This document shows positions 1 through 59,105 of a stretch of DNA of 59,105 nucleotides, one piece after another. Both the position numbers and the translations under genes were made by a program. Location: positions 13,297-72,401 of the forward strand of contig CAZHST010000014.1 of assembly GCA_964535215.1 (NCBI GenBank). Direction: 5' to 3'. This DNA comes from an uncultured bacterium (GTDB taxonomy: Bacteria; Methylomirabilota; Methylomirabilia; Methylomirabilales; JACQHM01). Within the stretch, counting starts at the first letter, position 1. The number at the start of each line of letters is the position of its first letter. The notes under the pieces were generated by a model, which worked only from the letters and a program-made list of their open reading frames with translations, was not told the DNA's origin and searched no databases.

Positions 1-50
1 GGAGGTTTGTCGAGGCTGTTCGGTGAAACAGGGTCCAGGGGAGGTTCAAG

Positions 51-2180
51 ATGTCCCGTACCCTAAGGCGAATCGCCCCCAGGGGGAAGCGAAGGGGCGG
101 TGAGCTGAAGCGGGCCCTTGTCCTCGGCTCTGGGACAGCCTTCCTGGTCCTTGCCCAGGTCTTTGGCCTCTTTGAGACCCTGGAGCTGAAAAGCCTTGAC
201 GTCCGTTTTATATTTAGGGGGCCCAGGCAGCCTCGTTCTCCGATCCTCCTTGTCACCATTGACGAGGACTCCTTCGATGAGCTGGGCCAGGCCTGGCCCT
301 GGCCCCGGGATCTCCATGCCCGTCTCCTGGATCGGATCAGCGAGGGAAGACCGAAGGTCATCGGCCTGGACCTCCTCTTCGACGAGACCAAGGGGGAGGC
401 TGAGGATCGGGCCTTGACCCGGGCTGTCAAGCGGGCCGGAAACGTCGTCCTGGCCGGGATCTTCACGCAGGTTCAAGGCCCGTATGCGGTGAAGGAAGCC
501 TTCAAGGGCCCGTTCCCGGAGCTCCGGGAGGCGGCGGCAGGCATCGGCTTCGTGAACATTGACCTGGATCGGGATGCCCTGGTCCGGCGGGTTTCTCTGG
601 CCAGGACCTACCAGGATCGGCTCTACGGAAGCTTTGCTTGGCAGCTTGCTACTTTGATCGGGGATCGGCCCCCCGGACCTCCCCCCCATCGGCCGGTCCT
701 CATCAACTTCCGGGGCCCGGCCGGGACCTTCGAGACCATCCCCTACTACATCGTCTTGCGCGGGGAGGTGGATTCTTCCCGCTTCAAGGACAGGATCGTC
801 CTGATCGGGGCGGCCGCCCCTATCCTCCAGGACCTGCACCCGACCCCTTTCTCCCTCCAGCACCGGATGCCGGGGGTCGAGGTCCAGGCCAACCTCCTGG
901 ATACCCTCCTTCAAGGGGACCCCATCGTCGAGACACCCCTGGGGCTTCAGCTCCTGATCCTGGTGGTGTTGGTCATGATGGCCTCGTTCACCACCATCCG
1001 CTTCCGCCCCCTCCTTGCCTTCTTCTCCTCCCTTGTCCTGGTCCTTATCTATTCTGGAGCGACCTTCTACGCCTTTACCAGATATGATCTCTGGCTCCCC
1101 CTGGTCCCCCCCCTGGGGGGGATCGGCCTTGCCTTCGCGGGCCTCACCGTCGTCCGGTACATTGAGGAGGAGCGGGAGAAGCGGAGGCTCTCGCGCTACT
1201 TCTCCCCCCAGGTGGTGGAGGCGATCCTCCGGGAGGGGAAGGACGAGGCCTTGGCCAGCCGCCGGCGAGAGGTCACGGTCCTCTTCGCCGATATCCGTGA
1301 TTTCACCACCATCTCCGAGAAGCTGGCCCCCGAGGAGGTGGTGACCCTCCTCCGGGAGTACCTGACCGCCATGACGGAGATCGTCTTGAGGTATGATGGA
1401 ACCCTGGACAAGTATGTGGGGGACGCCATCATGGCCCTGTTCGGCGCCCCCTTCAGCCACGGCGATGATGCGGTCCGGGCGGTCCGGGCGGCCCTGGAGA
1501 TGCAGGAGCGGGCCCTGGCCCTCTCCCCCTCCTGGGAGGCCCGCTGCGACCGCCCTCTACGGATCGGGGTCGGGATCAACACAGGCGAGGCGGTGGTGGG
1601 GACCATCGGCTCCAAGCAGCGGTTAGAGTACACGGCCGTCGGGGACCCGGTGAACCTGGCCTCGCGGCTGGAAGGGATCACGAAGGAGTTTCAGGCCTCC
1701 ATCGTGATCAGCCAGACGACTTACGAGGCGGTCCAGGGACTCTTCCCCACCCGGTTGCTGGGGGAGATCAGGGTGAAGGGACGGGAGGCCCCCGTCAAGG
1801 TCTACACCGTGGAAAAGCCGGAGAAGCGGAAGGCCCCGAGGGTTGCCGTTGAGCTCCCGATCCTGTTTGAAGGGGGGGAGATCTCCTGGTATGGCTCCGT
1901 GAAAACCCTCAGCAAGGGTGGGGTTTGTGTGCGGAGCCCCAAGCCCTTGACCCTCCAGCAGGAGATCACCCTCCGCTTCAACCTGCCCCGCATCCCTCGG
2001 ACCTTCTCCGTCCGCGGGAGGGTGGTCTGGAGCCGGGAGGAGGAGGCAGGGATCGAATTCCTCGACCTGATGGCCGAGGAGGTGGAGGCCCTTGCGGAGT
2101 TCGTGAAGGGGCAGGGGGCGGGAAAGGCCAACCCTAAGATGCCCCTCACCCCGGGGCCCTTGAACCCGGAGCGCCCATGA
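51..2180 (+). CDS. CHASE2 sensor domain – transmembrane – class III adenylate/guanylate cyclase – C-terminal PilZ domain protein
   Basis: 709 aa ORF. The N-terminal region (LVTIDEDSFDELGQAWPWPRD) is typical of periplasmic CHASE2. Hydrophobic helices follow, then VTVLFADIRDFTTISE...YVGDAIMALFGAP, which is the class III cyclase catalytic core. The C-terminus has RKAPR (RxxxR) and TLSKGG (D/NxSxxG), the PilZ c-di-GMP binding signature. Confidence 0.8.
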   Translation: MSRTLRRIAPRGKRRGGELKRALVLGSGTAFLVLAQVFGLFETLELKSLDVRFIFRGPRQPRSPILLVTIDEDSFDELGQAWPWPRDLHARLLDRISEGRPKVIGLDLLFDETKGEAEDRALTRAVKRAGNVVLAGIFTQVQGPYAVKEAFKGPFPELREAAAGIGFVNIDLDRDALVRRVSLARTYQDRLYGSFAWQLATLIGDRPPGPPPHRPVLINFRGPAGTFETIPYYIVLRGEVDSSRFKDRIVLIGAAAPILQDLHPTPFSLQHRMPGVEVQANLLDTLLQGDPIVETPLGLQLLILVVLVMMASFTTIRFRPLLAFFSSLVLVLIYSGATFYAFTRYDLWLPLVPPLGGIGLAFAGLTVVRYIEEEREKRRLSRYFSPQVVEAILREGKDEALASRRREVTVLFADIRDFTTISEKLAPEEVVTLLREYLTAMTEIVLRYDGTLDKYVGDAIMALFGAPFSHGDDAVRAVRAALEMQERALALSPSWEARCDRPLRIGVGINTGEAVVGTIGSKQRLEYTAVGDPVNLASRLEGITKEFQASIVISQTTYEAVQGLFPTRLLGEIRVKGREAPVKVYTVEKPEKRKAPRVAVELPILFEGGEISWYGSVKTLSKGGVCVRSPKPLTLQQEITLRFNLPRIPRTFSVRGRVVWSREEEAGIEFLDLMAEEVEALAEFVKGQGAGKANPKMPLTPGPLNPERP

Positions 2181-3790
2181 TGACCAGGATGCTGTTCCCC
2201 CTCTTGGGAGGGATCGCCCTCTTCCTGTACGGGCTTCGGTTGGCCGGCGAGGGGTTCCAACGGACCGCCGCCGGGAGGCTCCGCCACCTCCTGTCCGCGA
2301 TCACCCGGAACCGGTTGATGGCGGCGGGGATGGGGGTGCTGATCACCCTGGTCCTCCAGTCCTCAGGGGCGATGGTGGGGATGCTGGTCCGATTTGCCGG
2401 ATCAGGGCTCCTCCAGCTCCCCCAGGCGATGGGGGTCATCCTGGGGGCGGATATCGGCACCACCTTGACCGTCCAGCTCATCGCCTTCCGGTTCTTCGAC
2501 CTTTCCTTTCTCTTCATCGGCTTCGGCTTCTTTACCATCTACCTGGCCAAGCGGCGGCGGTTCGCCGACCTCGGCCAGGGCCTCCTGGGCTTCGGGTTGC
2601 TCTTCTTGGGGATGAAGGTCATGGTGGAAGCCCTGGAACCTTTCAAGGGGGGCGGGCTTTTCCAGGAGGTGCTCCTTTCCCTGGGGGAGCAGCCTTTTCT
2701 GGTCATCCTCCTTTCGGCCATCTTCACAGGCCTTGTCGCCAGCTCGGCCGCGACCATTGGCTTCGCCCTGACCCTGGCCCATCAGGGGCTCCTCCCGCTT
2801 TCCGTCGCCATCCCCTGGATCTTTGGGGCAAACATCGGCACCTGCACCAGCTCGTTGGCCGCCAGCATGGGGGGAGGCACCGAGGCCAAGCGGGTGGCCG
2901 TTGCCCATATCCTCTTCAAGGTCCTGGGTGTCCTCCTTTTCCTCCCTTTGACCCACCCCTTTGCCCGGTTCGTCGGGATGACCGCCACCGACCCGGCCCG
3001 GCAGGTCGCCAATGCCCACACCCTGTTTAATGTCCTGATTGCTGTCCTGTTCCTGCCCTTTATCGGCTTGGGGGCAAAGGTGATCGCCAGGCTCGTCCCG
3101 GAGGAGCGGAGGGCCGAGGATCCGTTCAAACCCCGGTACCTGGACGAGCATCTCCTTGAGGCCCCGGCCCTGGCCCTGGCCCAGGCCACCCGGGAGGCCC
3201 TCCGGATCGCCGATATCGTCTCCGAGATGCTCCACCGAACCGGCGAGGCCCTCTTCCAGGACGACCAGGAGCTGATCGAGGCCATCGAGCGGAAGGATGA
3301 TCAGGTGGATGCCCTGGAGCGGGAGGTGAAGCGGTACCTCACCAAGCTCTCCCAGCAGTTGTTGACCGACGAGCAGTCCAGGAGGGAGGTGGCCATCCTC
3401 GCCTTTGTCAATGACCTGGAGAACATCGGGGATATCGTGGAGCGGAACCTGATGGAGCTGGCGAAGAAGCGGCTGTCCCAGGGGGCCACGTTCTCCGAGG
3501 AGGGGGTGAAGGAGCTCCGGGCGCTCCATGCCAAGGTTTGCCAGAACCTGGAGACGGCCATCTCGGCCTTCGCCAGCCACGACCCCTTCCTGGCCCAGAA
3601 GGTGCTGGACCGGCGCTCGGAGATTGGCCAGATGGAGCGAAGCTTCCGCCAATCCCACATCCAGCGCCTCCACGAGGGGCTGCCGGAGTCTATCGAGACC
3701 AGCGAGATCCACCTGGACATCCTGACGAACCTGAAGCGGATCAACTCCCACGTGAGCGCCATCGCCCACTCGATCCTGGAGGCCCTCTGA
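2177..3790 (+). CDS. Na+/phosphate cotransporter family protein (NptA-like) with C-terminal PhoU-like domain
   Basis: 537 aa polytopic membrane protein with the duplicated Na/Pi cotransporter repeat (GADIGTTLT.. / GANIGTCTSS) followed by a soluble helical PhoU-like tail. ATGA overlap with the upstream gene. Confidence 0.8.
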   Translation: MMTRMLFPLLGGIALFLYGLRLAGEGFQRTAAGRLRHLLSAITRNRLMAAGMGVLITLVLQSSGAMVGMLVRFAGSGLLQLPQAMGVILGADIGTTLTVQLIAFRFFDLSFLFIGFGFFTIYLAKRRRFADLGQGLLGFGLLFLGMKVMVEALEPFKGGGLFQEVLLSLGEQPFLVILLSAIFTGLVASSAATIGFALTLAHQGLLPLSVAIPWIFGANIGTCTSSLAASMGGGTEAKRVAVAHILFKVLGVLLFLPLTHPFARFVGMTATDPARQVANAHTLFNVLIAVLFLPFIGLGAKVIARLVPEERRAEDPFKPRYLDEHLLEAPALALAQATREALRIADIVSEMLHRTGEALFQDDQELIEAIERKDDQVDALEREVKRYLTKLSQQLLTDEQSRREVAILAFVNDLENIGDIVERNLMELAKKRLSQGATFSEEGVKELRALHAKVCQNLETAISAFASHDPFLAQKVLDRRSEIGQMERSFRQSHIQRLHEGLPESIETSEIHLDILTNLKRINSHVSAIAHSILEAL

Positions 3791-4647
3791 TGGGGCAGAA
3801 CCAGCACATCTTTGTCGTCTCCGATGCCACAGGGCAGACGGCCGAGATGGTCCTTCAGGCGGCCCTCGTCCAGTTCCAGGGAGCGAAGGTGGAGATCCAC
3901 CGCCTGGGCCAGATCAGGACCCGGGAGCAGATCGCGGAGGTGGTAAGGGAGGCGGCCAGGGTGAAAGGGTTCATCGTGCACACCTTCGTGTCGGAGGAGC
4001 TTCGCCAGGTGATCCTCTCCGAGGGGATGCGCTGGGATGTGGCCACCATTGACCTCTTGGGCCCCCTCCTCTTCCGGTTGGAGGATCTCCTGAAGGTGCC
4101 TCCGTTGGCCAAGCCAGGCCTCTTCCGCCAACTGCAAGAGGACTACCACCGGAGGATCGAGGTCTTAGAGTTCGCCGTGAAGCACGATGACGGGCAGAAC
4201 GTCAAGGACCTGGTCCAGGCGGACATTGTCCTGATCGGCGTCTCCCGCACCTCCAAGACCCCGTTGAGCATCTACCTGGCCGGCAGGGGGTGGAAGGTGG
4301 CCAACATCCCCGTGATCTTGCGAATGCCCCTCCCCGAGGAGGTGTTGAGGATCGAGCAGCAGAAGATCGTGGGCTTGACCATCAAGGCGGAGCGGCTCCT
4401 GGAGCTTCGGAGGGCCAGGCTGGCCCGGATGGAGGCGGGCCTGGACTTGGCCTACGCTGACCCGGAACAGATCAGGGAGGAGCTGGATTACAGCCGATCC
4501 CTCTTCCGGCGGTTCGGCTGGCCGGTCATTGACGTGACGAATAAGGCCATCGAGGAGACGGCCTCCGAGATCCTCGCCATGAGGCAGCGGGAGGGTGAAG
4601 GCCGGAGGCCGATTGGGAGGACGAGACGTCCCATCAGCTCCGAGTAG
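3790..4647 (+). CDS. PEP synthetase / pyruvate phosphate dikinase regulatory protein (PSRP, DUF299 kinase/pyrophosphorylase)
   Basis: MGQNQHIFVVSDATGQTAE N-terminus and P-loop IGVSRTSKTPLSIYLA are characteristic of the PSRP family. The ATG overlaps the stop of the upstream gene (TGATGG). Confidence 0.75.
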   Translation: MGQNQHIFVVSDATGQTAEMVLQAALVQFQGAKVEIHRLGQIRTREQIAEVVREAARVKGFIVHTFVSEELRQVILSEGMRWDVATIDLLGPLLFRLEDLLKVPPLAKPGLFRQLQEDYHRRIEVLEFAVKHDDGQNVKDLVQADIVLIGVSRTSKTPLSIYLAGRGWKVANIPVILRMPLPEEVLRIEQQKIVGLTIKAERLLELRRARLARMEAGLDLAYADPEQIREELDYSRSLFRRFGWPVIDVTNKAIEETASEILAMRQREGEGRRPIGRTRRPISSE

Positions 4648-4661
4648 AGGAGGACGCGTCT

Positions 4662-5537
4662 ATGCGGGAACGATTCGCGGAGATCAGCATCCAGAACCGG
4701 TTCGGGGGGATCTCGCGGGCGGCGAAGACCGGCCTGCTCCTGGCGGCCCTGGTCGGGCTCCTTCTCAGCCTGAGCCCGGTGGCGCTCATCCCGGCCGGGC
4801 ATCGGGGGGTGGTCTTCAACCGGATCACCGGGGTTCAGCCTTCCATCCTGCCCGAAGGGCTGAACTTCCGGATCCCCCTGGTCCAGCAGGTCATCCCCGT
4901 GGACGTCCGGGCCCAGAAGCACGAGGGGACGTACGATGCGGCGTCCAAGGACCTCCAGGCGGTCCGGGTCCACGCGATCCTGAACTACCGCCTGGTGGCG
5001 GACCGGGTGAACGAGGTGTACCAGAAGATCGGGCTGGACTATGCCAGGAAGATCCTGGACCCGGCCACCCAGGAGGTCATCAAGGCCAACACCGCCCTGC
5101 ACAACGCCGGGGAGATCCTGGCGAAGCGGCCGCTGATCAAAGACGAGATCAAGCAGGATCTGACCCGCTGGCTCAAGGCGTACAACATCGAGCTCCTGGA
5201 GGTCTCGCTGGCCGACATCCGCTTCAGCCAGGAGTATGAGCGCGCCATCGAGCAGAAGCAGGTGGCCGAGCAGCGGGCGGAGCAGAAGCGCTACGAGCTG
5301 CTCCAGGCCCAGCGGCAGGCGGAGATTGAGGTGGCCCAGGCGGAAGGGCACGCCAGGGCCTTGAGGGTCAAGGCTGATGCGGAGGCCTACTATAACGAGA
5401 AGGTGACCCGCTCCCTGACCCCCTTGCTGGTCCAGCAGCGGTTCCTGGAGAAGTGGGAGGGGAAGCTGCCCCAGATCATGGGGGGAAACAGTGTGGTGCC
5501 GTTCATCAACCTCCCCCTCCCCGGGCAGGGGCGCTGA
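4662..5537 (+). CDS. SPFH/band-7 (prohibitin/HflC-like) membrane protein
   Basis: N-terminal TM anchor, SPFH core (GHRGVVFNRITG...), and a long C-terminal coiled coil rich in AEQ/EQR. Confidence 0.8.
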   Translation: MRERFAEISIQNRFGGISRAAKTGLLLAALVGLLLSLSPVALIPAGHRGVVFNRITGVQPSILPEGLNFRIPLVQQVIPVDVRAQKHEGTYDAASKDLQAVRVHAILNYRLVADRVNEVYQKIGLDYARKILDPATQEVIKANTALHNAGEILAKRPLIKDEIKQDLTRWLKAYNIELLEVSLADIRFSQEYERAIEQKQVAEQRAEQKRYELLQAQRQAEIEVAQAEGHARALRVKADAEAYYNEKVTRSLTPLLVQQRFLEKWEGKLPQIMGGNSVVPFINLPLPGQGR

Positions 5538-5608
5538 GGCTGGGGGGCAGGAGAGGCTTGACGAAAGGGGGCAGAGTGTATTAGAAGGGTACCGCTGAGG
5601 AGGATGGG

Positions 5609-6430
5609 GTGAAAGGGAGCCGTCGGTCCCGAGAACCTGTCCCCCCAAGGGATGACCTCATCGTAGTTCAAGAAGGGACAGGCTACGCCACGATCCTCTT
5701 CAACCGCCCGGAGGTGATGAACGCGATCACCGCCAGGATGTGGGAAGAGCTTTCCCGGGTGGTGAAGGATCTGGGAGCGGAGCCTTCAGTCCACGTCCTT
5801 ATCTTCTGCGGGGTTGGAGGGAAGGCCTTTGCCGCCGGTGCCGATATCTCCGAGCTTTTGACCTTCGCCACTTCTGGGAAGGCCCCGGTCTATTATCACC
5901 TCCTGGAGGAGGCCTTGGAGGCGATTGCCTCCTGTCCCCTCCCGACCATCGCCATGATTGATGGGTACGCCTTGGGGGGAGGGTTCGAGGTGGCCCTCGC
6001 CTGTGATCTGAGGGTGGCCTCCACCCGGTCAAGGCTCGGGATCCCGGCCGCCAAACTCGGGGCGGCGGTGGATCCGGGGAGCCTCCTTCGGCTGATGAGC
6101 CTGGTCGGGCCCGGCCACGCCAAGGAGCTTCTCTTCACGGGGAGGCCCATTGAGGCCACCAGGGCCTTCGAGATCGGCCTGGTCAACCACGTCGTGCCGC
6201 CCGAGGCCCTGGAAAGGACCGTCTTGGAGATCACCGAGGCGATCGCCCGAAATGCCCCTCGGACGGTGAAGACCTTGAAGGGACTCCTCTCGAAGCTCGC
6301 GGGTCCGTTCACTTCGGGACTTCGGCGGGAAGCCAAGGCCTTTTTCATCACCTGTTTCGAGTCGCTTGACTTCCGGGAAGGCGTGGAGGCCTTCCTGGAG
6401 AAGCGCCCCCCCCGGTTCACAGGGCGCTGA
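5609..6430 (+). CDS. enoyl-CoA hydratase/isomerase family protein
   Basis: Crotonase fold motifs: ILFNRPEVMNAIT, FCGVGGKAFAAGADI, GYALGGGFEVALACDLRVA. Confidence 0.8.
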   Translation: MKGSRRSREPVPPRDDLIVVQEGTGYATILFNRPEVMNAITARMWEELSRVVKDLGAEPSVHVLIFCGVGGKAFAAGADISELLTFATSGKAPVYYHLLEEALEAIASCPLPTIAMIDGYALGGGFEVALACDLRVASTRSRLGIPAAKLGAAVDPGSLLRLMSLVGPGHAKELLFTGRPIEATRAFEIGLVNHVVPPEALERTVLEITEAIARNAPRTVKTLKGLLSKLAGPFTSGLRREAKAFFITCFESLDFREGVEAFLEKRPPRFTGR

Positions 6431-6447
6431 GGCACCATTCGTAGGAG

Positions 6448-7527
6448 GTGGTAAGGGTAGCTCCCCAGGTTGGGTTCTGGAAAGGAGGGGGAAGAGTGGA
6501 CCGGATCAGATACCTTGTCTTGCGTGAACTGTCTACGGGCCCGAAGAGCTACTGGCAGCTCCTGGCCCAGGGTGGAGTTCATCCTCCCTCCCTGATCCGG
6601 CTCATCCAGGAGCTTCAAGAGGAAGGGGTTGTCTCCGGCGATGCTTTGGCCTTTACCTTGACGGACAAAGGGGAGGAGCTTGTCAAGGGCTTTGGCCCCT
6701 ATGGGCGGCTCTCCGGTCTTTGCCCCCGATGCCGGGGGAGGACCTTGGTGGTCCCCCCCGCCTTTGAGGGGGTGCTGGAACAATTGACCAGGATTGCCAA
6801 GGAGAGGCCCCCGGCCTCCCCGGAGTTCGATCAGGGATCCATCCCCCCGGAGAATTCTGTCCTGCGGGTGGTGGCCTTGTACGAGCGGGGGGATCTGGAG
6901 GGGAAGGATCTCCTCGTCTTGGGGGATGATGATCTCACCTCGGTGGCTGCGGCCTTAACGGGTCTTCCCCGCCGGATCCAGGTCCTGGAGGCCGACCCCC
7001 GCCTCGTCGAGTTTTTGAACACCCTCGCCCAACGGTACTGGTGGAAAGACTTTCGGGTGGCCCGCTACGACGTCCGGTGGCCTCTCCCCCTGGAGTACCG
7101 CCGCTCCTTTGATACCTTCTTCACCGACCCTACCGAGACCCTCCCAGGCTTCAGCCTCTTCCTCTCCCGAACGGCGGCGTGTCTTCGGGGGAAAGGGTCT
7201 GCGGGCTACTTCGGGTTGAGTTATCTGGAGGCCTCTTTGGAGAAGTGGCAGGAGATTCAGCGGAGGCTGCTCTCCATGAACTTTGTCATCACCGATGCCC
7301 TTCGGGGGTTCCACGAGTACGCCCTTGATCCCCAGACGATCATGGCCGGAAACTACCGCGTGGTGACGGAATGTCCCTTCCCGGTGGGAAGGCCGGACTT
7401 GAACTGGTACACCTCGACCCTCTTCAGGCTGGAGCTGCTCGGAGACCCCAGACCCTCCGTTGAGGAAGCCGTTTCCCTCGGGCGGGACCTCTACTACGAC
7501 GAGGAGGCCTACGTCACCTTGGCATGA
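6448..7527 (+). CDS. BpsA-like (DUF43) putative aminopropyltransferase / branched-chain polyamine synthase family protein
   Basis: N-terminal wHTH-like region plus a C-terminal Rossmann-like domain with LLVLGDDDLTSVAAAL, resembling the DUF43/BpsA family. Assignment is from memory of family motifs, not a search. Confidence 0.45.
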   Translation: MVRVAPQVGFWKGGGRVDRIRYLVLRELSTGPKSYWQLLAQGGVHPPSLIRLIQELQEEGVVSGDALAFTLTDKGEELVKGFGPYGRLSGLCPRCRGRTLVVPPAFEGVLEQLTRIAKERPPASPEFDQGSIPPENSVLRVVALYERGDLEGKDLLVLGDDDLTSVAAALTGLPRRIQVLEADPRLVEFLNTLAQRYWWKDFRVARYDVRWPLPLEYRRSFDTFFTDPTETLPGFSLFLSRTAACLRGKGSAGYFGLSYLEASLEKWQEIQRRLLSMNFVITDALRGFHEYALDPQTIMAGNYRVVTECPFPVGRPDLNWYTSTLFRLELLGDPRPSVEEAVSLGRDLYYDEEAYVTLA

Positions 7528-8285
7528 AAAGGTTCCCCCCCATCCTGAACGCTGGGTTCTGCATAATCCTCGCCCTGGCCCCGGATGCCTGGGGAGAAAA
7601 GGGCCTCTACCACATTGTCGAACCGGGTCAGAACCTCTTTCGGATCAGCCAGGCCTACCAGGTGCCCTTGAAGGTCCTGATGGAGAGAAACCGGCTGACC
7701 TCTTCTCACCTTTCCATCGGGCAGCGGCTGTTCATCCCAGGAGCCCAGGCCCGTATGAAAGTCGAACCCTTTAAGCCCCTTTCCTCAAGGGAGCGGGCTG
7801 CCCTCGAGGGTTCTCTCCGGGAGGAGAGATCTTCCCTGGCTCCTCTCCCAGGGAAGTCTGGGGATCGTCAACCTCCCCCTGACCTGATCTGGCCGCTCAT
7901 CGGGCCCATCAATTCCCCCTTCGGTCCAAGGGGGGGAAGGCTCCATGCCGGGCTGGATATCGGTTCCCCCTTCTACCAGGAGGTCCTCTCGGCGGCCGAT
8001 GGGGAGGTCATCTTTGCGGGGAACACGAACAACGGATTGGGAAGGGCGGTCCTGATCCGACACGGTGGGGAGGTGATCACCGTCTACGGCCATCTGTCCA
8101 TTATCATCGCCCGGGAAGGGGAGGCGGTGAAGCAGGGGCAGGCCATCGGAGGGGTAGGGAGCACAGGGAATGCCACCGGTCCCCACCTCCACTTCGAGGT
8201 CCGCCGTCATGGCCGGCCTGTCGACCCCATGCCCTTCCTGCCTCCCACCCTGGACGATCTGGTGGAAAAGCTCATCCGTCCCTAG
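7524..8285 (+). CDS. LysM domain-containing M23 family peptidase (secreted)
   Basis: Signal peptide, LysM (YHIVEPGQNLFRISQAY), M23 motifs (HAGLDIG...; TGNATGPHLHFEVR). Confidence 0.8.
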   Translation: MKRFPPILNAGFCIILALAPDAWGEKGLYHIVEPGQNLFRISQAYQVPLKVLMERNRLTSSHLSIGQRLFIPGAQARMKVEPFKPLSSRERAALEGSLREERSSLAPLPGKSGDRQPPPDLIWPLIGPINSPFGPRGGRLHAGLDIGSPFYQEVLSAADGEVIFAGNTNNGLGRAVLIRHGGEVITVYGHLSIIIAREGEAVKQGQAIGGVGSTGNATGPHLHFEVRRHGRPVDPMPFLPPTLDDLVEKLIRP

Positions 8286-8319
8286 AGGGGGCTGGTCGCC
8301 GGTGGCTGATCGTCCTGGT

Positions 8320-9414
8320 TCATCGGCCGGTTTCACCCCACGAGGGTTTGGTCAGGGCTTCGGCGACCAGGTCCCCCATCCTCTTGGTGCCTACCGGCGT
8401 CGTGCCTGGCTGGACCAGGTCTCCCGTCCGATAGCCCTGGTGGAGGACGTCTTCCACGGCCCTTTCCACGGCCAGGGCGGCCTCCTCGTGATTGAGCGAG
8501 TACCTGAGCAGCATGGCCGCCGAGAGGATGGCCGCCAGCGGGTTTGCCAGATCCCTGCCGGCGATGTCCGGGGCACTCCCGTGGACCGGTTCGTAGAGTC
8601 CCGGTCCGGTCCCCAGGCTTGCCGAGGGGAGGAGACCGATGGAGCCCACAATCATGGCCGCCTCGTCGCTTAACAGGTCCCCGAAGAGGTTGTCCGCCAG
8701 GATGACATCGAAGGGCTTAGGATCCCTGACAAGTTGCATGGCACAGTTGTCCGCGTACATGTGTTCGAGGGTCACCCCAGGGTAGCCCTCACCGACCTCC
8801 CGGACGACCCCCCGCCACAGCTCCGAGGTGGCCATCACGTTGGCCTTGTCCACGGAGGTGACCTTGCGCCTTCGTCTCAAGGCTGCCTGGAAGGCGACCT
8901 CAGCGATCCGTTTCACCTCGTGGGTCGTGTAGATGCAGGTATCCACCGCCCGCTCCCCTTCCCGGGTCTTCTCGATGCCTTTAGGCTCTCCGTAGTAGAT
9001 CCCCCCGGTCAGCTCCCTGACCACCAGGAGATCTGCCCCTTCCACCACTTCTCGTTTTAAGGGGGAAGCGTCAATCAGGGCGGGAAAGACCTTGGCCGGG
9101 CGGAGGTTGGCGTAGAGGCCCAGTTCTCGACGGAGGTTTAAGAGGCCTCGCTCAGGCCGGATGGGCGTTGAAAGGCCGTCCCATTTCGGTCCCCCAACAG
9201 CCCCAAAGAGGATGGCGTCTGATCCCTTGCAGAGGGTCAAGGTCTCCTCGGGAAGGGGGGAGCCTGTTGCGTCAATGGCCGATCCTCCCAAGAGACCCTC
9301 TTGGAACGTTAAAGACAGGTCAAAACGTTCGGCGGCGACCTTCAGCACCTTTACGGCCTCCTGGATGACCTCGGGGCCGATGCCGTCGCCGGGCAAGACC
9401 GCGATCTTGGGCAT
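8320..9414 (-). CDS. leuB: 3-isopropylmalate dehydrogenase
   Basis: [17 protein letters not shown]-terminus and full-length isocitrate/isopropylmalate dehydrogenase motifs. Confidence 0.9.
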
Positions 9415-9429
9415 CCTTATTCTCCTGGT

Positions 9430-9721
9430 TCAAAAAAGCTAACTGTTGTTCACAGCAGCCGGCCTCCCCCTGACCAGGCGTTCGCCCCCTTTCCGGATAC
9501 TTGATTTGCCCCCGAGGGCAGGGCGACAGGGAGACCTTGGCCCGGGAGTCCCACCCGGACGGAAGTGCTGCGCCGGAAGGGCACACCCGGCACGGACCGC
9601 CAAGCCGCGGGGAAGCTTTAAGCTTCCGCCGAGCTGTGTGGGCCTTCCAGCGGGGAATTGCTCCCGCCTCCCGCGTCCTGTGAGGACGCCTACCGGTTTG
9701 TCCGACACCGGCGAAACGGGG
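9430..9721 (-). ncRNA. candidate TnpB-associated omega/right-end RNA region downstream of tnpB
   Basis: About 290 nt non-coding, GC-rich and structured (e.g. palindrome GGAAGCTTTAAGCTTCC at 9611-9627). It lies immediately 3' of tnpB on the same strand, where IS200/IS605/IS607 elements encode their guide RNA scaffold. This is positional inference only. Confidence 0.25.
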
Positions 9722-11409
9722 TCACCGCAGAGCCAGGGCCAACACCTTCAGGTCATGCCAGACAGAGGAATACGCCTCCTGCTGCCACACGGCAAGGCCG
9801 TTGTGCCCAGGAAGCTTCCCCTCCAGCCGCTTCAGGCAAGCCCTGACCCCACGGGTCATCCCTCCTCCTTCCCTCGGGGTATCAGCATTGACCTTCTGGG
9901 TCAGGCTTTGCTTGATTTGGGCTACGAATTGTTGAAGCTCTTTCGTGACCCGTTCCTTAAAGCCCATCGCCCGGCGGCCTATGACCAGGGCCGCCGCGCC
10001 GTGCACCGGAACCCCATACCGCGCCCTGTACTTCCAGTACCCGATGGTGGAGGTGTGCCGGGCGGGCACAAGTCTCAAGGGCACCCTTTCCTTCACCGCC
10101 CTCCGGCACACCGCTTCTACCATCCTGGCAAAGGGAAAGTTGGAAGCCAGGCGGTTAAACGTTTTGTTGGTCTCCAGCCGGTCCTTGCCAAAGGCCAGCT
10201 CCTCCAGGACAAGGGGTTTGCCCAGGAAGGAGGCTGTGTCTCCCACGACTTTGGCTAAAACGCCGATCAGGTAGTCCCGCCGGAACCCCGACGCATAGGC
10301 CAGGTCGGGGAGTCTGATGGAGAGAAAGCCGTTGGGGGACGTGATGACCTGAAACTCCCCCTCATACTTCCCCAAGTTGCCGGGGTAAGGGACCCTGAAC
10401 CCTTCCGGCCACGGCTCCGGCTGGCCTGAAGCGCTGACCTGGCACAGGGCCACGCCGTCGGGGTTCGTGTCCAAAGCCAAACAGCCCTCCGTAAGGTCAG
10501 CCTCCGGCCCCTCCCCCAGAGCAAACGTCAGATGGACCAAATATCGCCCTTCCGGGGTGCGGATCAACTCCCCCGTGTAGGGCCGCTTCATGGCCAACCC
10601 TAGCCGCACCAGGTCCCGGTGCTTCTCCGGCAGCCACAACTTGCCCTCTACCCTGGGAGCGCGGCGCATCTTCGGCCGATGGCGTTGATCTTCGCCCACC
10701 TGCTCCGAAAGGTGTGAGACGGTCACCGCCAGACGAAACTCCCCATCCCGGAAGGACACCTTCAGGTTCGGGTTGCCGCCTTTGGTTTCGTCTCCCCGGG
10801 CATAAAGCCGGTTTTGGCGGGCGGCCCGCCACTCCTCCCGCGCGGCCCGGCCTTTGCAGACCCTCCTCCAGAGCTTCCGGCCGCCGAAGATCACCTTCGG
10901 GATGGTGCCGTTGTCCCGGTAAGCTCTCAGTTCGGCCAGCTTCTCCTCCAGGGACCCCGCACGCCTCTGGCGCCCCCTGACTGTAAGGCGCAGCTTCTCC
11001 AGTTCAGCAGGAGCAACCCCCTTCTTTTCGGCCTTGGCCAGCTTCTTCATGGCCAGGCCGAGCTTCTTCCTGGCCCGGCCAGCTTCTTTTCCGTCTCCTC
11101 TATCTCCAGCTCCAGCAGCTCTTTCTGAGAGTCCAGCAGGGCCTGCGCTTTCAACCGCGCGTCGTCCGCATACCGGGAGTTCAGCCCGAAGAGCTCCTGC
11201 CCCCGCTTCTTGACCTCATCGCGGGAGACGCCTTCCAGGAGCCGGTTGAAGGCCCACCGCTGGCAGGCACAGAAAAGCCGCATCTCCGTAACAAGAGGGT
11301 CTTCCTCACCCCGGCTCCACTCTGGCGACCGGAAGGCCGGGTAACTCTCCGGGAAGAACTCCCCACAGACGGTCAAGCTAACTTTGTCCTTCACCGGCTT
11401 CTTCGGCAT
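9722..11409 (-). pseudogene. tnpB: tnpB (OrfB_IS605/TnpB-like RNA-guided nuclease homolog), frameshifted and with degenerate RuvC-III/Zn-finger region
   Basis: The N-part ORF (11047-11409, LFCACQRWAFNRLL...) and the C-part ORF (9722-11050) are in frames offset by 1 nt, within a repetitive AAGAAGCTGGCC coiled-coil region. RuvC-I LALDTNPDG and RuvC-II LVLEELAFG are present. Where YTSQTC...C..C...DxNAAxNI is expected, the sequence reads RHTSTIGYWKYRARYGVPVHGAAALVIGRRA. There are no cysteines and no Asp. Confidence 0.6.
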
Positions 11410-12008
11410 TCCTTATCAGCTCCCGAAAGCCCTGCCGGATTTTCTTCCCACCCCTCGCCCCATACAGCCGGGCCGAAAACGAGGTGACGACGGCCAGCAG
11501 GTCCCTCACCAGTTCGGCATGCGCGTCTTCCGGCTCTTGCTCGGCGGTGGCGACGATCGCTACACCACAGTACCGCAGGTGCCCCTCAAGGTATTCGTCC
11601 CCGAACCTCGCCAGCCTGTCGGGATCTTCGAGAAGCAGCTTTTTGAACTCACCCCGTTCGGCGCTTTTTAGCACCCGTTCCAGGCCCCGGCGGTTCTGGG
11701 TTAACCCCGAAGCCACATCCGAATACTCTGCCACGACACGGTAGCCCTTCCCCCGTGCGTAGGCCCGCAGCCGCTCCCGTTGCCGTTCCAAATTTCCGGC
11801 CTCGGCCTGCTTCTTCGTAGACACCCGGGCATAGAGGACAACCGCGTCCGGCTCTGCCTTTATCCCTAAATATACGGTTGATTTCCCCCACCGGGTATCT
11901 CCGCTGGCCGCTGGGCAACCGTACTGGCCTAATCAGGCCCTGTTTTTCCCATGCCCGAAGCCTGTTCGGGTGTACACCTAGTCTCTTTGCTGCTTCTCCA
12001 ATGGACAT
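11378..12008 (-). pseudogene. tnpA: tnpA, IS607-type serine recombinase (MerR-like HTH + resolvase catalytic domain), disrupted by a frameshift
   Basis: The HTH MSIGEAAKRLGVHPNRLRAWEKQGLIRP..GEINRIF is in one frame. The catalytic domain GIKAEPDAVVLYARVSTKKQ... (active-site Ser) is in another frame. The junction is near 11850-11870. Confidence 0.6.
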
Positions 12009-12161
12009 ATGTATCAGAATAGTTAACCACAGTCAATTACAGTCAAATCCAGCGAAGCTGCTGCAATCCTCCTTCCGGTGAAAGGCCTGTCCTCAACTAG
12101 CACAGGTCCTCTTTCCCAGTCAAGAGAAAAGGGGCCTTGCTCCCCCTTGGGGTGTTCGAGT

Positions 12162-12770
12162 ATGTTGTTCTGGATGAGGATCACGTCGGCGGAGTTTGTG
12201 AGAAGCGTCGGTTCCCCAGGAGACCTCCCCCGGGGGGACCTCCCCGAGATCGCCTTCGCCGGGCGGTCCAACGTGGGGAAGTCCTCCGTCATCAACCGGC
12301 TTTTGAACCGGAAGGGCCTGGCCAAGGTGGGTAAAACCCCAGGCCTGACCCGGACGATCAACTTCTTCAAGGTCAATGGGGCCTTCTACTTCGTTGATCT
12401 TCCGGGCTACGGCTATGCCGCCCTTCCCCGGGAGGTTCGGAGAGGATGGGGCCCCCTGATCGAAGGGTACCTGGTCTCCCCCCGCCCGCTGAAGGCGGCT
12501 GTCCTGATCCTGGACGCCCGGCACGGCCCGCAGCCTGCCGACCGGGATCTGAAGGCCTTTCTGGATCATCACCGCATCCCGGCCATCATCACCCTGACCA
12601 AGGTGGACAAGCTCCCTCGGGGACGGTGGAGGGATCAGTCCCGGCGGACCGGTGAGCTGTTGCAGGTTCCCCTTGAAGAGGTGATCCTGTTCTCGGCCGT
12701 GACCGGAGAGGGGGTGAAGGAGCTTCTGGCCGCCATCGCTTCCCACCTCTCTTCACCCCGGCGTTTCTAA
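12162..12770 (+). CDS. engB: ribosome biogenesis GTP-binding protein YsxC/EngB
   Basis: PEIAFAGRSNVGKSSVINRL G1 motif and FVDLPGYGYA. Start chosen at the ATG (MLFWMRITSAEF); the upstream portion of the listed ORF overlaps the IS end. Confidence 0.8.
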   Translation: MLFWMRITSAEFVRSVGSPGDLPRGDLPEIAFAGRSNVGKSSVINRLLNRKGLAKVGKTPGLTRTINFFKVNGAFYFVDLPGYGYAALPREVRRGWGPLIEGYLVSPRPLKAAVLILDARHGPQPADRDLKAFLDHHRIPAIITLTKVDKLPRGRWRDQSRRTGELLQVPLEEVILFSAVTGEGVKELLAAIASHLSSPRRF

Positions 12771-12839
12771 ATCACCGTTGACTCCTCCCCGGAACCCTGC
12801 TAAGCTTGCGCTAAACGGGTCAAAAAGGAGTGGAATTCG

Positions 12840-14603
12840 ATGCAGAGATCCCGCAGGCACGTGCACATCGTGGTGGCCATCCTCACCTTCGTGGCCTTTG
12901 GCTGCGCCCAAACAGCCCGGTCGCTGGAAAAGACCCCTTCTATCTTGAGCGCCAGGGACCCCGGAGGGGTCCCACCCGTTGGGGACGTCAGGGGGATTGA
13001 CCAGCGTTCGTATTATGCCTATACCTTGAGCGTCCTCGCCGAGCTGAAAGGGGATGTCCAGGAGGCTATCCGCTGGCAGCGGGAGGCCTTGAAGTATGAT
13101 CCCCAATCGCTCTACATGCAGGTGAACCTTGCCTCCCTCTACTTGAAGGCTGGGGACTTTAAGGCCGCCATTGACATCGGGGAGGAGATCGTGGCGAGGG
13201 AGCCCGATTACCTCCCCGCGCACCTTCTCCTGGCCACGGCCTACCGGAACCTTCGGAATTTTCGGAAGGCTGAGCACTACTATCGGCAGGTGATCCGGTT
13301 GGATCCCACCCACGGGGAGGCGTATCAGGCCCTTGGGAACCTGTACATCGAGGCCAGGAGCTTCCCGGAGGCCATCGAGATCTACAAGAAGCTGGTAGAG
13401 ATCGAACCTGGCTCTCATCTGATCCGCTACAACCTGGGCCGCCTGTACCTCGAGATGAAGGACCAGGAGGAGGCGCGGCGGTACTTCCGGGAGGCCCTCT
13501 CCCTAGAGCCGGATTTTGAGCCAGCCGTCATCGCCCTGGCCTCGAGCTTCGAGGGCGAGGGCCGGTATGATGAAGCGTTGCAGGTGTATGAGGAGGCGCT
13601 GAAAGCGGACCCGGATCGCCGTGAGCTCAGGGAGCGGCTCGCCCAGCTCCTTTTCCGCCAGGGGAATCTCGATGCCGCGAGGAGGGAATACGAGACGCTC
13701 CTGGAGCAGGAGCCTGGCAATACGAACCTGAGGCTCCGGGTTGGGTTCCTCTACTACGAGCAGCAGGCTTACCCCGAGGCCCTGGCGACCTTCCGGGAGA
13801 TCCTGAACCAGGAGCCCGCCAACAAGGAGGCCCTCTACTATCTTGCGGTCACGTTGGAGGAGATGAAACAGTTTGACCAGGCCCTTGAAGCCTTCCAGAA
13901 GTTTGTCCCTCAGGATGCCCATTACGCCGATGCCCTGCTGCACCGAGGATACATCTACGGTCAGAAGGGGATGTACCAGGAGGCCCTGGACACCCTTTCA
14001 ACGGCTGAGAAGCTGAAGCCGGGAGAGGCCAGTATCCCTTACCTTATCGGTGTGGTCTACATGCAGCGGAAGGAGTATGGGGCGGCCATCAAGAGCTTGG
14101 AGAAGGCCGTTTCCCTGGACAAGGACAACGCCAACTACTATTACCAGCTCGGGGCGGCCTTCGAGCGGGATCACAAGATCGAGCAGGCGGAGGAGGCCTT
14201 TAGGCGGGTCTTGGAGCTCAACCCGAAACATGCCGATGCCTATAATTACCTCGGGTATATGTTTGCCGAGGCGGGGATCAAGCTGGACGAGTCCATCGCC
14301 TTGATCAAGAAGGCCTTGGAGCTGGATCCAGACAACGGGGCCTTTGTGGATTCTCTCGGCTGGGCCTACTTTAAAAAGGGGATGGTGGAAGAGGCCCTGG
14401 CCGAGCTTCAACGGGCCGTTCGCCTTCTGAAGCAGCCAGACCCTGTCGTCCTGGAGCACCTAGGCGATGTCTACTTCCAGAAGGGGATGATCAGGGAGGC
14501 GATCCAGGAGTGGGAAAAGGCGGTGAAGCTCGATCCGAGCAATGAAGGCCTCCTCAAGAAGCTAAAGCAGGCCAAGGAGCTCATTTCCAGGGAGGGGAGA
14601 TGA
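12840..14603 (+). CDS. tetratricopeptide-repeat lipoprotein
   Basis: Signal peptide with lipobox (FVAFGCAQ) followed by about 14 TPR units. Confidence 0.75.
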   Translation: MQRSRRHVHIVVAILTFVAFGCAQTARSLEKTPSILSARDPGGVPPVGDVRGIDQRSYYAYTLSVLAELKGDVQEAIRWQREALKYDPQSLYMQVNLASLYLKAGDFKAAIDIGEEIVAREPDYLPAHLLLATAYRNLRNFRKAEHYYRQVIRLDPTHGEAYQALGNLYIEARSFPEAIEIYKKLVEIEPGSHLIRYNLGRLYLEMKDQEEARRYFREALSLEPDFEPAVIALASSFEGEGRYDEALQVYEEALKADPDRRELRERLAQLLFRQGNLDAARREYETLLEQEPGNTNLRLRVGFLYYEQQAYPEALATFREILNQEPANKEALYYLAVTLEEMKQFDQALEAFQKFVPQDAHYADALLHRGYIYGQKGMYQEALDTLSTAEKLKPGEASIPYLIGVVYMQRKEYGAAIKSLEKAVSLDKDNANYYYQLGAAFERDHKIEQAEEAFRRVLELNPKHADAYNYLGYMFAEAGIKLDESIALIKKALELDPDNGAFVDSLGWAYFKKGMVEEALAELQRAVRLLKQPDPVVLEHLGDVYFQKGMIREAIQEWEKAVKLDPSNEGLLKKLKQAKELISREGR

Positions 14604-15385
14604 CGGTCAGGGCTCGGCTTCTCCCCTGGGGGGTCTTGGTGCTCATCGCCGGATGTGCCACCGTCCCCAGGATGCAGGAACTTCAGGGGACGATCCTTCC
14701 TGAAGGCCCGGTTCTGGAAAAGCTCCGGGCCTACGAGGAGCGGATCACCTCCCTGAAAGCCTTCGCCGACATCAAGATCACGAGAGGGGGGGAGAGCCTC
14801 AGGCTTCAGGAGGTCGCCCTGCTCTCCCCCCCCTCCCATCTCCGGCTGGAGGCGTTAGGGTTTGGGGGGCTTCCCACCTTTATCCTGGCCACCGATGGAG
14901 AGTGGCTGTACGCCCATTTCCTTCTCTCCCAGGAGTTCGTCAGGGCACGGGTGACCCCGAATAACCTTTTTGCGCTTACCGGTGTACGAGCCGCCCCCGA
15001 GCATGTCATCAGGATCCTCTCAGGGCTCCCCCCCCTCCCGCCCCAAAAGGGGGTTCTCAGATCCCTTGACGGCGGAAGGCGGACCTGGCTCGAGACCGAT
15101 GCGGGATCCTTCCAGCAGAGGATCTGGCTGGAGGGGGAGGCCTCCATCCAAGGCGGCGAGCTTTATCAGGATAAGGTCCTTACGTTAACCTTTACCTTCA
15201 AGGAGAAGATGAACCAGCAAGGGATCCCCTTCCCCTCCCAGATCACGTTCGAAAAACCCCGAGAGGGGCTCATGGTCGAGGTCACGTATCACCGGGTGGA
15301 CCTGGGCGCCCCCATCCCTCCTGCCGCCTTCACCCTGCCCCTGCCCAATGACGGCTCTACCCGCATCCTTGAGCTTGGATCGTAG
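14600..15385 (+). CDS. outer-membrane lipoprotein LolB-like protein
   Basis: Lipoprotein signal (LIAGCATVP). Position immediately upstream of ispE–prs matches the conserved lolB–ispE–prs arrangement. ATGA overlap with the upstream TPR gene. Confidence 0.55.
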   Translation: MTVRARLLPWGVLVLIAGCATVPRMQELQGTILPEGPVLEKLRAYEERITSLKAFADIKITRGGESLRLQEVALLSPPSHLRLEALGFGGLPTFILATDGEWLYAHFLLSQEFVRARVTPNNLFALTGVRAAPEHVIRILSGLPPLPPQKGVLRSLDGGRRTWLETDAGSFQQRIWLEGEASIQGGELYQDKVLTLTFTFKEKMNQQGIPFPSQITFEKPREGLMVEVTYHRVDLGAPIPPAAFTLPLPNDGSTRILELGS

Positions 15386-15387
15386 GT

Positions 15388-16263
15388 ATGGAGACCCTCG
15401 CCTTGCCCTCCCCTGCCAAGATCAACCTCTTCTTGGAGGTTTTGGCCAAACGGGATGATGGCTACCACGAGATCCGTTCTGCCCTCCAGTTGATCGATCT
15501 TTCTGACCAGGTGACCTTGACCAGGACAGAGGGGGGGATCGTTGTGAAGGTCAAGGGGGAGGCCGCCCCATCCGGGCAGGAGAACTTGGCCTATCGGGCT
15601 GCGGAGCTGTTGCTCAAGGAAGCGGGGATCAGAGGAGGAGCAGAGGTGACCATTGAGAAACGGATCCCTGTCGGAGGAGGGTTAGGGGGGGGATCGAGTA
15701 ATGCGGCGACGACCCTTTGGGGGTTGAACCTCCTCTTCGGTTTGAGGCTTTCCCTGGAAACCTTGATGGACCTGGGGGCTCGGCTCGGGGCCGATGTGCC
15801 GTTTTTCTTCTCGGGAGGTCTTGCCTTCGCCACCGGTCGGGGGGAAAGGCTTCAGCCCCTCCCCCCTCTCCCCCCCTGGTGGGTAGTGGTGGCCAATCCC
15901 GGTCTCTCCATTTCAACGGGCTGGGTCTATCAGACCTTGACGCTGCCGTTGACAGACGAGGCGTTAGCCCTTACCATAAAAGATCTCTTGCTGCGTGGTG
16001 AGGGAGGGAGAGCCCTCTCCCTCTCGTTCAACCGTCTGGAGGAGGTGGTCCTTCCCCGCTATCCGGAGGTCGCCCAGTTGAAAGGGCTCCTCACCTCGTG
16101 GGGGGCCAAGCCTGTCCTGATGGCGGGGAGTGGGTCATCCGTCTTTGGCATGGTGCCGGAGCGCCGGCAGGGGGAGGCGATGGTGGAAAGGTTACGGGAG
16201 GCCGGCATTAGGGCCTTCCTTAGCCGGACCTTGGACCATAATCCCCTGTTCAAGGTTCCGTAG
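15388..16263 (+). CDS. ispE: 4-diphosphocytidyl-2-C-methyl-D-erythritol kinase
   Basis: GHMP kinase motifs: [24 protein letters not shown]. Confidence 0.85.
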
Positions 16264-16292
16264 CGTTCGGCCAATCGGCAATCCGCTAACGG

Positions 16293-16366
16293 TGGGGCGT
16301 GGCCAAGCGGTAAGGCGCGGGACTTTGGATCCCGTATCCGGAGGTTCGAATCCTCCCGCCCCAGCC
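16293..16366 (+). tRNA. tRNA-Gln (anticodon TTG)
   Basis: Cloverleaf TGGGGCG..GCCAAGCGGTAAGGC..CGGGA-CTTTGGA-TCCCG..GGAGGTTCGAATCCTCC-CGCCCCA. The anticodon loop CTTTGGA gives TTG. Confidence 0.85.
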
Positions 16367-16489
16367 CCAGCTTACCCTTCATCCCGATCCGCAAAACGGA
16401 TTGGAGGGGTGGACAAGTTCATGAGGAGCGATTACAATGGTAGGTTGGTGAGCTGGACAAGGAGAACCAATCGCCACAAGAGGGGGGAG

Positions 16490-17425
16490 ATGGCCCAGCT
16501 GATCGTTTTTTCCGGCAATGCAAATCTTCCGCTTGCTCACGAGATCGCTGATTACCTGGGGATCCCGCTGGGGAAGGCCGAGGTCTCCCAGTTCGCCGAT
16601 GGAGAGGTCTTCGTCCAGATCTTCGAGAATGTTCGGGGGGCTGACGTCTTCGTCATCCAGCCGACCTGTCCGCCTGTGGATCATCATCTCATGGAACTGT
16701 TGATCATGGTTGATGCCCTGAAACGGGCCTCGGCTTCCCGGATCACGGCCGTCCTCCCCTACTACGGTTACGCCAGACAGGACCGGAAGGTCCAGCCCAG
16801 GGTTCCTATCACCGCCAAGCTGGTGGCAGACCTCATCACGGCGGCAGGGGCCCATCGGATCTTGACCCTGGATCTCCACGCCGGCCAGATCCAAGGCTTC
16901 TTCAACATCCCGGTGGATCATCTCTACGCCACCCCGGTCCAGCTCGAGTACTTTAAGGAACGGACATGGCAGGAGGAAACGGTGGTGGTCTCTCCCGATG
17001 CCGGCGGCGTGGAACGGGCCCGGGCCTTCGCGAAACGCCTGGGGGCGTCCTTGGCCATCATTGATAAAAGACGGGTCGGCCCCAACGAGGCCCAGATCAT
17101 GAACGTTATCGGCGAGGTCGAGGGGAAGGATGTGATCATCATTGATGACATTGTGGATACGGCCGGCACCCTGACCAAGGCCTCCGAGGCCCTGAAGGGT
17201 AAAGGGGCACGGCGGATTTACGCAAGCTGCACCCATGCGGTCCTCTCGGGGCAGGCCATTGATCGGATCGAGGCCTCGCCGATTGACGAGGTGGTGGTGA
17301 CGAATACCATCCCCCTCGGGGAGAAGTCCTCAAAGAAGCTGACCGTGCTCTCGGTGGCGTCCCTGCTGGGGGAGGCCATTAGGCGGATCCATCGCGAGGA
17401 GTCGGTCAGTTCGCTCTTCGTCTGA
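16490..17425 (+). CDS. prs: ribose-phosphate pyrophosphokinase
   Basis: [21 protein letters not shown]-terminus and PRPP-binding motif DDIVDTAGT. Start set at the ATG that matches the family N-terminus, not the longer upstream ORF. Confidence 0.9.
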
Positions 17426-17481
17426 GAAAAGACACGGGCCTTCAGCCATCCGCCATCAGCCAGGATTTAATGGAGGTTATG

Positions 17482-18108
17482 ATGCAGTTCGTGGACCTGA
17501 AGGGAGAGGTTCGACAGGGGAAAGGGAAAGGGGCTTGCCGGAAGCTCCGTCAGAGGAATCTCCTCCCGGCCGTCGTCTACGGGGGGGGAGGGGGAGGGCT
17601 TCCCATTGTGGTCAACCCCCGGGAGCTCCTGAAGGTTCTGGGGCATGGGGAGAATGTCCTCATCAGGCTCTCCCTGGAAGGGGGTGGGGGCACCAGAACG
17701 GTGATCCTCAAGGAGCTCCAACGGCACCCGGTCCGGGGCAGTCTGCTCCACGCGGATTTTCAGGAGATCTCCATGGAGCGGAAGATTACCGTTGCCGTCC
17801 CCCTGGTCTTGGTGGGCGAGGCGATAGGGAAGCTCAAAGGAGGGATCGTGGATCAGAGCCTCCGGGAGGTTGAGGTGGAGTGCCTGCCCTTGACCATCCC
17901 TGAGCGGATTGAGGTGGACGTGAGTGGTCTTGATCTGGGCGACACCCTCCATGTGCGGGATCTGAAGGTGCCGGAAGGGATCCGGGTCCTGGAGGACCCG
18001 GAGCTGACGGTAGCCTCTGTGGTGGCCCCGGAGGTGGAGGCGGTGGAGGAGACGGCGCCGGTGGCCACCCCCGAGGCTGTGAAGGCGCCGACCAAGCCTG
18101 TTGAGTGA
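17482..18108 (+). CDS. rplY: 50S ribosomal protein L25 / general stress protein Ctc
   Basis: GKGACRKLRQRNLLPAVVYG N-terminal L25 motif. GGAGG lies 5 nt upstream of this ATG. Confidence 0.8.
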   Translation: MQFVDLKGEVRQGKGKGACRKLRQRNLLPAVVYGGGGGGLPIVVNPRELLKVLGHGENVLIRLSLEGGGGTRTVILKELQRHPVRGSLLHADFQEISMERKITVAVPLVLVGEAIGKLKGGIVDQSLREVEVECLPLTIPERIEVDVSGLDLGDTLHVRDLKVPEGIRVLEDPELTVASVVAPEVEAVEETAPVATPEAVKAPTKPVE

Positions 18109-18719
18109 GGGATGCGTTGTGGCTGATCGTGGGATTGGGGAATCCAGGTCCGGATTACGAAAACACCCGGCACAACCTGGGGTTCATGGTGGTGGATGAG
18201 TTGGCCCAGCGCCTCCAGCCTGGGAAGTGGGGGAGGCGGTACGATGCCCGCTATCTGGCCGCGCGGCTCCGGGGGAAGGAGGTGGTTCTGGTCGAACCTT
18301 TGACCTTCATGAACAATAGCGGGGGACCTGTTCGGGCCTGGCTCCAGGCCTTAGGCCTTCCCACCTCCGGCTTGATCGTGGTCCACGATGACCTGGATCT
18401 CCCGTGGGGGAGGTTGAAGGTCGTTGCCGGCGGGGGTCATGGGGGTCACCGAGGGGTGCGCTCCATCCAGGAAGAGCTTCAAGCCTCTGACTTCATCCGG
18501 GTGAAGCTTGGGATCGGCCATCCTGGCCGAGGGGTTGATCCAACCGGTTACGTCCTGGCCCCCTTCGGGGAGGATGAAAAGGAGACGGTAATGGAGGTCG
18601 TCAAGCGGGGGGCCGATGCTGTCGAGGTCATTGTGGCCGACGGAATCGAGGTGGCCCAGAACCGCTTCAATCGCCGCCCCTCCGGACAGGGACTCGGGGC
18701 GAGCGATCAGAGGTGCTGA
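18105..18719 (+). CDS. pth: peptidyl-tRNA hydrolase
   Basis: LIVGLGNPGPDYENTRHNLGF. GTG start overlapping the rplY stop. Confidence 0.85.
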   Translation: MRDALWLIVGLGNPGPDYENTRHNLGFMVVDELAQRLQPGKWGRRYDARYLAARLRGKEVVLVEPLTFMNNSGGPVRAWLQALGLPTSGLIVVHDDLDLPWGRLKVVAGGGHGGHRGVRSIQEELQASDFIRVKLGIGHPGRGVDPTGYVLAPFGEDEKETVMEVVKRGADAVEVIVADGIEVAQNRFNRRPSGQGLGASDQRC

Positions 18720-18762
18720 AAGCCGACGGCTGAAAACTGAATGCTTACAAGGAGGTGAGGCA

Positions 18763-19116
18763 TTGAGATCATACGAGTTTGTCTTCATCCTGGACCCGGC
18801 CCTTCCGGAAGAGGCGGTAGAGGCTGAGGTCAGGGTGGCCCAGGATCTCATCCTCCGCGAGGGGGGGGAGATCCTGGAAGTCCAGCGGTGGGGCAAGAAA
18901 CGTCTGGCCTACGAGATTCGAAAACGGAAAGAGGGGTCTTATGCCCTGATCCGCTTCAGAGGTGGCCCCAGGTTGATCGAGGAGCTGGAGAGGCATGCCA
19001 AGCTGAACGAGGCGATCTTGAGGCACCTCATGGTGAGGGTCACGGAGCCGAAGAAGGCCCCCTCGGAGATAAGCCCGGTGGAGGAGGTGGCGGCCCCGGC
19101 AGAGGAGGCGTCGTAA
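18763..19116 (+). CDS. rpsF: 30S ribosomal protein S6
   Basis: (L/M)RSYEFVFILDP N-terminus. TTG start preceded by AAGGAGGTG. The longer listed ORF overlaps pth and is unlikely. Confidence 0.8.
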   Translation: MRSYEFVFILDPALPEEAVEAEVRVAQDLILREGGEILEVQRWGKKRLAYEIRKRKEGSYALIRFRGGPRLIEELERHAKLNEAILRHLMVRVTEPKKAPSEISPVEEVAAPAEEAS

Positions 19117-19117
19117 G

Positions 19118-19522
19118 ATGGCCAGCTTCAACAAGGTGATCTTGCTTGGCAACCTGACGAGGGATCCTGAACTCCGTTACACCCCGAACGGCTCTCCCGT
19201 CTGTAGCTTCGACCTCGCGGTGGATCGCACCTACACGACCCAGGCCGGTGAGCGGCGCGATGAGGTGTGTTACATCACGATCGTTGTCTGGGGAAAGCAG
19301 GCGGAGCTGTGTGCCGAATACCTGGCCAAAGGTCGGACGACCTTGGTGGAGGGGCGCCTCCAGCAACGCTCCTGGGAAACCCCTGAAGGTCAGCGGCGGA
19401 CCAAGCACGAGGTGGTGGCGGAGCGGATCCAGTTTATTGGGGGCCGAAAGGGCCCTGCTCCGGAACCTTCTGAACCGGACGAGGAGCATCGGAGCCTGGA
19501 GGAAGACGAACCCCCCTTTTAA
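19118..19522 (+). CDS. ssb: single-stranded DNA-binding protein
   Basis: [27 protein letters not shown]-fold and acidic C-terminal tail ending DEPPF. Confidence 0.85.
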
Positions 19523-19605
19523 GACCTTGCGGTTTGCGGTCAGCGGGCTCGGGCTCCCGGGGCAGGGTGCTGGGCATGACCCGCTTGGGTCAACCGCGGA
19601 GCGCC

Positions 19606-19860
19606 TGGTGGATGGAGGAGGAGATGCTGAGGAGACGGAGGAACCTGCGCCGTCAAAAGATCTGTAAGTTCTGTTTAGACAAGGTTGAGTCCATTGATTA
19701 CAAAGATGTGAAGCGCCTGAGGAACTTCATCACCGACCGGGGAAAGATCGTTCCCCGTCGTATCTCCGGTAACTGTGCCTACCATCAACGGCAACTGACC
19801 ACCGCCATCAAGCGGGCGAGGAACCTCGCCCTCCTTCCCTTTGCAGCCGAGATGGCCTAG
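19606..19860 (+). CDS. rpsR: 30S ribosomal protein S18
   Basis: [18 protein letters not shown]...[13 protein letters not shown]. The exact start is uncertain among the upstream Met codons. Confidence 0.75.
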
Positions 19861-19879
19861 TGGAACATCGGAGGGCAAC

Positions 19880-20323
19880 ATGAAGGTGATCCTCTTAGAG
19901 GAGGTGGCCAAGCTGGGGAAGGCCGGGATGACCGTGGACGTGGCCGATGGCTATGCCCGTAACTTCCTCATCCCAAGGAAGATGGCCGTTGTGGCATCCC
20001 GGGCAAACTTGAAAGCCCTTGAGGAGCTGATCGCCCAGGGGAAACTCAGGCAGGAACGGGTGAGGAAAGAAGCGGAGGCCCTGTCCCAGAGGATTGCTGC
20101 CTTAACCGTCGTCCTGCACCGGCAGGCCGGGGGGCAGGGGAAGCTTTTTGGCTCCGTCACCAAGGTGGACATTGCTCAAGCCCTCGAAAAGCAGGGGATC
20201 GTGGTGGATCGGAAGAACATCCTCCTGGAGGAGCCTATCAAGGCCGTTGGCGAGTACCGGATCCCCATCAAGGTTCACCCCGAGATCAAGGCCTCCCTGA
20301 CCCTTGTCGTCGAGGCGGCCTGA
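19880..20323 (+). CDS. rplI: 50S ribosomal protein L9
   Basis: MKVILLEEVAKLGKAG...GYARNFLIP. Confidence 0.85.
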   Translation: MKVILLEEVAKLGKAGMTVDVADGYARNFLIPRKMAVVASRANLKALEELIAQGKLRQERVRKEAEALSQRIAALTVVLHRQAGGQGKLFGSVTKVDIAQALEKQGIVVDRKNILLEEPIKAVGEYRIPIKVHPEIKASLTLVVEAA

Positions 20324-21728
20324 GGAGGCTCAGATGGCTGGGCAGCTTCGAGATCGCCGGACAGGGACCTTTGATCCGGTTCAAGAGCGGGTCCCCCCGC
20401 AGGCCCTCGAAGCCGAGGTGGCGGTCCTGGGGGCCATCCTGCAGGAGCGGGAGGCGCTGCTCAAGAGCCTGGAGGTCCTCAAGCCGGAACACTTCTACCG
20501 GGAGGCCCACCGGAAGATCTACGCCGCCGCCATCAGCCTCTTTGAGCGAAACGAGCCGGTGGACCTCATCACCTTGACCCACGAGCTCAGCCGTCGGGGG
20601 GAGCTGGAGGCGGTGGGGGGCGCCGCCTTCCTGACCCAGCTCCTGGAGGCGGTCCCCACGGCCGCCAACGTGGTCTACCATGCCAGGATCGTTCGGGACA
20701 AGGCCGTTCTCCGGGAGCTGATCCGGGTGGCCACTGACCTGGTGGCGGAGGGGTATGCGGAGCGGGAGGATGTGGATGGGCTCCTCGACCTAGCAGAACG
20801 AAAGGTGTTCGAGATCTCCCAGGATCGGGTCTCCCGTACCTTCACCCCCCTGAAGCATGTCCTGAAGGAGACCTTCGAGTTAATCGAGAGGCTTCACGGT
20901 CGGAAAAGCCTGGTCACCGGTGTCCCGACAGGGTTCCGGGAGTTTGACGAGAAAACGGCCGGGCTCCAGCCTTCAGATCTCATCGTCATTGCCGGACGGC
21001 CCTCGATGGGGAAGACAAGTTTCGCCTTGGGGATCGCCCAGCACGCGGCCATCGTGGAACGGTACCCGGTGGCGATCTTCAGCCTGGAGATGTCCATGGA
21101 GCAGGTGGCCCTCAGGATGCTCTGCTCCGAGGCCCGTGTGGATTCGAACAAGGTAAGGACAGGCTATTTGAGCGGCGAGAAGGACTGGCGGCCCCTGATT
21201 GATGCCGCCAGTCGTCTCTCAGAGGCTCCCATCTTTATCGACGACACCCCGGGGAACACGGTCCTCGAGATGCGGGCCAAGGCGAGAAGGCTGAAGGCCG
21301 AGCAGAATCTTCAACTGGTGATCATCGATTATCTTCAGCTCATCCAAGGGAGGGGGAGGGCCGAGAACCGCCAGCAGGAGATCGCCGAGATCTGCCGGGG
21401 GCTGAAGGCCATGGCCAAGGAGCTGAACGTCCCGGTGGTGGCCCTTTCCCAGCTCTCCCGACGGGTCGAGGAGCGGGAGGAGGGGAGGCCTCAGCTAGCG
21501 GATCTCCGGGAGTCAGGAGCCATCGAGCAGGACGCGGATCTGGTCGCCTTCCTCTACCGACCAGGCCTCTACAAGAAGCCGAAGGACCCATCGGCCGCCG
21601 ACGACCGGACGACGGAGGTCATTATCGCCAAGCAGCGAAATGGCCCCACCGGGACGGTGAAGCTGGCCTTCCTGCGAGAGTATGCCAGGTTTGAACCGCT
21701 GGAGGAGGTCTACGGGGAACCCGCTTGA
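20304..21728 (+). CDS. dnaB: replicative DNA helicase
   Basis: N-terminal PPQALEAEVAVLGAIL, Walker A GRPSMGKTSFALG, conserved DnaB C-terminal motifs. Confidence 0.9.
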   Translation: MSSRRPEEAQMAGQLRDRRTGTFDPVQERVPPQALEAEVAVLGAILQEREALLKSLEVLKPEHFYREAHRKIYAAAISLFERNEPVDLITLTHELSRRGELEAVGGAAFLTQLLEAVPTAANVVYHARIVRDKAVLRELIRVATDLVAEGYAEREDVDGLLDLAERKVFEISQDRVSRTFTPLKHVLKETFELIERLHGRKSLVTGVPTGFREFDEKTAGLQPSDLIVIAGRPSMGKTSFALGIAQHAAIVERYPVAIFSLEMSMEQVALRMLCSEARVDSNKVRTGYLSGEKDWRPLIDAASRLSEAPIFIDDTPGNTVLEMRAKARRLKAEQNLQLVIIDYLQLIQGRGRAENRQQEIAEICRGLKAMAKELNVPVVALSQLSRRVEEREEGRPQLADLRESGAIEQDADLVAFLYRPGLYKKPKDPSAADDRTTEVIIAKQRNGPTGTVKLAFLREYARFEPLEEVYGEPA

Positions 21729-21731
21729 AGA

Positions 21732-22697
21732 TCAGGGATCCGGGAGGAGCAGGCTTTTCAGCCACACGTGGAGGGCGATCAGGAACCTTCGGGATCGGGG
21801 CAGGGTGATCCGCTGTTGGAACACGTTGTACGAGGCCTCCTCGATCTCCTGGAGGAGCTTGAAGTAGATCCCTCGCATGATCTCCGCGGCCGGCATCGAG
21901 CGGCGATCCTTCTCGGCCAAGGCAGCTTCGGCCTTTCGGAAGTATTCTCTGGCCCTGCTCCCCTGAAACCTCATCAGCTCCACAAAAGAAGCGTTGTAGC
22001 GACCCTTGAGGAGATCCTCCTCAGAATAGCCAAATCGCCGGAGTTCTCCCTGGGGGAGGTAGATCCTTCCCCGCGTGGCATCAACGGCAAGATCCCGCAT
22101 GATGTTCGTCAGCTGGAAGGCGATGCCTAGGTTCTCAGCGTACACCTTGGCGGTAGGGCTTGTGTAGCCGAAGATCTCGATGCAGATGAGCCCGACGGCT
22201 GAGGCGACCCGGTAGCAGTATTCGTAAAGCTCCTCGAAGGTCTCATACCGGGCCTTCCTGAGATCCATCTCCACCCCATCCACCACCAGCTCGAAATACG
22301 CCTTCGGAATCGCGAACCATCTCAGGACCTCCGAAAGCTTCATCGTGATGGGGTGGGCCGCCTCCCCACGGAAGCACCGGTCCAGCTCCTCCCGCCACCG
22401 CTTGAGTTGCTCCTCTGCCTCCTCGGGCCGTGGATTTTCATCAACGATGTCATCCAGGTGGCGGCAGAAGGCATAGACGGCATAGATGGCGTCCCGCTTT
22501 TTCTTCGGCAGGAAGAGGAAGGCGTAGTAGAAGTTGGAGCGGCTCCCCTTTGTCAATTTCCTGCTGTAGCTTCCAACGTCCAAGGGGATTTCCTCCCTCT
22601 TCAGACCCTTTTCCAAGCCCGTTTCAAGCCGGGAATTGTCACAAATTGTAGTATGGGTGGGGGGGAAGTCAAGGGAAAATCGGCCTGCTATGGGCAT
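21732..22697 (-). CDS. squalene/phytoene synthase family protein (HpnD/HpnC/SQS-like)
   Basis: YSRKLTKGSRSNFYYAFLFLP, YAFCRHLDDIVDE, NIMRDLAVD Asp-rich motifs. The start is uncertain; the listed ORF extends further upstream. Confidence 0.75.
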   Translation of the reverse strand: MPIAGRFSLDFPPTHTTICDNSRLETGLEKGLKREEIPLDVGSYSRKLTKGSRSNFYYAFLFLPKKKRDAIYAVYAFCRHLDDIVDENPRPEEAEEQLKRWREELDRCFRGEAAHPITMKLSEVLRWFAIPKAYFELVVDGVEMDLRKARYETFEELYEYCYRVASAVGLICIEIFGYTSPTAKVYAENLGIAFQLTNIMRDLAVDATRGRIYLPQGELRRFGYSEEDLLKGRYNASFVELMRFQGSRAREYFRKAEAALAEKDRRSMPAAEIMRGIYFKLLQEIEEASYNVFQQRITLPRSRRFLIALHVWLKSLLLPDP

Positions 22698-22828
22698 CCT
22701 CCTTGACCGGGGAAAGGGGAACTTGCTATCGTAGGTGCGTTTGCCAACCCTTTTCCAGGTTCCCCGGGTTGATCCGGTTTGTTGGGTTCCTGGGGACCGG
22801 GTCAGCCCTGGGAGGACGGAGGTGTCTG

Positions 22829-23749
22829 ATGGCCGGAAGCAGCGCTCCCCAACCTCGGGTGTTTCCCCCTCCACCCCCCACGGAGAGCCCCTTGGAGGGG
22901 GTCATTGACTTTCATGTGCATACCGGTCCCGATGTGTTCGGCCGGAGTTTGAATGATCTGGAGGTGGCCCGGAAGGCGGCCGAAGCCAGGATGGGGGCTC
23001 TCGTTTTGAAGAACCACGTGACCGAGACCTCCGGGCGGGCCTACCTCGCCAGGCTCCAGGTTTCGGGGGTCAAGATCTTTGGCGGCATCGTTTTGAACAG
23101 AGCCGTGGGTGGGATCAACCCCGATGCGGTCCGGTGGATGATCCGGATGGAAGGGGGGTTGGGGAAGGTGGTGTGGCTTCCCACTTTCGACGCGGACCAT
23201 CACGTCAAGTACTTTCAGGAGGCCTCTGACGGCATCCGGGTCGTCGAGGGGGGGAAGGTCCTCACCCAGGTCGAAGAGGTCATGCGGATCTGTGCCGATC
23301 ACGATCTCGTCCTCCACACCGGTCACGCCTCGGCCCAGGAGGCCCTGATCCTGATCGAGCGGGCCAGGGAGCTAAATGTTCGTAACATCGTCGTCACCCA
23401 TGCCCAACTGGCCGTCGTGGGCATGTCTGTCCCGGAGATGAAACAGGCCGCTCAGATGGGGGCCTACCTGGAGATCGCCTACATCGGTGACCTGATGGGG
23501 GAAACTGCTCACCTGGAGTGGATGCGTCAGTGGAAGCGGGTCAGCATCGTCGAATACGCCAAGGCCATTAAGGCGGTAGGGGCCAGGCACTTCATCTTAA
23601 GCACCGACCTCGGTCAAACGGGCAATCCTTCCCATGTGGACGGGTACAAGGTCCTGATCGCCGGTCTCCTGAAAGAGGGGATTTCGGCGAAAGAGATTGA
23701 CCTGATGGCCAGGAAGAACCCTGCCCGGCTTCTGGGGCTCAAGCTCTAA
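22829..23749 (+). CDS. amidohydrolase-superfamily TIM-barrel metal-dependent hydrolase
   Basis: DFHVHTGPD ... HVKYF ... LHTGHA ... STDLGQ metal-ligand pattern. Preceded by GGAGGacGGAGG. Divergent from the squalene synthase gene. Confidence 0.5.
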   Translation: MAGSSAPQPRVFPPPPPTESPLEGVIDFHVHTGPDVFGRSLNDLEVARKAAEARMGALVLKNHVTETSGRAYLARLQVSGVKIFGGIVLNRAVGGINPDAVRWMIRMEGGLGKVVWLPTFDADHHVKYFQEASDGIRVVEGGKVLTQVEEVMRICADHDLVLHTGHASAQEALILIERARELNVRNIVVTHAQLAVVGMSVPEMKQAAQMGAYLEIAYIGDLMGETAHLEWMRQWKRVSIVEYAKAIKAVGARHFILSTDLGQTGNPSHVDGYKVLIAGLLKEGISAKEIDLMARKNPARLLGLKL

Positions 23750-23774
23750 CCTTTCCCCTGGGGCGCGCTGGAGA

Positions 23775-24575
23775 TCACCCTCCAACACCAGGGTAGAAGG
23801 TCCTGGGAGAGGAAGCGTCCGCCTCGAGAGGCAGCCAGGAGAGGAAGTGGAGGAGAAAGGGCGCAAGGGCCCGAAGGGCAGCTCCGCTCGTCTCTTTAAG
23901 GCGCCAGAGGGAAGGGCCAACCTTTGGGCAGGCCAGAAGGGTCAGAAGGACCTTAAGGGGAGACACTTCCCCTTTCCTCCCCGTGAGCCGGTTAAAGTCC
24001 ATCCCCAATCGTTGATCGGAGGTGTCAGAGACGACACGGATAGCCAGGAAGGGGAGACGGGCTTGAAAGGCGATCTGGGCCACGGCGGCACTCTCCAGAT
24101 CAGCGGCAAGGGCTCCCGATCGGCCGGCCCCTCGTTTCTCCTCAGGTTCTATGAGGATCCGAGCCGACGTAAGCAGGGTCCCCTGACGGTAAGGGATCTC
24201 AAGGGCCTCGGCCGTTTCCCTGGCAAGCCTGAGCAAAAGGGGGGATGAGGGGAGCGGGCAGGGATCGGAGGAGGTCTGGTCGAGGATCTGTTCACCCAGG
24301 ATGATCTCACCGGGCCGGAGGTCCGGCTGAAGGGCCCCGGCGAGGCCAGTGGAAAGGAGGGTTGAAGGGCTAAAGCCTTCTACCAAAGTGGTGGCGGCGT
24401 GTCGGGTCCGCCCTCTGCCCATGCCGCTTGCCACGAGGACGATCCTCTGGCCTCCCAAGCTTCCGGTGAGAAACGAAAACCCTTGACGGTCCTCCCTCTT
24501 CCTCCCCTCAAGCTTCTTCCCCAGACCTCTCGTCTCCCGCTTGAGGGCCATCACGATGCCGATCGGCCGGTCCAT
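23775..24575 (-). CDS. hpnG: hopanoid-associated phosphorylase/nucleosidase (PNP_UDP_1 family, HpnG-like)
   Basis: Purine nucleoside phosphorylase family fold (VLVASGMGRGRTRHAA...AADLESAAVAQ). Located immediately downstream of shc. Confidence 0.65.
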   Translation of the reverse strand: MDRPIGIVMALKRETRGLGKKLEGRKREDRQGFSFLTGSLGGQRIVLVASGMGRGRTRHAATTLVEGFSPSTLLSTGLAGALQPDLRPGEIILGEQILDQTSSDPCPLPSSPLLLRLARETAEALEIPYRQGTLLTSARILIEPEEKRGAGRSGALAADLESAAVAQIAFQARLPFLAIRVVSDTSDQRLGMDFNRLTGRKGEVSPLKVLLTLLACPKVGPSLWRLKETSGAALRALAPFLLHFLSWLPLEADASSPRTFYPGVGG

Positions 24576-26443
24576 AGGGATGCACGCCCCAGGGCCAGTA
24601 AGGGGAAGTAGACCCGGTAGAGGTGATAGCGAAGGTAGAAGAACCTCGGGAAGCCGGTCCCGGTGAAGGCCTCCTCCGCCCAGTCCCCCTCTTCTCGCTG
24701 GGACTCAACCAGGTAATGGATCCCTCTCTTGACGGCTTCGGAGGCGCCCTCACCGGCGGCGAGGAGGGCGAGGAGGGCCCAGGCCGTTTGGGAAGGGGTG
24801 CTCTCACCGATCCCGGCGAAGGCCTTCCCCTCGTAGCTCTTGCACGATTCTCCCCACCCCCCATCGGGGTTTTGTTGGGCTTTAAGCCAGTGGACGGCCT
24901 TCCTGATCCAGGGCTGGTCCATGTCTTCGCCGATAGCCTTCAAGGCGCTTAGGACAGACCAGGTGCCGTAGATGTAGTTCACCCCCCACCTTCCGAACCA
25001 GCACCCCTCCGGTTCTTGCTCATTTTTAAGGAAGTTGAGGGCCTTGGAAGCCGGGGGGAATGTAGGGTCATAGCCCAATGTCCCCATTAGCTCTAGGACC
25101 CGGGCCGTCACGTCAGCTGTCGGTGGGTCGAGCAGGGCTTTGTGATCGGCGAACGGGATCTCGTTCAGAAACAGCTTGGTGTTGTCAGCGTCGTAGGCCC
25201 CCCATCCACCGTTCTTACTCTGCATCCCCAGGAGCCAGCGGAGGCCCCTTTCGATGCTTGCCTGCTGGATCTCGTGTTCCCCAGGCGGGAGCTTCACCCG
25301 GTGGAGGGCCATGAGGACCATGGCCGTATCGTCACAATCCGGGTAGAAGCCATTTTCATACTGGAAGCACCATCCGCCAGGTCTCAAGCCCGGTCGTTTC
25401 ACGGCCCAATCCCCCACGGTATCAATCTGCTGGGAAAGGAGCCAGCGGGCTCCCCTTTGGAGGGCAGGGTGGGAGGGATCGAGGCCGCTGTCTACCAAGG
25501 CGATGATAGTGTTGGCCGTATCCCAGACGGGGGAGAAGCAGGGCTGGAGGTGAAGGGTGTCCTCGTCCTCAACCTTTAGCTCATCAATCTCCCGAAGCGC
25601 CTTGGTGACGAGGGGATGGTCCATCGGATACCCAAGGGCCATAAGAGCCCAAACGGAATTGGCCATCGCCGGGTAGATGGCCCCCAGGCCTCCTGATCCT
25701 TTCATCCGTTCGAGCATCCAGGCCTCAGCCCTTTTGAGGGCCTTCCCCCTTACCCATTCCAACGGGTGGGCATCGTAGGCCCTGAGGAGACGGTCAAGGG
25801 TCAGGAAGAAGGTCCGCCAGCTCAGCCCTGTTCCATCTTCCTCGAACCACCGGGTGACCTCCTCCGGGGGGGTGACGTAAAGCTCGCGGATCCCCTGCTC
25901 CGGCGGGATCCTTTTCAGGGGACGTTTGGCGAAGATGATGAGGAGGGGCATCAGGACAGTCCTGGACCAGTAGGAGATCTCGTAAAGAAAAGCCCGGGGC
26001 AGCAGGGCGAGTTCTACGGGCATCGCCGGGATTCCCTTCCAGGGGTACTGGCCGAAGAGGGCCAAGGCGATCCTGGTGAAGATGTTCACCTTTGCCGCTC
26101 CCCCCTTGCCCAAGATGTTTGCCCTCGCCCTTCTCATGTGGGGGGCTTCGGGGGACTCCCCCGCCAGTTTCAGGGCGAAGTAGGCCTTGACGGTGCAGGA
26201 AAGCTCACCCGGTCCCCCATGGTAGATGGGCCAGCCCCCATCGGGAAGCTGCTTCCTCAGGAGATACCGGACTACCTTTTGATCCCGTGTCGGATCCAGC
26301 CGCCCGAGGAAGTGGTTTAACATCAGGTACTCGGAGGTCAGGGTGGAGTCCGCTTCCAGTTCAGCCACCCAGAACCCTTGAGGGGCCTGTCGCTTCAACA
26401 GATATTCTTGGGTCGTGAGGATCGCTGCTTTCAAGTGTTCCAT
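24551..26443 (-). CDS. shc: squalene-hopene cyclase
   Basis: 630 aa with repeated QW motifs, the DCDDTAMVLMAL catalytic DxDD motif, and GGWG repeats. Confidence 0.9.
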   Translation of the reverse strand: MEHLKAAILTTQEYLLKRQAPQGFWVAELEADSTLTSEYLMLNHFLGRLDPTRDQKVVRYLLRKQLPDGGWPIYHGGPGELSCTVKAYFALKLAGESPEAPHMRRARANILGKGGAAKVNIFTRIALALFGQYPWKGIPAMPVELALLPRAFLYEISYWSRTVLMPLLIIFAKRPLKRIPPEQGIRELYVTPPEEVTRWFEEDGTGLSWRTFFLTLDRLLRAYDAHPLEWVRGKALKRAEAWMLERMKGSGGLGAIYPAMANSVWALMALGYPMDHPLVTKALREIDELKVEDEDTLHLQPCFSPVWDTANTIIALVDSGLDPSHPALQRGARWLLSQQIDTVGDWAVKRPGLRPGGWCFQYENGFYPDCDDTAMVLMALHRVKLPPGEHEIQQASIERGLRWLLGMQSKNGGWGAYDADNTKLFLNEIPFADHKALLDPPTADVTARVLELMGTLGYDPTFPPASKALNFLKNEQEPEGCWFGRWGVNYIYGTWSVLSALKAIGEDMDQPWIRKAVHWLKAQQNPDGGWGESCKSYEGKAFAGIGESTPSQTAWALLALLAAGEGASEAVKRGIHYLVESQREEGDWAEEAFTGTGFPRFFYLRYHLYRVYFPLLALGRASLWTGRSAS

Positions 26444-26456
26444 CTCGCGTGAACCG

Positions 26457-27263
26457 TTACAACTTTTGACCGTGAAGCCCGACCCTCAGATCGCTGATGG
26501 CGACCGTCTGGGAGCCGGGGTCTGGACCCTTCTGTCCGTTCTTCACCCGGACGATGGAGAACCCGAGCAGGGGGAGGGAGAGGGCGAGGCCGATGCCCCC
26601 CAGGATCGGCTCGCCGATCCAGAAGGTCATGCCAACCCCGGAGAGAAGGATGAAGAAGTAGAGGAAAGGACCTCCAAGCCCGGGGGGCTTCGCCCCTGCC
26701 GGTACCCCGCTCAGGGACCGATCCATTACCTCGAAGAGCAGGAAGATCACCGCCCCCACGACCCCCCACCCCAGGAAGTTCGAGAGGGGAACCCCGAAAT
26801 AGATCCCTCCTCCTGGATAGTCATAGATCTTCCCTAAGAACCATCGGTCCCCCCGGAGGGCCAGGGGATCAATGATGAGATCCAAGAGGACGAACAGGAG
26901 GGTGGCTAGGGAGAGGATCCTCCAGCGCCGGAGCCCTTTCCAAGCGGGTTGGAGGAGGCGGAGGGCAAGGGTGTAGCTGGCATAGGCGAGGAAGGTAAAG
27001 GAGAGGGAGTCCATAAAAGGGATATTCAGAATCCAGAGTTCCCTCCCCTTCGTCCCGGGGATGTACACGTAGAGGCCGAAAGGGAAACCGATCCTGGTGG
27101 AGGAGAATTCGGCGGCGAAGGCGACTCCCCAGCCCAGGAAGGTGAGGAGGAGGGTCCGCTTCCAGCCCCAGGATCGGATCCCTGAGACGAAGAAGATCGC
27201 AAAAAAGATGAAGACATACGGCCTGAGCATCAGGGTAGAGAGCAAAAGCTTCAGGGACTCCAT
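26457..27263 (-). CDS. polytopic membrane protein of unknown function (possibly DUF422/carotenoid-biosynthesis-associated family)
   Basis: About 270 aa, 7–8 predicted TM helices. Embedded in the hopanoid operon between the FPP synthase gene and shc. Confidence 0.45.
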   Translation of the reverse strand: MESLKLLLSTLMLRPYVFIFFAIFFVSGIRSWGWKRTLLLTFLGWGVAFAAEFSSTRIGFPFGLYVYIPGTKGRELWILNIPFMDSLSFTFLAYASYTLALRLLQPAWKGLRRWRILSLATLLFVLLDLIIDPLALRGDRWFLGKIYDYPGGGIYFGVPLSNFLGWGVVGAVIFLLFEVMDRSLSGVPAGAKPPGLGGPFLYFFILLSGVGMTFWIGEPILGGIGLALSLPLLGFSIVRVKNGQKGPDPGSQTVAISDLRVGLHGQKL

Positions 27264-27282
27264 CGTCCTCCCGCATCCCTTC

Positions 27283-28230
27283 TCAGTGGCGCCGGGTGGC
27301 GAGATATTCCGCAATGGCGTGGAGGGCCCATGCCCGCCCGCCGAAAGGTTGGAGGGCCTCTTTGGCCTCCGCCGTCAGACGCTCAACCTCTATCTCCGAC
27401 CGCTCTTTCCCTAAGAGGGCGGGATAGGTCGCCTTTCCATGCCTCAGGTCGCTCTTCGCCGGCTTCCCCAGCTCCTCCGTCGTCCCGGTGACATCGAGGA
27501 GGTCATCCACGATCTGGAAGGCAAGGCCGATCCGCTCCCCGTACCGGCTTAAGGCCCCGATCTGTTCTTCGGAGGCCCCCGCGACCAACCCTCCGGCGAT
27601 GACCGACGCCCGGATGAGGGCCCCTGTCTTGTGGGTGTGGAGGTAGAGGAGCGTCTCCTGGTCAATCACTTTCCCCTGCGAGAGGATATCAACCGACTGC
27701 CCCCCGACCATCCCGCGGCTTCCCGCGGCCCGGGCGATCTCCTGGATCAGGGTGGAATGCCTCTCGGCGTTCATCCTTTGGGCAACAGCACCCTGGGAGA
27801 GGAGCTCAAAGGCCAGGGTGAGGAGGGCATCCCCGGCCAGGATGGCCAGGGCCTCGCCGTAGACCTTGTGGCAGGTTGGCTTTCCCCGTCGGAAGTCGTC
27901 ATCGTCCATGCTGGGCAGATCATCGTGGATGAGAGAGTAGGTGTGGATGCATTCTAGAGCAGCGGCAATGGGGAGGACACCTTCGACCTCCCCTCCCACC
28001 GCCTCGGCCGCGGCGATGGCGAGGATCGGCCGGAGGCGTTTCCCTCCGGCGAAGACGCTGTAGCGGATCGCTTCGTGGAGGAGGCGGGGGTAGGTCTCGG
28101 CCGGAGGGAGGAGCCGATCCAGGGCCTGATCAATTAGCCTTCGCCGTTCTGCCAGATAGGCCTCTAGCTGCGTCATCACGCGCCTCGCTCTTAGGTCATG
28201 CCGCCAGGGCCTGGGGCTCGACCGCTTCAC
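27283..28230 (-). CDS. polyprenyl diphosphate synthase (farnesyl/geranylgeranyl diphosphate synthase)
   Basis: First and second Asp-rich motifs LIHDDLPSMDDDDFRRG and FQIVDDLLD. Confidence 0.8.
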   Translation of the reverse strand: MKRSSPRPWRHDLRARRVMTQLEAYLAERRRLIDQALDRLLPPAETYPRLLHEAIRYSVFAGGKRLRPILAIAAAEAVGGEVEGVLPIAAALECIHTYSLIHDDLPSMDDDDFRRGKPTCHKVYGEALAILAGDALLTLAFELLSQGAVAQRMNAERHSTLIQEIARAAGSRGMVGGQSVDILSQGKVIDQETLLYLHTHKTGALIRASVIAGGLVAGASEEQIGALSRYGERIGLAFQIVDDLLDVTGTTEELGKPAKSDLRHGKATYPALLGKERSEIEVERLTAEAKEALQPFGGRAWALHAIAEYLATRRH

Positions 28231-29077
28231 CGACCCGGGGAGCCCGGTACCAGCTCCAGTAAAAGATCAGCTCGCTCCACTGGTGGATGACGGAGATGTG
28301 GAGGAACAGCTCCGCCACAGGGAAAAAGGCCTGGGGCCCGTTCAGCAGGGCCCTCATGGACCCATAGAGCCAGTAGAGGGAGAAGGCCAACGTCGAGCCC
28401 CACCGGATCATCCTGGCCCTCCCCGAGTCCAGGGGGTTGTTCCCCCGGGCCCGGGCCTTGACCGTGATGGTGGTGTTCCAGGTGAGGGCATGGGCGAACC
28501 CGTTAAAGCCCAAGGAGGCAACGATCCATCGGTTCGGGGTCGTCTTCCACTGACCGGGGACACCCTGCCCCGAGGCCTCCCAGAGGGCCTTGAGGATGGC
28601 ATCAACGATCCCGGTGACGAGGAGAAAGAGGGCCGGGTACGTGAGGAGCCAGCGCTCCAGGCCGTCCATCCCCCGCTCCTCCCCAAGCTCTTTCTTCAGG
28701 ACCAGTTGGGGCATGAGACCGTTATGGACGACCCCGTTAAAGAGCGAGTAGGCGATCAGGAAGCTTCCGTAGTGGTGGTGGAGCGGGGTGCCCTCCTTGG
28801 GCCAGAAGAAGATGGCAAGGGGGAGGATGATGAGAAGCCACTGCCAGAAGGTCAAGCGGTTCCTATGCCGTTCGGCATCCCGGTTCAGACCATACCAGAA
28901 AAACTGGGCCTCCCGCACCTGGTGGTGGAAGCCGTAGACCATGAACAGGGCGGCAAACGGATACGGAAGGGTGAGGGCCACGACGAGGGCGGGGAGGAGG
29001 AGGTAGCACCTCCGCCGGAGGAGGGCCGTCGTGGTGAAAGAACCATATCCCCAGAGGAGCTTCACACCTTCCTTCAT
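28196..29077 (-). CDS. integral membrane protein with histidine-box-like motifs (fatty-acid hydroxylase/desaturase-like), function unknown
   Basis: Multiple conserved His clusters (FHHQ, ERHRN, LHHHYG, VVHNG) in a polytopic protein. Located between hpnA and the FPP synthase gene. Confidence 0.4.
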   Translation of the reverse strand: MKEGVKLLWGYGSFTTTALLRRRCYLLLPALVVALTLPYPFAALFMVYGFHHQVREAQFFWYGLNRDAERHRNRLTFWQWLLIILPLAIFFWPKEGTPLHHHYGSFLIAYSLFNGVVHNGLMPQLVLKKELGEERGMDGLERWLLTYPALFLLVTGIVDAILKALWEASGQGVPGQWKTTPNRWIVASLGFNGFAHALTWNTTITVKARARGNNPLDSGRARMIRWGSTLAFSLYWLYGSMRALLNGPQAFFPVAELFLHISVIHQWSELIFYWSWYRAPRVGEAVEPQALAA

Positions 29078-29089
29078 GGCAAAGACCTC

Positions 29090-30103
29090 TTACGGGCGTG
29101 AGAGGGCAGGGACCCTTCGCTTCACGTAGCCGTTCTCCACGAACCACCGGACGGCCTTCTCCAGGGCCTCCTCGACAGGGGTCTGGGGCAGGCCCAGTTC
29201 CTTCACCGCCTTGGAGGCGTCGAAGAACATATACCTCTTGGCCATCTTGACCCCCTCCAGGGGGATCAGGGGTGGGCGCTTTGTGATCCAGTCGGCGATC
29301 CCCTTGTTCATGTAGGCGAGGGGGAGGACGGCCCAGTATGGGAGCTTCAGGGTAGGGGCTTTCAGTCCCGTGATCCGGGAGAGGATGGCGAAGATCTCGT
29401 GGAGGGTCAGGTTCTTGTGGCCGAGGATGTATCGCTCTCCCACCTTTCCCCTCTCGGCGGCGAGGAGGTGACCTTCCGCCACGTCATCCACGGCAATCAG
29501 GTTCAGGCCGGTGTCGAGGTAGCCGAACATCCTGCCGTTTAGGAAATCCACGATCAGCTTTCCGGTTGGGGTAGGCTTGACATCCCTTGGCCCGACGGGG
29601 GTGCTGGGATTGACGATGACAACGGGGAGATCTTCGTTGGCGAAGCGGCGGGCGACCTCCTCGGCGAGGAATTTCGATCGTTTGTAGTGCCCGATCATGT
29701 CTTGAAGAGAGACCGGGGTCTCTTCCGTTCCAGGGCCTCCTTCCCTGGGGAGCCCAAGGACCCCGACGGTGCTGGTATAGACGACCCGGGCGACCCGGGC
29801 CTTCCGCGCCGCCTCCAGGATGTTCTTCGTCCCCTCAACGTTCGTTTCGTAGAGCTCCCGAGGGTCGGGGGCCCAAAGCTTATAGCACGCCGCCACATGG
29901 TACAGTCGGTGACAGCCGTCCAGGGCCCTGTCCAGGGACCTGGGGTCCCGCAGGTCGCCTTGAACGCTCTCTACCCGGAGCCCTTGGAGGTTTCGAAGAT
30001 CGGAGCCCGGTCGAACGAGGACCCGGACGGCTTCCCCCCGTTTAAGGAGGTGGAGGACGACGGCCGATCCGACAAAGCCGGTGGCCCCTGTTACCAGGTT
30101 CAT
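29090..30103 (-). CDS. hpnA: hopanoid-associated NAD-dependent sugar epimerase/dehydratase (HpnA-like)
   Basis: MNLVTGATGFVGSAVV Rossmann motif, YxxxK SDR-extended signature, full-length HpnA-like. Confidence 0.75.
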   Translation of the reverse strand: MNLVTGATGFVGSAVVLHLLKRGEAVRVLVRPGSDLRNLQGLRVESVQGDLRDPRSLDRALDGCHRLYHVAACYKLWAPDPRELYETNVEGTKNILEAARKARVARVVYTSTVGVLGLPREGGPGTEETPVSLQDMIGHYKRSKFLAEEVARRFANEDLPVVIVNPSTPVGPRDVKPTPTGKLIVDFLNGRMFGYLDTGLNLIAVDDVAEGHLLAAERGKVGERYILGHKNLTLHEIFAILSRITGLKAPTLKLPYWAVLPLAYMNKGIADWITKRPPLIPLEGVKMAKRYMFFDASKAVKELGLPQTPVEEALEKAVRWFVENGYVKRRVPALSRP

Positions 30104-30117
30104 GGTCCCTGCGGCTC

Positions 30118-31149
30118 CTAGAAACGATAGTCCAGGTTTGTGAAGATGGTGACGTCGGCATCAGCCCCTGGGCTGTTGAAGACATCCTCGGCGGCCCCCA
30201 CCTGCCAGGAAAGGTCTCTGGCGAGCCTGACGTTCAGGCCGAGGACCACTTCCAGGAGCTCCCGATCGAAGATCTTGTTCCCCACGTTCCTGAAGGGCCT
30301 CGTCGCCGCGTCCAGTTGGAGGACGGCCGAGAGCCGGGGGGAGAAGCGGTACTCGACGGCGATGGCCCCGGAGAAGAAGGGACCAAAGTCCAGACCGGAG
30401 AACCTTTCAGGTTTGAAAGGGACCACAAGGCTCCCGTTGACGTAGAGGATGAAGGGCCCCACCCCTTTTTCCACGATCACGCCAAAACCTAGGTCAGGCT
30501 CGCCGCTACTGAAGGCCAGGTCGGGATCCCCTGTCGGGATCTTGATCCCCACCCGGGCTGTCACCGCCGGGAGGTACCTCTGCTCCTGGAGGATCTCCCC
30601 TTTCACCCGGAGGACGAGGTCACCGGGGCTTAGAACATGGTCGTTCTTGTCGAAGAGGGAGACGCCATCTTTCCGGATATCAAATGTCACGGTGAAGTCG
30701 GGGAACTCTTCTCTGCGGCGCCTGAGCTTGGCCTCCGCGCCGAAGGCCCGCTCGACACCCCTGATGATCTGATCCAGGAAGCCCCCGGAGATGTAGTAAA
30801 AGGGAACCTCCAAACCGACTTCGAACCTGTGGCCAAGGCCGTAGGCCACGTTCAGATCGATCCTCGTCATCTCCAGGTCGAGGGTGGCATCGATCCCCCC
30901 TCCCTTCTTTTGAAGGAGGACATTGGTCTGGGAGAGGGCCAGCCGGACATCCCCTTTCCCCTTTGGGAGGACCGTTGCCTGTTCCGCGTCGAAGCCAAGG
31001 AACAGGAGCTGAAGGGGCTGTTGGTTCCTAATCGCCAGGGGACCGGCACGGACCCCGGACTCCTGAACGTCGTCGGTAAAGCCAGCGGTCGATGTGGCAA
31101 GCAGGAAAGTAAGGACCCAGGGGAACGCTGTCCAAAAACGTTTGGGCAT
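30118..31149 (-). CDS. putative outer-membrane beta-barrel protein (secreted)
   Basis: Signal peptide MPKRFWTAFPWVLTFLLATSTAG, alternating amphipathic strands, C-terminal ...NLDYRF aromatic terminus. Start placed at the Met preceding the signal peptide. Confidence 0.5.
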   Translation of the reverse strand: MPKRFWTAFPWVLTFLLATSTAGFTDDVQESGVRAGPLAIRNQQPLQLLFLGFDAEQATVLPKGKGDVRLALSQTNVLLQKKGGGIDATLDLEMTRIDLNVAYGLGHRFEVGLEVPFYYISGGFLDQIIRGVERAFGAEAKLRRRREEFPDFTVTFDIRKDGVSLFDKNDHVLSPGDLVLRVKGEILQEQRYLPAVTARVGIKIPTGDPDLAFSSGEPDLGFGVIVEKGVGPFILYVNGSLVVPFKPERFSGLDFGPFFSGAIAVEYRFSPRLSAVLQLDAATRPFRNVGNKIFDRELLEVVLGLNVRLARDLSWQVGAAEDVFNSPGADADVTIFTNLDYRF

Positions 31150-31157
31150 CTTGCACC

Positions 31158-32156
31158 TTAGGACATGTTCCAGCGGATCATGGTCCACAGATCCTTCCAA
31201 CTCTTCCCCAGGGCTCGGACGGCCGAGGCCTCGAAGCCGGAATGCATCATGCAGTTCTGGCAGCGCCGATCCCTTCGGGACTCCCAATAATCCCAATCAA
31301 CTCCCCGCCAGAACTCCTCCCAGGTTTTAAAGTATTTCTCCCCGATCAGGTAGCAGGGTCCCTTCCAGCCCAGAGGGGTATAGGTGACGGTGCTCCACGG
31401 GGAACAGGGATAGTCGCGCAGGCCGGCGGCGAACTCGAGGAACATCGGGGTGGAGGTCAACCGGTATCGCTTGGACAAGTCCAGCACCTGCCTGAACTTT
31501 CGATGGATGTCCTGGCGGGTCAGGAAGATGTTCCGATCTACGGACTCGTAATGGTAACCCGGGGAGATCAGCATCCCGTCCACCCTCAGGTCGTGGAGCA
31601 GCTCGCAGAGCTTCTCTACCTCGTTGATATCGGTCTCCTTAAAGACCGTGGTGTTGGTCATCACGTGATAGCCGAGACGCTTCCCTTCCCTGATCATGGC
31701 GATGGCTTTCTCAAAAACCCCATCCCGATCGCAGACGTAGTCGTGGGTGTGTTTCAGCCCATCCAGATGGACGTTGATGGTCAGTCTCTTGTGAGGGGGG
31801 ATGACGCCATAGACCTTCTTGTCAAGCAGGAGACCGTTGGTGCACAGGTAGATGTGCCGCTTCCTGGCGATGATTCCTGCGATTAACTCCCTTAGCTCCG
31901 GGTAGATGGTCGGCTCACCGCCGCAAATGGAAACGGCGGGTGCTCCGCACTCGTCTACCGCCTTGAGGCATTGCTCAACCGTTAACCGGTCTTCCAGCTT
32001 CCCCGTATGCCGCTCCAGCGCACAGCCCAGGCAGGCCAGGTTGCAGGTGTAGAGCGGTTCAAGCATTAAGACGAAGGGATAGCGTCGGTTACCTTTCAAC
32101 AGGTTTCGGATCTGGTGCTTCACCATACCCGTGGTGATATGCAGTGGAAACCGCAT
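31158..32156 (-). CDS. hpnH: hopanoid biosynthesis radical SAM protein HpnH (adenosylhopane synthase)
   Basis: RYPFVLMLEPLYTCNLACLGCA CxxxCxxC cluster followed by HTGKLE, collinear with HpnH. The start may be 48 nt further upstream (32204). Confidence 0.8.
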   Translation of the reverse strand: MRFPLHITTGMVKHQIRNLLKGNRRYPFVLMLEPLYTCNLACLGCALERHTGKLEDRLTVEQCLKAVDECGAPAVSICGGEPTIYPELRELIAGIIARKRHIYLCTNGLLLDKKVYGVIPPHKRLTINVHLDGLKHTHDYVCDRDGVFEKAIAMIREGKRLGYHVMTNTTVFKETDINEVEKLCELLHDLRVDGMLISPGYHYESVDRNIFLTRQDIHRKFRQVLDLSKRYRLTSTPMFLEFAAGLRDYPCSPWSTVTYTPLGWKGPCYLIGEKYFKTWEEFWRGVDWDYWESRRDRRCQNCMMHSGFEASAVRALGKSWKDLWTMIRWNMS

Positions 32157-32212
32157 CCCCAAGCTCCCATCCACCGCTGACGTCCGCAGGTCATCGGCAG
32201 TCAACGTCTGGT

Positions 32213-33256
32213 TTACCGGTCTTCAAGGCCTTTCGGCTCGGACCCGCCTAAGGGCCTGTTATCCCTCGTGGGGCAACCCCAGCCCCTCACCTCATAGTGG
32301 GTGAGCGCCAACAGGCCAAAGCCCACCCATAAAAGCTCCCGTCCCCTCCGGACCAGGCTGAAGGTCATCGCGGCCTCGGAGGGGAGGGAGAACGCGAGAA
32401 AGATGAGGACGTTCCCTCCTTCCTGGAGGCCAAGGCTCCCCGGGATGAAGAAGGCGGCAGCCTTGGTGAGCGTTGAAAGGGCTTCAATGGCGACGGCCGT
32501 GGAAAGCCTAACGGGTATCCCGAGGAAGGCGAGGAGGAAGTAGACTTCTAAGCTGCCGATCATCCATCCTGAGAAGAAGAAGGTAAACGAGGTCGTGAAG
32601 GACCACCGGTTCTTCAGGTAGAAATCGGCGATCATCCGATCGAGGGAGCCAAGCTCCGCCTCCCGCTTTTCCAAAGGTGGGAGCGAAAGCTTGACAGCCT
32701 TGGTGAGTTTTAAGAGGCCGGAGAAGAGGCCCCGTCGTTGGGCGAGGAGAAAGAGGGCGATGGCCGGGATCCCCGTCGCCGTTAGGGCCATCGAGGCCAC
32801 GATGAAGGGACCCCCGGCCCCCCCTGGGCGGATGGCCATGAGCAATCCTAGGACGATGAAGACCAGATGGGCCATGGCCATAATGGTCTTGGTCACCACC
32901 AGCGAGGCAAGGCCCTGGTCCTGGGGAATCCCCTGCCGGTTCAGGAGATAGGCCTTTAACGGTTCCCCCCCGAGGGAGGCCAGGGGGGTTAGGTAGTTCA
33001 GAGCCTCCCCAGCCATCCTGATGGAAAAGATCGTGGAGGCGGGGATGGAGCGGGCCTTTGTCCCCAGCACACACCTCCACCCGAGAGTGTCAAAGATATA
33101 CACCATGAGGTACGGTGTGAGGAGGATCGGCAACCTCCAGCCCAACCGTTTCAGACGGGAGAAGAGGATGCCTGGGCCTGTCTGGAAGATCAGGAAGGCA
33201 AAGAGGGCAATCCCGATGACCAGGAAGAGTAAGGTGACTTTCTTAGGGGGCCTCAT
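32213..33256 (-). CDS. HpnL-like flippase-like membrane protein (UPF0104 / lysyl-PG synthase TM-region family), copy 1
   Basis: 347 aa, about 8 TM helices. The N-terminus LLFLVIGIALFAFLIFQTGPGILFSRLKRLGWRLPILL is typical of UPF0104. First gene of the long leftward hopanoid operon. Confidence 0.6.
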   Translation of the reverse strand: MRPPKKVTLLFLVIGIALFAFLIFQTGPGILFSRLKRLGWRLPILLTPYLMVYIFDTLGWRCVLGTKARSIPASTIFSIRMAGEALNYLTPLASLGGEPLKAYLLNRQGIPQDQGLASLVVTKTIMAMAHLVFIVLGLLMAIRPGGAGGPFIVASMALTATGIPAIALFLLAQRRGLFSGLLKLTKAVKLSLPPLEKREAELGSLDRMIADFYLKNRWSFTTSFTFFFSGWMIGSLEVYFLLAFLGIPVRLSTAVAIEALSTLTKAAAFFIPGSLGLQEGGNVLIFLAFSLPSEAAMTFSLVRRGRELLWVGFGLLALTHYEVRGWGCPTRDNRPLGGSEPKGLEDR

Positions 33257-33506
33257 CCAAGAATTCCCCCCGAGGAGAGGGCCGTCGTCCCCGAAGGATC
33301 GGGGTGACAGCTCCCGTGATCTCAGAGAAGCTCCAGGGGTGCATCACCGAACACCGATTGTGGTCAATTCTTCGAGAAGTGTCAAGCGAAAAGGGCATCC
33401 GGTGGCGTTGGTCACCCCTTATATAGCATATTGATCAGCGAAGGACAAGCCGTTAAGCACCTCACCCGTAAAGGCGACGGGGAGGGACGTCGGCTGGCAT
33501 TTCCGT

Positions 33507-33535
33507 TTGACAGCTCCGCCGGGCAACGGTATCAT
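33507..33535 (+). promoter_or_regulatory. predicted sigma70-type promoter for the decarboxylase genes
   Basis: TTGACA – 17 nt – TATCAT in a roughly 300 nt intergenic region, about 30–45 nt upstream of the candidate start codons. Confidence 0.35.
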
Positions 33536-33562
33536 AGCGTTCATGGACGGGGCTTGTCGGCC

Positions 33563-34072
33563 ATGACAGGGGAAGACATGCAGGGTGGGGCAAAACGGTT
33601 CGTGGCCCTCCTGGAGGCGGCGGGCTTCAACTTCTTCACAGGGGTCCCCTGTTCCCTCCTTGAAGGCATCCTGGCCGTTCTGGAGAGACACCCCCGCCTC
33701 CCCTACATCCCTGCCGTCCGGGAGGATGCGGCGGTCGGGATGGCGAGTGGAGCGTTCCTGGCCGGGAAACGGCCGGTTGTCCTTATGCAGAATTCCGGTC
33801 TCGGCACATCCTTAAATGCCCTGGTCTCCTTGAACCTCCTCTACAAGATCCCGCTCCTCCTGGTGGTAAGCTGGCGGGGGTATCGGGGGAAGGATGCCCC
33901 TGAACACCTCATCATGGGGGATGTGTCGCCTCGACTTCTGGAGGATCTCAGCCTGCCCTACCTTGCTCTGGACGAGGAGAAGTTGGAGGACGCCCTCTCC
34001 TGGGCGAAAGGGGTGCTGGAGGGGCAGGGGCTCCCGGCAACCTTCCTCGTCCGTCCCGGGGTCTTACGATGA
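33563..34072 (+). CDS. TPP-dependent phosphonopyruvate/sulfopyruvate decarboxylase, alpha subunit (ComD/Ppd N-terminal half)
   Basis: FVALLEAAGFNFFTGVPCSLLEGIL...MQNSGLGTSLNAL is the TPP-enzyme N-terminal (pyrimidine-binding) domain. Start chosen at the internal ATG; an ATG at 33578 is also possible. Confidence 0.65.
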   Translation: MTGEDMQGGAKRFVALLEAAGFNFFTGVPCSLLEGILAVLERHPRLPYIPAVREDAAVGMASGAFLAGKRPVVLMQNSGLGTSLNALVSLNLLYKIPLLLVVSWRGYRGKDAPEHLIMGDVSPRLLEDLSLPYLALDEEKLEDALSWAKGVLEGQGLPATFLVRPGVLR

Positions 34073-34644
34073 CGAGAGCCGAGGCCATCCGACTGATCGT
34101 TTCCCACCTCACCCATGAGCTGGTTGTCCACGCCAACGGGATGATCTGTCGGGAATCCTTCACCGTCCGGGATCGGCCTGAGAATTTCTACATGATCGGG
34201 TCCATGGGGTTGGCCTCCTCCATCGCCTTGGGAGTTGCCCTCTGCCGTCCCGATCGGAGGGTGGTCATCTTCGACGGGGACGGAAACGTCCTGATGAACC
34301 TGGGAGGCGTGGCGATGGTCGGTGCCCTCCAGCCGAAGAACCTGGTCCATGTCGTCTTCGACAATGAGGCTTATGGTTCCACGGGGGGGCAGGCCAGCCT
34401 TTCCAAGCACCTCCCCCTCCAGGAGATCGCAAGGGCTTCCGGCTACCGGTGGGCCGGGCGGGTTGAGGATCAGGAGGCCCTCGTCACGACCGTTCGAAAG
34501 CTTCTCAATTCGGAAGGTCCTTCCTTCCTCCTGGTCAAGGTCTCCCTTCATGAGGAGGAGGGGATCCCGCGGGTCTCCCATCCCCCTGAGGTGATCCGTG
34601 ACCGCTTCATCGCCGCCCTTCAGGGGACCGGCGTTGGGGGTTAG
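34069..34644 (+). CDS. TPP-dependent phosphonopyruvate/sulfopyruvate decarboxylase, beta subunit (ComE/Ppd C-terminal half)
   Basis: GSMGLASSIALGVAL...VIFDGDGNVLMNLG is the TPP diphosphate-binding GDG motif. It overlaps the alpha subunit by 4 nt. Confidence 0.65.
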   Translation: MTRAEAIRLIVSHLTHELVVHANGMICRESFTVRDRPENFYMIGSMGLASSIALGVALCRPDRRVVIFDGDGNVLMNLGGVAMVGALQPKNLVHVVFDNEAYGSTGGQASLSKHLPLQEIARASGYRWAGRVEDQEALVTTVRKLLNSEGPSFLLVKVSLHEEEGIPRVSHPPEVIRDRFIAALQGTGVGG

Positions 34645-34667
34645 GTGTGTTCCCTTACGCGATCCCC

Positions 34668-35660
34668 CTATCCCACCTCTGACCTTATCCGTTTGAGGCC
34701 ATAACGGGCCAGCGTGGCGAGACCTAGGCTGACCCAGAAAAGCTCCCTGCCCCGTCTCACCAAGCTGAACGTCATCCCTGCCTCCATGGGAAGGGAGAAG
34801 CCAAGGAAGATCAGCATATTCCCCCCCTCTTGGGCTCCTAGAGCTCCTGGGATGACGAAGGCTACGGCTTTGGTGAGGACCGAGAGACCTTGGATAGCAA
34901 AGGCCGTCGGAAGGTCCACGGGCAGCTTTAGAAAGGAGAGCAGCAGGTAGACCTCCAGGCTCTGAACCATCCAACCACCCAGGTGGAACCCCCAGGAGAG
35001 GAGAAAGCTTCGGGCATCTTTGGTGTAAAAGGCGGCGATCTGACGGTCCAGGCTCCGGATCCGTTCCTCCCACCGCTGGAGCCGGGTCTTCAGGAAGGTT
35101 ACGGCTCTGGCAGGCAAGAGAAGCCAGGTGAACAGGCCCTGTCGCTGGAGCACAATCAAGAACGCCATGGCGGGGATCCAAGCGAGGATCAGCACGACTG
35201 AAAAGGTGAGGAAGGGGCTCTTTGCCCCTATCTGGTGTATGGCCAGGATGATCCCGATGACGGTGAAGGTCATCTGGGCCAGGGTCATGGCGGTCTTGGT
35301 GACGACGACAGAGGTCAGGCCCTTCTCAAGGGGGATCTCGTGGGATTTTAGCAAATACGCCTTGACCGGCTCGCCTCCAAGGGAGGCTGAGAAGGTCAGG
35401 TAGTTTACGGCCTCACCGGCCGCTCGGATAAGAAAGAGCCTTGAAAACGGGATTGATGCGCCATCCGCCAACGTCACTCTCCACCCCAGGGTAAAGAAGA
35501 AATAACCGAACGCATACGGCAGGAGGAGGAGGGTCAGCTTCCAGCCCAGGGCCCGAAGGTGGAGGGCGATGGTCAAGGGACCGACCCGGTACACGAGGAA
35601 GGCAAACAAGAGAAGGCCGAGGCTTAGCACCAAAACGTTTAGGGTCTTCGTCTTGATCAC
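34668..35660 (-). CDS. HpnL-like flippase-like membrane protein (UPF0104 family), copy 2
   Basis: Paralog of 32213-33256 with the same N-terminal pattern VLSLGLLLFAFLVYRVGPLTIALHLRALGWKL. It overlaps the upstream fusion gene by 4 nt. Confidence 0.6.
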   Translation of the reverse strand: MIKTKTLNVLVLSLGLLLFAFLVYRVGPLTIALHLRALGWKLTLLLLPYAFGYFFFTLGWRVTLADGASIPFSRLFLIRAAGEAVNYLTFSASLGGEPVKAYLLKSHEIPLEKGLTSVVVTKTAMTLAQMTFTVIGIILAIHQIGAKSPFLTFSVVLILAWIPAMAFLIVLQRQGLFTWLLLPARAVTFLKTRLQRWEERIRSLDRQIAAFYTKDARSFLLSWGFHLGGWMVQSLEVYLLLSFLKLPVDLPTAFAIQGLSVLTKAVAFVIPGALGAQEGGNMLIFLGFSLPMEAGMTFSLVRRGRELFWVSLGLATLARYGLKRIRSEVG

Positions 35661-36994
35661 GGCCTTGGTCCTTGGGCTTTCTCGGAGCGCCGACGGGCCT
35701 TAACCCTTCTCCGGAAGGCAGCGTAGAGGACGAGGGGCCAGAAGAGATTTGTCCCGATGGCCCCAACCCAGAAGAACCAGTGGATCTTGTTCACAACCGC
35801 GAGGAGGAGGAAGAGGAGGGAGAAATCCCGGTGTCTGATCGCCTCGACGATCCCCTCAAGCCTTCGATCGAGGTTTTCTGTCTCCCCGGGCCCTCCACTC
35901 CTGGTCTTGGGGCCCATCATGTGGAGGGTAAAGGCCAGACCGGAAAGGAGAGTCCCTCCTATCAACAGGATCCCGAAGGTAAGGACCTGCCAGCTGGGGG
36001 AGCGGAGGTAGACGACCCGGGTGAGACCCGCGAAGATCCCCAGATGGACGGCGTTATCCAGGATGAAGTCCAACCACCCTCCCCCTCGGCTTTCCAGGAA
36101 CTTGATCCGGGCCAGCATCCCGTCCGCTAAGTCCATCACGAAGGAAAGGACGAGGAGAAGGGCCCCTGTCAGGACGCTGGCATACCCAGCCTGCCACAGG
36201 AAGGCGGCGGCCGCTATCCCTGAGAGGAAGCTGAGGAAGGTAAGCTGGTTGGGGGTGGCTTGAGTCTCGACGAGGGCCTTCACCACCAGGGCCGCCACCT
36301 TCCGGGTCTCTCGGATCACGATGGTGTCGGTTGGCTTTCCCAAGGAGCGGTATAACGCCCTCTCGGCTTCGTCAGTCGGGAGGGAAGAGGTGTCAAAGAC
36401 GTAGGCGTATTCGTCTGGGAGGGTCAGAAGGTACTTTCGGTGGTCCTTGAAGGTCAGGAGGAGCTCTTCCCATCCCTTTGGTCCTTCCCGGTCCAGGGCT
36501 TCGGCGATGAGGCGTATGATCCGTGAGGAGACCAGGGCGATCCCGTGATGGCCTTCCGAGGCCCCCCGGGCAGGAATCAGAATGTCCAGATCCTCTTCAA
36601 AGGCGGCGTGCATCCGTTCCAGCACGACGGGGGCAAAGATCGTCCCCCCATCGAGCAGGAACACTGGGGGTCGTTCCTCTTCCAACCACTCCTCTAGGGT
36701 TCCCCCTTGGGGGTGGAGCGGAGGACAGAACCATGAGACCTGGGCCTTGATCCCGGACCTCTCCGCCAGGAGGGTCTGGAGCTTGGGGGTCTCAGGTCCC
36801 GAGAGGACAAGGAACCGGTGAACCCCCGCTCGTTGTGCCGCAAGGATGATCCTGATGAAGACAGGCACCCCGGCTAACGGGTGGAGGGCAGGGGTCCAGT
36901 CCCCTCCTGGGGGGGGAACGATCAGGGCTGAGAGGGTGATCGCTTTCATAGCGCTCTTCCCCGTTCCCGATCCACGGGGTGGGCGTTTGTTCAC
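35657..36994 (-). CDS. bifunctional nucleotidyltransferase-like / CDP-alcohol phosphatidyltransferase fusion protein
   Basis: The N-terminal roughly 230 aa is an NTP-transferase-like fold (LHPLAGVPVFIRII) with a degenerate Gly-rich loop (IVPPPGGDW). The C-terminal membrane domain carries the CDP-OH-P transferase signature DLADGMLAR...GGWLDFILDNAVH (D-G-x2-A-R...G-x3-D-x3-D). Confidence 0.65.
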   Translation of the reverse strand: MNKRPPRGSGTGKSAMKAITLSALIVPPPGGDWTPALHPLAGVPVFIRIILAAQRAGVHRFLVLSGPETPKLQTLLAERSGIKAQVSWFCPPLHPQGGTLEEWLEEERPPVFLLDGGTIFAPVVLERMHAAFEEDLDILIPARGASEGHHGIALVSSRIIRLIAEALDREGPKGWEELLLTFKDHRKYLLTLPDEYAYVFDTSSLPTDEAERALYRSLGKPTDTIVIRETRKVAALVVKALVETQATPNQLTFLSFLSGIAAAAFLWQAGYASVLTGALLLVLSFVMDLADGMLARIKFLESRGGGWLDFILDNAVHLGIFAGLTRVVYLRSPSWQVLTFGILLIGGTLLSGLAFTLHMMGPKTRSGGPGETENLDRRLEGIVEAIRHRDFSLLFLLLAVVNKIHWFFWVGAIGTNLFWPLVLYAAFRRRVKARRRSEKAQGPRP

Positions 36995-37141
36995 CAGGAA
37001 GCAAAGCTGTCATCCTTTGTATCACTGCCGGCCTGAAAAGTAAAGGAGATACCCAGGACAGGGGCTTCAGGGGTCCGGTCTGAGCTGGGGCCTTCATGGC
37101 CACCGCCTGACGCCCCTGGTCGGGGGCCACATCTAAGCCTG

Positions 37142-37170
37142 TTGCGAGAATGGGGGCGGGTTGCTACAAT
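37142..37170 (+). promoter_or_regulatory. predicted sigma70-type promoter for hpnN
   Basis: TTGCGA – 17 nt – TACAAT. AGGGGGGGAA follows, then a GTG at 37204. Confidence 0.35.
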
Positions 37171-37203
37171 CTTTTACCTGAAACGCCGTCAGGGGGGGAA
37201 ATC

Positions 37204-39987
37204 GTGCTGGTCCGGTTCCTAAAGTTCATCTATCGGCATCCGCGAAGTGTCATCGTTGTCTCTCTGGCAGTAGCCGTCGTCTCTGTCCTCTATGCCGCGA
37301 CCCACTTGAGCTTTAAGACCAGCCGCCTTGACCTCGTTTCCTCCAAGGACAGGTATAGCCTGCTCCACCGGGAGCATAGCAGGGAGTTTGAGTCCCTGGA
37401 TCGGATTGTCATTGTGGTTCAAAGCCATCATCCAGAGCGGGCCAAGGCCTTCGCCAGCCTGTTGGGAAGACGGTTGGAGGCGGACAGGGAGGATTTCGAA
37501 AAGGTCTTTTATCGAATCGACATCGAACCCTTGAAAAACAGAGGCCTCCTTTACCTATCCGCTGACGACCTCCTCGCCCTCAGGCGGAAGCTCCAAAGGC
37601 ATGCGGAGCTGATCAGAGACCTGGCCGCCTCCCCCACCCTCCCCGGCCTCTTCTCCCTGATCAATCGGGAGATGACCTCGGCGATGATCAGCCATACCTT
37701 CACCGGTTTCTTGCTGGAGGAGGAGCAGGGGGGGGAAAAGGAACCTGTTGATCTCGGCCTGCTGATCTCCATCCTGAGAGCGATGGACGAGTGGGTTGAG
37801 GGTCAACACGCCTACGTCTCCCCCTGGGAGGCCTTTTTCACCAAGGAGAAGTGGAAGACATCGGAGGATGGGTTCCTCTGGTCAGAGGATAAGACGTTTC
37901 TCTTCCTCCTGGTCACCCCCCGGCAGGTCTCCGGGACCTTCGACCGGTTCAGGAAGGCCGTTGAGCGTGTCCGGCAGGAGGTCCGGGAGCTTCGCAAAGC
38001 TTTTCCAGACCTCGAGGTCGGGGTCACGGGGCAATCGGTCCTGGATTCGGATGAGATGGGGGCGGCCCAGCGGGATACCGCCATGGCGGCTTTGATCTCC
38101 CTCGTAGGGGTCGGGCTTCTCTATTTCGTCATGTTCAGAGGGGTCATGAGACCCCTCTTCGCCCTCGTGACGCTGGTCATTGGTCTGGGCTGGTCCATCG
38201 GCTTCACCGCCCTGACGGTGGGGCATCTGAACATCATCACCATGACCTTTGCGCCGCTTTTGATCGGCCTGGGGATTGATTACGGCAGCTACTTTATCGG
38301 TCGGTACATGGAAGAGAGGATGCCAGGGGTTGGGGTGCCTTTCGTCATGGAGCGGACCACCGCTGCCGTTGGGCCGGGGATAGCGGCGACCGCCCTCATC
38401 ACCGCGTTCTCCTTCTTCACCCTCGTCTTCACCGACTTCAAAGGTCTGGTCGAGCTGGGCTTCATCAGCGGGACCGGCATCCTCCTCATCCTGCTCGCCA
38501 CCTTCACGGTTCTTCCGGCGTTCCTCATCCTCTATGATGGCCGGAGAGGGGCAACCTTCGATCTCCGCGGAATGAGGGGCGGTGAGGCCCGCTCCGGCTA
38601 CCTGGAAGGGCTGTACCGCTATCCGCTGGTCACCCTCTCGGCGAGTGCCCTCCTTGTCCTCCTTTCCCTCGCGTTTCTCGGGAGGGTTGGGGCTGACTTT
38701 AACCTCCTCCACATGCAGGCCGAAGGGACCGAGTCCGTTGTCTGGGAGCTTAAGATCCTGGAGAACGCCAAGCGGTCGGCCTGGTTTGCGGTGAGCGTCG
38801 CCGACTCTCTGGAGGAGGTGAGGCGAAGGGAGAAGGCCTTTAAGGCCCTTCCTTTGGTGGCAGGGGTCCAGAGCCTTGCCTCCCTGATCCCTCAGGACCA
38901 GGAGCGGAAGCTCCGCCTTCTCAAAAGCCTCCGTCCCTTCCTGGCCGATATCCCCATCCCTCAGGTCAAGCCCGGGCCCCTGGACCTGGAGGTCCTCCTG
39001 TCCACCTTGGAGAGGATCAAGTTCAAGATGGTAGAGGATGGTGGCGAAACCTGGGACCCCAGGAAGAGGCCACCCGTGGAGGCGATGCGTGAGGTGCGCC
39101 GCCTCATTGACCAGTTCTTAACATGGGCCAAGCAAACGGAGCCTGAGGAAGTCCATCGGGCCCTTCAAGGGTTCGAGAGGGAGATTTTCGGGGACTTGAA
39201 GGACAAGCTGGATTTCCTGAAACGGGGCCTCGACGCCGGACCGGTAACGCTCCAGACCATTCCCCCTGAGCTTAAGGAGCGCTTCGTGGGCAGGACGGGA
39301 AGGTACCGGGTATTGATCTTTCCCGCCGAGAACATCTGGGAGCCTGAGCACCTGGCGAAGTTCGTCCGGGCGATCAGGGCTGTGGACCCTGATGCCATCG
39401 GTGATCCGGTCCTGGGCTTTGAGCACATGCAGGCGATGAAGACGGCCTACAAGAAAGCCGGGTTGTATTCGGTCGTCGGTCTCCTCCTCCTGGTCTTTCT
39501 CACGTTTAAGGAGGTGAAGGCTTCCCTCTTGGCCCTGATCCCTTTGGTCCTTGGTTCCCTGTGGACCTTAGGCTTCATGGGGGCCTTTCAGGTGAAGTTC
39601 AACCTGGCCAACCTTATCGTCCTCCCCTTGATAGGGGCTCCTGGGATCGAAGGTGGCATCATGGTCCTCACCCGTTACCGCGAGGAGAGGACCACCAGGA
39701 AGCTCCCCCTTCCCCTCCCCAAGAGCACCGGGAGGGCCATGGCGTTCTCGGCCTTGTCCACGATGGTCGGATTCGGGAGCTTGATGATCTCCCGCCATCG
39801 GGGGATTTACAGCATCGGCCTCCTCCTCATGGTTGGGGTGGGGTGTATCCTCCTGGCTTCCGTCACCGCCCTTCCTGCCGTCCTGCGACTCCGCTTATCA
39901 AAGCAGGCGAAGGTTTCGGGGGAGGATCAAGAGATGCCTCAAACCGTTGGGGCCAAGGAAGGAGGCTGGAAAGGCAGGGGGGGGTAA
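37204..39987 (+). CDS. hpnN: hopanoid-associated RND-superfamily (MMPL-like) transporter HpnN
   Basis: About 927 aa with two 6-TM bundles (the sterol-sensing-like GxxxD..., second bundle near 39480-39900) and two large periplasmic loops. GTG start after the RBS; the upstream ATG at 37150 lies inside the predicted promoter. Confidence 0.7.
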   Translation: MLVRFLKFIYRHPRSVIVVSLAVAVVSVLYAATHLSFKTSRLDLVSSKDRYSLLHREHSREFESLDRIVIVVQSHHPERAKAFASLLGRRLEADREDFEKVFYRIDIEPLKNRGLLYLSADDLLALRRKLQRHAELIRDLAASPTLPGLFSLINREMTSAMISHTFTGFLLEEEQGGEKEPVDLGLLISILRAMDEWVEGQHAYVSPWEAFFTKEKWKTSEDGFLWSEDKTFLFLLVTPRQVSGTFDRFRKAVERVRQEVRELRKAFPDLEVGVTGQSVLDSDEMGAAQRDTAMAALISLVGVGLLYFVMFRGVMRPLFALVTLVIGLGWSIGFTALTVGHLNIITMTFAPLLIGLGIDYGSYFIGRYMEERMPGVGVPFVMERTTAAVGPGIAATALITAFSFFTLVFTDFKGLVELGFISGTGILLILLATFTVLPAFLILYDGRRGATFDLRGMRGGEARSGYLEGLYRYPLVTLSASALLVLLSLAFLGRVGADFNLLHMQAEGTESVVWELKILENAKRSAWFAVSVADSLEEVRRREKAFKALPLVAGVQSLASLIPQDQERKLRLLKSLRPFLADIPIPQVKPGPLDLEVLLSTLERIKFKMVEDGGETWDPRKRPPVEAMREVRRLIDQFLTWAKQTEPEEVHRALQGFEREIFGDLKDKLDFLKRGLDAGPVTLQTIPPELKERFVGRTGRYRVLIFPAENIWEPEHLAKFVRAIRAVDPDAIGDPVLGFEHMQAMKTAYKKAGLYSVVGLLLLVFLTFKEVKASLLALIPLVLGSLWTLGFMGAFQVKFNLANLIVLPLIGAPGIEGGIMVLTRYREERTTRKLPLPLPKSTGRAMAFSALSTMVGFGSLMISRHRGIYSIGLLLMVGVGCILLASVTALPAVLRLRLSKQAKVSGEDQEMPQTVGAKEGGWKGRGG

Positions 39988-40035
39988 ACAGGCGTCCCGG
40001 GGAAAGGCGTTTCTCCAGGCCTTCTGGCCGGATCG

Positions 40036-40776
40036 TCAGGACCCCTCGTCCAGCTTTCTCCCCAGGGCCCTTGCCTGCTCCAGTTCTTCCGGCGTGTCAA
40101 TGTCCATCCAGGGAAGCCCCCCGGTGAGGGAATAGCCGACCGGGACCCCCCGGGCGATCAAGGCTTCAATGGCTGCCGTGAAATAGAGATCCGTTCTCGC
40201 CTGCTGGATGAATCCTCTCATCTCCTCAAAGAAGAGGCGGCTGCCTCGTCCTGAGAATCTGGCGATGCCGATGAAGGTTCCCGTGGCTTCACCGGGGAGG
40301 ATGGATTTGCTGACGGCGGTGATCCGGTCCCCTTGGGAGGTCACCTTCATCGTCTCCCCGAGGATCTCGCGATCAATGACCAGGCAGATATCTCCTGGAA
40401 ATGCCAGGCATCCAGGGAGGATCGCCTTGTGAAAGAGGACATCGGCATGGAGGATGAAACAGGGCAGGCCTTCCACTTGCTCCCGCGCGATCCATGCTGA
40501 ATAGAGATTGTTGGTCTCGGCGTAGAGAGGGTTGTGGAGGAGGGTAAGGCGAAAGGGGTAGCGGCGAGCAGCCCTAGCGGCAAAGCGGTGGATGGCATCA
40601 GCCCGATGGCCGGTGACGATCAGGACCTCGGCGACTCCCGATCCCGCCAGGGCGTCAAGTTGGTATTCCAACAGGGACCTTCCCCCAACATCCAAAAGGC
40701 ACTTCGGCGTGTCGGCCGTCAGCGGGTGAAGCCTGGTGGCCCTCCCCGCTGCGAGGATCAGGGCCTTCATGACCAC
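40036..40776 (-). CDS. sugar-/phosphobase nucleotidyltransferase (LicC/PntC-like cytidylyltransferase family)
   Basis: MKALILAAGRATRLHPLTADTPKCLL is the canonical GxGxRL nucleotide-binding loop. Confidence 0.7.
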   Translation of the reverse strand: MVMKALILAAGRATRLHPLTADTPKCLLDVGGRSLLEYQLDALAGSGVAEVLIVTGHRADAIHRFAARAARRYPFRLTLLHNPLYAETNNLYSAWIAREQVEGLPCFILHADVLFHKAILPGCLAFPGDICLVIDREILGETMKVTSQGDRITAVSKSILPGEATGTFIGIARFSGRGSRLFFEEMRGFIQQARTDLYFTAAIEALIARGVPVGYSLTGGLPWMDIDTPEELEQARALGRKLDEGS

Positions 40777-41094
40777 CTCCCAAAGCTTAGAGACCTGTCA
40801 GGGGGGTCCCATCTTATGTACCACGGTTTTGCCGAAAAGCAAGGAAAAAATCCCGGGTCGAGGATCGGAGGCGTTTGACAAACCCCCGGGCCTACGCTAT
40901 CATGCTCCCCGATCTCCAGTCCCATGGCATTTTTTGAACCATGGGGCCCCAGCCGACGTATCTGGAGGGAGGGAACAATCTGGGAAGAGGTGGTGTTCTG
41001 TAAGGGAGGGGTGGGTCAGCCTGGGAGGCCCATGGAGGGGGAGCGAGCCGGTGGGATTTATCATCGGGGTCCCTGGTTCCGAAAGGAGGGTTCG

Positions 41095-42501
41095 ATGAAC
41101 TGGAGGCGAGGACCGAGGGTGGTGCTAGGACTCCTGGGAGCTTTTGGGCTCTTTGCCTTTCCCCCTCCCCTGAAGGCGCAAGAGGTGCCGAGAACAGGGA
41201 CGGTCATCCTTGACCTCAAGCAGGCCATTGAAATGGCGGTCATGACAAGCCCTGACATCAAGCGGGTGCAGGCGGGTGTGGACGCTGCCCAGGCCAAGAA
41301 GGATCAGGCCGATGCCGGACGACTCCCCCAGTTCGAGTTCACGAGCGTCTTGGGCCCCTCGCCCGAGGCCCGGGTCTTCACCACGGAATTGGGCGATGTC
41401 CGATCAACCGATCGAACGGACCGGCCAACCATCAACGGGATCTTCGGGCGGAGTGACTTTACGTTGATCCAGCCCTTGTACACCTTTGGTAGGATCTCGG
41501 GGCTCCGGGAGGCCGCCGGCCATGGGGTTCGGGTCGAGCAGGCGCGGGTGGAAGAAAAGACCTCGGAGGTCATCTTGAAGGTCAAGGAGGCCTATTACAG
41601 CCTCCTCCTCGGGATGGAGCTCCAGAACCTCCTCCTCGATATCCAGGAGCAGTTGGAGCGGGCCCTGGAGAAGGTGGAACGGATCCTGGAGGCTGGGGCG
41701 CCCGGGGCGGATGAGGTGGATCGGTACAAGCTCAGGACCTTCCGGGGGGAGCTTCAGCGGAACCTGAATGAGGTGGCGAAGGTGATTGATGTGGCCACCG
41801 CCGGGCTCAAGACCTTGACCGGCTTGGCGCCCGATCAGGTGGTCGAGCCAGCGGTGAAAACGCTGGAACCGGATCCCAGGCCCGTCCCTCCTCTCGAGCA
41901 GGCCCTTAAGGAGGCCCAGGAGCGGCGGCCGGAGTTCGTTCAGATCCGCGAAGGCCTGTTGGCCACCCAGGCCTTGGTGGCGGCCGCGAGGGCAGAACGC
42001 TATCCCCAGCTGTTCATGGCCGTCACAGGTTCCGTGTCCCGGGCCACCAACCGTACCCCCCTCACCAACCCGTTCGTCTTCGACGAGCTGAATCATACGG
42101 TGGTAGTCCCGCTGATCGGCTTCAAGTGGCACTTCGACTTCGGCATCCTTGCCGGCAAGGTTCGAGAAGCCCAGGCCGAGCATCAGAAGGTGGTTCACGC
42201 CAAGGAACTGGCGGAGCAGGGGGTCCCCTTTCAGGTGAGAAAAGCCTACCGGGAGCTGGAGGAGGCCCGGCAGAGCATCAAGGCGACGGAGGAGGCGTAT
42301 GCCAACGCGAGGAGGTGGCTGGTGGCCGCGGTGGCCAACTTCGATTTGGGCGTGGGCGAGGCCAAGGAGGTAGCCGATGCCCTTGTCGCCTTCGTCAAGA
42401 TGCGGGCGGAGAATTTCAAGGCGATCTTTAACTACAACATGGCCCTTGCCGCCCTGGACCAGGCGACCGGCAAGGCCGTCCAAGAAGTGGGAAGACCCTG
42501 A
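41095..42501 (+). CDS. TolC-like outer membrane efflux protein
   Basis: Signal peptide MNWRRGPRVVLGLLGAFGLFAFPPP, two OEP repeats with coiled-coil segments. RBS GAAAGGAGGG upstream of this ATG; the longer ORF from 40924 is unlikely. Confidence 0.7.
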   Translation: MNWRRGPRVVLGLLGAFGLFAFPPPLKAQEVPRTGTVILDLKQAIEMAVMTSPDIKRVQAGVDAAQAKKDQADAGRLPQFEFTSVLGPSPEARVFTTELGDVRSTDRTDRPTINGIFGRSDFTLIQPLYTFGRISGLREAAGHGVRVEQARVEEKTSEVILKVKEAYYSLLLGMELQNLLLDIQEQLERALEKVERILEAGAPGADEVDRYKLRTFRGELQRNLNEVAKVIDVATAGLKTLTGLAPDQVVEPAVKTLEPDPRPVPPLEQALKEAQERRPEFVQIREGLLATQALVAAARAERYPQLFMAVTGSVSRATNRTPLTNPFVFDELNHTVVVPLIGFKWHFDFGILAGKVREAQAEHQKVVHAKELAEQGVPFQVRKAYRELEEARQSIKATEEAYANARRWLVAAVANFDLGVGEAKEVADALVAFVKMRAENFKAIFNYNMALAALDQATGKAVQEVGRP

Positions 42502-42561
42502 GGGGAAGGCAACGGGGGAGGCGTGGCTCCGGGAACACGGGGAGAGAGGAGGTTTTTGAGG

Positions 42562-43197
42562 ATGGGACGACGATGGGGGCACACCAAGAGGATGGCTTGG
42601 GCAGGGTCCTGGTTGGGGATCCTCTTCCTGGCTCAAGGGTTCCTTTCCACCGCCGTGGCCGGGGAACCCTTGGAACAGGTCAAGGCAACCCTGGAGGCTG
42701 CTTCGGCGATCCTGGGGGACCCGAAGCTTGCTGGGCCGGAAAAGGAGGAGGAGCGGAGGGAGGCGGTCAAGAAGATCATCTTCGATCGCTTTGATCTTCG
42801 GGAGATGGCGGCCCGCTCCCTGGGGGATCAGTGGGCCAAGCTGACCCCATCCCAACAGGAGGAGTTTGTCCAGGTCTTTGGCGACCTCTTCCAAAGGTCC
42901 TACACCCGCCTGGTGCTCAGGTTTCTCCCGGAAAGGCGGACCCTTTATGGGCAGGAGAGGCTGGATGGGTCAACGGCCCTGGTGAAAACGACCCTGGTCA
43001 GTCAGCGGAACGAGCGGTTGCCGGTTGATTACCGACTCATCAAGAAGGGGCCCCGGTGGGCCTTTTTCGACGTGATCATTGATGGGGTCAGCATCGTTGG
43101 GAACTATCGAACCCAGTTCAGCAAAATTATCCGAAACTCCTCCTATGAGAGCCTCGTCCGCCGCATGAAACTCAAACAGGAACAGGAGTCCTTTTAG
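42562..43197 (+). CDS. MlaC/Ttg2D-family lipid-binding periplasmic protein (HpnM-like)
   Basis: Signal peptide, then IIFDRFDLREMAARSLGDQWAKLTPSQQEEFVQVF...FFDVIIDGVSIVGNYRTQF, the toluene-tolerance Ttg2D/MlaC fold. Next to the hpnN/TolC genes. Confidence 0.65.
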   Translation: MGRRWGHTKRMAWAGSWLGILFLAQGFLSTAVAGEPLEQVKATLEAASAILGDPKLAGPEKEEERREAVKKIIFDRFDLREMAARSLGDQWAKLTPSQQEEFVQVFGDLFQRSYTRLVLRFLPERRTLYGQERLDGSTALVKTTLVSQRNERLPVDYRLIKKGPRWAFFDVIIDGVSIVGNYRTQFSKIIRNSSYESLVRRMKLKQEQESF

Positions 43198-43240
43198 ATC
43201 GGCTCTGGGGATGGGCTTTTCGCTCTTCCCGCGCCGCGGG

Positions 43241-44470
43241 TTACCGCTCCCGGTAGAAGATCAGCAACACGCCGAAGGCGATCACCAGGAACCGCCAGAG
43301 GAGCTTGGGGATGGAGGAACCAGGGTCCCGGTCCCAGAGGAGCTTTGTTCCCCCGATGAGGATGGCCAGGAGGCCCATCGCGGCGTGTTGGAGATAGATC
43401 TTGAAGCCGGAAAGGCCCCAGGTGAGCTGCTGGGTGATGAAGGCGAAAAGGTGTCCAGACTTACCGTGGCCCCCATGAGAGACCAGGAGGGCCCCTGAGA
43501 CAATGGCCAGACCAGGGAAGAGGTAACCCCAGGCCGGGTGGAGGAGCCATCCCTCCTTCCTGAAAAGCTCGATCAACCCGATGGCCAACATGGCGAGGCC
43601 GAGGACCTTATGCTGCCAGACCGAGGGGATGGCCAACCCTTCCAGGAGGGGGATCGGGCCTAGCGGCCAGACCTGCGGGTCACTCCGGACGAGGACCCAG
43701 AGGCTTAAGCCGATGGCTCCAAGGGGCCAGAGGGATTTCAGCCAGCGACGGCCCGGGAGGAAGACCTCAATCACGGCCAGGATCCCGACCAGCAGGAGGA
43801 GGAACCCCGAGGAGCGGTGGTTAAACTCGGAGAACGCAATCTGCCCCGGGGTCCGTTGCCAGCCCCCGTGCTCGTGGCCTCCTCCCGGGAGGCCCTCGCT
43901 CCCCCCATAGGAGGCGAGGAACGGGTTGGTCTCCGCGAAAAGGCCGCTCGGGTTGGGGAACCAGGCCCAGACGTGGAGACTCCAGAGACTGGGATGCCAG
44001 ACTTCGAAGGGAGCTCCCGTTTTGGGATGGGTCTTTGGGCAGAGATCGGCGGCGGAGGCTTCCTCCTCGCTCCCGTCAGCGTAATGACAACTGGCTTTAT
44101 GCCGGAACCAGGGAGCCCTGGGAAAGAAGGTGCGGGGAGGGGTTGGGCCTCCGGCCACGTACTCCACGCCGGCCAACTGCCATTGACCCCTCTCCTCCAC
44201 GTAGAGGAGCATCTGGGGCCGGGTGAGGTCGAAGTCGGTGATGGAAGGGTTGAAGTAGTGATAGCCATGGAGGCGGATCATGCCGGTCATCTGGCGGTAC
44301 CCATGCTTCCTGGCCTGATCGATGTCGAGGAACTGGATGGTCGCCGTGCGGATCTGGGCGACGATCTGGCTCAGATCCCCTTCAGCAGCCTGGCCGGGGA
44401 GCACCCCCCAGACCAAGCCCCCGACGATCAAGCCCCCAAGCCAGCGCTTCATTTCGTTCCTCCTTTCCAT
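43241..44470 (-). CDS. membrane protein of unknown function (N-terminal periplasmic domain + C-terminal polytopic domain)
   Basis: 409 aa. Signal or anchor helix, about 200 aa soluble region, then about 6 TM helices with His/Gly-rich loops (HGGHGKSGH). Confidence 0.4.
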   Translation of the reverse strand: MERRNEMKRWLGGLIVGGLVWGVLPGQAAEGDLSQIVAQIRTATIQFLDIDQARKHGYRQMTGMIRLHGYHYFNPSITDFDLTRPQMLLYVEERGQWQLAGVEYVAGGPTPPRTFFPRAPWFRHKASCHYADGSEEEASAADLCPKTHPKTGAPFEVWHPSLWSLHVWAWFPNPSGLFAETNPFLASYGGSEGLPGGGHEHGGWQRTPGQIAFSEFNHRSSGFLLLLVGILAVIEVFLPGRRWLKSLWPLGAIGLSLWVLVRSDPQVWPLGPIPLLEGLAIPSVWQHKVLGLAMLAIGLIELFRKEGWLLHPAWGYLFPGLAIVSGALLVSHGGHGKSGHLFAFITQQLTWGLSGFKIYLQHAAMGLLAILIGGTKLLWDRDPGSSIPKLLWRFLVIAFGVLLIFYRER

Positions 44471-44623
44471 GGCTGAACGGAGAGGCCTTGCTCGAGAACG
44501 ATAGGGGAATCATAGCATTCCTCCTCCAAAACCGCAAAGGCTGGCGGGGGCTCGGGGAGTCTGCGATTTCCTTGACCTCCCCCGGTGTTTGTGCTACCAT
44601 TTGCTCCAGTTTTGGAGGTGCCG

Positions 44624-44962
44624 ATGAGACGATCCCCGCCGGCTAGACTGGAGACGATGGGGGCCATCCTGACCGCGGTGGTCTTGGTGCTTGGGTCCCT
44701 CCTGATTGAAAGGGTTGGCTCTTTCCAGGAGGCCCAGGCCTGCGAAAGCTCCCCCTTCGAAGAGGTGCTCCAGTTGGTCCGGTCTGATGGATCCTCTGCC
44801 CGAAGTTTCCCCCCTGCCCATCTCCAACCTCTTTCCCCCCTTCTGCCATGGGTTGCCCTTGGTCCCGGCACGACCCCTCGTCCCTCGGAATTCTATGCCG
44901 TTACCTTACCTCTCCAGGCATCCTCCCGCGAATTCTCTTCCCACCTCCCCCTTCGCCTGTGA
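44624..44962 (+). CDS. small hypothetical membrane-anchored protein
   Basis: 112 aa ORF with an N-terminal TM helix and a Pro-rich tail. Preceded by TTGACC-17-TACCAT (44572-44600) and GGAGG. No recognisable family. Confidence 0.25.
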   Translation: MRRSPPARLETMGAILTAVVLVLGSLLIERVGSFQEAQACESSPFEEVLQLVRSDGSSARSFPPAHLQPLSPLLPWVALGPGTTPRPSEFYAVTLPLQASSREFSSHLPLRL

Positions 44963-45050
44963 TCCGGACCTTCCTCCTCCCGGCTTCGGACCTCATCACG
45001 CTCCTTAAGGGGCAGACAGGTTTCCCTTACCTTGGAGAGGACATGGCAGA

Positions 45051-46373
45051 ATGGAGCTGGACTCCCATCGGAACCGGCGATCCCTGGAGGAACGGCCCAG
45101 GTTGGCTGTGGGGGTGCTCGTTGACCTAAAGTGGCGTCCTGAGGCCGGTGGACAGGTCAAGTGCTGGGAGCGCTTGGCCAGGGCCGCCGCCGCGTTCAAA
45201 GATCAGGTGGACCTGACCATCCATTTCCTGGGGGATCAGGAGGAGAGGGACAGCATCTCCGAGAACGTGCGCTACATTACCCACCCGCCCCTCCTCAGTA
45301 CGGGACGGCTTCGCTTCCTGGGCCAGATCCCGGAACATACCGACCTCGCCCCTTTGCACCCGAGGCTTCTTCCCTACCTGGGCTGCTACCAGGTGATCCA
45401 CACCACCGACGCCTTCTTCGCCTTCGCCAAAACGGCCCTTGCCTTCACGAGGCGATCCCGGGTGCCGTTGGTCACTTCGATCCACACCGATACCCCCCGG
45501 TATACCCGGCTCTACACCCAAGCGGTCATCCGCCGGCTCTTCAAAGAGGGGCGATTGGCTCGCTTCCTCCTCGACCGGTTCCGTTTCGACGAACGCTGTT
45601 ACGTCTCCACGTTGCGGAAGCTCGACCGGTATCTCGAGCGGTGCGACTGGATCCTGGTCTCGAACCGGGAGGATTGGGAACGGGTTTCAAGGGTGTTGCC
45701 GGAAAAGCGGATTTCTTTCCTCCGGCGGGGGATTGACAAGGAGGCCTTCCACCCCCGGTGGCGGCATCGGGCGAAGCTGGAGGCGGCCTTCGGCATCCCC
45801 CCGGATCGGTTCCTGTTGCTCTTTGTGGGGCGGGTGGACCAGGGGAAGAACGTGATGACCCTGGCCCAGGCGGCCAAGCGGTTACTGGATCAGGGGGAGC
45901 CTATCCATGTCATGATCGTTGGGGAGGGGAGCCAGAAAGAGGCGGTCCGCACCCTCCTTGGTCCTCATGTCACCCTTCCAGGGGTGGTCTCGCCCTCGAC
46001 CCTCGCCTGGCTGTATGCCAGTGCCGATCTCTTCGTGTTCCCTTCGGAAATCGAGGTCTGCCCCAACGTGGTGATCGAAGCAAAGGCGTCAGGGCTTCCC
46101 GTCCTGGTCTCGGCAAAGGGGGGGGCGGCCCAGTGTCTCAAACAGCCCGGCGTGGACGGAGTCATCGTCGAGGCGAACAACCCTGCCCTCTGGGCCCGGG
46201 CTGTTGCCTTCTTGAGGAGGGATTTAACGCTCCGGGTCCGGATGGGGCAAGAGGCGAGGCGGCATATCGAAACGGAGTGGCCTTCGTGGGAGGAGGTCCT
46301 GGCTCAGGATCTCCTCCCGGTCTGGCAGACGGTGGCCAAGAAAGGCCAGGTCTTCTCGGATCCACACGCCTGA
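45051..46373 (+). CDS. glycosyltransferase family 4 (GT-B, group 1) protein
   Basis: The C-terminal domain has the EX7E-type motif region (FVFPSEIEVCPNVVIEAKASGLPVLVS). Exact start uncertain. Confidence 0.75.
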   Translation: MELDSHRNRRSLEERPRLAVGVLVDLKWRPEAGGQVKCWERLARAAAAFKDQVDLTIHFLGDQEERDSISENVRYITHPPLLSTGRLRFLGQIPEHTDLAPLHPRLLPYLGCYQVIHTTDAFFAFAKTALAFTRRSRVPLVTSIHTDTPRYTRLYTQAVIRRLFKEGRLARFLLDRFRFDERCYVSTLRKLDRYLERCDWILVSNREDWERVSRVLPEKRISFLRRGIDKEAFHPRWRHRAKLEAAFGIPPDRFLLLFVGRVDQGKNVMTLAQAAKRLLDQGEPIHVMIVGEGSQKEAVRTLLGPHVTLPGVVSPSTLAWLYASADLFVFPSEIEVCPNVVIEAKASGLPVLVSAKGGAAQCLKQPGVDGVIVEANNPALWARAVAFLRRDLTLRVRMGQEARRHIETEWPSWEEVLAQDLLPVWQTVAKKGQVFSDPHA

Positions 46374-46390
46374 GCCACCCGGAGGGGGAA

Positions 46391-47506
46391 ATGGGGAAGC
46401 CGGTCTCGGTCCTGAAACAGGTCAGGGCAGGATGGCAGCTCCTGGCGGGCGGTGGGCCGGGGATCTGCAACATCGCCATCACCAATGCCTGTAACGCCAG
46501 GTGTGACTTCTGTAACTACGCGTACGATAAACCGTTTGTCACCAAGAAGGTCATGGTGGGCTTTCAGGAGCTATGCGAGGCCATTGATATCCTTTACGAG
46601 AGAGGGATCCGGTACCTCACTTTTTCAGGGGGCGAGCCCCTCCTCCATCCGAGGCTCAAGGATATGGTGGCGTACGCGGTGGAGAAGAGGATGAGGCCCT
46701 CCATCTGCACTAACGGCTTCCTCCTTACGCCCCGGATGATTCGCGACCTCAAGGCCAGCGGCCTTCAGACGCTCTTCATCTCCATTGATGCCACCTCATC
46801 CCAGGAGCACGAGCAGAACCGAGGGCTCCCTGGCGTCTGCGGGCGGATCAAGGAGGCAAACCATGAACTCAAAGGCCTCGGGATCAAGACCGTGGCCTCG
46901 GTGACCATCAACAAATTGGTTAAGGACTTTGCCCGACTCCTCCGCTTTCTTCAAGAGCTTGGGTTCGAGACCGTGACCTTCTCCTACCCGAAGCGGGTCC
47001 TGGGCTCGTCCTCCCTGGTCTTTTCCGAGACCTCGCCCCTTGTCGATTACACCCCTGAGGAGCTGATCGTGGCCTTTGAGGAGATCAGGCGGCTCAAGGG
47101 TCAGTTCCGCATCCTGAACCCAGGGGAATCCCTGGCGGAGATGGTCCGGTTCCTCAAGAGAGAGCCGCAGCGCTTCCCCTGCTTCGGGGGGTACAAGTAC
47201 TTCTTCCTGGATTGGAACCTGGACGTCTACCGGTGCGACTTCTGGCCGACGCGGATGGGCTCCATCTATGAGTTCCGGGAGACGCCGTTCATTCGGGACA
47301 ACTGCACCCTCTGCATGAGCGATTGCTACCGGGACTCTAGCGTCTTGCTGCATGTGGCCGTCTCCCTGGGGGATGCCATCGGCCACCTGAGGCAGGGCCA
47401 CCTGTTAAGGGCCATGCGTGCCCTCGTGACCCGGAGCAACGCCTGGTCTCTCAAGGCCCTGGTCCAGGAGTGGGGAACGCTTAGGAGCCTGGCGAAGCGG
47501 AGGTGA
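46391..47506 (+). CDS. radical SAM protein with C-terminal Cys-rich (SPASM/twitch-like) region
   Basis: ITNACNARCDFCNY CxxxCxxC cluster near the N-terminus. Additional cysteines CTLCMSDC near the C-terminus. Confidence 0.75.
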   Translation: MGKPVSVLKQVRAGWQLLAGGGPGICNIAITNACNARCDFCNYAYDKPFVTKKVMVGFQELCEAIDILYERGIRYLTFSGGEPLLHPRLKDMVAYAVEKRMRPSICTNGFLLTPRMIRDLKASGLQTLFISIDATSSQEHEQNRGLPGVCGRIKEANHELKGLGIKTVASVTINKLVKDFARLLRFLQELGFETVTFSYPKRVLGSSSLVFSETSPLVDYTPEELIVAFEEIRRLKGQFRILNPGESLAEMVRFLKREPQRFPCFGGYKYFFLDWNLDVYRCDFWPTRMGSIYEFRETPFIRDNCTLCMSDCYRDSSVLLHVAVSLGDAIGHLRQGHLLRAMRALVTRSNAWSLKALVQEWGTLRSLAKRR

Positions 47507-48294
47507 ACCCCTCGGTGTTCGGGAAGCGAATCCTCCTGCTCATCCCCCACCCGGACGACGAGGTGGTGGGGTGCTCGGCAGCGGTAGGGCGGGCGCGAGT
47601 CCAGGGGGCGGAGATTTTTGGGTTTTACCTGACCACGGGGGTCCCGCCTCGGGAGGCGCTCTGGTGGTGGCAGCGGAGAGGCTACCCACGTCTCGTCGAG
47701 CGACGCCGAAAGGAGGCCGAGCAGGTGGCGGCGCTCCTCGGGATCGAGGCCGTCGAGTTCCAGGAGATCCCCTCCCGGACGTTAAAAAGCTTTCTCGGTC
47801 CAACCCGGGAGAAGCTCATCAGGGCAATTCGGGGGCATCAGATCGACACCCTCTGGGCTCCGACCTACGAGGGGGGGCACCAGGATCACGATGCCGCCAG
47901 CTTCCTCTCGAGTACGCTTAAAGGCTCCGTCCAGGTCTGGGAGTTCAGCGAGTACCACTACTTCGGGGGAAGGGTGCGGTGTCACGAATTTTTCGCCCCC
48001 AACGGGACAGAATGGGTTCTTCTCCTGGACGACGGGGAGCGGGAGGTGAAGCGGAAGGCCCTCGCCCTTTACCGGTCGGAACGGAAGAACCTTCGGCACA
48101 TCGAGATTGCCCGCGAGGCCTTCCGCCCGTTGGCCAGCTACGACTACCGTCAGCCCCCGTATCGGGGAAAGCTGTTCTACCAGCGCTTTCAATGGGTTCC
48201 GGCCCATCCCCGGATCGATCCCTGTCGGCCTGAAGCCGTGTGTCAGGCCTTTGACCGCTTCATGTTAGAGGGGGGAGACCGGGGAGAGGGATAG
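47503..48294 (+). CDS. PIG-L/LmbE family N-acetylglucosaminyl deacetylase
   Basis: LLIPHPDDEVVGCSAAV zinc-binding motif. 4-nt overlap with the radical SAM gene. Confidence 0.75.
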   Translation: MNPSVFGKRILLLIPHPDDEVVGCSAAVGRARVQGAEIFGFYLTTGVPPREALWWWQRRGYPRLVERRRKEAEQVAALLGIEAVEFQEIPSRTLKSFLGPTREKLIRAIRGHQIDTLWAPTYEGGHQDHDAASFLSSTLKGSVQVWEFSEYHYFGGRVRCHEFFAPNGTEWVLLLDDGEREVKRKALALYRSERKNLRHIEIAREAFRPLASYDYRQPPYRGKLFYQRFQWVPAHPRIDPCRPEAVCQAFDRFMLEGGDRGEG

Positions 48295-48322
48295 GCCGGT
48301 CAACCTCTTCACCAGAGGCGCT

Positions 48323-50059
48323 CTATTCCTTGATCTCGGCCCAAGCCCGCTGGTAGTCCTCGAAGGTGTTGATCTCCATCCAGCCTTTGTAGATCTCGAC
48401 ACAGGAGACCTTGACCCCTTCGTCGATCATCGCCTGAAGGAGGTCGGTCAACGAGGCCTTCTCGATGGATTCAGCCTCATAGAACCTCTGATGCCGGTAT
48501 CGGTCCAGGGCCCGTCGGTAGGCTTCTTTGAGGCTTTGAGCCCCTTTCTCCGAGAACATCGCCATGCCGATGAACTCCCCGTGGGCCTCGTCAGGGTCGA
48601 TGTCATGACCGATCCTGACCACGGTGTTTTCCCCTTCAGGGGGAAGGAAGCGGTAACCATGAACCGGGGGGGTTTTCATCACGACCAGGGCCGGCTTTGC
48701 CTTGTACGTCGGAGGGTCGATGCCGTCCCGACGATTATGGTACCAGGCCCGATCCACGGCCAGCACGATGTCCCCTTTGCTCTTCAAGAGCTTCTCCAAG
48801 ACCCCCCGGTCAAAGATGATGTCCCCGTAAAGGAAGATAAAACGACCCTCGATCTCAGGTTCAGCGCAGAAGAGAGAATACAGGATGTGGGTTTCCTGGA
48901 ACCGGTCATTCTCATAGTAGCGGATATTTGGGTAATCGATGCTTTCCTTCTTATACCCCCGGACAACGGCGATCTCCTTGATGGAACACTCGTTGAGCCT
49001 GGCGATCTGGCGCTCCAGGATGGTTTTCCCTTTGATGTCCAGCATCGTCTTGGGCCGGTCCTTGATCAGCGGGAGGAGTTCCTTCTCGAATCCGGCCGCG
49101 AGGATGATGGCCTTAACCTTCTCCGCGCCCACGGGGAGGAACCGTTCTTCCCGATCTTTTAGCTCACTCACCCCTACCAGGTCGTAGACCTTTTCCAAAG
49201 GGACGATCCGGGCGGAGACGGCCTCCGCCGAGCCTTTCTCCTTCAAGAGGTGGAGGGTCTCCTCCATGGCCTTGATGGCCGCCCGGATGGCCTGATTGGC
49301 GAAGATGACGACCTTGAACCCCGACTCCTGAAGCTCCTCCAGGGTCACCGAGGGGAACAGGGTCGGAACGACAACCAGGGGTGCGGTTCCACTCCAGACC
49401 CTGGCGAACTCGCGAAGCTCGTGGAAAGAGCTGGCCTTGGAGTGGACGAGGATGGCGTCAGCGCCGGCCTCAGCGTACGCCTTGGCCCTCTTCAAGGCCT
49501 CTTCCATCCCCCAGCCGGCGATCAACGCCTCGGTCCTGGCAATGATCACAAAATCCCCCGTTCTCTGGACCTCCTTGGCCGCCCTGATCTTTCCGACATG
49601 TTCCTCGATGGAGACAAGCTCCCGGCGGACTCCCGGGTAAAAGCTACACCGCTTTGGAAAGACGTTGTCCTCGATGCAGATCCCTGCAATTCCCGCCGCT
49701 TCGAACTCGATGGTGGTCCGCATGACGTTGATGGCGTTGCCATACCCATCATCGCAATCGGCGATGACAGGAATCGAGACGGCCTGATTGATCTTCTTGA
49801 CGATCTCCAGGTTCTCGGTCATGGTTAAAAGCCCCGCGTCGGGGAGACCCATCTGGGCTGTGGAGATCCCGAAGCTCGAGGTCCAGACCGCATCAAAGCC
49901 GGCCCGCTCGATGAGTTTGGCACTGATGGCATCATGGGCCCCGGCCACCAAGATCATCCCAGGCCGTCGCAGGAGCTCTCGGAGCCTGATGGTTTTCTGC
50001 ACGGGTGAAGACCTCCTTCTGGCCAACGAAGCGGACGAACCCTCCGAGGTGACCCACAA
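48323..50059 (-). CDS. bifunctional phosphoenolpyruvate phosphomutase (PepM) / nucleotidyltransferase fusion
   Basis: The N-terminal roughly 300 aa (ILVAGAHDAISAKLIERAGFDAVWTSSFGIS...IADCDDGYG...GICIEDNVFPKRCSF) matches the PEP mutase branch of the ICL/PEPM family (EDKxFPKxNS-type, no KKCGH). The C-terminal roughly 250 aa is an NTP-transferase (KAIILAAGFEKELLPLIKDRPKTMLDIKGKTILE). Confidence 0.8.
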   Translation of the reverse strand: MWVTSEGSSASLARRRSSPVQKTIRLRELLRRPGMILVAGAHDAISAKLIERAGFDAVWTSSFGISTAQMGLPDAGLLTMTENLEIVKKINQAVSIPVIADCDDGYGNAINVMRTTIEFEAAGIAGICIEDNVFPKRCSFYPGVRRELVSIEEHVGKIRAAKEVQRTGDFVIIARTEALIAGWGMEEALKRAKAYAEAGADAILVHSKASSFHELREFARVWSGTAPLVVVPTLFPSVTLEELQESGFKVVIFANQAIRAAIKAMEETLHLLKEKGSAEAVSARIVPLEKVYDLVGVSELKDREERFLPVGAEKVKAIILAAGFEKELLPLIKDRPKTMLDIKGKTILERQIARLNECSIKEIAVVRGYKKESIDYPNIRYYENDRFQETHILYSLFCAEPEIEGRFIFLYGDIIFDRGVLEKLLKSKGDIVLAVDRAWYHNRRDGIDPPTYKAKPALVVMKTPPVHGYRFLPPEGENTVVRIGHDIDPDEAHGEFIGMAMFSEKGAQSLKEAYRRALDRYRHQRFYEAESIEKASLTDLLQAMIDEGVKVSCVEIYKGWMEINTFEDYQRAWAEIKE

Positions 50060-50271
50060 AAGATACCCTATGATACTTCAGGGGTCCTGGTCGGACAAGC
50101 CTTTTTCGAGTCCCCGTTCTGCCGAGGCAACACCCCGGGCTCCCCGAGACCTCGGGAAACGGGAGAACCCCGGCGATCCCCTGGGTTTTTCCGGAGAATT
50201 TGCTTGACCTTTTTTCGGGATTTCATCTATAAAAAAACTAATGCAAGGGTTTGGTCGTTGGTGTTCAAGCG

Positions 50272-51654
50272 ATGGAGGAGGACCGCCTGACGGTGAGGGA
50301 AAAGATCAGGTTCGTCTGTCAACAGTGCGGCTACTGGAGCCCGAGATGGATGGGCCGCTGCCCGGAGTGTGGAACATGGGGTGGCCTGCTCGAAGAGCGG
50401 GAGGTCAGGATGCATCCCCCCCCCTTGGGGCCCCATGGTCCCGGAGAAGGGCCAAAGCCGATTACGGGGATTGATGCGACCGCCTTTCCCCGGCTTCCCA
50501 CCGATGTTCAAGAGTTCGACCGGGTCCTGGGAGGAGGGATCGTGCCCGGGTCCCTCATCTTGATCGGTGGAGAACCGGGGGTGGGCAAATCGACCCTCTT
50601 GCTCCAAGCGTGTGCCGGGGTGGCGTCAAGGGGGGAGAAGGTCCTCTATGTTTCAGGCGAGGAATCCTTGGAACAGGTCAGGGGGCGTGGGGAGCGCCTG
50701 AAGGCTCTGCATAGGGAGCTGCTGCTTATGGCCGAGACTAACCTTGGTCGGATCCTGGAGGCGGCGGAGGCTGTCAGCCCGCGTTTCCTCGTCATGGACT
50801 CCGTCCAAACGACCTATACGGAGGAGATGGAGTCCCCACCGGGGAGCCTGAGCCAGATCCGGGAGGTGGCCGCTCGTCTCATGCGGTTTGCCAAAGAGAC
50901 CAAGGTGAGTGTCTTGCTGATTGGGCATGTCACCAAAGACGGCTCCCTGGCTGGGCCGAAGGCCTTGGAACATATCGTTGATGCCGTCCTCTCCTTTGAG
51001 GGGGAGCGCCAGTTGCCTTACCGCATCCTCCGAGCCACCAAAAACCGCTTTGGGTCCACCGAGGAGATCGGGGTTTTCGAGATGACCGAGGAGGGTCTTC
51101 TGGAGGTCACGAACCCTTCTGAACTCTTTCTCGCCGAACGCTCCCTCCAGGCCCCCGGGTCCGTAGTGGTCCCGACGATGGAGGGGACGAGGCCGATCCT
51201 GGTGGAGCTCCAAGCCTTGGTCACCTCGACGGGGGCAGCGATCCCTCGTCGGGTCTTCGGGGGGTTGGACTTTCAGCGGGCCTCGTTGATCCTGGCCATC
51301 GTCGAGAAGCGTCTCGGGCTTCCCCTGGCCGCTTGCGATGTCTATTTGAACGTGGCCGGCGGGGTGAGGGTCTCTGAACCAGCGGCCGACCTCGCCATCG
51401 CCGCGGCCGTCGTGTCCAGCTTCAAAAACGCACCAGTTGATCCCTCCGCTGTGATTTTCGGAGAAGTGGGGCTGGGAGGCGAGGTGCGGGCGGTCCGTTC
51501 GGCAGAACGGCGCCTCATGGAGGGTGTCCGCTTGGGCTTCGCCAGGGGCCTGTTACCCCAGGCCAATCTGGAGCGGCAGCGGATGGCCGTCTCCATGCAG
51601 CTCACGGGACTCCGGAGCGTCTTGGATTTGGTCAGGGAACTCTTTAACGGATAG
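50272..51654 (+). CDS. radA: DNA repair protein RadA/Sms
   Basis: N-terminal C4 zinc ribbon (CQQCGYWSPRWMGRCPECGTWG), Walker A GEPGVGKSTLLLQ, KNRFG motif, Lon-like C-terminal domain. Confidence 0.9.
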   Translation: MEEDRLTVREKIRFVCQQCGYWSPRWMGRCPECGTWGGLLEEREVRMHPPPLGPHGPGEGPKPITGIDATAFPRLPTDVQEFDRVLGGGIVPGSLILIGGEPGVGKSTLLLQACAGVASRGEKVLYVSGEESLEQVRGRGERLKALHRELLLMAETNLGRILEAAEAVSPRFLVMDSVQTTYTEEMESPPGSLSQIREVAARLMRFAKETKVSVLLIGHVTKDGSLAGPKALEHIVDAVLSFEGERQLPYRILRATKNRFGSTEEIGVFEMTEEGLLEVTNPSELFLAERSLQAPGSVVVPTMEGTRPILVELQALVTSTGAAIPRRVFGGLDFQRASLILAIVEKRLGLPLAACDVYLNVAGGVRVSEPAADLAIAAAVVSSFKNAPVDPSAVIFGEVGLGGEVRAVRSAERRLMEGVRLGFARGLLPQANLERQRMAVSMQLTGLRSVLDLVRELFNG

Positions 51655-51672
51655 CATCAAATAAATAAAGCT

Positions 51673-51702
51673 TTGACTCTGATCGGTTTCTTCAGGTATG
51701 AT
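51673..51702 (+). promoter_or_regulatory. predicted sigma70-type promoter for carD
   Basis: TTGACT – 18 nt – TATGAT, about 18 nt upstream of the carD ATG. Confidence 0.4.
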
Positions 51703-51719
51703 GGTGACGAGGTACGACC

Positions 51720-52202
51720 ATGTTTGAGATCGGGACGAAGGTCATTTATCCGACTCATGGGGTGGGCGTCATCGAGGCCATCGAGAGGCGGGAGGTCGCA
51801 GGAAGGCGGCAGAACTTCTACATCCTACGGATTCTGGGGAATGGGATGACCATCATGATCCCCACCCAGAATGCCAAGAAGGTGGGCCTCCGGAAAGTGA
51901 TCCATCCCTCCGAGCTCTCCAAGGTTATGGAGATCCTGAGGCGAGACGACCTGGAGATCTGTCCGAACTGGAACCGAAGGTTTAAGGACAACCTGGAGCG
52001 GATCAAGACCGGATCCCTCTACGAGATCGCCCTCGTCCTGCGTCGGCTTCTCCTCTTGCAGAAAGGGCGTAACCTTTCCTTCGGGGAAAAACGGATGTTG
52101 GAAACCGTTCGGAACCTGATGGTGACGGAGATCGCCCACGCCATAGGTGTCTGCGAAGACGAGGCCAGGGCGATGATCGACAGGACCATCGCCCAGGCCT
52201 GA
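51720..52202 (+). CDS. carD: CarD/CdnL family RNA-polymerase-binding transcriptional regulator
   Basis: MFEIGTKVIYPTHGVGVIEAIE... is the CarD_CdnL_TRCF N-domain. Confidence 0.85.
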   Translation: MFEIGTKVIYPTHGVGVIEAIERREVAGRRQNFYILRILGNGMTIMIPTQNAKKVGLRKVIHPSELSKVMEILRRDDLEICPNWNRRFKDNLERIKTGSLYEIALVLRRLLLLQKGRNLSFGEKRMLETVRNLMVTEIAHAIGVCEDEARAMIDRTIAQA

Positions 52203-52245
52203 TCTCAAAGCGTTCGACCCTCGAAGGGAAAGGAGATGAGGTTCG

Positions 52246-53256
<1,011 letters not shown>

Positions 53257-53259
53257 CCC

Positions 53260-53952
53260 ATGTTCGTGACCGCCATTGTTCCGGCCGCCGGCGGGGGGGC
53301 CAGATTTGGAGGCAACCTCCCCAAGCAGTTCGTTCCTTTGGGGGGTGTTCCTGTCCTCATCCGGACCCTTACCGCCCTGACCCACAACGATCTTATCCAG
53401 CATCTTATCGTTGTCGTGCCTCCCGGGGAGGAGGCATGGGTAGAGGATCTTGTCCGTCGTTTCGAGATCCACCGGCCTGTTGAGTTTGTGGGAGGTGGAA
53501 GGGAACGCCAGGAGTCTGTGTATTTGGGGCTGATGCGGGCGAAGGCCACCACGGATCTCGTGGTGATCCATGATGGTGTTCGCCCCTTTCTTTCCCCAAC
53601 CCTCTTAGAGGCGTGTGTTCGGGAGGCGGAGAGGTGGGGAGCCGCCGTGGTTGCTGTCCCGGTTAAGGAAACCATCAAGGAGGTTGAGGGAGACTTCGTC
53701 CTTGGGACGCCGGGGCGGGACAAGCTGTGGGTAGCCCAGACCCCTCAAGCCTTCCACTACCCGTTGATCCTTGAGGCTCATCGTCTCGCTCGAGCGCAAG
53801 GGTTCCTGGGAACCGACGACACCTCGCTGGTGGAGCGGCTCGGGGCCAAGGTCAGGGTCGTGCCAGGTTCCTACGAGAACATTAAGATCACGACCCCTGA
53901 GGATTTGCTCTTAGCCGAGCGGTTCATCGAGAGGGAGGTCATGGGAGGGTGA
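53260..53952 (+). CDS. ispD: 2-C-methyl-D-erythritol 4-phosphate cytidylyltransferase
   Basis: AIVPAAGGGARFG...PKQF N-terminal motif, full-length IspD. Confidence 0.85.
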   Translation: MFVTAIVPAAGGGARFGGNLPKQFVPLGGVPVLIRTLTALTHNDLIQHLIVVVPPGEEAWVEDLVRRFEIHRPVEFVGGGRERQESVYLGLMRAKATTDLVVIHDGVRPFLSPTLLEACVREAERWGAAVVAVPVKETIKEVEGDFVLGTPGRDKLWVAQTPQAFHYPLILEAHRLARAQGFLGTDDTSLVERLGAKVRVVPGSYENIKITTPEDLLLAERFIEREVMGG

Positions 53953-54434
53953 GGGTCGGGCTTGGGTTTGATGCCCATCCCCTGGTGGAAGGGAAGCGGC
54001 TGATCCTGGGAGGGATCGAGATCCCTTACGGCAGAGGACTCCACGGCCATTCGGATGCCGATGTCCTCCTCCATGCGATCATTGACGCCTTGCTAGGAGC
54101 GGCCGGATTGGGGGATATCGGGGCCCACTTTGGGACCGCTGATCCCCGGTACGAAGGGGTGTCAAGCCTCCTCTTCCTGAAAGCGATTTGGGAGCAGATC
54201 TCGGCGAAGGGGTTCGTCATAGGGAACATTGACGCAACCATTATTGCCGAGGCCCCAGTGCTCGCCCCTTTTAGAGAGCCGATGCGCCAGACCATCGCCC
54301 GCTCCCTGGAGGTCCCCCCGGAGCGGATCAATATCAAGGCCTCAAGTACAAACGGGCAGGGCTTCATCGGACGGGGGGAGGGGATCGCAGCCTTTGCCGT
54401 CGCCTCCTTGAATCTGAAGGTTGAGGAGAGGTGA
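53949..54434 (+). CDS. ispF: 2-C-methyl-D-erythritol 2,4-cyclodiphosphate synthase
   Basis: RVGLGFDAHPL...GHSDADVLLHAI. GTG start overlapping the ispD stop. Confidence 0.9.
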   Translation: MRVGLGFDAHPLVEGKRLILGGIEIPYGRGLHGHSDADVLLHAIIDALLGAAGLGDIGAHFGTADPRYEGVSSLLFLKAIWEQISAKGFVIGNIDATIIAEAPVLAPFREPMRQTIARSLEVPPERINIKASSTNGQGFIGRGEGIAAFAVASLNLKVEER

Positions 54435-55915
54435 TGAGCCCCGTGCGGGTCCGCTTTGCCCCTTCCCCCACAGGGCCCCTCCATCTGGGAGGGGCCAGGA
54501 CCGCTCTCGTCAACTGGCTCTTCGCCAGAAAGCACGGTGGTGCCTTTCTCCTTCGGATCGAGGACACAGATCCTGATCGTTCGAGTCCTGAGTGGGAGAA
54601 GCTCATCCTGCAGGATCTGAGCTGGCTTGGACTCGATCCGGATGAAGGGCCTGACCAGGGTGGACCCTATGGGCCGTATCGTCAGTCGGAGCGTCTTTCC
54701 CTCTACCGATCTTACGCTGAGCGGCTCCTGAAAGAGGGGAAAGCCTATCGGTGTTTCTGTACCCCTAAGGAGTTAGAGCAGGAGCGGGAGGCCCGGCGGA
54801 AAGCGGGGAGGGCGCCCCGCTATTCGGGCCGGTGCCGTACCTTGTCGTCGGAACAGGTGCGGGCCTGTCTCACAGAAGGTCTGTCTTACACCCTTCGCTT
54901 TCAGGTGGAGACGGGCGACCCCATCGTTTTCAGAGATTTGATCCACGGAGAGATGCGTTTCGAGCGGGAGGAGCTCAGCGACTTCATCATCCTAAAGGGG
55001 GATGGGTGGCCGACCTACTTGTTTGCCGGCGTCGTGGACGACCATCTCATGGAGATTAGCCACGTCATCCGGGGTGAGGATCATCTCCCCAACACGCCGC
55101 GCCAGCTCCTCCTGTACCAGGCCTTGGGCTTCGAGACCCCAACCTTTGCCCATCTTCCTTTGCTTCTCGGTTTGGATCGGACCCCTCTCTCCAAGCGTCA
55201 TGGTACGACGGCCGTCGCCGAGTTCAGAGAGGCGGGCTATCTCCCGGAGGCATTGATCAACTACCTGGCCCTCCTCGGCTGGTCACCCGGGGGCGGTGAG
55301 GAAGTCCTTTTGCGAGAAGACCTGATCGAACGGTTCGATCTGGCCAGGGTTGGCAGAGCAGCGGCCATCTTTGACAGGAAGAAGCTCGACTGGCTGAACG
55401 GTCAGCATATGAGAAGGGCGGATCTGAAGAGGCTTGTGGAGCTCGCCGTTCCTTACCTTCGGAAGGCGGGTCTCTTCAGCGAATTCCCCGAACCTGGTTA
55501 CCTCGCCCGCGTCATCGAGGCTGTCCGGGATAGTCTCTCCACCCTGTCAGAGCTTCCCGAAGGGGTTCAGATCTTCTTCCGCTTCGATCCTTCCGAGGCC
55601 CTGTCCCTCCTCTCCGGCCTCCCGTCCCCGGTCCCTCGTCTCCGGAGGATCCTGGAGGCCCTTCGGGAGGAACTTTCGAACCGGGAGGTTCTGACACCCG
55701 AGGACTACCCTGCGCTCGTCAAGGCCCTTGAGCAGAAGACCGGTCTCAAGGGGAAAGCCCTCTTCCGCCCTCTCCGCGCTGCCCTTACCGGGAAGATGTC
55801 CGGCCCTGAACTCAGCGTGTTAATCCCTACCCTTGGGAAAGAGGAGTGTCTGAGAAGGCTTGAGTTGGTGGTAAAGACTTGGGAGCAAGGCTCCTTCCCG
55901 GCGGCGATCTTTTGA
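54431..55915 (+). CDS. gltX: glutamyl-tRNA synthetase
   Basis: RFAPSPTGPLHLGGARTAL (HIGH) and KMSKR-like LSKR motif. Confidence 0.9.
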   Translation: MMSPVRVRFAPSPTGPLHLGGARTALVNWLFARKHGGAFLLRIEDTDPDRSSPEWEKLILQDLSWLGLDPDEGPDQGGPYGPYRQSERLSLYRSYAERLLKEGKAYRCFCTPKELEQEREARRKAGRAPRYSGRCRTLSSEQVRACLTEGLSYTLRFQVETGDPIVFRDLIHGEMRFEREELSDFIILKGDGWPTYLFAGVVDDHLMEISHVIRGEDHLPNTPRQLLLYQALGFETPTFAHLPLLLGLDRTPLSKRHGTTAVAEFREAGYLPEALINYLALLGWSPGGGEEVLLREDLIERFDLARVGRAAAIFDRKKLDWLNGQHMRRADLKRLVELAVPYLRKAGLFSEFPEPGYLARVIEAVRDSLSTLSELPEGVQIFFRFDPSEALSLLSGLPSPVPRLRRILEALREELSNREVLTPEDYPALVKALEQKTGLKGKALFRPLRAALTGKMSGPELSVLIPTLGKEECLRRLELVVKTWEQGSFPAAIF

Positions 55916-55939
55916 TCGAGTGTCCCTGTCAGGCCCAAG

Positions 55940-57550
55940 ATGGCCCTCAGGATCTACAACACGCTGACAAGGAAAAAGGAACTCTTTGAGCCCCTGGTGC
56001 CGGGCAAGGTCGGGATGTACGCCTGCGGGGTGACGGTGTACGACATCTGTCACATCGGCCACGCCCGACAGGCCTTGATCTTCGATGTGATCCGTCGCTA
56101 CCTGGAGTACAAGGGGTACCAGGTGACCTATGTCCGGAACTTCACCGATATTGATGACAAGATCCTCGTCCGGGCGAGGGAGCTGGGGATTTCCTGGGAT
56201 CAGGTAGCGAAGAGAAATATTGAGGCTTACTATCAGGATATGGATCGTCTGGAGATCCGGAGGGCGACGATCGAACCGAGGGCGACGGAGCATATCCCGG
56301 AGATGATCTGGATCATTGAGGGCCTCCTTCAGAAAGGCTACGCGTATCAGGTAAACGGCGACATCTACTTTGAGGTGAAACGGTTCCCCGACTACGGCAA
56401 GCTCTCCCATCGGGACCCTGATGAGATGTTAGCCGGGGCCCGGGTCGAGGTGGACCCTCGGAAGCGGGATCCCCTGGATTTTGCCCTCTGGAAGGCTTCG
56501 AAGAAGGGTGAACCCGCCTGGGAAAGCCCCTGGGGTCCTGGCCGGCCCGGCTGGCACATCGAGTGCTCGGCGATGTCCATGAAGTACCTTGGTGAGAGTT
56601 TCGACATCCATGGTGGTGGAGAAGACCTCATCTTCCCTCACCATGAGAACGAGATTGCCCAATCGGAGGCCTTGACCGGGAAACCTTTCGCCCGTTACTG
56701 GATCCATAATGGCTTTGTCAAGATCCGCCAGGAGAAGATGTCCAAGTCCCTCGGCAACGTCTTCACGATCCGAGAGCTTCTGGACCGCTACAGCCCCGGG
56801 GCCCTCAAGCTCTTCCTCCTCTCGACCCACTACCGGAGCCCCGTGGATTTTACCGAAGAGAAACTGGAGGAGGCGGAGAAGGCCGCCGAGAGGATCCAGA
56901 CGCTCCTCAGGAGGATTGCTGATCTGGAAGCCGTTGCCAAGGTTTGGCCTTCCCCATCGCCGATGGGAGAAGTGGAGGGGTTTCGTCGCTTGTTCGAGGC
57001 CAAGCAAACGGCTTTCGAAGAGGCGATGGATGACGATTTTAATACAGCTCAGGCTCTTGGGGTTCTCTTCGAGGTCGTCGAAGTTCTGAACCGGCTCTGT
57101 GATAGGCTGATCTCCCGGGGTATCGGGGTTGCCTCTGAAGACCTTTCCTTGCTCCGCCAGGGTAAAGCCCTGGTGCATAGAGTCGGAGACGTTTTTGGCT
57201 TATCGTTTAAAGCCAGCCCCAACGAATCGTTCTACAGTTCCATTTCCGGCATCGCCGAGGTTGATCAGGCCCTAGAATCGTCCAAGCGGGCGATTTTGAC
57301 CAAGCGATTTGAGGAGGCCGTGGAGATCATCGGGGGTCTCCTCAAGCGAAGGGAACAGGTGCGGGCCGCCGGGTTGTATGAGGAGGCTGATCGGATCCGG
57401 AGGGAACTTGAAGCTATGGGTATCAAGGTTGATGACACAAGGTTCTTCACGGCGGTCACCACCCCTTTTCCCAGTGGTCCTCAAGGTTCCCTGTACGTGA
57501 CCTTGATCAAAGATGAGAACTTTTCGCCCTCGTCGGCAAAGGATGGATGA
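55940..57550 (+). CDS. cysS: cysteinyl-tRNA synthetase
   Basis: [15 protein letters not shown] (HIGH), KMSKSLGN, zinc-binding cysteines. Confidence 0.9.
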
Positions 57551-58283
57551 GGTTTTGATCGGCTTCAATGCCGTTTTGGAGGCTCTCAAGGCTGGCCGGA
57601 GGGATGTGGATCACCTTTATCTCAGCGAGGATCGCCATGATGGACGGATCCGTGAACTGCTCTCCCTCGCCAGGGCAAAGGGGGTTCCGTTCACGCGGGA
57701 GCCTAAAGCTCGTTTGACGATACGGGCTGGAACCCCCAACCATCAGGGGGTGGTTGCCCTCGTTGCTGGAGCGAAATATCTCGAGGTTGAAGAACTCCTC
57801 GATCTGGCGAAAAGGAAAGGTGAATCCCCCTTTTTCCTGGTCCTCGATGGTGTGGAGGATCCCAGGAATTTCGGCTCCATTCTGAGGACGGCCGAGGCGG
57901 CTGGGGTTGAGGGGGTTATTGTCCCGAAGCATCGGGCTGTTGGGCTGAATCAGACGGTGGCGAAGGTAGCCTGTGGGGCCTTAGAATATATAGGGGTGGC
58001 CCGTGTGGCTAACATCCCCTCTTGCCTCGAACGCTTGAAAGCGGAGGGATTTTGGATCATTGGGGCGGATCCAAGGTCTCCTCGGGTTCTCTACGAAGCT
58101 GACTTCCGGGGGCCGCTCGCTTTGGTAGTTGGAGGAGAAGACGTAGGCTTAAGGCCGATGGTCAAGGCCCGGTGCGATCTCCTTGTCTCCATTCCCATGA
58201 AGGGGCAGATCTCCTCCCTGAACACGGCTGTTGCTACCGCGATCCTGGTATTTGAGGCAATTCGGCAAAGGGGCTACTGGTAG
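57543..58283 (+). CDS. rlmB: 23S rRNA 2'-O-methyltransferase (SpoU/TrmH family, RlmB-like)
   Basis: SPOUT motifs: LVLDGVEDPRNFGSILRTAEA, SLNTAVATAI. The ATG overlaps the cysS stop. Confidence 0.8.
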   Translation: MDEVLIGFNAVLEALKAGRRDVDHLYLSEDRHDGRIRELLSLARAKGVPFTREPKARLTIRAGTPNHQGVVALVAGAKYLEVEELLDLAKRKGESPFFLVLDGVEDPRNFGSILRTAEAAGVEGVIVPKHRAVGLNQTVAKVACGALEYIGVARVANIPSCLERLKAEGFWIIGADPRSPRVLYEADFRGPLALVVGGEDVGLRPMVKARCDLLVSIPMKGQISSLNTAVATAILVFEAIRQRGYW

Positions 58284-58369
58284 CTTTAAAAATTCACGAT
58301 TTTTTTAAAAATTTTTGAAAAAATTGTAAATTTTGGAAAATTTTTTGAAAATTCACCAATTTTTGGTAT

Positions 58370-58398
58370 TTGCTAAAAGGAATATGATAAGGTAATGT
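58370..58398 (+). promoter_or_regulatory. predicted tRNA-operon promoter with upstream AT-rich UP-like element
   Basis: TTGCTA – 17 nt – TAATGT, ending about 12 nt before tRNA-Thr. Preceded by a roughly 90-nt AT-rich tract (58290-58365), unusual in this GC-rich sequence. Confidence 0.4.
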
Positions 58399-58410
58399 AT
58401 AAGTTTACGT

Positions 58411-58482
58411 GCTGGCGTAGCTCAGCGGTAGAGCGGCTGATTTGTAATCAGCGGGTCGGGGGTTCAAATCCCTCCGCCAGCT
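58411..58482 (+). tRNA. tRNA-Thr (anticodon TGT)
   Basis: GCTGGCG acceptor pairs with CGCCAGC. Anticodon arm GCTGA-TTTGTAA-TCAGC. T-arm GGGGG-TTCAAAT-CCCTC. Confidence 0.8.
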
Positions 58483-58547
58483 TACCGCTCATCCGGTGTA
58501 GGGTTCCCGCGGTTGGCTCGGGGCATAAGGGTGGGAACCCAAAGAGA

Positions 58548-58633
58548 GGGGAGATACCCAAGTGGCCAAAGGGGGCAGACTGTAAATCTGCTGGCGGATG
58601 CCTTCGGGGGTTCAAATCCTCCTCTCCCCACCA
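58548..58633 (+). tRNA. tRNA-Tyr (anticodon GTA)
   Basis: GGGGAGA acceptor, anticodon arm GCAGA-CTGTAAA-TCTGC, long variable arm, encoded CCA. Confidence 0.85.
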
Positions 58634-58747
58634 AATATTGGGAAACGGCATTCAGGTCGAGGACAGAAAAGCCTGGCAACCTCATCGATCTATCCCACGT
58701 TATCTCCTCTGGATGATACGTCTCTTGCACACCGGAGCACTCCTGGG

Positions 58748-58823
58748 GCGGGAATAGCTCAGTGGGTAGAGCGTCAGCCTTCCAAGCTGAGGGTCGCGGG
58801 TTCGAATCCCGTTTCCCGCTCCA
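58748..58823 (+). tRNA. tRNA-Gly (anticodon TCC)
   Basis: GCGGGAA acceptor, anticodon arm TCAGC-CTTCCAA-GCTGA, encoded CCA. Confidence 0.85.
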
Positions 58824-58928
58824 TCAGGAAAGCTGCCCCAGGCATTCGTTGGGTTTCCGAAAACCATTGTCCTGGGCTGAAGGCTGATGGTGGATAGCTA
58901 AGCGCTTAATGATAAAGAGCCCACGTGG

Positions 58929-59001
58929 CGCAGTCGGTAGCGCACCTCATTGGTAATGAGGAGGTCACCGGTTCAATCCCGGTCGTGGGCTCCCCTTCCG
59001 A
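58929..59001 (+). tRNA. tRNA-Thr (anticodon GGT)
   Basis: GCCCACG acceptor, anticodon arm CCTCA-TTGGTAA-TGAGG. Confidence 0.85.
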
Positions 59002-59051
59002 GGTGAAGCCTCAGAGGAGACCTACTCCCTACGACCTAGAGGAGGACATCC

Positions 59052-59105
59052 ATGGCGAAGCCGAAGTTTGAGCGGACGAAGGAGCACATGAACGTGGGGA
59101 CGATT
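59052..59105 (+). CDS. tuf: elongation factor Tu (5' fragment, runs off window)
   Basis: MAKPKFERTKEHMNVGTI after AGAGGAGGA. The conserved tRNA-Thr-Tyr-Gly-Thr–tuf arrangement supports the call. Confidence 0.8.
   Translation, partial: MAKPKFERTKEHMNVGTI

What the first reader, a model, noticed from the sequence alone, without database searches (positions are those of the whole stretch)
33563..34644. Split (alpha/beta) TPP decarboxylase flanked on both sides by HpnL-like flippase-like paralogs
Bacterial phosphonopyruvate decarboxylases are usually single polypeptides. The two-gene ComD/ComE-like split form is typical of sulfopyruvate decarboxylase in coenzyme M biosynthesis. Substrate assignment (phosphonopyruvate vs sulfopyruvate) therefore cannot be made from sequence alone. 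It matters because a sulfonate (sulfoacetaldehyde/taurine-like) rather than a phosphonate head group is a live alternative. The pair is convergent with one UPF0104 gene and divergent from the other. It has its own well-formed promoter (TTGACA-17-TATCAT) in a 300-nt intergenic region.
Basis: partly seen in the sequence, partly recalled or inferred. Interest (0 to 1): 0.6.

Follow-up and report, generated by a model that had tools for sequence, protein, structure and literature searches.

The report
Split phosphonopyruvate decarboxylase in hopanoid cluster
Two overlapping genes encode the two halves of a thiamine-dependent decarboxylase that most likely makes phosphonoacetaldehyde for a phosphonate lipid head group, and the genes for that pathway are scattered through a hopanoid gene cluster; the split form itself is already known and does not point to sulfonate chemistry.

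Summary
[quoted passage not shown] They have their own TTGACA-17-TATCAT promoter and sit between two PF03706 (HpnL-like) paralogs.

Split phosphonopyruvate decarboxylases are known (RhiEF, PDB 9IZ3). Within this gene's own clade, split and fused forms alternate, so the architecture says nothing about substrate.

Sequence alone is indeed ambiguous: 39% identity to both ComE and AepY, and an uninformative tree. Context decides for phosphonopyruvate:
- The joined subunits pass the Ppd equivalog cutoff and fail both ComD and ComE cutoffs.
- The window holds a PEP-mutase/cytidylyltransferase fusion, a second cytidylyltransferase and a CDP-alcohol phosphotransferase.
- Orthologues are followed by an AEP aminotransferase, and one sits directly beside a canonical PepM.
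- Mycetohabitans carries the canonical version of the cassette directly next to its hopanoid genes.
- No sulfonate-pathway gene was found.

Caveats: the window's PepM-like protein has EDNxxxKRCS instead of EDKxxxxxNS, and no AEP aminotransferase lies in the window.

Verdict: a new member of a known kind, of moderate interest. The more interesting leads are the untested hopanoid-phosphonate link and the variant mutase.

The parts
33507..33535 (+). Sigma-70-type promoter-like site TTGACA-17-TATCAT upstream of the alpha subunit
   Evidence: 11 of 12 consensus positions; 3 sites in the region against 0.3 expected from shuffles. The sequence was also read directly.
33578..34072 (+). Decarboxylase alpha subunit (PYR / TPP_enzyme_N domain), 164 aa. 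An alternative in-frame ATG at 33563 would give 169 aa.
   Evidence: Pfam PF02776, 48.3 bits. Best solved relative is RhiE, the phosphonopyruvate decarboxylase alpha subunit 9IZ3_A (132 bits). Catalytic Glu and the QNSGLG loop are conserved.
34069..34644 (+). Decarboxylase beta subunit (PP / TPP_enzyme_C domain), 191 aa, with its start overlapping the alpha stop (ATGA)
   Evidence: Pfam PF02775, 69.3 bits. Best solved relative is RhiF 9IZ3_B (112.5 bits). The GDG-X26-DN motif is present. Alpha and beta joined score 318.2 bits on TIGR03297, cutoff 312.5.
32213..33256 (-). HpnL-like / LPG_synthase_TM (flippase-like) paralog 1, first gene of the minus-strand hpnH operon
   Evidence: PF03706 113 bits; TIGR00374 74.8 (passes); TIGR03476 HpnL 181 against cutoff 195.65. 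A minus-strand promoter-like site lies at 33385-33357.
34668..35660 (-). HpnL-like / LPG_synthase_TM paralog 2, overlapping by 4 nt the CDP-alcohol phosphotransferase gene upstream of it
   Evidence: PF03706 105 bits; TIGR03476 155.3, below cutoff. It is 55% identical to paralog 1 and at most 46% identical to any copy in other loci. The same order, CDP-OH transferase followed by LPG_synthase_TM, occurs in the Nitrospira cassettes.
35657..36994 (-). CDP-alcohol phosphotransferase (AF2299/DIPPS-like) with a degenerate N-terminal cytidylyltransferase-like domain
   Evidence: PF01066 33.5 bits. AF2299 (4O6M) 60.4 bits, with the motif D-x2-DG-x2-AR-x8-G-x3-D-x3-D intact. The N-terminal half matches NTP_transf_3 only weakly, E = 0.001.
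40036..40776 (-). Stand-alone nucleotidyltransferase (candidate phosphonate cytidylyltransferase, PntC-like)
   Evidence: PF00483 and PF12804. It is 34% identical to the NTP transferase of the Nitrospira cassette.
48323..50059 (-). PEP-mutase-like domain fused to an NTP_transf_3 cytidylyltransferase domain; non-canonical motif IEDNVFPKRCSF
   Evidence: PF13714 216 bits plus PF12804. TIGR02320 281.7 against cutoff 319.55. Streptomyces PepM 5UNC scores 275 bits. Of 14 active-site positions checked, 11 are as in canonical PepM; L48F, K116N and N122C differ. The variant clade nests among canonical PepMs.
21732..32204 (-). Hopanoid operon: HpnD, HpnG, squalene-hopene cyclase, CruF-like, FPP synthase, 293-aa membrane protein, HpnA, DUF3187, HpnH
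   Evidence: NCBIfam equivalog hits. SHC 803.7, HpnH 384.5, HpnA 489 and HpnD 327.9 bits are all above their cutoffs.
37150..43197 (+). HpnN-like RND transporter (37150-39987), TolC-like protein (40924-42501) and HpnM-like protein (42523-43197). The nucleotidyltransferase 40036-40776 lies inside this span on the opposite strand.
   Evidence: TIGR03480 HpnN 629.5 bits, below cutoff 751.85.

Best explanation
The two genes encode the alpha (pyrimidine-binding) and beta (diphosphate-binding) subunits of a heteromeric, thiamine-diphosphate/Mg-dependent phosphonopyruvate decarboxylase of the RhiEF type. They are translationally coupled and are transcribed from their own promoter.

The enzyme would convert 3-phosphonopyruvate to phosphonoacetaldehyde plus CO2. 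This pulls forward the unfavourable PEP-to-phosphonopyruvate rearrangement, which I assign to the PepM-like/cytidylyltransferase fusion 14 kb away.

The aldehyde would then be converted to a C2 phosphonate. In orthologous loci that is 2-aminoethylphosphonate (AEP), made by an adjacent AEP aminotransferase; that gene is not in this window. The phosphonate would be activated as a CMP conjugate by the fused and the stand-alone nucleotidyltransferases. The AF2299/DIPPS-like CDP-alcohol phosphotransferase would transfer it to a membrane alcohol. An HpnL-like flippase-like protein would handle the product.

Shown: domain content, conserved motifs, HMM scores, gene order and conservation of context. 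Inferred: the substrate, the order of pathway steps and the lipid acceptor (a glycerolipid or a bacteriohopanepolyol hydroxyl).
For: 1. Alpha and beta joined pass the Ppd equivalog cutoff (318.2 >= 312.5) and fail ComD and ComE. The best solved relatives are RhiE and RhiF, a characterised split Ppd.
2. The window contains a PepM-like-NTP_transf_3 fusion, a second NTP transferase, a CDP-alcohol phosphotransferase with an intact signature, and LPG_synthase_TM genes. Together these cover 5 of the 7 core functions described for Group 1 phosphonolipid clusters.
3. In the 80 related genome loci, 44 have an Aminotran_5 gene, which in the loci examined lies directly after the decarboxylase, and 38 have an NTP transferase. 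Three such aminotransferases score 363.1, 375.5 and 349.9 bits on TIGR03301 (AEP aminotransferase, cutoff 360.8).
4. In L084 a fused member of the same clade (56% identity) lies 3 nt upstream of a canonical PepM-NTP fusion (EDKLFPKTNS; TIGR02320 371.8 >= 319.55).
5. In Nitrospira genomes the variant PepM fusion is divergently adjacent to alpha-beta-AEPT-NTP-CDPOH-LPG.
6. In Mycetohabitans rhizoxinica, canonical aepX-aepY-AEPT plus a cytidylyltransferase, a true HpnL (329.6 bits), a 2OG oxygenase and a CDP-alcohol transferase directly abut hpnD-shc-hpnA-hpnH-hpnN.
7. Split and fused forms alternate within the clade.
Against: The PepM-like partner lacks the EDKX5NS motif used to define PEP mutases (EDNVFPKRCS) and scores below the TIGR02320 cutoff. 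Phosphonopyruvate supply in this organism is therefore not established.

No AEP aminotransferase is present in the 59-kb window. The window ends in tRNA genes and tuf, so the rest of the contig is unlikely to hold one.

Identity to ComE and to AepY is the same, 39%. The NJ tree does not place the clade inside the Ppd references, and only one ComDE reference was available. Clade relatives score at or below the Ppd cutoff (L080 290.6; the Binatia halves score equally on Ppd and ComDE models).

In 71 of the 80 related loci no PepM-like gene lies within 10 kb. In 31 loci, mostly Nitrospinota, the pair stands without any of the cassette or hopanoid-cluster genes I screened for, apart from an HpnA-like SDR gene in most.
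Confidence: 0.78

Rival explanations
1. The pair is a ComDE-type sulfopyruvate decarboxylase. It would make sulfoacetaldehyde for a sulfonate (taurine- or isethionate-like) head group, or for sulfolactate degradation.
For: The two-subunit architecture matches ComDE. ComD/ComE HMM hits are nearly as strong as the Ppd hits (124.7 and 176.3 bits). Beta is 39% identical to PGAP-named ComE of Leisingera. Source annotations of many homologues read 'sulfopyruvate decarboxylase subunit beta'.
Against: Both subunits fall below the ComD and ComE cutoffs. The split form also occurs in the proven Ppd RhiEF, and the clade contains fused members. No ComA/B/C, sulfolactate dehydrogenase, cysteate, Xsc or sulfite-exporter gene was found in the scanned ORFs of the window. 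The conserved partners are an AEP aminotransferase, PepM or PepM-like proteins and cytidylyltransferases; a sulfonate cannot be CMP-activated in that way. The grouping clade+ComDE appeared in 3 of 200 bootstrap replicates.
Confidence: 0.05
2. The decarboxylase acts on a different 3-substituted pyruvate, made by the non-canonical PepM-like enzyme (EDN...KRCS). That enzyme would have changed its chemistry: the Cys sits where the isocitrate-lyase branch has its catalytic Cys. The pathway would then be a relative of AEP biosynthesis but not the same pathway.
For: The variant motif is invariant in the 120 closest homologues and occurs in 21 of the 150 nearest 50%-identity clusters. Its score is below the PepM cutoff, and PGAP names these proteins only 'isocitrate lyase/PEP mutase family protein'. 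The changes hit two of the four specified residues of the diagnostic EDKX5NS motif, and phosphonopyruvate hydrolase differs from PepM at the same Asn (T in 2DUA).
Against: All Mg-binding and other catalytic positions are retained: S46, D58, D85, D87, E114, K120, S123, R159, H190. The variant clade nests among canonical PepMs (monophyly 99/100; sister to Streptomyces PepM 5UNC 92/100). It keeps the PepM-typical cytidylyltransferase fusion. It is followed by AEP-aminotransferase equivalogs. The same decarboxylase clade pairs with a canonical PepM in L084.
Confidence: 0.12
3. It is a genuine Ppd, but the cassette makes an ordinary phosphonoglycerolipid or phosphonoglycan. Its position in the hopanoid cluster would then only reflect a shared membrane-lipid gene island, with no chemical link to hopanoids.
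For: In Nitrospira genomes the complete cassette lies away from hopanoid genes. CDP-alcohol phosphotransferases normally use diacylglycerol-type or inositol-type acceptors. No phosphonate-bearing hopanoid appeared in the literature I searched.
Against: Proximity recurs in several phyla. In Binatia the order is HpnN-alpha-beta-AEPT-NTP-HpnK-HpnI-HpnJ. It also recurs in Scalindua, Methylomirabilota, Burkholderiaceae and this window. In total 27 of 80 loci carry SHC, HpnH, HpnN, HpnG or HpnM within 10 kb.
Confidence: 0.45

Closest known systems
RhiE/RhiF, heteromeric phosphonopyruvate decarboxylase of rhizocticin biosynthesis in Bacillus subtilis ATCC 6633 (PDB 9IZ3/9IZ4; Nakamura et al. 2024, cited in PMC12141560)
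   Same: It has the same two-gene alpha (PYR) / beta (PP) architecture. It is the best solved-structure match for both subunits (132 and 112.5 bits). The TPP motifs are conserved, and it sits in a phosphonate pathway.
   Different: The subunits are only about 40% identical. RhiEF feeds an aldolase (RhiG) on the way to a peptide antibiotic, not a lipid head-group cassette. The window's clade is a separate lineage found in Nitrospirota, Binatia, Methylomirabilota, Scalindua and Nitrospinota.
[quoted passage not shown]
   Same: The pathway partners are the same: a PepM-cytidylyltransferase fusion, a second cytidylyltransferase, a CDP-alcohol phosphotransferase and an HpnL/LPG_synthase_TM protein. 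That cassette is also adjacent to shc, hpnH, hpnA and hpnN.
   Different: AepY is fused and its PepM is canonical. An AEP aminotransferase and a 2OG oxygenase are present there and absent from this window. The CDP-alcohol transferase there is short (231 aa), not the 445-aa AF2299-like form. Here the cassette genes are dispersed over 17 kb and the HpnL-like gene is duplicated.
ComD/ComE sulfopyruvate decarboxylase (coenzyme M biosynthesis; bacterial sulfolactate degradation)
   Same: It shares the two-subunit architecture and similar subunit sizes. Beta is 39% identical to Leisingera ComE.
   Different: Both subunits are below the ComD and ComE equivalog cutoffs. There are no sulfonate-pathway neighbours. 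The conserved neighbours are phosphonate enzymes.

Membership tests
Phosphonopyruvate decarboxylase (Ppd/AepY/Fom2/RhiEF; NCBIfam TIGR03297) | PYR and PP thiamine-diphosphate domains with the catalytic Glu and the GDG...N(N) Mg/diphosphate motif | tested here: met
   PF02776 and PF02775. VREDAAVG and GDGN-X-DNEAY align with AepY and RhiEF.
Phosphonopyruvate decarboxylase (Ppd/AepY/Fom2/RhiEF; NCBIfam TIGR03297) | Score at or above the curated equivalog cutoff (312.5 bits) | tested here: met
   Concatenated alpha+beta scores 318.2 bits, which is marginal. Relatives are at or below the cutoff (L080 290.6; the Binatia halves score equally on ComDE models).
Phosphonopyruvate decarboxylase (Ppd/AepY/Fom2/RhiEF; NCBIfam TIGR03297) | Encoded together with a PEP mutase that supplies phosphonopyruvate | tested here: inconclusive
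   A PepM-like fusion lies 14 kb away in the same cluster, but it has the motif EDNxxxKRCS and scores 281.7 < 319.55 bits. An orthologue in L084 lies beside a canonical PepM.
Phosphonopyruvate decarboxylase (Ppd/AepY/Fom2/RhiEF; NCBIfam TIGR03297) | Decarboxylates 3-phosphonopyruvate to phosphonoacetaldehyde | not testable with these tools
   This needs an enzyme assay.
Sulfopyruvate decarboxylase ComDE (TIGR03845 / TIGR03846) | Two separate subunits, alpha and beta | tested here: met
   The feature is not exclusive to ComDE (RhiEF).
Sulfopyruvate decarboxylase ComDE (TIGR03845 / TIGR03846) | Scores at or above the ComD (147.95) and ComE (221.5) cutoffs | tested here: not met
   Alpha scores 124.7 (122.5 when joined). 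Beta scores 176.3 (173.7 when joined).
Sulfopyruvate decarboxylase ComDE (TIGR03845 / TIGR03846) | Neighbourhood of sulfopyruvate-forming or sulfoacetaldehyde-using genes (ComA/B/C, SlcD, cysteate aminotransferase, Xsc) | tested here: not met
   None was found among the roughly 55 ORFs of the window scanned with Pfam or NCBIfam, nor in the related loci I annotated.
Group 1 'Burkholderiales_CDP-OH' phosphonolipid gene cluster (Yu et al. 2013; Li and Horsman 2022, PMC8942020) | Seven-gene core: Ppm, Ppd, AEPT, a 2OG oxygenase, two cytidylyltransferases (one fused to Ppm) and two phospholipid genes (a CDP-alcohol transferase and an LPG-synthase-domain protein) | tested here: inconclusive
   Present: Ppd (split), a Ppm-like-NTP fusion (variant motif), a second NTP transferase, a CDP-alcohol transferase and LPG_synthase_TM (two copies). 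Absent from the window: AEPT; no 2OG oxygenase was found in any scan. The genes are dispersed rather than contiguous.
PEP mutase (TIGR02320), tested for the partner gene 48323-50059 | EDKX5NS motif and a score at or above 319.55 bits | tested here: not met
   The motif is EDNVFPKRCS and the score is 281.7 bits. The other catalytic residues are conserved and the clade nests within PepMs.
HpnL (TIGR03476), tested for the two flanking genes | Score at or above 195.65 bits | tested here: not met
   The scores are 181.0 and 155.3 bits. Both genes pass the broader flippase-like TIGR00374 model. The Mycetohabitans cassette protein passes HpnL with 329.6 bits.

The most novel reading that the evidence does not exclude
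The cassette would attach a C2 phosphonate (AEP or a relative) to a bacteriohopanepolyol hydroxyl, giving a phosphono-hopanoid, a lipid class never reported. The cassette comprises the split Ppd, the EDN...CS PEP-mutase-like fusion, two cytidylyltransferases, the AF2299-like CDP-alcohol phosphotransferase and the HpnL-like proteins. HpnL-family proteins, whose function is still called 'unclear' in the hopanoid papers I read, would be the flippase-like partner of this head-group pathway. It would also follow that PepM surveys filtered on EDKX5NS have missed phosphonate producers in Nitrospirota, Methylomirabilota and related phyla.
Probability: 0.25. Interest if true: 0.75.

Novelty: new member of a known kind. 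Interest (0 to 1): 0.45.

Why it matters
The decarboxylase on its own is a routine, if uncharacterised, clade of a known enzyme type. Its context is what matters, for three reasons.

1. It ties the orphan hopanoid-associated gene family HpnL to a phosphonate head-group cassette. Two literatures have described the same genes separately: phosphonate genomics as 'Group 1 phosphonolipid' clusters, and hopanoid genomics as 'hpnL, function unknown'.

2. It gives a concrete, testable prediction: a C-P-containing membrane lipid, possibly on a hopanoid, in nitrite oxidisers, anammox bacteria, Methylomirabilota, Binatia and Burkholderiaceae.

3. The partner mutase carries a conserved non-canonical motif that published PepM surveys exclude by design. 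Environmental estimates of phosphonate producers may therefore be too low.

Tried and rejected
- A six-frame regex for EDKxxxxxNS found nothing and at first suggested there was no PepM. A Pfam scan then found a PEP_mutase domain with a variant motif. The regex result was misleading.
- Phylogeny against context-labelled references (three AepY, RhiEF, a split B. cereus pair, Leisingera ComDE, a split Shinella pair) left the clade between the Ppd group and the ComDE group. Clade+ComDE appeared in 3 of 200 replicates, {ComDE+Shinella | rest} in 166 of 200, and {RhiEF+AepY | rest} in 89 of 200. It is therefore not decisive. Only one ComDE reference was available and no archaeal ComDE.
- Percent identity to ComE and to AepY is the same.
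- A first bootstrap run timed out.
- tblastn of the window for the AEP aminotransferase found none. Attempts to read the contig beyond the window failed or gave short contigs. The window ends in tRNA genes and tuf.
- No Rfam family, riboswitch, hairpin or terminator was found in the 306-nt leader or in the 23-nt convergent gap.
- Literature searches for hopanoid plus phosphonopyruvate decarboxylase or PepM, and for Nitrospira plus PEP mutase, returned nothing. Only passing speculation about a 'terpene-phosphonate' or 'phosphonoterpene' exists.
- I considered that the split might be a sequencing frameshift. I rejected this because the same 4-nt overlap recurs across phyla.
Full report
**What is there.** The window is about 62% G+C and looks like a bacterial chromosome fragment; the closest named homologues of several of its proteins come from Nitrospirota MAGs.

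At the finding's coordinates two + strand ORFs overlap by ATGA. The first runs 33563-34072, with a more likely start at 33578 (164 aa). The second runs 34069-34644 (191 aa). Pfam assigns TPP_enzyme_N to the first and TPP_enzyme_C to the second. The cofactor-activating Glu and the GDG...DN motif are conserved.

An 11/12 sigma-70-like promoter, TTGACA-17-TATCAT, lies at 33507-33535. Three promoter-like sites were found in the region against 0.3 expected from shuffles.

The pair is divergent from one PF03706 gene (32213-33256, 306-nt gap) and convergent with another (34668-35660, 23-nt gap). The two PF03706 proteins are 55% identical. Both fall below the HpnL cutoff but pass the flippase-like model.

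**Surroundings.** The pair sits inside a hopanoid cluster.
- On the minus strand: HpnD, HpnG, squalene-hopene cyclase, a CruF-like protein, FPP synthase, a 293-aa membrane protein, HpnA, DUF3187, HpnH and HpnL-like 1.
- After the pair: HpnL-like 2 and a 445-aa CDP-alcohol phosphotransferase (minus strand), an HpnN-like transporter, a 246-aa nucleotidyltransferase, a TolC-like protein and an HpnM-like protein.
- Further on: a GT4 glycosyltransferase, a radical SAM protein and a PIG-L deacetylase.
- At 48323-50059(-): a 578-aa PEP_mutase plus NTP_transf_3 fusion.

No gene of sulfopyruvate formation or sulfoacetaldehyde use was found in the roughly 55 ORFs scanned.

**Is the split form diagnostic?** No. 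RhiE/RhiF of rhizocticin biosynthesis is a characterised, crystallised two-subunit phosphonopyruvate decarboxylase (PDB 9IZ3/9IZ4). It is the best solved match for both subunits. Split Ppd are also noted as 'occasionally observed' in other phosphonate clusters.

Within this gene's own clade the architecture toggles. A scan of one genome per species found at least 547 relatives. The best 80 are 52-65% identical to the window's beta subunit and come from Binatia, Nitrospinota, Nitrospirota, Scalindua/Brocadiales, Methylomirabilota/Rokubacteria and others. In Rokubacteria/Methylomirabilota loci both halves lie in one ORF: L046, L075, L080 and L084, the last being 379 aa with both Pfam domains. 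These nest within the split members.

- Beta is 39% identical both to PGAP-named ComE of Leisingera and to the C-terminal half of AepY of Mycetohabitans.
- Taken singly, the subunits score almost equally on the Ppd and ComD/ComE models. In a Binatia orthologue the scores are equal.
- A bootstrapped NJ tree leaves the clade between the Ppd references and ComDE.
- Against this, the joined subunits pass the curated Ppd cutoff (318.2 >= 312.5), while both fail the ComD and ComE cutoffs.

**Context is decisive.**
- Of the 80 related loci, 44 carry an Aminotran_5 gene and 38 a nucleotidyltransferase; in the loci examined these follow the decarboxylase directly. Three of these aminotransferases score 363.1, 375.5 and 349.9 bits on the AEP aminotransferase equivalog, cutoff 360.8.
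- In two Nitrospirota genomes, one of them Nitrospira sp. Kam-Ns4a, the full set is contiguous. A PepM-like-NTP fusion faces alpha, beta, AEPT, NTP transferase, CDP-alcohol transferase and LPG_synthase_TM.
- In L084 a fused clade member lies 3 nt from a canonical PepM-NTP fusion (EDKLFPKTNS, 371.8 >= 319.55).
- In Mycetohabitans rhizoxinica the canonical set is aepX, aepY, AEPT, a cytidylyltransferase, a true HpnL (329.6 bits), a 2OG oxygenase and a CDP-alcohol transferase. It directly abuts hpnD-shc-hpnG-hpnA-hpnH-ispH-hpnM-hpnN-dxs.

[quoted passage not shown] Its product has never been characterised. The window carries five of the seven functions, dispersed over about 17 kb.

**Mechanism proposed.** The PepM-like fusion converts PEP to phosphonopyruvate. 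The alpha/beta enzyme, which by analogy with RhiEF binds thiamine diphosphate at its heterotetrameric subunit interface, decarboxylates it irreversibly to phosphonoacetaldehyde. A C2 phosphonate is formed; in relatives this is AEP. It is activated as a CMP conjugate by the fused and free nucleotidyltransferases.

The AF2299/DIPPS-like CDP-alcohol phosphotransferase then transfers the phosphonyl group to a membrane alcohol. Its D-x2-DG-x2-AR-x8-G-x3-D-x3-D motif is intact and its N-terminal cytidylyltransferase-like domain is degenerate. The HpnL-like flippase-like protein encoded next to it handles the product.

Domain content, motifs and gene order are shown. Substrates, step order and the acceptor are inferred.

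**The two flanking paralogs.** Paralog 2 keeps the ancestral cassette position, directly after the CDP-alcohol transferase, as in the Nitrospira cassettes. Paralog 1 heads the hpnH operon. Each is nearer to the other (55%) than to any copy in other loci (at most 46%), so this is a lineage-specific duplication.

**Caveats.**
1. The PepM-like protein has IEDNVFPKRCSF instead of EDKX5NS and scores 281.7 < 319.55. The motif is invariant in its 120 closest homologues. It is present in 21 of the 150 nearest 50%-identity clusters, alongside 83 canonical clusters and 16 EDN...NS forms. Among 14 active-site positions only L48F, K116N and N122C differ. The clade is monophyletic (99/100) and sister to Streptomyces PepM 5UNC (92/100), so canonical PepMs lie on both sides of it. 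I rate it a functional mutase at about 0.7, but a change of chemistry is not excluded.
2. No AEP aminotransferase is present in the window, so the final head group in this organism is unknown.
3. In 31 related loci, mostly Nitrospinota, the pair stands beside at most an SDR gene; the one locus examined in detail also has a pyruvate,phosphate dikinase upstream. None has the cassette or hopanoid-cluster genes I screened for. The clade may therefore not be functionally uniform.

**Comparison with the literature.** Hopanoid papers of 2025-26 state that the function of HpnL is unclear and do not mention phosphonates. Phosphonate surveys filter PepM on EDKX5NS. They mention only in passing a possible 'phosphonoterpene' in Nitrosococcus and a 'terpene-phosphonate' in Acetobacteraceae. 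I found no paper linking hopanoids with Ppd or PepM.

**Verdict.** The finding is real. The gene pair is best read as a RhiEF-type split phosphonopyruvate decarboxylase (confidence 0.78), a new member of a known kind. The sulfonate reading is unlikely (about 0.05). The wider context is worth an experiment: a hopanoid-cluster-embedded phosphonate head-group cassette with a variant mutase.

Noticed in passing
window 48323-50059 (-): The PEP_mutase-NTP_transf_3 fusion has motif EDNVFPKRCS instead of EDKX5NS. The variant is invariant in its 120 closest homologues, which are mostly Nitrospirota. It makes up 21 of the 150 nearest 50%-identity clusters, and 16 more clusters are EDN...NS. Published PepM surveys that filter on EDKX5NS would exclude all of these.
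   Followed up: partly
L090/L096 (Mycetohabitans rhizoxinica megaplasmid NZ_CP062172.1, 645-668 kb): A protein that passes the HpnL model (329.6 bits) is encoded inside a canonical AEP cassette (CDP-alcohol transferase, 2OG oxygenase, HpnL, cytidylyltransferase, aepX, aepY, AEPT). The cassette directly abuts hpnD-shc-hpnA-hpnH-hpnN-dxs. The orphan hopanoid gene hpnL may therefore belong to a phosphonate head-group pathway.
   Followed up: partly
L046, L075, L080, L084 (Methylomirabilota/Rokubacteria MAGs): In these loci the same decarboxylase clade is a single fused alpha-beta polypeptide of about 380 aa. In L084 it lies 3 nt upstream of a canonical PepM-NTP fusion.
   Followed up: yes
L017, L018, L025, L028 and about 25 further Nitrospinota loci: Here the split decarboxylase follows an SDR epimerase-family gene, and none of the AEPT, NTP transferase, CDP-alcohol transferase or hopanoid markers I screened for lies within 10 kb. 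In L028, the one locus examined in detail, a pyruvate,phosphate dikinase lies upstream. The function may differ in this lineage.
   Followed up: partly
window 45051-48294 (+): A GT4 glycosyltransferase, a radical SAM protein and a PIG-L deacetylase lie between the HpnM-like gene and the PepM-like gene. Their logic resembles HpnI/HpnJ/HpnK (glucosaminyl and cyclitol-ether hopanoids), but they come from different families.
   Followed up: no
window 26457-27314 (-), 28196-29077 (-), 30118-31296 (-): Inside the hopanoid operon lie a CruF-like carotenoid hydratase homologue, a 293-aa membrane protein with no family hit and a DUF3187 protein. None of them is a named hpn gene.
   Followed up: no
window 32213-33256 and 34668-35660: The two HpnL-like genes are each other's closest relatives (55% identical, against at most 46% to copies elsewhere). 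This is a lineage-specific duplication. The other lineages examined show at most one copy near the cassette.
   Followed up: yes
window 33385-33357 (-): A second promoter-like site, TTGACA-17-CACAAT, lies on the minus strand of the same 306-nt intergenic region. It is placed to drive the HpnL-like 1 / hpnH operon.
   Followed up: no
window 43241-44470 (-), 9722-11050 (-), 14600-15385 (+): Three sizeable ORFs (409, 442 and 261 aa) with gene-like codon-position G+C have no Pfam hit; the first also has no NCBIfam hit. The first lies inside the hopanoid/phosphonate cluster.
   Followed up: no
window 53260-54434 (+) and 58411-59105 (+): The MEP-pathway genes ispD and ispF lie downstream of the cluster. 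The window ends with four tRNA genes (Thr, Tyr, Gly, Thr) and the start of tuf.
   Followed up: no

Follow-up and report, generated by a model that had tools for sequence, protein, structure and literature searches.

Organization of the target gene

The gene considered here lies on the reverse strand of a 59-kb window, by which we mean the whole stretch of DNA that was analysed (59,105 nucleotides). Its reported open reading frame (35657–36994) encodes 445 amino acids from a GTG start; the likelier start is the ATG at position 36949, with GGGGAAGAG upstream of it. The probable coding sequence (35657–36949, reverse strand) gives a 430-aa AF2299-type CDP-alcohol phosphotransferase (CDP-AP) with an N-terminal pseudo-nucleotidyltransferase domain, and the database copy of the protein (P0001) is also 430 aa long. 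Homologues found by sequence search at E-values from 8e-284 to 1e-68 mark it as a real gene. A nucleotidyltransferase (NTase)-fold domain, a linker and a six-helix transferase domain follow one another in one polypeptide, the AlphaFold2 model of which (mean pLDDT 76) was built on 13 sequences.

The transferase part (35660–36349, reverse strand), composed of the linker (AE..LYRSLGK, in full AERALYRSLGK), a juxtamembrane helix and the six-helix CDP-AP domain, was delimited by the Pfam match PF01066, the match to AF2299 and the helices of the model. CDP-OH_P_transf (PF01066) covers residues 247–358 with 33.5 bits against a cut-off of 22. The catalytic signature D288xxD291G292xxA295R296x8G305xxxD309xxxD313 (36056–36133, reverse strand; translation DLADGMLARIKFLESRGGGWLDFILD) is complete and reads D288LAD291G292MLA295R296(x8)G305GWLD309FILD313, its eight residues being invariant in family alignments A1 and A3. 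Judged by the full D1xxD2G1xxAR...G2xxxD3xxxD4 motif and the Pfam score above the gathering threshold, the protein is a class I CDP-alcohol phosphotransferase. Nor do R231 and R389 vary in the family. In the model the juxtamembrane helix spans residues 225–242, and six transmembrane (TM) helices occupy residues 248–268, 271–298, 305–331, 335–360, 374–400 and 404–440 with no additional C-terminal ones.

The first-pass annotation had compared this architecture with that of bifunctional IPCT/DIPPS enzymes. The NTase fold, the linker and the six-helix plan bear the comparison out, but the consensus of a working N-terminal domain is missing and, as far as profile comparison tells, the nearest solved relative is AF2299: the family profile matches it (4o6m) from the linker through TM4 with an E-value of 1.3e-42 versus 9e-26 for IPCT/DIPPS. 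The single sequence also finds AF2299 (E 1.2e-15), Foldseek comparison of the model with it gives TM-scores of 0.72–0.75, and both the TM2–TM3 loop IKFLES (within ARIKFLES) and the linker (pattern AE..LL.SL.K) are of the AF2299 type. Clustered at 50% identity (E≤1e-30), this family counts at least 771 clusters, from many phyla. AF2299 itself has already been described with a "cytidylyltransferase-like" domain, into which L and F of its TM2–TM3 loop pack (PMC4634129), and the target is a further member of this known kind.

The N-terminal cytosolic domain (36350–36949, reverse strand; residues 16–215 of the 445-aa frame) retains a GT-A-like alpha/beta NTase fold, so that its assignment to this fold, and not to an unrelated one, proved correct. 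Pfam NTP_transf_3 matches residues 36–173 with 18.1 bits, which is below the cut-off of 27, and since the match begins at profile position 17, it skips the Gly-loop. The NTase consensus is GXG(T/S)RX4-8PK, with Arg and Lys essential in related enzymes (PMC6697681). When looked for in the N-domain of the target, it was absent, the aligned stretch being PPPGGDWTPALHPLAG: the GXG(T/S)R site is occupied by IVPPPGGDW (36896–36922, reverse strand), and ALHP stands in place of the downstream PK. This replacement had been noticed at first reading, and it holds, as the Pfam match and hhalign both miss the loop; in profile-profile alignment with the intact neighbouring NTases (hhalign) the aligned region begins only downstream of it. 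Not one family member, in sets of 39 and 75 aligned sequences, has GXG(T/S)R...PK. The acid of "hhhhD" after beta-4 is apparently lost too, as seen by eye in the profile alignment. On sequence grounds the N-domain is thus a member of the NTase family at the level of fold only, being below the Pfam gathering threshold and devoid of the consensus. An NTase fold without catalytic consensus is what defines it as a pseudo-cytidylyltransferase, and we infer that it no longer makes the donor.

The degeneracy is no peculiarity of this frame: it extends over the family of 771 clusters at 50% identity, and comparison of sequences indicates that the loss of the loop is the ancestral state of the large AF2299-type family. 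The PPxGGDW motif is kept throughout the NC10 clade at 36–76% identity and is specific to this clade; in the wider family the loop varies. Clade conservation of PPxGGDW and the family-wide lack of the consensus, taken from the alignments, mean that the degenerate loop is not a product of chance decay. As G42 and R48 of the N-domain are invariant family-wide and PPxGGDW is clade-specific, the domain is under purifying selection and must therefore do something.

Neighbouring genes and related loci

The TGA stop of the target overlaps the GTG start (GTGA) of the gene at 34668–35660 (reverse strand), an overlap that implies translational coupling of the two. The latter encodes an HpnL-like flippase-like membrane protein (LPG_synthase_TM; Pfam 105 bits, TIGR03476 155.3 bits), and a second HpnL-like paralogue is located at 32213–33256 on the same strand (113 and 181.0 bits). 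The curated HpnL cut-off of TIGR03476 (195.65) is reached by neither, and by these scores "HpnL-like member of LPG_synthase_TM" is the most fitting name for both. Between them, on the forward strand, there is a split phosphonopyruvate decarboxylase (33431–34644), the alpha (33431–34072) and beta (34069–34644) subunits of which overlap by 4 nt and score 126 and 194 bits with TIGR03297; they share 54% and 49% identity with the split enzyme encoded beside AEP transaminase (AEPT) and PEP mutase (PepM) in Nitrospira (L086), and 48% and 39% with aepY of Roseomonas.

Two more NTases are encoded in the window, both closest to LicC and PntC in comparison with the PDB. The stand-alone LicC/PntC/IPCT-like cytidylyltransferase (40036–40776, reverse strand), supported by Pfam, NCBIfam and PDB matches (LicC 1jyk, E 9e-16; PntC 6pd1, E 6e-9; IPCT 2xme, E 2e-7), has the near-canonical loop GRATRLHPLTADTPK and is the only one of the two that keeps Arg and Lys of the consensus. 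The other is fused to PepM (48323–50059, reverse strand; Pfam match, TIGR02320 282 bits, below the curated cut-off of 319.55 bits), which is the entry step of C–P bond formation and lies 11 kb away from the target. Its loop AAGFEKELLPLIKDRPK is non-canonical, and 119 of the 120 nearest PepM-NTase homologues have AAGFE or AAGVD at the GXG(T/S)R site. A conserved membrane protein at 43241–44470 (reverse strand), with only a weak LiaF-TM match, has a 61% identical orthologue in locus L084, where it is situated between PepM-NTase and NTase, and homologues near family members also in L018, L027, L041, L060 and L075.

The target and the gene of an HpnN-like RND hopanoid transporter (37150–39987, forward strand; TIGR03480 629 bits, below the curated cut-off of 751.85 bits) are divergent, with 200 bp between them, and a hopanoid biosynthesis block adjoining the module (squalene synthase, HpnG, squalene-hopene cyclase, polyprenyl synthase, HpnA and HpnH; 21732–32204, reverse strand) was identified by Pfam and NCBIfam. 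The window contains a complete Group 1 phosphonolipid-type set (Ppm-NTase, Ppd, second NTase, CDP-AP and LPG_synthase_TM-like gene), its five parts being scattered over 18 kb with hopanoid genes in between. AEP transaminase was not found in the 59-kb window by tblastn with Nitrospira and Roseomonas AEPT queries (E≤0.01), nor were homologues of class III aminotransferase, Gfo/Idh/MocA enzyme or alcohol dehydrogenase detected anywhere in it, which weakens the case for any one activated phosphonate. Scanned open reading frames of the window also contain neither aminotransferase nor 2OG-oxygenase Pfam domains, and no myo-inositol-phosphate synthase.

Related loci show the same parts in closer arrangement. 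An NTase gene adjoins the CDP-AP gene in six of them (L002, L003, L005, L006, L084 and L090). In L084 PepM-NTase (76% identical to the protein of 48323–50059), the 43241–44470-type gene, NTase, CDP-AP and LPG_synthase_TM form one operon, beside which a HAD phosphatase is encoded. In Nitrospira L086 PepM-NTase is divergent from PpdA, PpdB, AEPT, NTase, CDP-AP (475 aa, with the architecture of the target) and LPG_synthase_TM; L092 repeats this arrangement, and the five-part module is contiguous in L084, L086 and L089. NC10 contigs carry the operon HpnH-HpnG-NTase-CDP-AP-Ppd-HpnL-HpnA, and in the NC10 clade of 36% identity no PepM gene turned up within 10 kb. Of 80 genome loci with family members, 55 have an HpnL-like gene nearby and 20 a hopanoid gene within 10 kb. 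Two natural fusions join the same partners: P0182 combines a pseudoNTase-CDP-AP with an intact NTase, and P0287 a CDP-AP with LPG_synthase_TM, the MprF-type flippase-like domain. The slot of the target in the phosphonate module is filled by short CDP-APs without N-domain in Roseomonas (200 aa) and Burkholderia (226 aa), so this domain is dispensable for the pathway. The Roseomonas module is placed between MMPL/VacJ and ispH-hpnH-hpnG-shc-hpnEDC, that is, inside a hopanoid cluster just as in the window.

Proposed function and its alternatives

Synteny of the near-canonical NTase, the P0182 fusion and the short CDP-APs make synthesis of the donor in trans the most likely case. The initial proposal that the two other NTases of the window could supply it thus survives in part: 40036–40776 is near-canonical and probably produces the CMP/CDP-activated donor, but the PepM-fused domain, taken at the time for intact as well, has a non-canonical loop. 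Gene context points to a phosphonate donor and not to inositol phosphate. Based on these data we consider it fairly probable that the target is a CMP-phosphonate:lipid-alcohol phosphotransferase whose N-domain serves as a non-catalytic cap and whose donor is supplied in trans. The N-domain would cap and stabilise the TM2–TM3 catalytic loop (I-K-F), as its counterpart does in the crystal structure of AF2299, and may dock a partner enzyme as well.

The pathway was deduced from synteny and natural fusions. PEP mutase (48323–50059) and the split phosphonopyruvate decarboxylase (33431–34644) would yield phosphonoacetaldehyde, to be converted by an enzyme encoded outside the window into a small phosphonate, the likeliest being 2-aminoethylphosphonate or a closely related compound. 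The stand-alone cytidylyltransferase (40036–40776) would activate it with CTP, and the CDP-AP domain would then move the phosphonyl head group from CMP to a membrane-lipid hydroxyl on the cytoplasmic side. The acceptor may be the side chain of a bacteriohopanepolyol or diacylglycerol, as in a classical phosphonolipid, the former being favoured by the position of the target inside a hopanoid operon. The coupled HpnL-like, MprF-type flippase-like protein would bring the product to the outer leaflet, from where HpnN and Mla-like proteins may take it outward. In MprF the transmembrane domain flips the lipid produced by the synthase domain. Somewhat at odds with a lipid acceptor, the target has only six TM helices, as AF2299 and DIPPS do; CDP-APs with lipid acceptors usually have 3–4 extra helices, according to the paper on the PIPS structure (PMC4634129). 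The missing conversion enzyme and the distance of PepM, in the window as in the 36%-identity NC10 clade, likewise count against the proposal.

As concerns the N-domain, a true bifunctional enzyme similar to IPCT/DIPPS, activating its substrate by means of PPxGGDW or using another nucleotide, has in its favour the fully retained NTase fold, the loop conserved inside the NC10 clade, the invariant G42 and R48 and a linker homologous to that of IPCT/DIPPS. We regard it as very improbable: both essential residues, Arg of GXGTR and Lys of PK, are missing, the loop is unconserved in the wider family, an intact NTase adjoins or is fused to family members, homologous modules manage with short CDP-APs without the domain, and the NCBIfam IPCT/DIPPS model (NF041135) gives 59.4 bits against 580, aligning with residues 217–351 of the C-domain only. 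Less remote, yet still unlikely, is that the domain is not a passive cap but a regulatory or ligand-sensing module, which would gate the transferase in response to CTP, CMP, CMP-phosphonate or the partner NTase. Purifying selection agrees with such a role, and pseudo-enzyme domains often retain ligand binding. In solved relatives the equivalent domain covers part of the substrate pocket (PMC8633023). Against this, the phosphate-binding loop that would hold a nucleotide is gone, and the domain of AF2299 was inert as a crystallisation chaperone on foreign PIP synthases, the activity of which it left unchanged (PMC4634129).

As concerns the product, it could be a soluble phosphodiester resembling compatible solutes (di-myo-inositol phosphate, diglycerol phosphate), formed when a CDP-alcohol reacts with a phosphorylated alcohol that is itself soluble, with no lipid involved. 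AF2299 and DIPPS, which have the six-helix plan of the target, are stated not to process lipids (PMC4634129), invariant R231 and R389 could bind the phosphate of the acceptor, and a HAD phosphatase accompanies the L084 operon. This is nevertheless rather improbable in view of the tight linkage to an MprF-type flippase-like domain, which extends to translational coupling and even to fusion, the location of the gene within operons of hopanoid lipid biosynthesis and transport, and the classification of homologous Burkholderia-type clusters as phosphonolipid clusters (PMC8942020). Least probable is an ordinary phospholipid synthase of the PgsA or PIP-synthase kind, using CDP-diacylglycerol next to hopanoid genes by coincidence. 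The JGI label "phosphatidylglycerophosphate synthase" on homologues P0137 and P0139 and NCBIfam matches to archaetidylinositol-phosphate and PIP synthases speak for it, but these matches are weak (38–56 bits, far under the cut-offs of 170–180), the family is consistently paired with a small-molecule NTase of LicC/PntC/IPCT type and not with CdsA, the donor pocket of AF2299, which binds CDP-glycerol, is small and hydrophilic (PMC4634129), and the hopanoid/phosphonate co-location recurs in several phyla.

Returning to the phosphonate-transferring enzyme with a dead N-domain, one can tentatively go further, well short of conviction, and suppose that AF2299-type transferases are the missing coupling enzymes of hopanoid-phosphonate hybrid clusters, which would place a CMP-activated AEP-like phosphonate on the hydroxyl of a bacteriohopanepolyol to give a phosphono-hopanoid, flipped by the HpnL-like protein and exported by HpnN/Mla-like proteins. 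If so, this would be a lipid class never described and the first function for HpnL, the AF2299 family and "terpene-phosphonate" clusters of NC10, Roseomonas and Nitrosococcus; should the product turn out to be a common AEP-glycerolipid, little would be gained beyond an annotation fix for a large family. The context of the target bears on several questions that meet at this gene: the AF2299 family has a solved structure and an orphan physiological reaction, two recent hopanoid surveys still give no function for HpnL, Group 1 "phosphonolipids" outnumber every other class of phosphonate gene cluster, and "terpene-phosphonates" have been speculated upon. NTase, the CDP-AP with a dead NTase domain and the flippase-like protein make a concrete expressible three-protein unit, and the location in a hopanoid cluster makes the product testable, with Roseomonas marmotae (plasmid p1318-3) as a culturable candidate. 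The N-domain is a clean case of a pseudo-enzyme domain kept structurally after catalysis moved to a separate gene.

Relation to known systems

AF2299 of Archaeoglobus fulgidus (PDB 4o6m, 4o6n and 4q7c) has the two-domain plan of the target, a cytosolic "cytidylyltransferase-like" N-domain followed by a six-helix CDP-AP, and shares with it the N-domain motif LLGL.L..R....RAGF, the linker AE..LL.SL.K and the TM2–TM3 loop ARLKFxES. It differs in being archaeal and only about 20% identical, with an N-domain of about 135 aa versus about 200 aa, and was crystallised with CDP-glycerol with no phosphonate, hopanoid or HpnL-like context reported. IPCT/DIPPS (PDB 4mnd; NF041135) contains a working cytidylyltransferase with the GXGTR...PK consensus that the target has lost, and both its substrates are soluble inositol phosphates, in contrast to the phosphonate and hopanoid context of the target.

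Among gene clusters, "Burkholderiales_CDP-OH" or Group 1 phosphonolipid clusters (Yu et al. 2013, in the account of Li et al. 2022, PMC8942020) contain Ppm-NTase, Ppd, a second NTase, CDP-AP and an LPG_synthase_TM-like gene, and no product of clusters of this type is characterised (PMC8942020). We confirmed this gene set in Burkholderia multivorans (L089). Unlike the target, the Burkholderia CDP-AP (226 aa) has no N-domain; its cluster includes AEP transaminase and 2OG dioxygenase, both absent from the window, and is not embedded in a hopanoid cluster. Hopanoid-phosphonate hybrids of Roseomonas and Nitrosococcus (PMC8776678; PMC7285500) combine a PepM-based AEP module, NTase, CDP-AP and an LPG_synthase-like gene with shc, hpnH, hpnG, hpnCDE, hpnA and MMPL, a layout that was confirmed on plasmid p1318-3 of R. 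marmotae; the term "terpene-phosphonate" used for them is speculation from antiSMASH-type calls (PMC8776678; PMC7285500). In Roseomonas the 200-aa CDP-AP lacks the pseudo-NTase domain and AEPT is present, unlike in the window.

MprF, the lysyl-phosphatidylglycerol synthase/flippase, offers a like module, in which a head-group synthase of the cytoplasmic face is coupled to an LPG_synthase_TM flippase domain, but its chemistry is unrelated (aminoacyl-tRNA-dependent esterification versus CDP-alcohol phosphotransfer), and the window has separate coupled genes instead. Kennedy-like routes, LicC/PntC with LicD or CPT/EPT-type enzymes, use the same CTP activation of a small phospho(no)-amine and subsequent transfer of the head group to an alcohol; the target is neither LicD nor a ten-helix enzyme of the CEPT/CHPT type, but a six-helix AF2299-type protein with a dead NTase domain.

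State of the two domains

The CDP-alcohol phosphotransferase (CDP-AP) gene occupies positions 35657–36994 of the minus strand as an ORF of 445 aa with a GTG start, and residue numbers below refer to this version. The likelier start is the in-frame ATG at 36949, since GGGGAAGAG is located just upstream of it and the identical database protein P0001 (430 aa) begins there. Pfam recognised CDP-OH_P_transf at residues 247–358 (33.5 bits, cut-off 22) and, below threshold, NTP_transf_3 at residues 36–173 (18.1 bits, cut-off 27); the latter match starts at profile position 17 and thus leaves out the glycine loop. The AlphaFold2 model, obtained with 13 homologues and of moderate confidence (mean pLDDT 76, pTM 0.70), has six transmembrane helices and a juxtamembrane helix, like AF2299, the two-domain CDP-AP of Archaeoglobus fulgidus. 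Foldseek matched this model to AF2299 with E 2e-12 (TM-score 0.72–0.75), to soluble nucleotidyltransferases (NTases) with E about 1e-5 and to bifunctional IPCT/DIPPS (4mnd) with E 1.8e-13, the last being the enzyme type to which the first-pass annotation had likened the architecture. Judging by its residues, the C-terminal domain contains a complete phosphotransferase centre, D288xxD291G292xxA295R296x8G305xxxD309xxxD313, and all eight signature residues are invariant across the family alignments. An assembly or gene-calling artefact as the origin of this fusion is out, since hundreds of clusters share this architecture over the full length.

The catalytic consensus of the NTase superfamily is GXG(T/S)RX4-8PK, where the first five residues with their conserved Arg form the pyrophosphate site and the closing Lys is indispensable for FrbH and YgbP (PMC6697681). 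At this position the studied protein reads PPPGGDWTPALHPLAG, so that both Arg and Lys are missing, and the degeneracy claimed in the first-pass annotation for the loop IVPPPGGDW (encoded at 36896–36922) was thereby borne out. A profile of 75 family N-domains compared with that of intact adjoining NTases gave a significant match with E 4.9e-5 and a probability of 68%; the alignment begins at the “PK” position and the loop stays unaligned, while after beta-4 the protein has LDGGT versus acidic “HADV” of intact NTases, in a stretch that is variable in the family. A Gly-loop that is merely shifted, the outcome named beforehand as refuting degeneracy, is ruled out: GXGxR is absent from residues 16–60 and from every relative, including 30 N-domains (alignment A2) and 39 full-length proteins (alignment A3). 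The N-domain has the fold of NTases and lacks their consensus.

Word-indexed homologue searches returned 15 matches for the protein alone and 18 for a profile, and the family became visible by genome scan and exhaustive HMM search. Scanning of one genome per species revealed 155 relatives, and 80 loci were retained from them, while the HMM search among 1.84 billion representatives gave 771 clusters at E≤1e-30, most of them comprising proteins of 380–450 aa that match end to end. Conserved in the family (A2, A3) are the N-domain motif LLGLPLxRR..LAA.RAGF with invariant G42 and R48, the linker AE..LLRxLVK and the catalytic loop ARLKFxES. With the family profile the E-values are 1.3e-42 for AF2299 and 9e-26 for IPCT/DIPPS, and AF2299 shares both N-terminal marks, reading GEKLLGLTLRERIEKTLQRAGFD in the N-domain and LKTAEKLLLSSLIKA in the linker. 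In AF2299, L and F of the TM2–TM3 loop are buried in the N-terminal domain, which can be grafted onto foreign PIP synthases leaving their activity unchanged (PMC4634129); this loop is kept in the studied protein as I297-K298-F299. By inference, the N-domain descends from a bifunctional IPCT/DIPPS-like ancestor, has lost its catalytic job and now serves as a structural cap. The protein is in all likelihood an AF2299-type enzyme with a non-catalytic N-domain, and the earlier supposition that this domain is catalytically altered and the donor is supplied in trans gains support.

Genes around the phosphotransferase

The gene lies within a 28-kb block extending from dnaB (20304–21728) to radA (50251–51654), where hopanoid and phosphonate genes are intermixed. 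As the names of the closest homologues indicate, the window comes from an NC10/Methylomirabilota genome. The minus strand carries genes for squalene synthase (21732–22874), HpnG (23775–24575), squalene-hopene cyclase (24551–26443), polyprenyl synthase (27283–28230), HpnA (29090–30103), HpnH (31158–32204) and an HpnL-like protein (32213–33256), as well as a second HpnL-like gene (34668–35660), whose GTG start overlaps the TGA stop of the CDP-AP gene in the sequence GTGA. Further on the same strand are a stand-alone NTase (40036–40776), a conserved membrane protein of 409 aa (43241–44470) and PEP mutase (PepM) fused to an NTase domain (48323–50059). The plus strand encodes split phosphonopyruvate decarboxylase (Ppd, 33431–34644), an HpnN-like protein divergent from the CDP-AP (37150–39987), OEP (40924–42501), an MlaC-like protein (42523–43197) and the trio of GT4, radical SAM and PIG-L deacetylase (45051–48294). 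Neither 2-aminoethylphosphonate (AEP) transaminase (AEPT) nor any other aminotransferase, Gfo/Idh/MocA oxidoreductase or alcohol dehydrogenase was found in the window.

The block encodes three NTase-fold domains, of which just one approaches the canonical form. The stand-alone enzyme, with LicC (E 9e-16), PntC (6e-9) and IPCT (2e-7) as closest matches, still has the consensus Thr, Arg and PK (GRATRLHPLTADTPK). The domain fused to PepM (48323–49120, minus strand) reads AAGFEKELLPLIKDRPK, keeping PK and losing the second Gly and Arg; among its 120 nearest homologues, 119 have AAGFE or AAGVD in place of GXG(T/S)R, and the Roseomonas fusion has LAASAGDVGDPGQPK as its Gly-loop. Of two intact NTases initially proposed to stand nearby, the former was thus retained as near canonical, and the latter turned out to have a non-canonical loop. 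This may explain why such clusters possess a second, canonical NTase. The Ppd alpha and beta ORFs overlap by 4 nt and are split as in Nitrospira, with identities of 54% and 49% to the subunits of this bacterium and 48% and 39% to Roseomonas aepY. Sulfopyruvate decarboxylase was considered for this split TPP enzyme and gave similar scores, but the subunits are orthologous to the AEPT/PepM-linked enzyme of Nitrospira and to Roseomonas aepY.

Several other ORFs deserve mention. The membrane protein at 43241–44470 shows, beyond a weak LiaF-TM match, no family assignment; its 61%-identical orthologue is located between PepM-NTase and NTase in locus L084, and relatives occur near AF2299-type genes in L018, L027, L041, L060 and L075. 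Probably it is a further component of the module. Between HpnA and polyprenyl synthase a 293-aa ORF (28196–29077, minus strand) has no Pfam or NCBIfam matches, and L001 has a conserved counterpart of equal length (293 aa) in this position. A Pfam search at E≤1 was uninformative for these two ORFs and for L002 11262–12122. The GT4 has GlcNAc-phosphatidylglycerol synthase and MshA as best NCBIfam matches, and its trio stands in place of canonical HpnI (GT2), HpnJ and HpnK (YdjC), and may give access to glucosaminyl or cyclitol-ether hopanoids by a non-orthologous route; the true start of the radical SAM gene is probably near 46370, the listed ORF (from 45758) overlapping GT4. A DUF6282/amidohydrolase-like ORF (22703–23749, plus strand) within the hopanoid block overlaps, from its listed start, the opposite-strand squalene synthase gene by about 170 nt. 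A CHASE2-adenylate/guanylate cyclase-PilZ fusion at the window edge (51–2180, plus strand) is unrelated to the CDP-AP.

Related loci and natural fusions

NC10 homologues with 36–38% identity belong to a tightly packed one-strand operon HpnH-(small ORF)-HpnG-NTase-CDP-AP-(286-aa protein)-PpdA-PpdB-HpnL-like-HpnA (L002, L090, L005–L007), and in the 36%-identity clade no PepM turned up within 10 kb. The 286-aa protein that follows CDP-AP in L002 and L005–L007 is fused to Ppd alpha in L090 (4558–5994) and absent from the window. In L084 (46% identity) one operon combines PepM-NTase, the 43241–44470 orthologue, NTase, CDP-AP and LPG_synthase_TM. In Nitrospira sp. Kam-Ns4a PepM-NTase is divergent from PpdA, PpdB, a class V aminotransferase (AEPT), NTase, a CDP-AP of 475 aa whose N-domain is likewise dead, and LPG_synthase_TM; the arrangement in L092 is similar.

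Among the 80 loci, an intact NTase was registered near CDP-AP in 56, Gfo/Idh/MocA oxidoreductase in 51, class III aminotransferase in 49 and an HpnL-like gene in 55 (45 of the 54 loci that span 15 kb or more), while a hopanoid gene lies within 10 kb in 20 and a cyclase directly adjoins CDP-AP in L013 and L038. From all-against-all ORF clustering, clusters 1–3 were used and a mega-cluster of high-GC spurious ORFs was left out. The exhaustive HMM search also yielded predicted fusions of pseudo-NTase and CDP-AP with an intact NTase reading AAGRGSRL...PK (P0182, 636 aa) or with LPG_synthase_TM (P0287, 742 aa), as well as a predicted tandem duplication giving a double module (P0148, 768 aa).

A separate operon type, distributed over L008–L083 (L013 5929–11212; L025 10756–14749), consists of NTase (GGIIAAGEGSRLR), class III aminotransferase, Gfo/Idh/MocA and AF2299-type CDP-AP, and an HpnL-like gene lies close by; the operon is spread over Acidobacteriota, Alphaproteobacteria, Rokubacteria, Nitrospirales, Elusimicrobia and others, and about a quarter of the loci adjoin hopanoid genes. 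An amino-alcohol or aminocyclitol phosphate is suggested as its head group. Both module types stand side by side in L004 (1–10448; NC10, 73% identity) as two paralogous AF2299-type modules, one with the orthologue of the studied gene and another with Gfo/Idh/MocA and class III aminotransferase, each having its own HpnL-like gene.

Putative pathway and known systems

Based on this gene set one can assume that PEP mutase and Ppd would produce phosphonoacetaldehyde and then a small phosphonate, which the stand-alone LicC/PntC-like enzyme would convert to CMP-phosphonate. On the inner side of the membrane, the AF2299-type enzyme could then attach the phosphonyl head group to a hydroxyl of a lipid, and the HpnL-like protein, kin of the MprF flippase domain, would carry the product across, whereupon HpnN and Mla-like proteins may bring it to the outer membrane. 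On balance CMP-phosphonate is somewhat more likely than not to be the donor. As for the acceptor, diacylglycerol or another glycerolipid is quite possible, and a hopanoid polyol is a more doubtful candidate.

A soluble phosphodiester instead of a lipid as the product seems improbable for an enzyme encoded amid hopanoid genes and overlapping an HpnL-like gene; in favour of this version, the literature ascribes soluble acceptors to six-helix CDP-APs and describes AF2299 as not acting on lipids (PMC4634129). A ligand-binding or regulatory role of the N-domain is less likely than a cap: in its favour, the domain is clearly under selection, and against it, the AF2299 grafts worked with unchanged activity.

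Loop degeneracy is usual in the AF2299-type family, which is known though functionally orphan, so the protein adds a member to it, not a new kind. The interest is in the gene context. No paper linking such enzymes to phosphonates or hopanoids was found in the literature. HpnL is still given as a protein of unknown function, and a CDP-AP partner is mentioned in neither of two recent sources (bioRxiv 10.1101/2025.07.29.667474; PMC12583986). Linkage of hopanoids with phosphonates has so far been only speculated on for Nitrosococcus (PMC7285500; PMC8942020) and Roseomonas (PMC8776678). The context described here offers a testable route to the functions of HpnL and the AF2299 family, and likewise to uncharacterised phosphonolipid and “terpene-phosphonate” clusters.

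In tblastn against plasmids neither the studied protein nor its Nitrospira homologue gave a match, and the records of Roseomonas and Burkholderia were reached only via the PepM query. The 430-kb plasmid p1318-3 of culturable Roseomonas marmotae (L088, NZ_CP061094.1 11816–41378) encodes VacJ, MMPL, polyprenyl synthase, NTase, aepX(-NTase), aepY, an LPG-synthase-domain protein and AEPT, followed by a CDP-AP, ispH, hpnH, hpnG, shc, hpnE, hpnD, hpnC, a glycosyltransferase and hpnA. This complete hopanoid cluster with its embedded AEP/NTase/CDP-AP/LPG_synthase module is a practical system for the phosphono-hopanoid idea. Its CDP-AP of 200 aa fills the same slot without an N-domain. Burkholderia multivorans also has a CDP-AP devoid of this domain (226 aa), together with a dioxygenase, HpnL-like protein, NTase, PepM-NTase and Ppd; this set corresponds to the “Burkholderiales_CDP-OH”, or Group 1, phosphonolipid core, whose product was never characterised (PMC8942020).

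Follow-up and report, generated by a model that had tools for sequence, protein, structure and literature searches.

The window, by which we mean the whole 59-kb stretch of DNA analysed, carries a trio of genes for a glycosyltransferase, a radical SAM enzyme and a deacetylase at one end of a ~27-kb hopanoid cluster. The features of the region are as follows.

21732..44470, no strand assigned: hopanoid biosynthesis/transport cluster, from NCBIfam and Pfam searches
32213..33256, minus strand: first copy of an HpnL-like, flippase-like membrane protein, lying 12 kb upstream of the trio and a candidate for the module's 'F' component
34668..35660, minus strand: HpnL-like membrane protein, copy 2
35657..36994: CDP-alcohol transferase (CDP-OH_P_transf), within the hopanoid cluster
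44572..44600, plus strand: possible sigma-70-like promoter ahead of the trio genes (TTGACC-17-TACCAT, 9/12 matches; weak evidence)
45051..46373, plus strand: GT4-family (GT-B, retaining) glycosyltransferase, 440 aa; predicted lipid GlcNAc/HexNAc transferase ('S' component)
46381..46388, plus strand: Shine-Dalgarno-like GGAGGGGG ahead of the radical SAM ATG, read directly from the sequence
46391..47506, plus strand: radical SAM enzyme, 371 aa, ATG start, no B12 domain; member of an uncharacterised family associated with hopanoid clusters
47503..48294, plus strand: PIG-L/LmbE-family zinc de-N-acetylase ('D' component), 263 aa, GTG start
48323..50059, minus strand: PEP_mutase (7.4e-64) and NTP_transferase fusion (PepM fusion), convergent with the trio across a 28-nt gap

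The trio and its setting

The cluster comprises genes for HpnD, DUF6282, HpnG-like, SHC, Caroten_synth, FPPS, HpnA, DUF3187, HpnH, two HpnL-like proteins, the CDP-OH transferase, an HpnN-like RND protein, an NTP transferase, a TolC-like protein, an MlaC/HpnM-like protein and an unknown membrane protein. SHC (803.7 bits), HpnH (384.5), HpnA (489) and HpnD (327.9) all exceed their own NCBIfam cutoffs. The two HpnL-like proteins, encoded 12-14 kb from the trio and not adjacent to it, fall slightly under the TIGR03476 HpnL cutoff of 195.65 (181 bits for copy 1 and 155 for copy 2), and copy 1 exceeds the cutoff of the TIGR00374 flippase-like model (74.8 against 43.2 bits). NCBIfam and Pfam searches of the 59-kb window found none of HpnI, HpnJ and HpnK.

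The original prediction described a contiguous, co-oriented trio with 4-nt and 18-nt junctions. The ORF calls agree on the layout and on the 4-nt overlap (GTGA) between the PIG-L start and the radical SAM stop, and they correct the gap between the GT4 and radical SAM genes to 17 nt. Chance alone predicts 1.1 sigma-70-like sites for this region and only two were seen, so the promoter match is treated as a lead only. The same three families occur together in at least seven other independent complete loci, most commonly in the order GT4-PIG-L-radical SAM, and in two further partial loci cut by contig ends, a recurrence which argues that the grouping is not due to chance.

The GT4-PIG-L pair

The glycosyltransferase matches Pfam Glycos_transf_1 (1.6e-29) and Glyco_transf_4, and its orthologues share 41-62% identity. 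Its top NCBIfam matches, stp2 (100 bits), GlcNAc-PG synthase (96.6 bits, cutoff 480) and MshA (86.9 bits, cutoff 462), are all far under cutoff. In a PDB search its nearest solved structures were MshA (3c4q, 2e-17) and BshA, in agreement with the earlier suggestion that the pair follows a GlcNAc-then-deacetylate logic. The deacetylase matches PF02585 (3.6e-23) and retains intact PHPDDE and HxDH catalytic motifs, which are invariant among orthologues; it scores just 37 bits against the BshB1 model (cutoff 182.5), and its top PDB match is diacetylchitobiose deacetylase (7e-8). The succession of a retaining GT4 GlcNAc transferase and an LmbE/PIG-L zinc deacetylase is shared with MshA/MshB (mycothiol), BshA/BshB (bacillithiol) and PIG-A/PIG-L (GPI anchor), from which the trio differs by falling under all equivalog cutoffs, by lacking a downstream ligase or acetyltransferase and by its membrane and hopanoid context.

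GT4 and PIG-L form a tight pair: among 80 PIG-L-centred metagenome loci, the GT4 gene lies immediately 5' of PIG-L on the same strand in 51, the remainder being mostly short contigs. HpnL adjoins the pair in 30 of the 80 and is the commonest direct neighbour of PIG-L; HpnL neighbours scored 315.9 and 287 bits with TIGR03476, more than its cutoff. SHC, HpnH or HpnA lies within 10 kb in 5-6 of these loci and a radical SAM gene is nearby in seven. Operons with SHC/HpnH/HpnA/HpnN enclose the module both in the window and at loci L011, L096, L102, L131 and L162; L011 (Desulfobacteraceae) and L096 (metagenome) hold the complete trio within hopanoid clusters, and L162, on a cut contig, holds PIG-L and the radical SAM gene plus hopanoid genes. 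No hopanoid gene was found within 10 kb of the long trio loci L005, L088, L091/92 and L166 or of several GT4-PIG-L loci (L120, L157). GT4 and HpnI were mutually exclusive in the loci examined.

The known route to cyclitol ether hopanoids proceeds by glycosyl transfer, N-deacetylation and a radical SAM step, catalyzed by HpnI, HpnK and HpnJ (summarised in PMC12583986 and PMC13459092). The trio shares with it the three chemistries, residence in hopanoid clusters and a frequent HpnL partner, and it differs in having GT4 instead of GT2 and PIG-L instead of YdjC. The idea that other families encode the same chemistries is borne out, since the trio proteins show no relation to HpnI, HpnJ or HpnK (BLASTP E > 0.2; no NCBIfam HpnI/J/K match). 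The GpgSDF system of Pseudomonas aeruginosa, composed of a GT4, a deacetylase and a UPF0104 flippase, has been genetically proven to make GlcN-phosphatidylglycerol, and HexSDF of Clostridioides difficile analogously makes an aminohexosyl glycolipid (PMC12713373). Both decorate a membrane lipid with a cationic hexosamine by means of a GT4, a deacetylase and a UPF0104/AglD-type flippase-like protein. The present module differs in its HpnL-subfamily partner, in the radical SAM enzyme added in a subset of loci, in the deacetylase family (COG3233 for GpgD), in a GT4 that reaches just 96.6 of the 480 bits required by the GpgS model, and in the acceptor, PG for GpgSDF and presumably a hopanoid here. 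As the GT4-PIG-L-HpnL architecture matches those of GpgSDF/HexSDF and of HpnI-HpnK-HpnL, for which the same synthase-deacetylase-flippase logic is presumed, the view of GT4 and PIG-L as a non-orthologous analogue of HpnI and HpnK is well supported.

A hopanoid-linked radical SAM family

The radical SAM protein matches PF04055 (7.1e-21) and Fer4_12 in Pfam and reaches the cutoff of no NCBIfam model; no SPASM model of NCBIfam or Pfam matched. It contains a CX3CX2C motif at C34/C38/C41 and a Cys-rich, twitch/SPASM-like C-terminus with conserved cysteines 264/282/305/308/312, and it is small and has no cobalamin domain, unlike HpnJ, a cobalamin-domain radical SAM enzyme. The AF2 model (pLDDT 94.1) is closest to the cytosylglucuronate decarboxylase BlsE (PDB 7vob; Foldseek 2.6e-14, TM 0.59/0.67), which is the top match by both sequence profile and fold, albeit with just 20% identity and a TM of ~0.6. 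BlsE, DesII, BtrN, viperin and MoaA share with it a partial TIM-barrel core and a Cys-rich C-terminal extension, and these relatives act on sugar rings; its own C-terminal pattern, C-x17-C ... C-x2-C-x3-C, sets it apart from twitch/SPASM relatives.

The family is compact (45-90% identity over about eight phyla). Among 84 non-redundant radical-SAM-centred loci, 36 have a marker (HpnL, GT4, PIG-L, HpnI, HpnJ, HpnH or SHC) within 10 kb. HpnL is the commonest direct neighbour (20 loci), followed by GT4 (13, with the GT4 gene immediately 5' of the radical SAM gene), HpnA (10), SHC (7), HpnH (6), HpnI (5) and HpnJ (5), and HpnR also occurs. In Azospirillum sp. (L171), the gene closes a single co-directional operon, SQS-HpnE-SHC-HpnG-HpnM-HpnA-HpnL-radical SAM, in which it overlaps HpnL by 4 nt, and in Nostoc HpnI (287.8 bits) lies directly 5' of it. 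Named isolates that carry it all belong to genera listed as shc/hpnH-positive (PMC12583986, Table 2). The proposed association with hopanoids is supported: across many lineages, each trio family is independently tied to HpnL and to clusters of hopanoid genes. We found no paper describing the trio families in hopanoid biosynthesis, and for the radical SAM family, which is conserved and hopanoid-linked, we found no description at all in the literature searched.

The original prediction also cast this enzyme as a possible equivalent of HpnJ, a part of the analogy that the comparison does not support. The radical SAM gene lies beside genuine HpnJ (TIGR03471, 733-807 bits, cutoff 577.6) in five loci, which come from Verrucomicrobia, Acidobacteria, Acetobacteraceae and Burkholderiales. 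In one of these loci HpnI and HpnK are present as well, and a further contig encodes an HpnJ-radical SAM fusion; the enzyme is therefore not simply a substitute for HpnJ. Sharing an operon with HpnJ speaks for a step that differs from that of HpnJ or cooperates with it, and the company of HpnI, HpnJ and HpnL in other phyla points to an accessory or cooperating enzyme. It pairs with both the retaining GT4 and the inverting HpnI, which fits poorly with a role at or close to the anomeric centre. Chelatococcus reniformis carries an HpnL-radical SAM pair, and its lipids comprise only ordinary BHT, BHT-CE and trace BHT-GlcNAc (PMC12583986, Table S6).

A candidate pathway and competing readings

We consider it reasonably probable that the trio forms an operon-like part of the hopanoid cluster and serves to build and tailor the amino-sugar head group of a membrane lipid, in all likelihood a C35 bacteriohopanepolyol. 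The observations are of gene order, domains, motifs and conservation of the neighbourhood, whereas the substrates, the products and the order of steps are inferred. The cytoplasmic GT4 would use a UDP-sugar to attach GlcNAc, or a different HexNAc, to a hydroxyl of the lipid, as its family and context suggest; the PIG-L zinc hydrolase would remove the N-acetyl group and expose a cationic amine; and the HpnL-type UPF0104 flippase-like protein may carry the product across the inner membrane, as the conserved neighbourhood suggests. The radical SAM enzyme, with one SAM cluster and an auxiliary Cys-rich domain, would contribute a further radical reaction to this branch of head-group synthesis, as an accessory or cooperating enzyme in amino-sugar/cyclitol hopanoid formation. 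Such a pathway would follow the synthase-deacetylase-flippase logic with GT2 replaced by GT4 and YdjC by PIG-L.

GT4 enzymes are retaining, and HpnI is an inverting GT2 enzyme that gives a beta-glycoside. The GT4 product is thus expected to be an alpha-glycoside, an anomer that should differ from the beta-GlcN substrate of the known route. This speaks against a full non-orthologous replacement of HpnI/HpnK/HpnJ, in which the radical SAM enzyme would perform a cobalamin-independent ring contraction to BHT cyclitol ether, a reading we regard as unlikely. In its favour are the three matching chemistries encoded by unrelated sequences, the placement of the trio within hopanoid clusters and a neighbor-joining tree in which the window enzyme belongs to a clade associated with GT4, GT4+PIG-L and cyanobacterial HpnI, whose loci all lack HpnJ within 10 kb. 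Precedents exist as well for radical SAM enzymes that contract the ring of a hexose linked to a lipid or aglycone, or form a C-C bond on it. Calditol synthase (Cds) of Sulfolobus acidocaldarius, likened here by mechanism, is a radical SAM enzyme other than HpnJ that turns the hexose head group of a lipid into an ether-linked cyclopentitol, albeit on an archaeal tetraether (PMC13459092, PMC9092360). MitB/MitC/MitD (mitomycin) and PtmJ/PtmG/PtmC (pactamycin), likened by gene content, combine a glycosyltransferase, a deacetylase and a radical SAM enzyme proposed for C-C bond or carbocycle formation on a GlcNAc-derived unit, although these sets belong to antibiotic clusters of actinomycetes and act on aromatic aglycones bound to an ACP (PMC8621148, PMC9092360). 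Moreover, four Alphaproteobacteria without detected hpnIJK are reported to contain CE-type hopanoids (PMC12583986). However, the radical SAM proteins found beside genuine HpnJ are 45-50% identical and share the same invariant residues, and 73 of the 80 PIG-L-centred loci, which include most GT4-PIG-L loci, have no radical SAM gene nearby. Marine cyanobacteria have been scored as positive for almost all hopanoid-modification genes, the only named exceptions being hpnK and hpnP (PMC6744863), which implies that hpnJ is present.

The GT4 scores as well to GlcNAc-PG synthase, its second-best NCBIfam match, as to other models, so that a phospholipid acceptor is possible. GT4-PIG-L(-HpnL) would then modify phosphatidylglycerol or a glycolipid, its location in the cluster reflecting co-regulated envelope remodelling with no shared substrate. 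Although the architecture is identical to that of GpgSDF/HexSDF, many GT4-PIG-L loci are without hopanoid core genes within 10 kb and the function of HpnL is admittedly not established (10.1101/2025.07.29.667474), we judge this improbable: the GT4 is no GlcNAc-PG synthase equivalog by its score, GpgD comes from another deacetylase family, the flippase-like partner meets an HpnL model itself defined by hopanoid context, the module recurs in the hopanoid operons listed above, and the associated radical SAM gene also adjoins HpnI, HpnJ, HpnH and HpnR.

The predicted link to the PepM fusion is not supported by the comparison. A phosphonate- or phospho-linked sugar head group built on hopanoids by the trio, the PepM-cytidylyltransferase fusion and the CDP-alcohol transferase would accord with the trio and the PepM fusion lying side by side, both here and on L169, a nearly identical contig, with the CDP-OH_P_transf protein and extra NTP transferase of the cluster, and with a metagenome protein fusing a family radical SAM to a CDP-OH transferase homologue. 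It is nevertheless very unlikely, since this fusion is a single protein, the PepM gene is convergent and not co-transcribed, neither Ppd nor AEP transaminase is encoded in the window, and among ~165 related loci homologues of the PepM fusion and of the CDP-OH transferase occur in none and just one, respectively.

Butirosin BtrM/BtrD/BtrN is a gene set of the same kind as those of mitomycin and pactamycin. A soluble or carrier-bound amino-sugar metabolite, be it a mycothiol/bacillithiol-like thiol or an aminocyclitol, would fit the joint presence of GT4, LmbE-type deacetylase and radical SAM genes, the likeness to MshA/BshA structures and the distant radical SAM matches to BtrN and DesII, but is highly improbable, given that the MshA, BshA, BshB1 and MshC models are all far under cutoff, the CysS-like gene of the window is a true CysS (NCBIfam), the window encodes no ligase, acetyltransferase, ACP, AHBA or 2-DOI synthase, the BtrN likeness is marginal (E 2e-5, core only), and the genes conserved nearby encode membrane and hopanoid proteins.

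Organization and predicted enzymes of the trio

The three genes that the original prediction had picked out exist as described, all on the + strand, and their domains were confirmed by Pfam:

45051-46373, + strand, GT4 glycosyltransferase (ORF call; Pfam Glycos_transf_1/Glyco_transf_4)
46391-47506, + strand, radical SAM protein (ORF call; Pfam Radical_SAM, PF04055, 7e-21, and Fer4_12)
47503-48294, + strand, PIG-L deacetylase (ORF call; PF02585, 3.6e-23)

The GT4 and radical SAM genes are separated by 17 nt, and the radical SAM and PIG-L genes overlap by 4 nt (GTGA); with this order, the deacetylase does not directly follow the GT4 gene in the window. The real start of the radical SAM gene is the ATG after GGAGGGGG, and a longer, GTG-started ORF from 45758 was discarded as an artefact. 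None of the three proteins reaches an NCBIfam equivalog cutoff, and scans for promoters and terminators around the trio gave nothing above chance. A possible small ORF (44625-44962, + strand, ∼112 residues, one hydrophobic segment) lies between a promoter-like site and the GT4 start. In a sequence search of the PDB, the nearest solved structures to the GT4 protein were MshA and BshA; polyubiquitin chains topped the phmmer list for 45051-46370 with good whole-sequence E values and zero qualifying stretches, an artefact of summing over repeats and not homology. The PHPDDE (residues 15 to 20) and H126-x-D128-H129 motifs of the PIG-L protein are invariant in four orthologues and, together with the PF02585 match, predict an LmbE/PIG-L-type zinc deacetylase.

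The radical SAM protein carries a C34-x3-C38-x2-C41 motif and a G80-G81-E82 (GGE) motif, invariant or nearly invariant in 95 aligned members, as are five C-terminal cysteines (264, 282, 305, 308, and 312). Its AlphaFold model (pLDDT 94.1) has a beta/alpha core which, with the CX3CX2C and GGE motifs and the PF04055 match, places the protein in the radical SAM superfamily. The best solved fold neighbor is BlsE, a sugar-nucleoside decarboxylase, followed by SuiB, SkfB, viperin, DesII, and MoaA, with CteB and anSME also among the best folds. Since BlsE reaches a TM-score of only ∼0.6 with 20% identity, the family stands on its own. Similarity to BtrN is limited to the core (E = 2e-5), and Pfam returned no SPASM match, despite the five conserved cysteines and the SPASM-type fold neighbors. 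A protein search retrieved 2932 relatives, the closest named homologue (83%) coming from a Methylomirabilales MAG; in a protein search of plasmids, the only matches were distant BlsE, MoaA, and SPASM relatives. A profile search over 1.84 billion cluster representatives (50% identity) shows the family to be compact, with 258 at an E value of ≤1e-30 and only some tens, many fragmentary, that score as clear members. A Microcoleus MAG (L006) has two tandem paralogues (6059-7207 and 7232-8377) ∼7 kb from SHC, and loci L061 and L069 also have a further copy, encoded on the other strand.

A hopanoid cluster extends over ∼21.7 to 44.5 kb of the window, the initial 20 kb and final 9 kb of which hold housekeeping genes. 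NCBIfam and Pfam matches include HpnD, an HpnG-like phosphorylase, SHC (803.7 bits), FPP synthase, HpnA, and HpnH, and the cluster also holds two HpnL-like genes, 12 to 14 kb from the trio, as well as CDP-alcohol phosphatidyltransferase and nucleotidyltransferase genes. HpnI, HpnJ, HpnK, HpnO, HpnP, and HpnR are not encoded in the window. Three further genes of the cluster form a putative hopanoid export set:

37150-39987, + strand, HpnN-like RND protein (629 bits, short of the HpnN cutoff; sterol transporter BstA, 303 bits)
40924-42501, + strand, TolC-like outer-membrane protein
42523-43197, + strand, MlaC/HpnM-like protein

Four other genes, scattered through the cluster, do not recur near relatives of the trio:

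22703-23749, + strand, DUF6282 (amidohydrolase-like) protein
26457-27314, - strand, Caroten_synth-family protein
30118-31296, - strand, DUF3187 protein
43241-44470, - strand, 409-aa membrane protein with no family match

Genomic neighborhoods of the trio families

Scanning one genome per GTDB species gave more than 540 loci with the radical SAM gene, the best 80 of which were kept; they span Cyanobacteria, Desulfobacterota, Alphaproteobacteria, Acidobacteriota, Verrucomicrobiota, Dormibacterota, Binatia, and Burkholderiales. Neighbors were identified by tblastn with the window proteins and NCBIfam-verified seeds (HpnJ, 733 to 807 bits; HpnR, 867; HpnK, 401; and HpnL, 291 to 316, all above cutoff; HpnI, 287.8 bits, just below the cutoff of 310), six-frame ORF clustering having been dropped because of antisense ORF noise in high-GC loci. 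A marker lies within 10 kb of the radical SAM gene in 36 of 84 nonredundant loci, to which L170 and L171, described below, are added.

Genes near the radical SAM gene in 84 nonredundant loci
HpnL, 20/84, within 10 kb
GT4, 13/84, always directly upstream
HpnA, 10/84, within 10 kb
SHC, 7/84, within 10 kb
HpnH, 6/84, within 10 kb
HpnI, 5/84, within 10 kb
HpnJ, 5/84, within 10 kb
PIG-L, 3/84, within 10 kb
HpnR, 2/84, within 10 kb

The commonest pairing of the family is HpnL-radical SAM. It occurs as an isolated pair in Chelatococcus reniformis (L170, 8950-11128) and, in an Azospirillum sp. (L171, 2318-11116), at the end of a codirectional series SQS-HpnE-SHC-HpnG-HpnM-HpnA-HpnL-radical SAM with a 4-nt HpnL/radical SAM overlap; in both, the stop and start codons overlap or abut, indicating translational coupling. 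A Nostoc locus reads SQS-HpnI-radical SAM, the verrucomicrobial UBA1319 has HpnH-HpnJ-radical SAM consecutively on one strand, and a Burkholderiales MAG has HpnB/HpnM-MlaA-radical SAM-HpnL-HpnN-HpnK-HpnJ-HpnI. From these recurrent neighborhoods we conclude that the radical SAM family, previously unrecognized, is hopanoid associated; in at least eight phyla, its members are linked with HpnL, HpnI, and HpnJ. All named isolates that carry it belong to shc-positive genera (genus list in PMC12583986).

In a neighbor-joining tree, the radical SAM protein of the window groups with members associated with GT4, with GT4 plus PIG-L, and with cyanobacterial HpnI, while the HpnJ-adjacent proteins fall in two other clades. 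The closest long relatives (L001, 8627-15714, and L086, 231-11686; 69 to 74% identity), probably also from Methylomirabilota, have a MacB/FtsX and OEP pair, then the radical SAM gene, then a conserved ∼495-aa membrane protein (weak DUF6798 match) and a PMT_2-like protein, with HpnR (867 bits) or GT4 plus HpnL nearby and PIG-L absent. Beside the L001 locus lie an integrase and CBASS-like defense genes (2383-5076; CD-NTase C-terminal domain, Cap15-like, NmeDI-like) that are unrelated to the present finding.

A metagenome scan centered on PIG-L orthologues (80 loci, 38 to 65% identity) brought out a second pairing. A codirectional GT4 gene immediately precedes PIG-L in 51 of the 80 loci, most exceptions being contigs too short to show it, and HpnL adjoins the two genes in 30, exceeding the HpnL cutoff in L095 and L145. 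SHC, HpnH, and HpnA are each found in 5 to 6 of these loci and the radical SAM gene in only 7. The complete trio is present in the window, L005, L011, L088, L091/92, L096, L144, and L166, and L093 and L162 hold a partial one. The window, L011, L096, and L162 have hopanoid core genes next to it; in L005, L088, L091, and L166, no hopanoid gene lies within 10 kb, and for L005, a 4.7-Mb Thermodesulfobacteriota contig, no assignable SHC homologue is among the best 120 SHC matches. As judged with NCBIfam-verified markers, the trio families recurrently share loci with shc, hpnH, hpnA, or hpnL in unrelated lineages.

Candidate roles in hopanoid amino-sugar and cyclitol chemistry

The original prediction regarded the trio as a possible nonorthologous analogue of HpnI, HpnJ, and HpnK, the GT2 glycosyltransferase, cobalamin-domain radical SAM enzyme, and YdjC-like deacetylase leading to bacteriohopanetetrol cyclitol ether (BHT-CE). 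Pairwise BLASTP shows no similarity between the two sets, with E values of 0.23 for GT4 against Nostoc HpnI, 0.79 for the radical SAM protein against verified HpnJ, and 5.2 for PIG-L against verified HpnK (401 bits). HpnI (TIGR03472, cutoff 310) is absent from the best 25 of the 34 NCBIfam matches of GT4 (lowest listed, 31.6 bits), whose Pfam domains are those of GT4 and not GT2/Glyco_transf_21. Likewise, HpnJ (TIGR03471, cutoff 577.6 bits) is absent from the best 25 NCBIfam matches of the radical SAM protein (lowest, 45 bits), in which Pfam found no B12-binding domain, and HpnK (TIGR03473) gave no match to PIG-L, which matched only BshB1 and BshB2, weakly.

As for function, which is predicted here from gene context, the part of the proposal that concerns GT4 and PIG-L as counterparts of HpnI and HpnK is supported by their arrangement with each other, with HpnL, and with SHC, HpnH, and HpnA; among the loci examined, GT4 never shares a locus with HpnI or with HpnJ. 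GT4 enzymes retain the anomeric configuration and GT2 enzymes invert it (CAZy), so the GT4 product should be the alpha-anomer and not identical to that of HpnI. The equation of the radical SAM protein with HpnJ did not stand: the family adjoins real HpnJ in five loci and hence cannot be merely its analogue. In addition, a single 5.9-kb contig (L172, 2403-4895) encodes an 830-aa protein, P0373, that joins a complete HpnJ (53% identity to a verified HpnJ across 474 residues) to the hopanoid-associated radical SAM protein; this could be a real fusion or reflect a lost stop codon.

Several roles for the radical SAM protein may be weighed. An essential function in BHT-CE synthesis is disfavored, as Methylobacterium, Bradyrhizobium, and Rhodopseudomonas are missing from the named homologues listed. 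Acetobacter, Komagataeibacter, and Gluconobacter are classic producers of pentols or unsaturated BHPs, and none occurs among 120 close homologues of the Acetobacteraceae clade, which speaks against BHpentol/hexol formation or ring desaturation. These roles are further disfavored because the carrier C. reniformis, which makes BHT (45%), BHT-CE (52%), and trace BHT-GlcNAc, produces neither pentol nor unsaturated BHP (PMC12583986, Table S6). The family is not listed in the PSI-BLAST by-catch tables of that study of 54 lipid-profiled strains. Its partners HpnL, GT4 or HpnI, and HpnJ place it in the amino-sugar/cyclitol branch, with carbocycle formation, alcohol oxidation, epimerization, or dehydration of the lipid-linked sugar as candidate reactions suggested by its sugar-acting relatives.

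The most instructive parallel for GT4 and PIG-L comes from modules that attach hexosamine to membrane lipids. The gpgSDF genes of Pseudomonas aeruginosa specify a synthase of family GT4, a deacetylase, and a flippase-like UPF0104 protein; genetics and heterologous expression established that they make GlcNAc-PG and GlcN-PG, and hexSDF of Clostridioides difficile is analogous (PMC12713373). The adjacent, codirectional GT4-PIG-L genes of the relatives resemble these modules, although the radical SAM gene intervenes in the window. A candidate UPF0104/AglD-type partner, HpnL, adjoins in 30 of the 80 related loci, and the two HpnL-like genes of the window lie 12 to 14 kb away. The enzymes differ: GT4 scores 96.6 bits against the GpgS equivalog (NF053787, cutoff 480), and GpgD is a COG3233 deacetylase, not PIG-L. 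Scores also stay below the mycothiol and bacillithiol equivalog cutoffs (MshA, 86.9/462.5; BshA, 43.4/273.7; BshB1, 37.2/182.5 bits), and the MshC-like match (55940-57550) belongs to a true CysS (542.7 bits, above cutoff). Since HpnI-HpnK-HpnL follows the GpgSDF/HexSDF logic, GT4-PIG-L-HpnL is best read as a third, hopanoid-tied variant of synthase, deacetylase, and flippase, a parallel that would cast HpnL as the flippase component.

We tentatively propose, as a possibility that we rate below even, that GT4, PIG-L, and HpnL, with the radical SAM protein as an optional fourth component, constitute a second, HpnIJK-independent route to hexosamine- or cyclitol-type hopanoids, in which the radical SAM protein would be a new hopanoid enzyme with its own chemistry on a lipid-linked sugar. 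The structures of hopanoid side chains serve as biomarkers and tune membrane properties. Full-text searches of the literature yielded no paper that connects GT4, LmbE/PIG-L, or the trio-type radical SAM protein with hopanoids. A 2025 survey of Alphaproteobacteria saw no evident candidate genes beyond hpnA/B/L/M near hpn clusters and reported unexplained isomers of BHT-GlcN and BHT-CE, as well as CE-type lipids in four species without detected hpnIJK (PMC12583986). In a 2025-26 preprint, hpnS and hpnT are the only genes named, and no explanation is given for HpnL (10.1101/2025.07.29.667474). In the literature searched, the function of HpnL, a methylated cyclitol ether, and these CE-type lipids are without explanation (PMC12583986; 10.1101/2025.07.29.667474). 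GT4, PIG-L, and the radical SAM protein are obvious candidates for the isomers and the CE-type lipids; if the proposed route is real, its products could be the CE-type hopanoids of bacteria without detected hpnIJK. Cultivable carriers include Dongia, Belnapia, C. reniformis, Nostoc, and Azospirillum, which makes the candidates directly testable.

PepM fusion and CDP-alcohol genes

Three genes bear on whether the head group includes a phospho-linked part:

48323-50059, - strand, PEP-mutase with C-terminal nucleotidyltransferase (PepM fusion; Pfam)
35657-36994, - strand, CDP-alcohol phosphatidyltransferase (domain at residues 247 to 358, preceded by an N-terminal extension of ∼240 aa), within the hopanoid cluster
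40036-40776, - strand, stand-alone nucleotidyltransferase, flanked by the HpnN-like gene and the TolC-like gene

The shared head-group role that had been suggested for the trio and the PepM fusion is not supported: the fusion gene is convergent with the trio, and no homologue of it lies near trio relatives in ∼165 related loci. Its PepM model score (281.7 bits) is just under the cutoff of 319.55, and neither phosphonopyruvate decarboxylase, AEP transaminase, nor another coupling enzyme is encoded anywhere in the window. On a near-identical contig (L169), the gene caller places the start of the fusion later (544 aa).

The best NCBIfam match of the stand-alone nucleotidyltransferase, below cutoff, is the inositol-1-phosphate cytidylyltransferase/DIPP synthase family, and together with the CDP-alcohol transferase it hints at a CDP-activated head-group alcohol. 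A single metagenome protein, P0378 (718 aa), joins a trio-family radical SAM protein to a homologue of the CDP-alcohol transferase of the window (34% identity over 213 residues, E = 2e-30), a residual hint of phospho-linked elaboration in some lineages.
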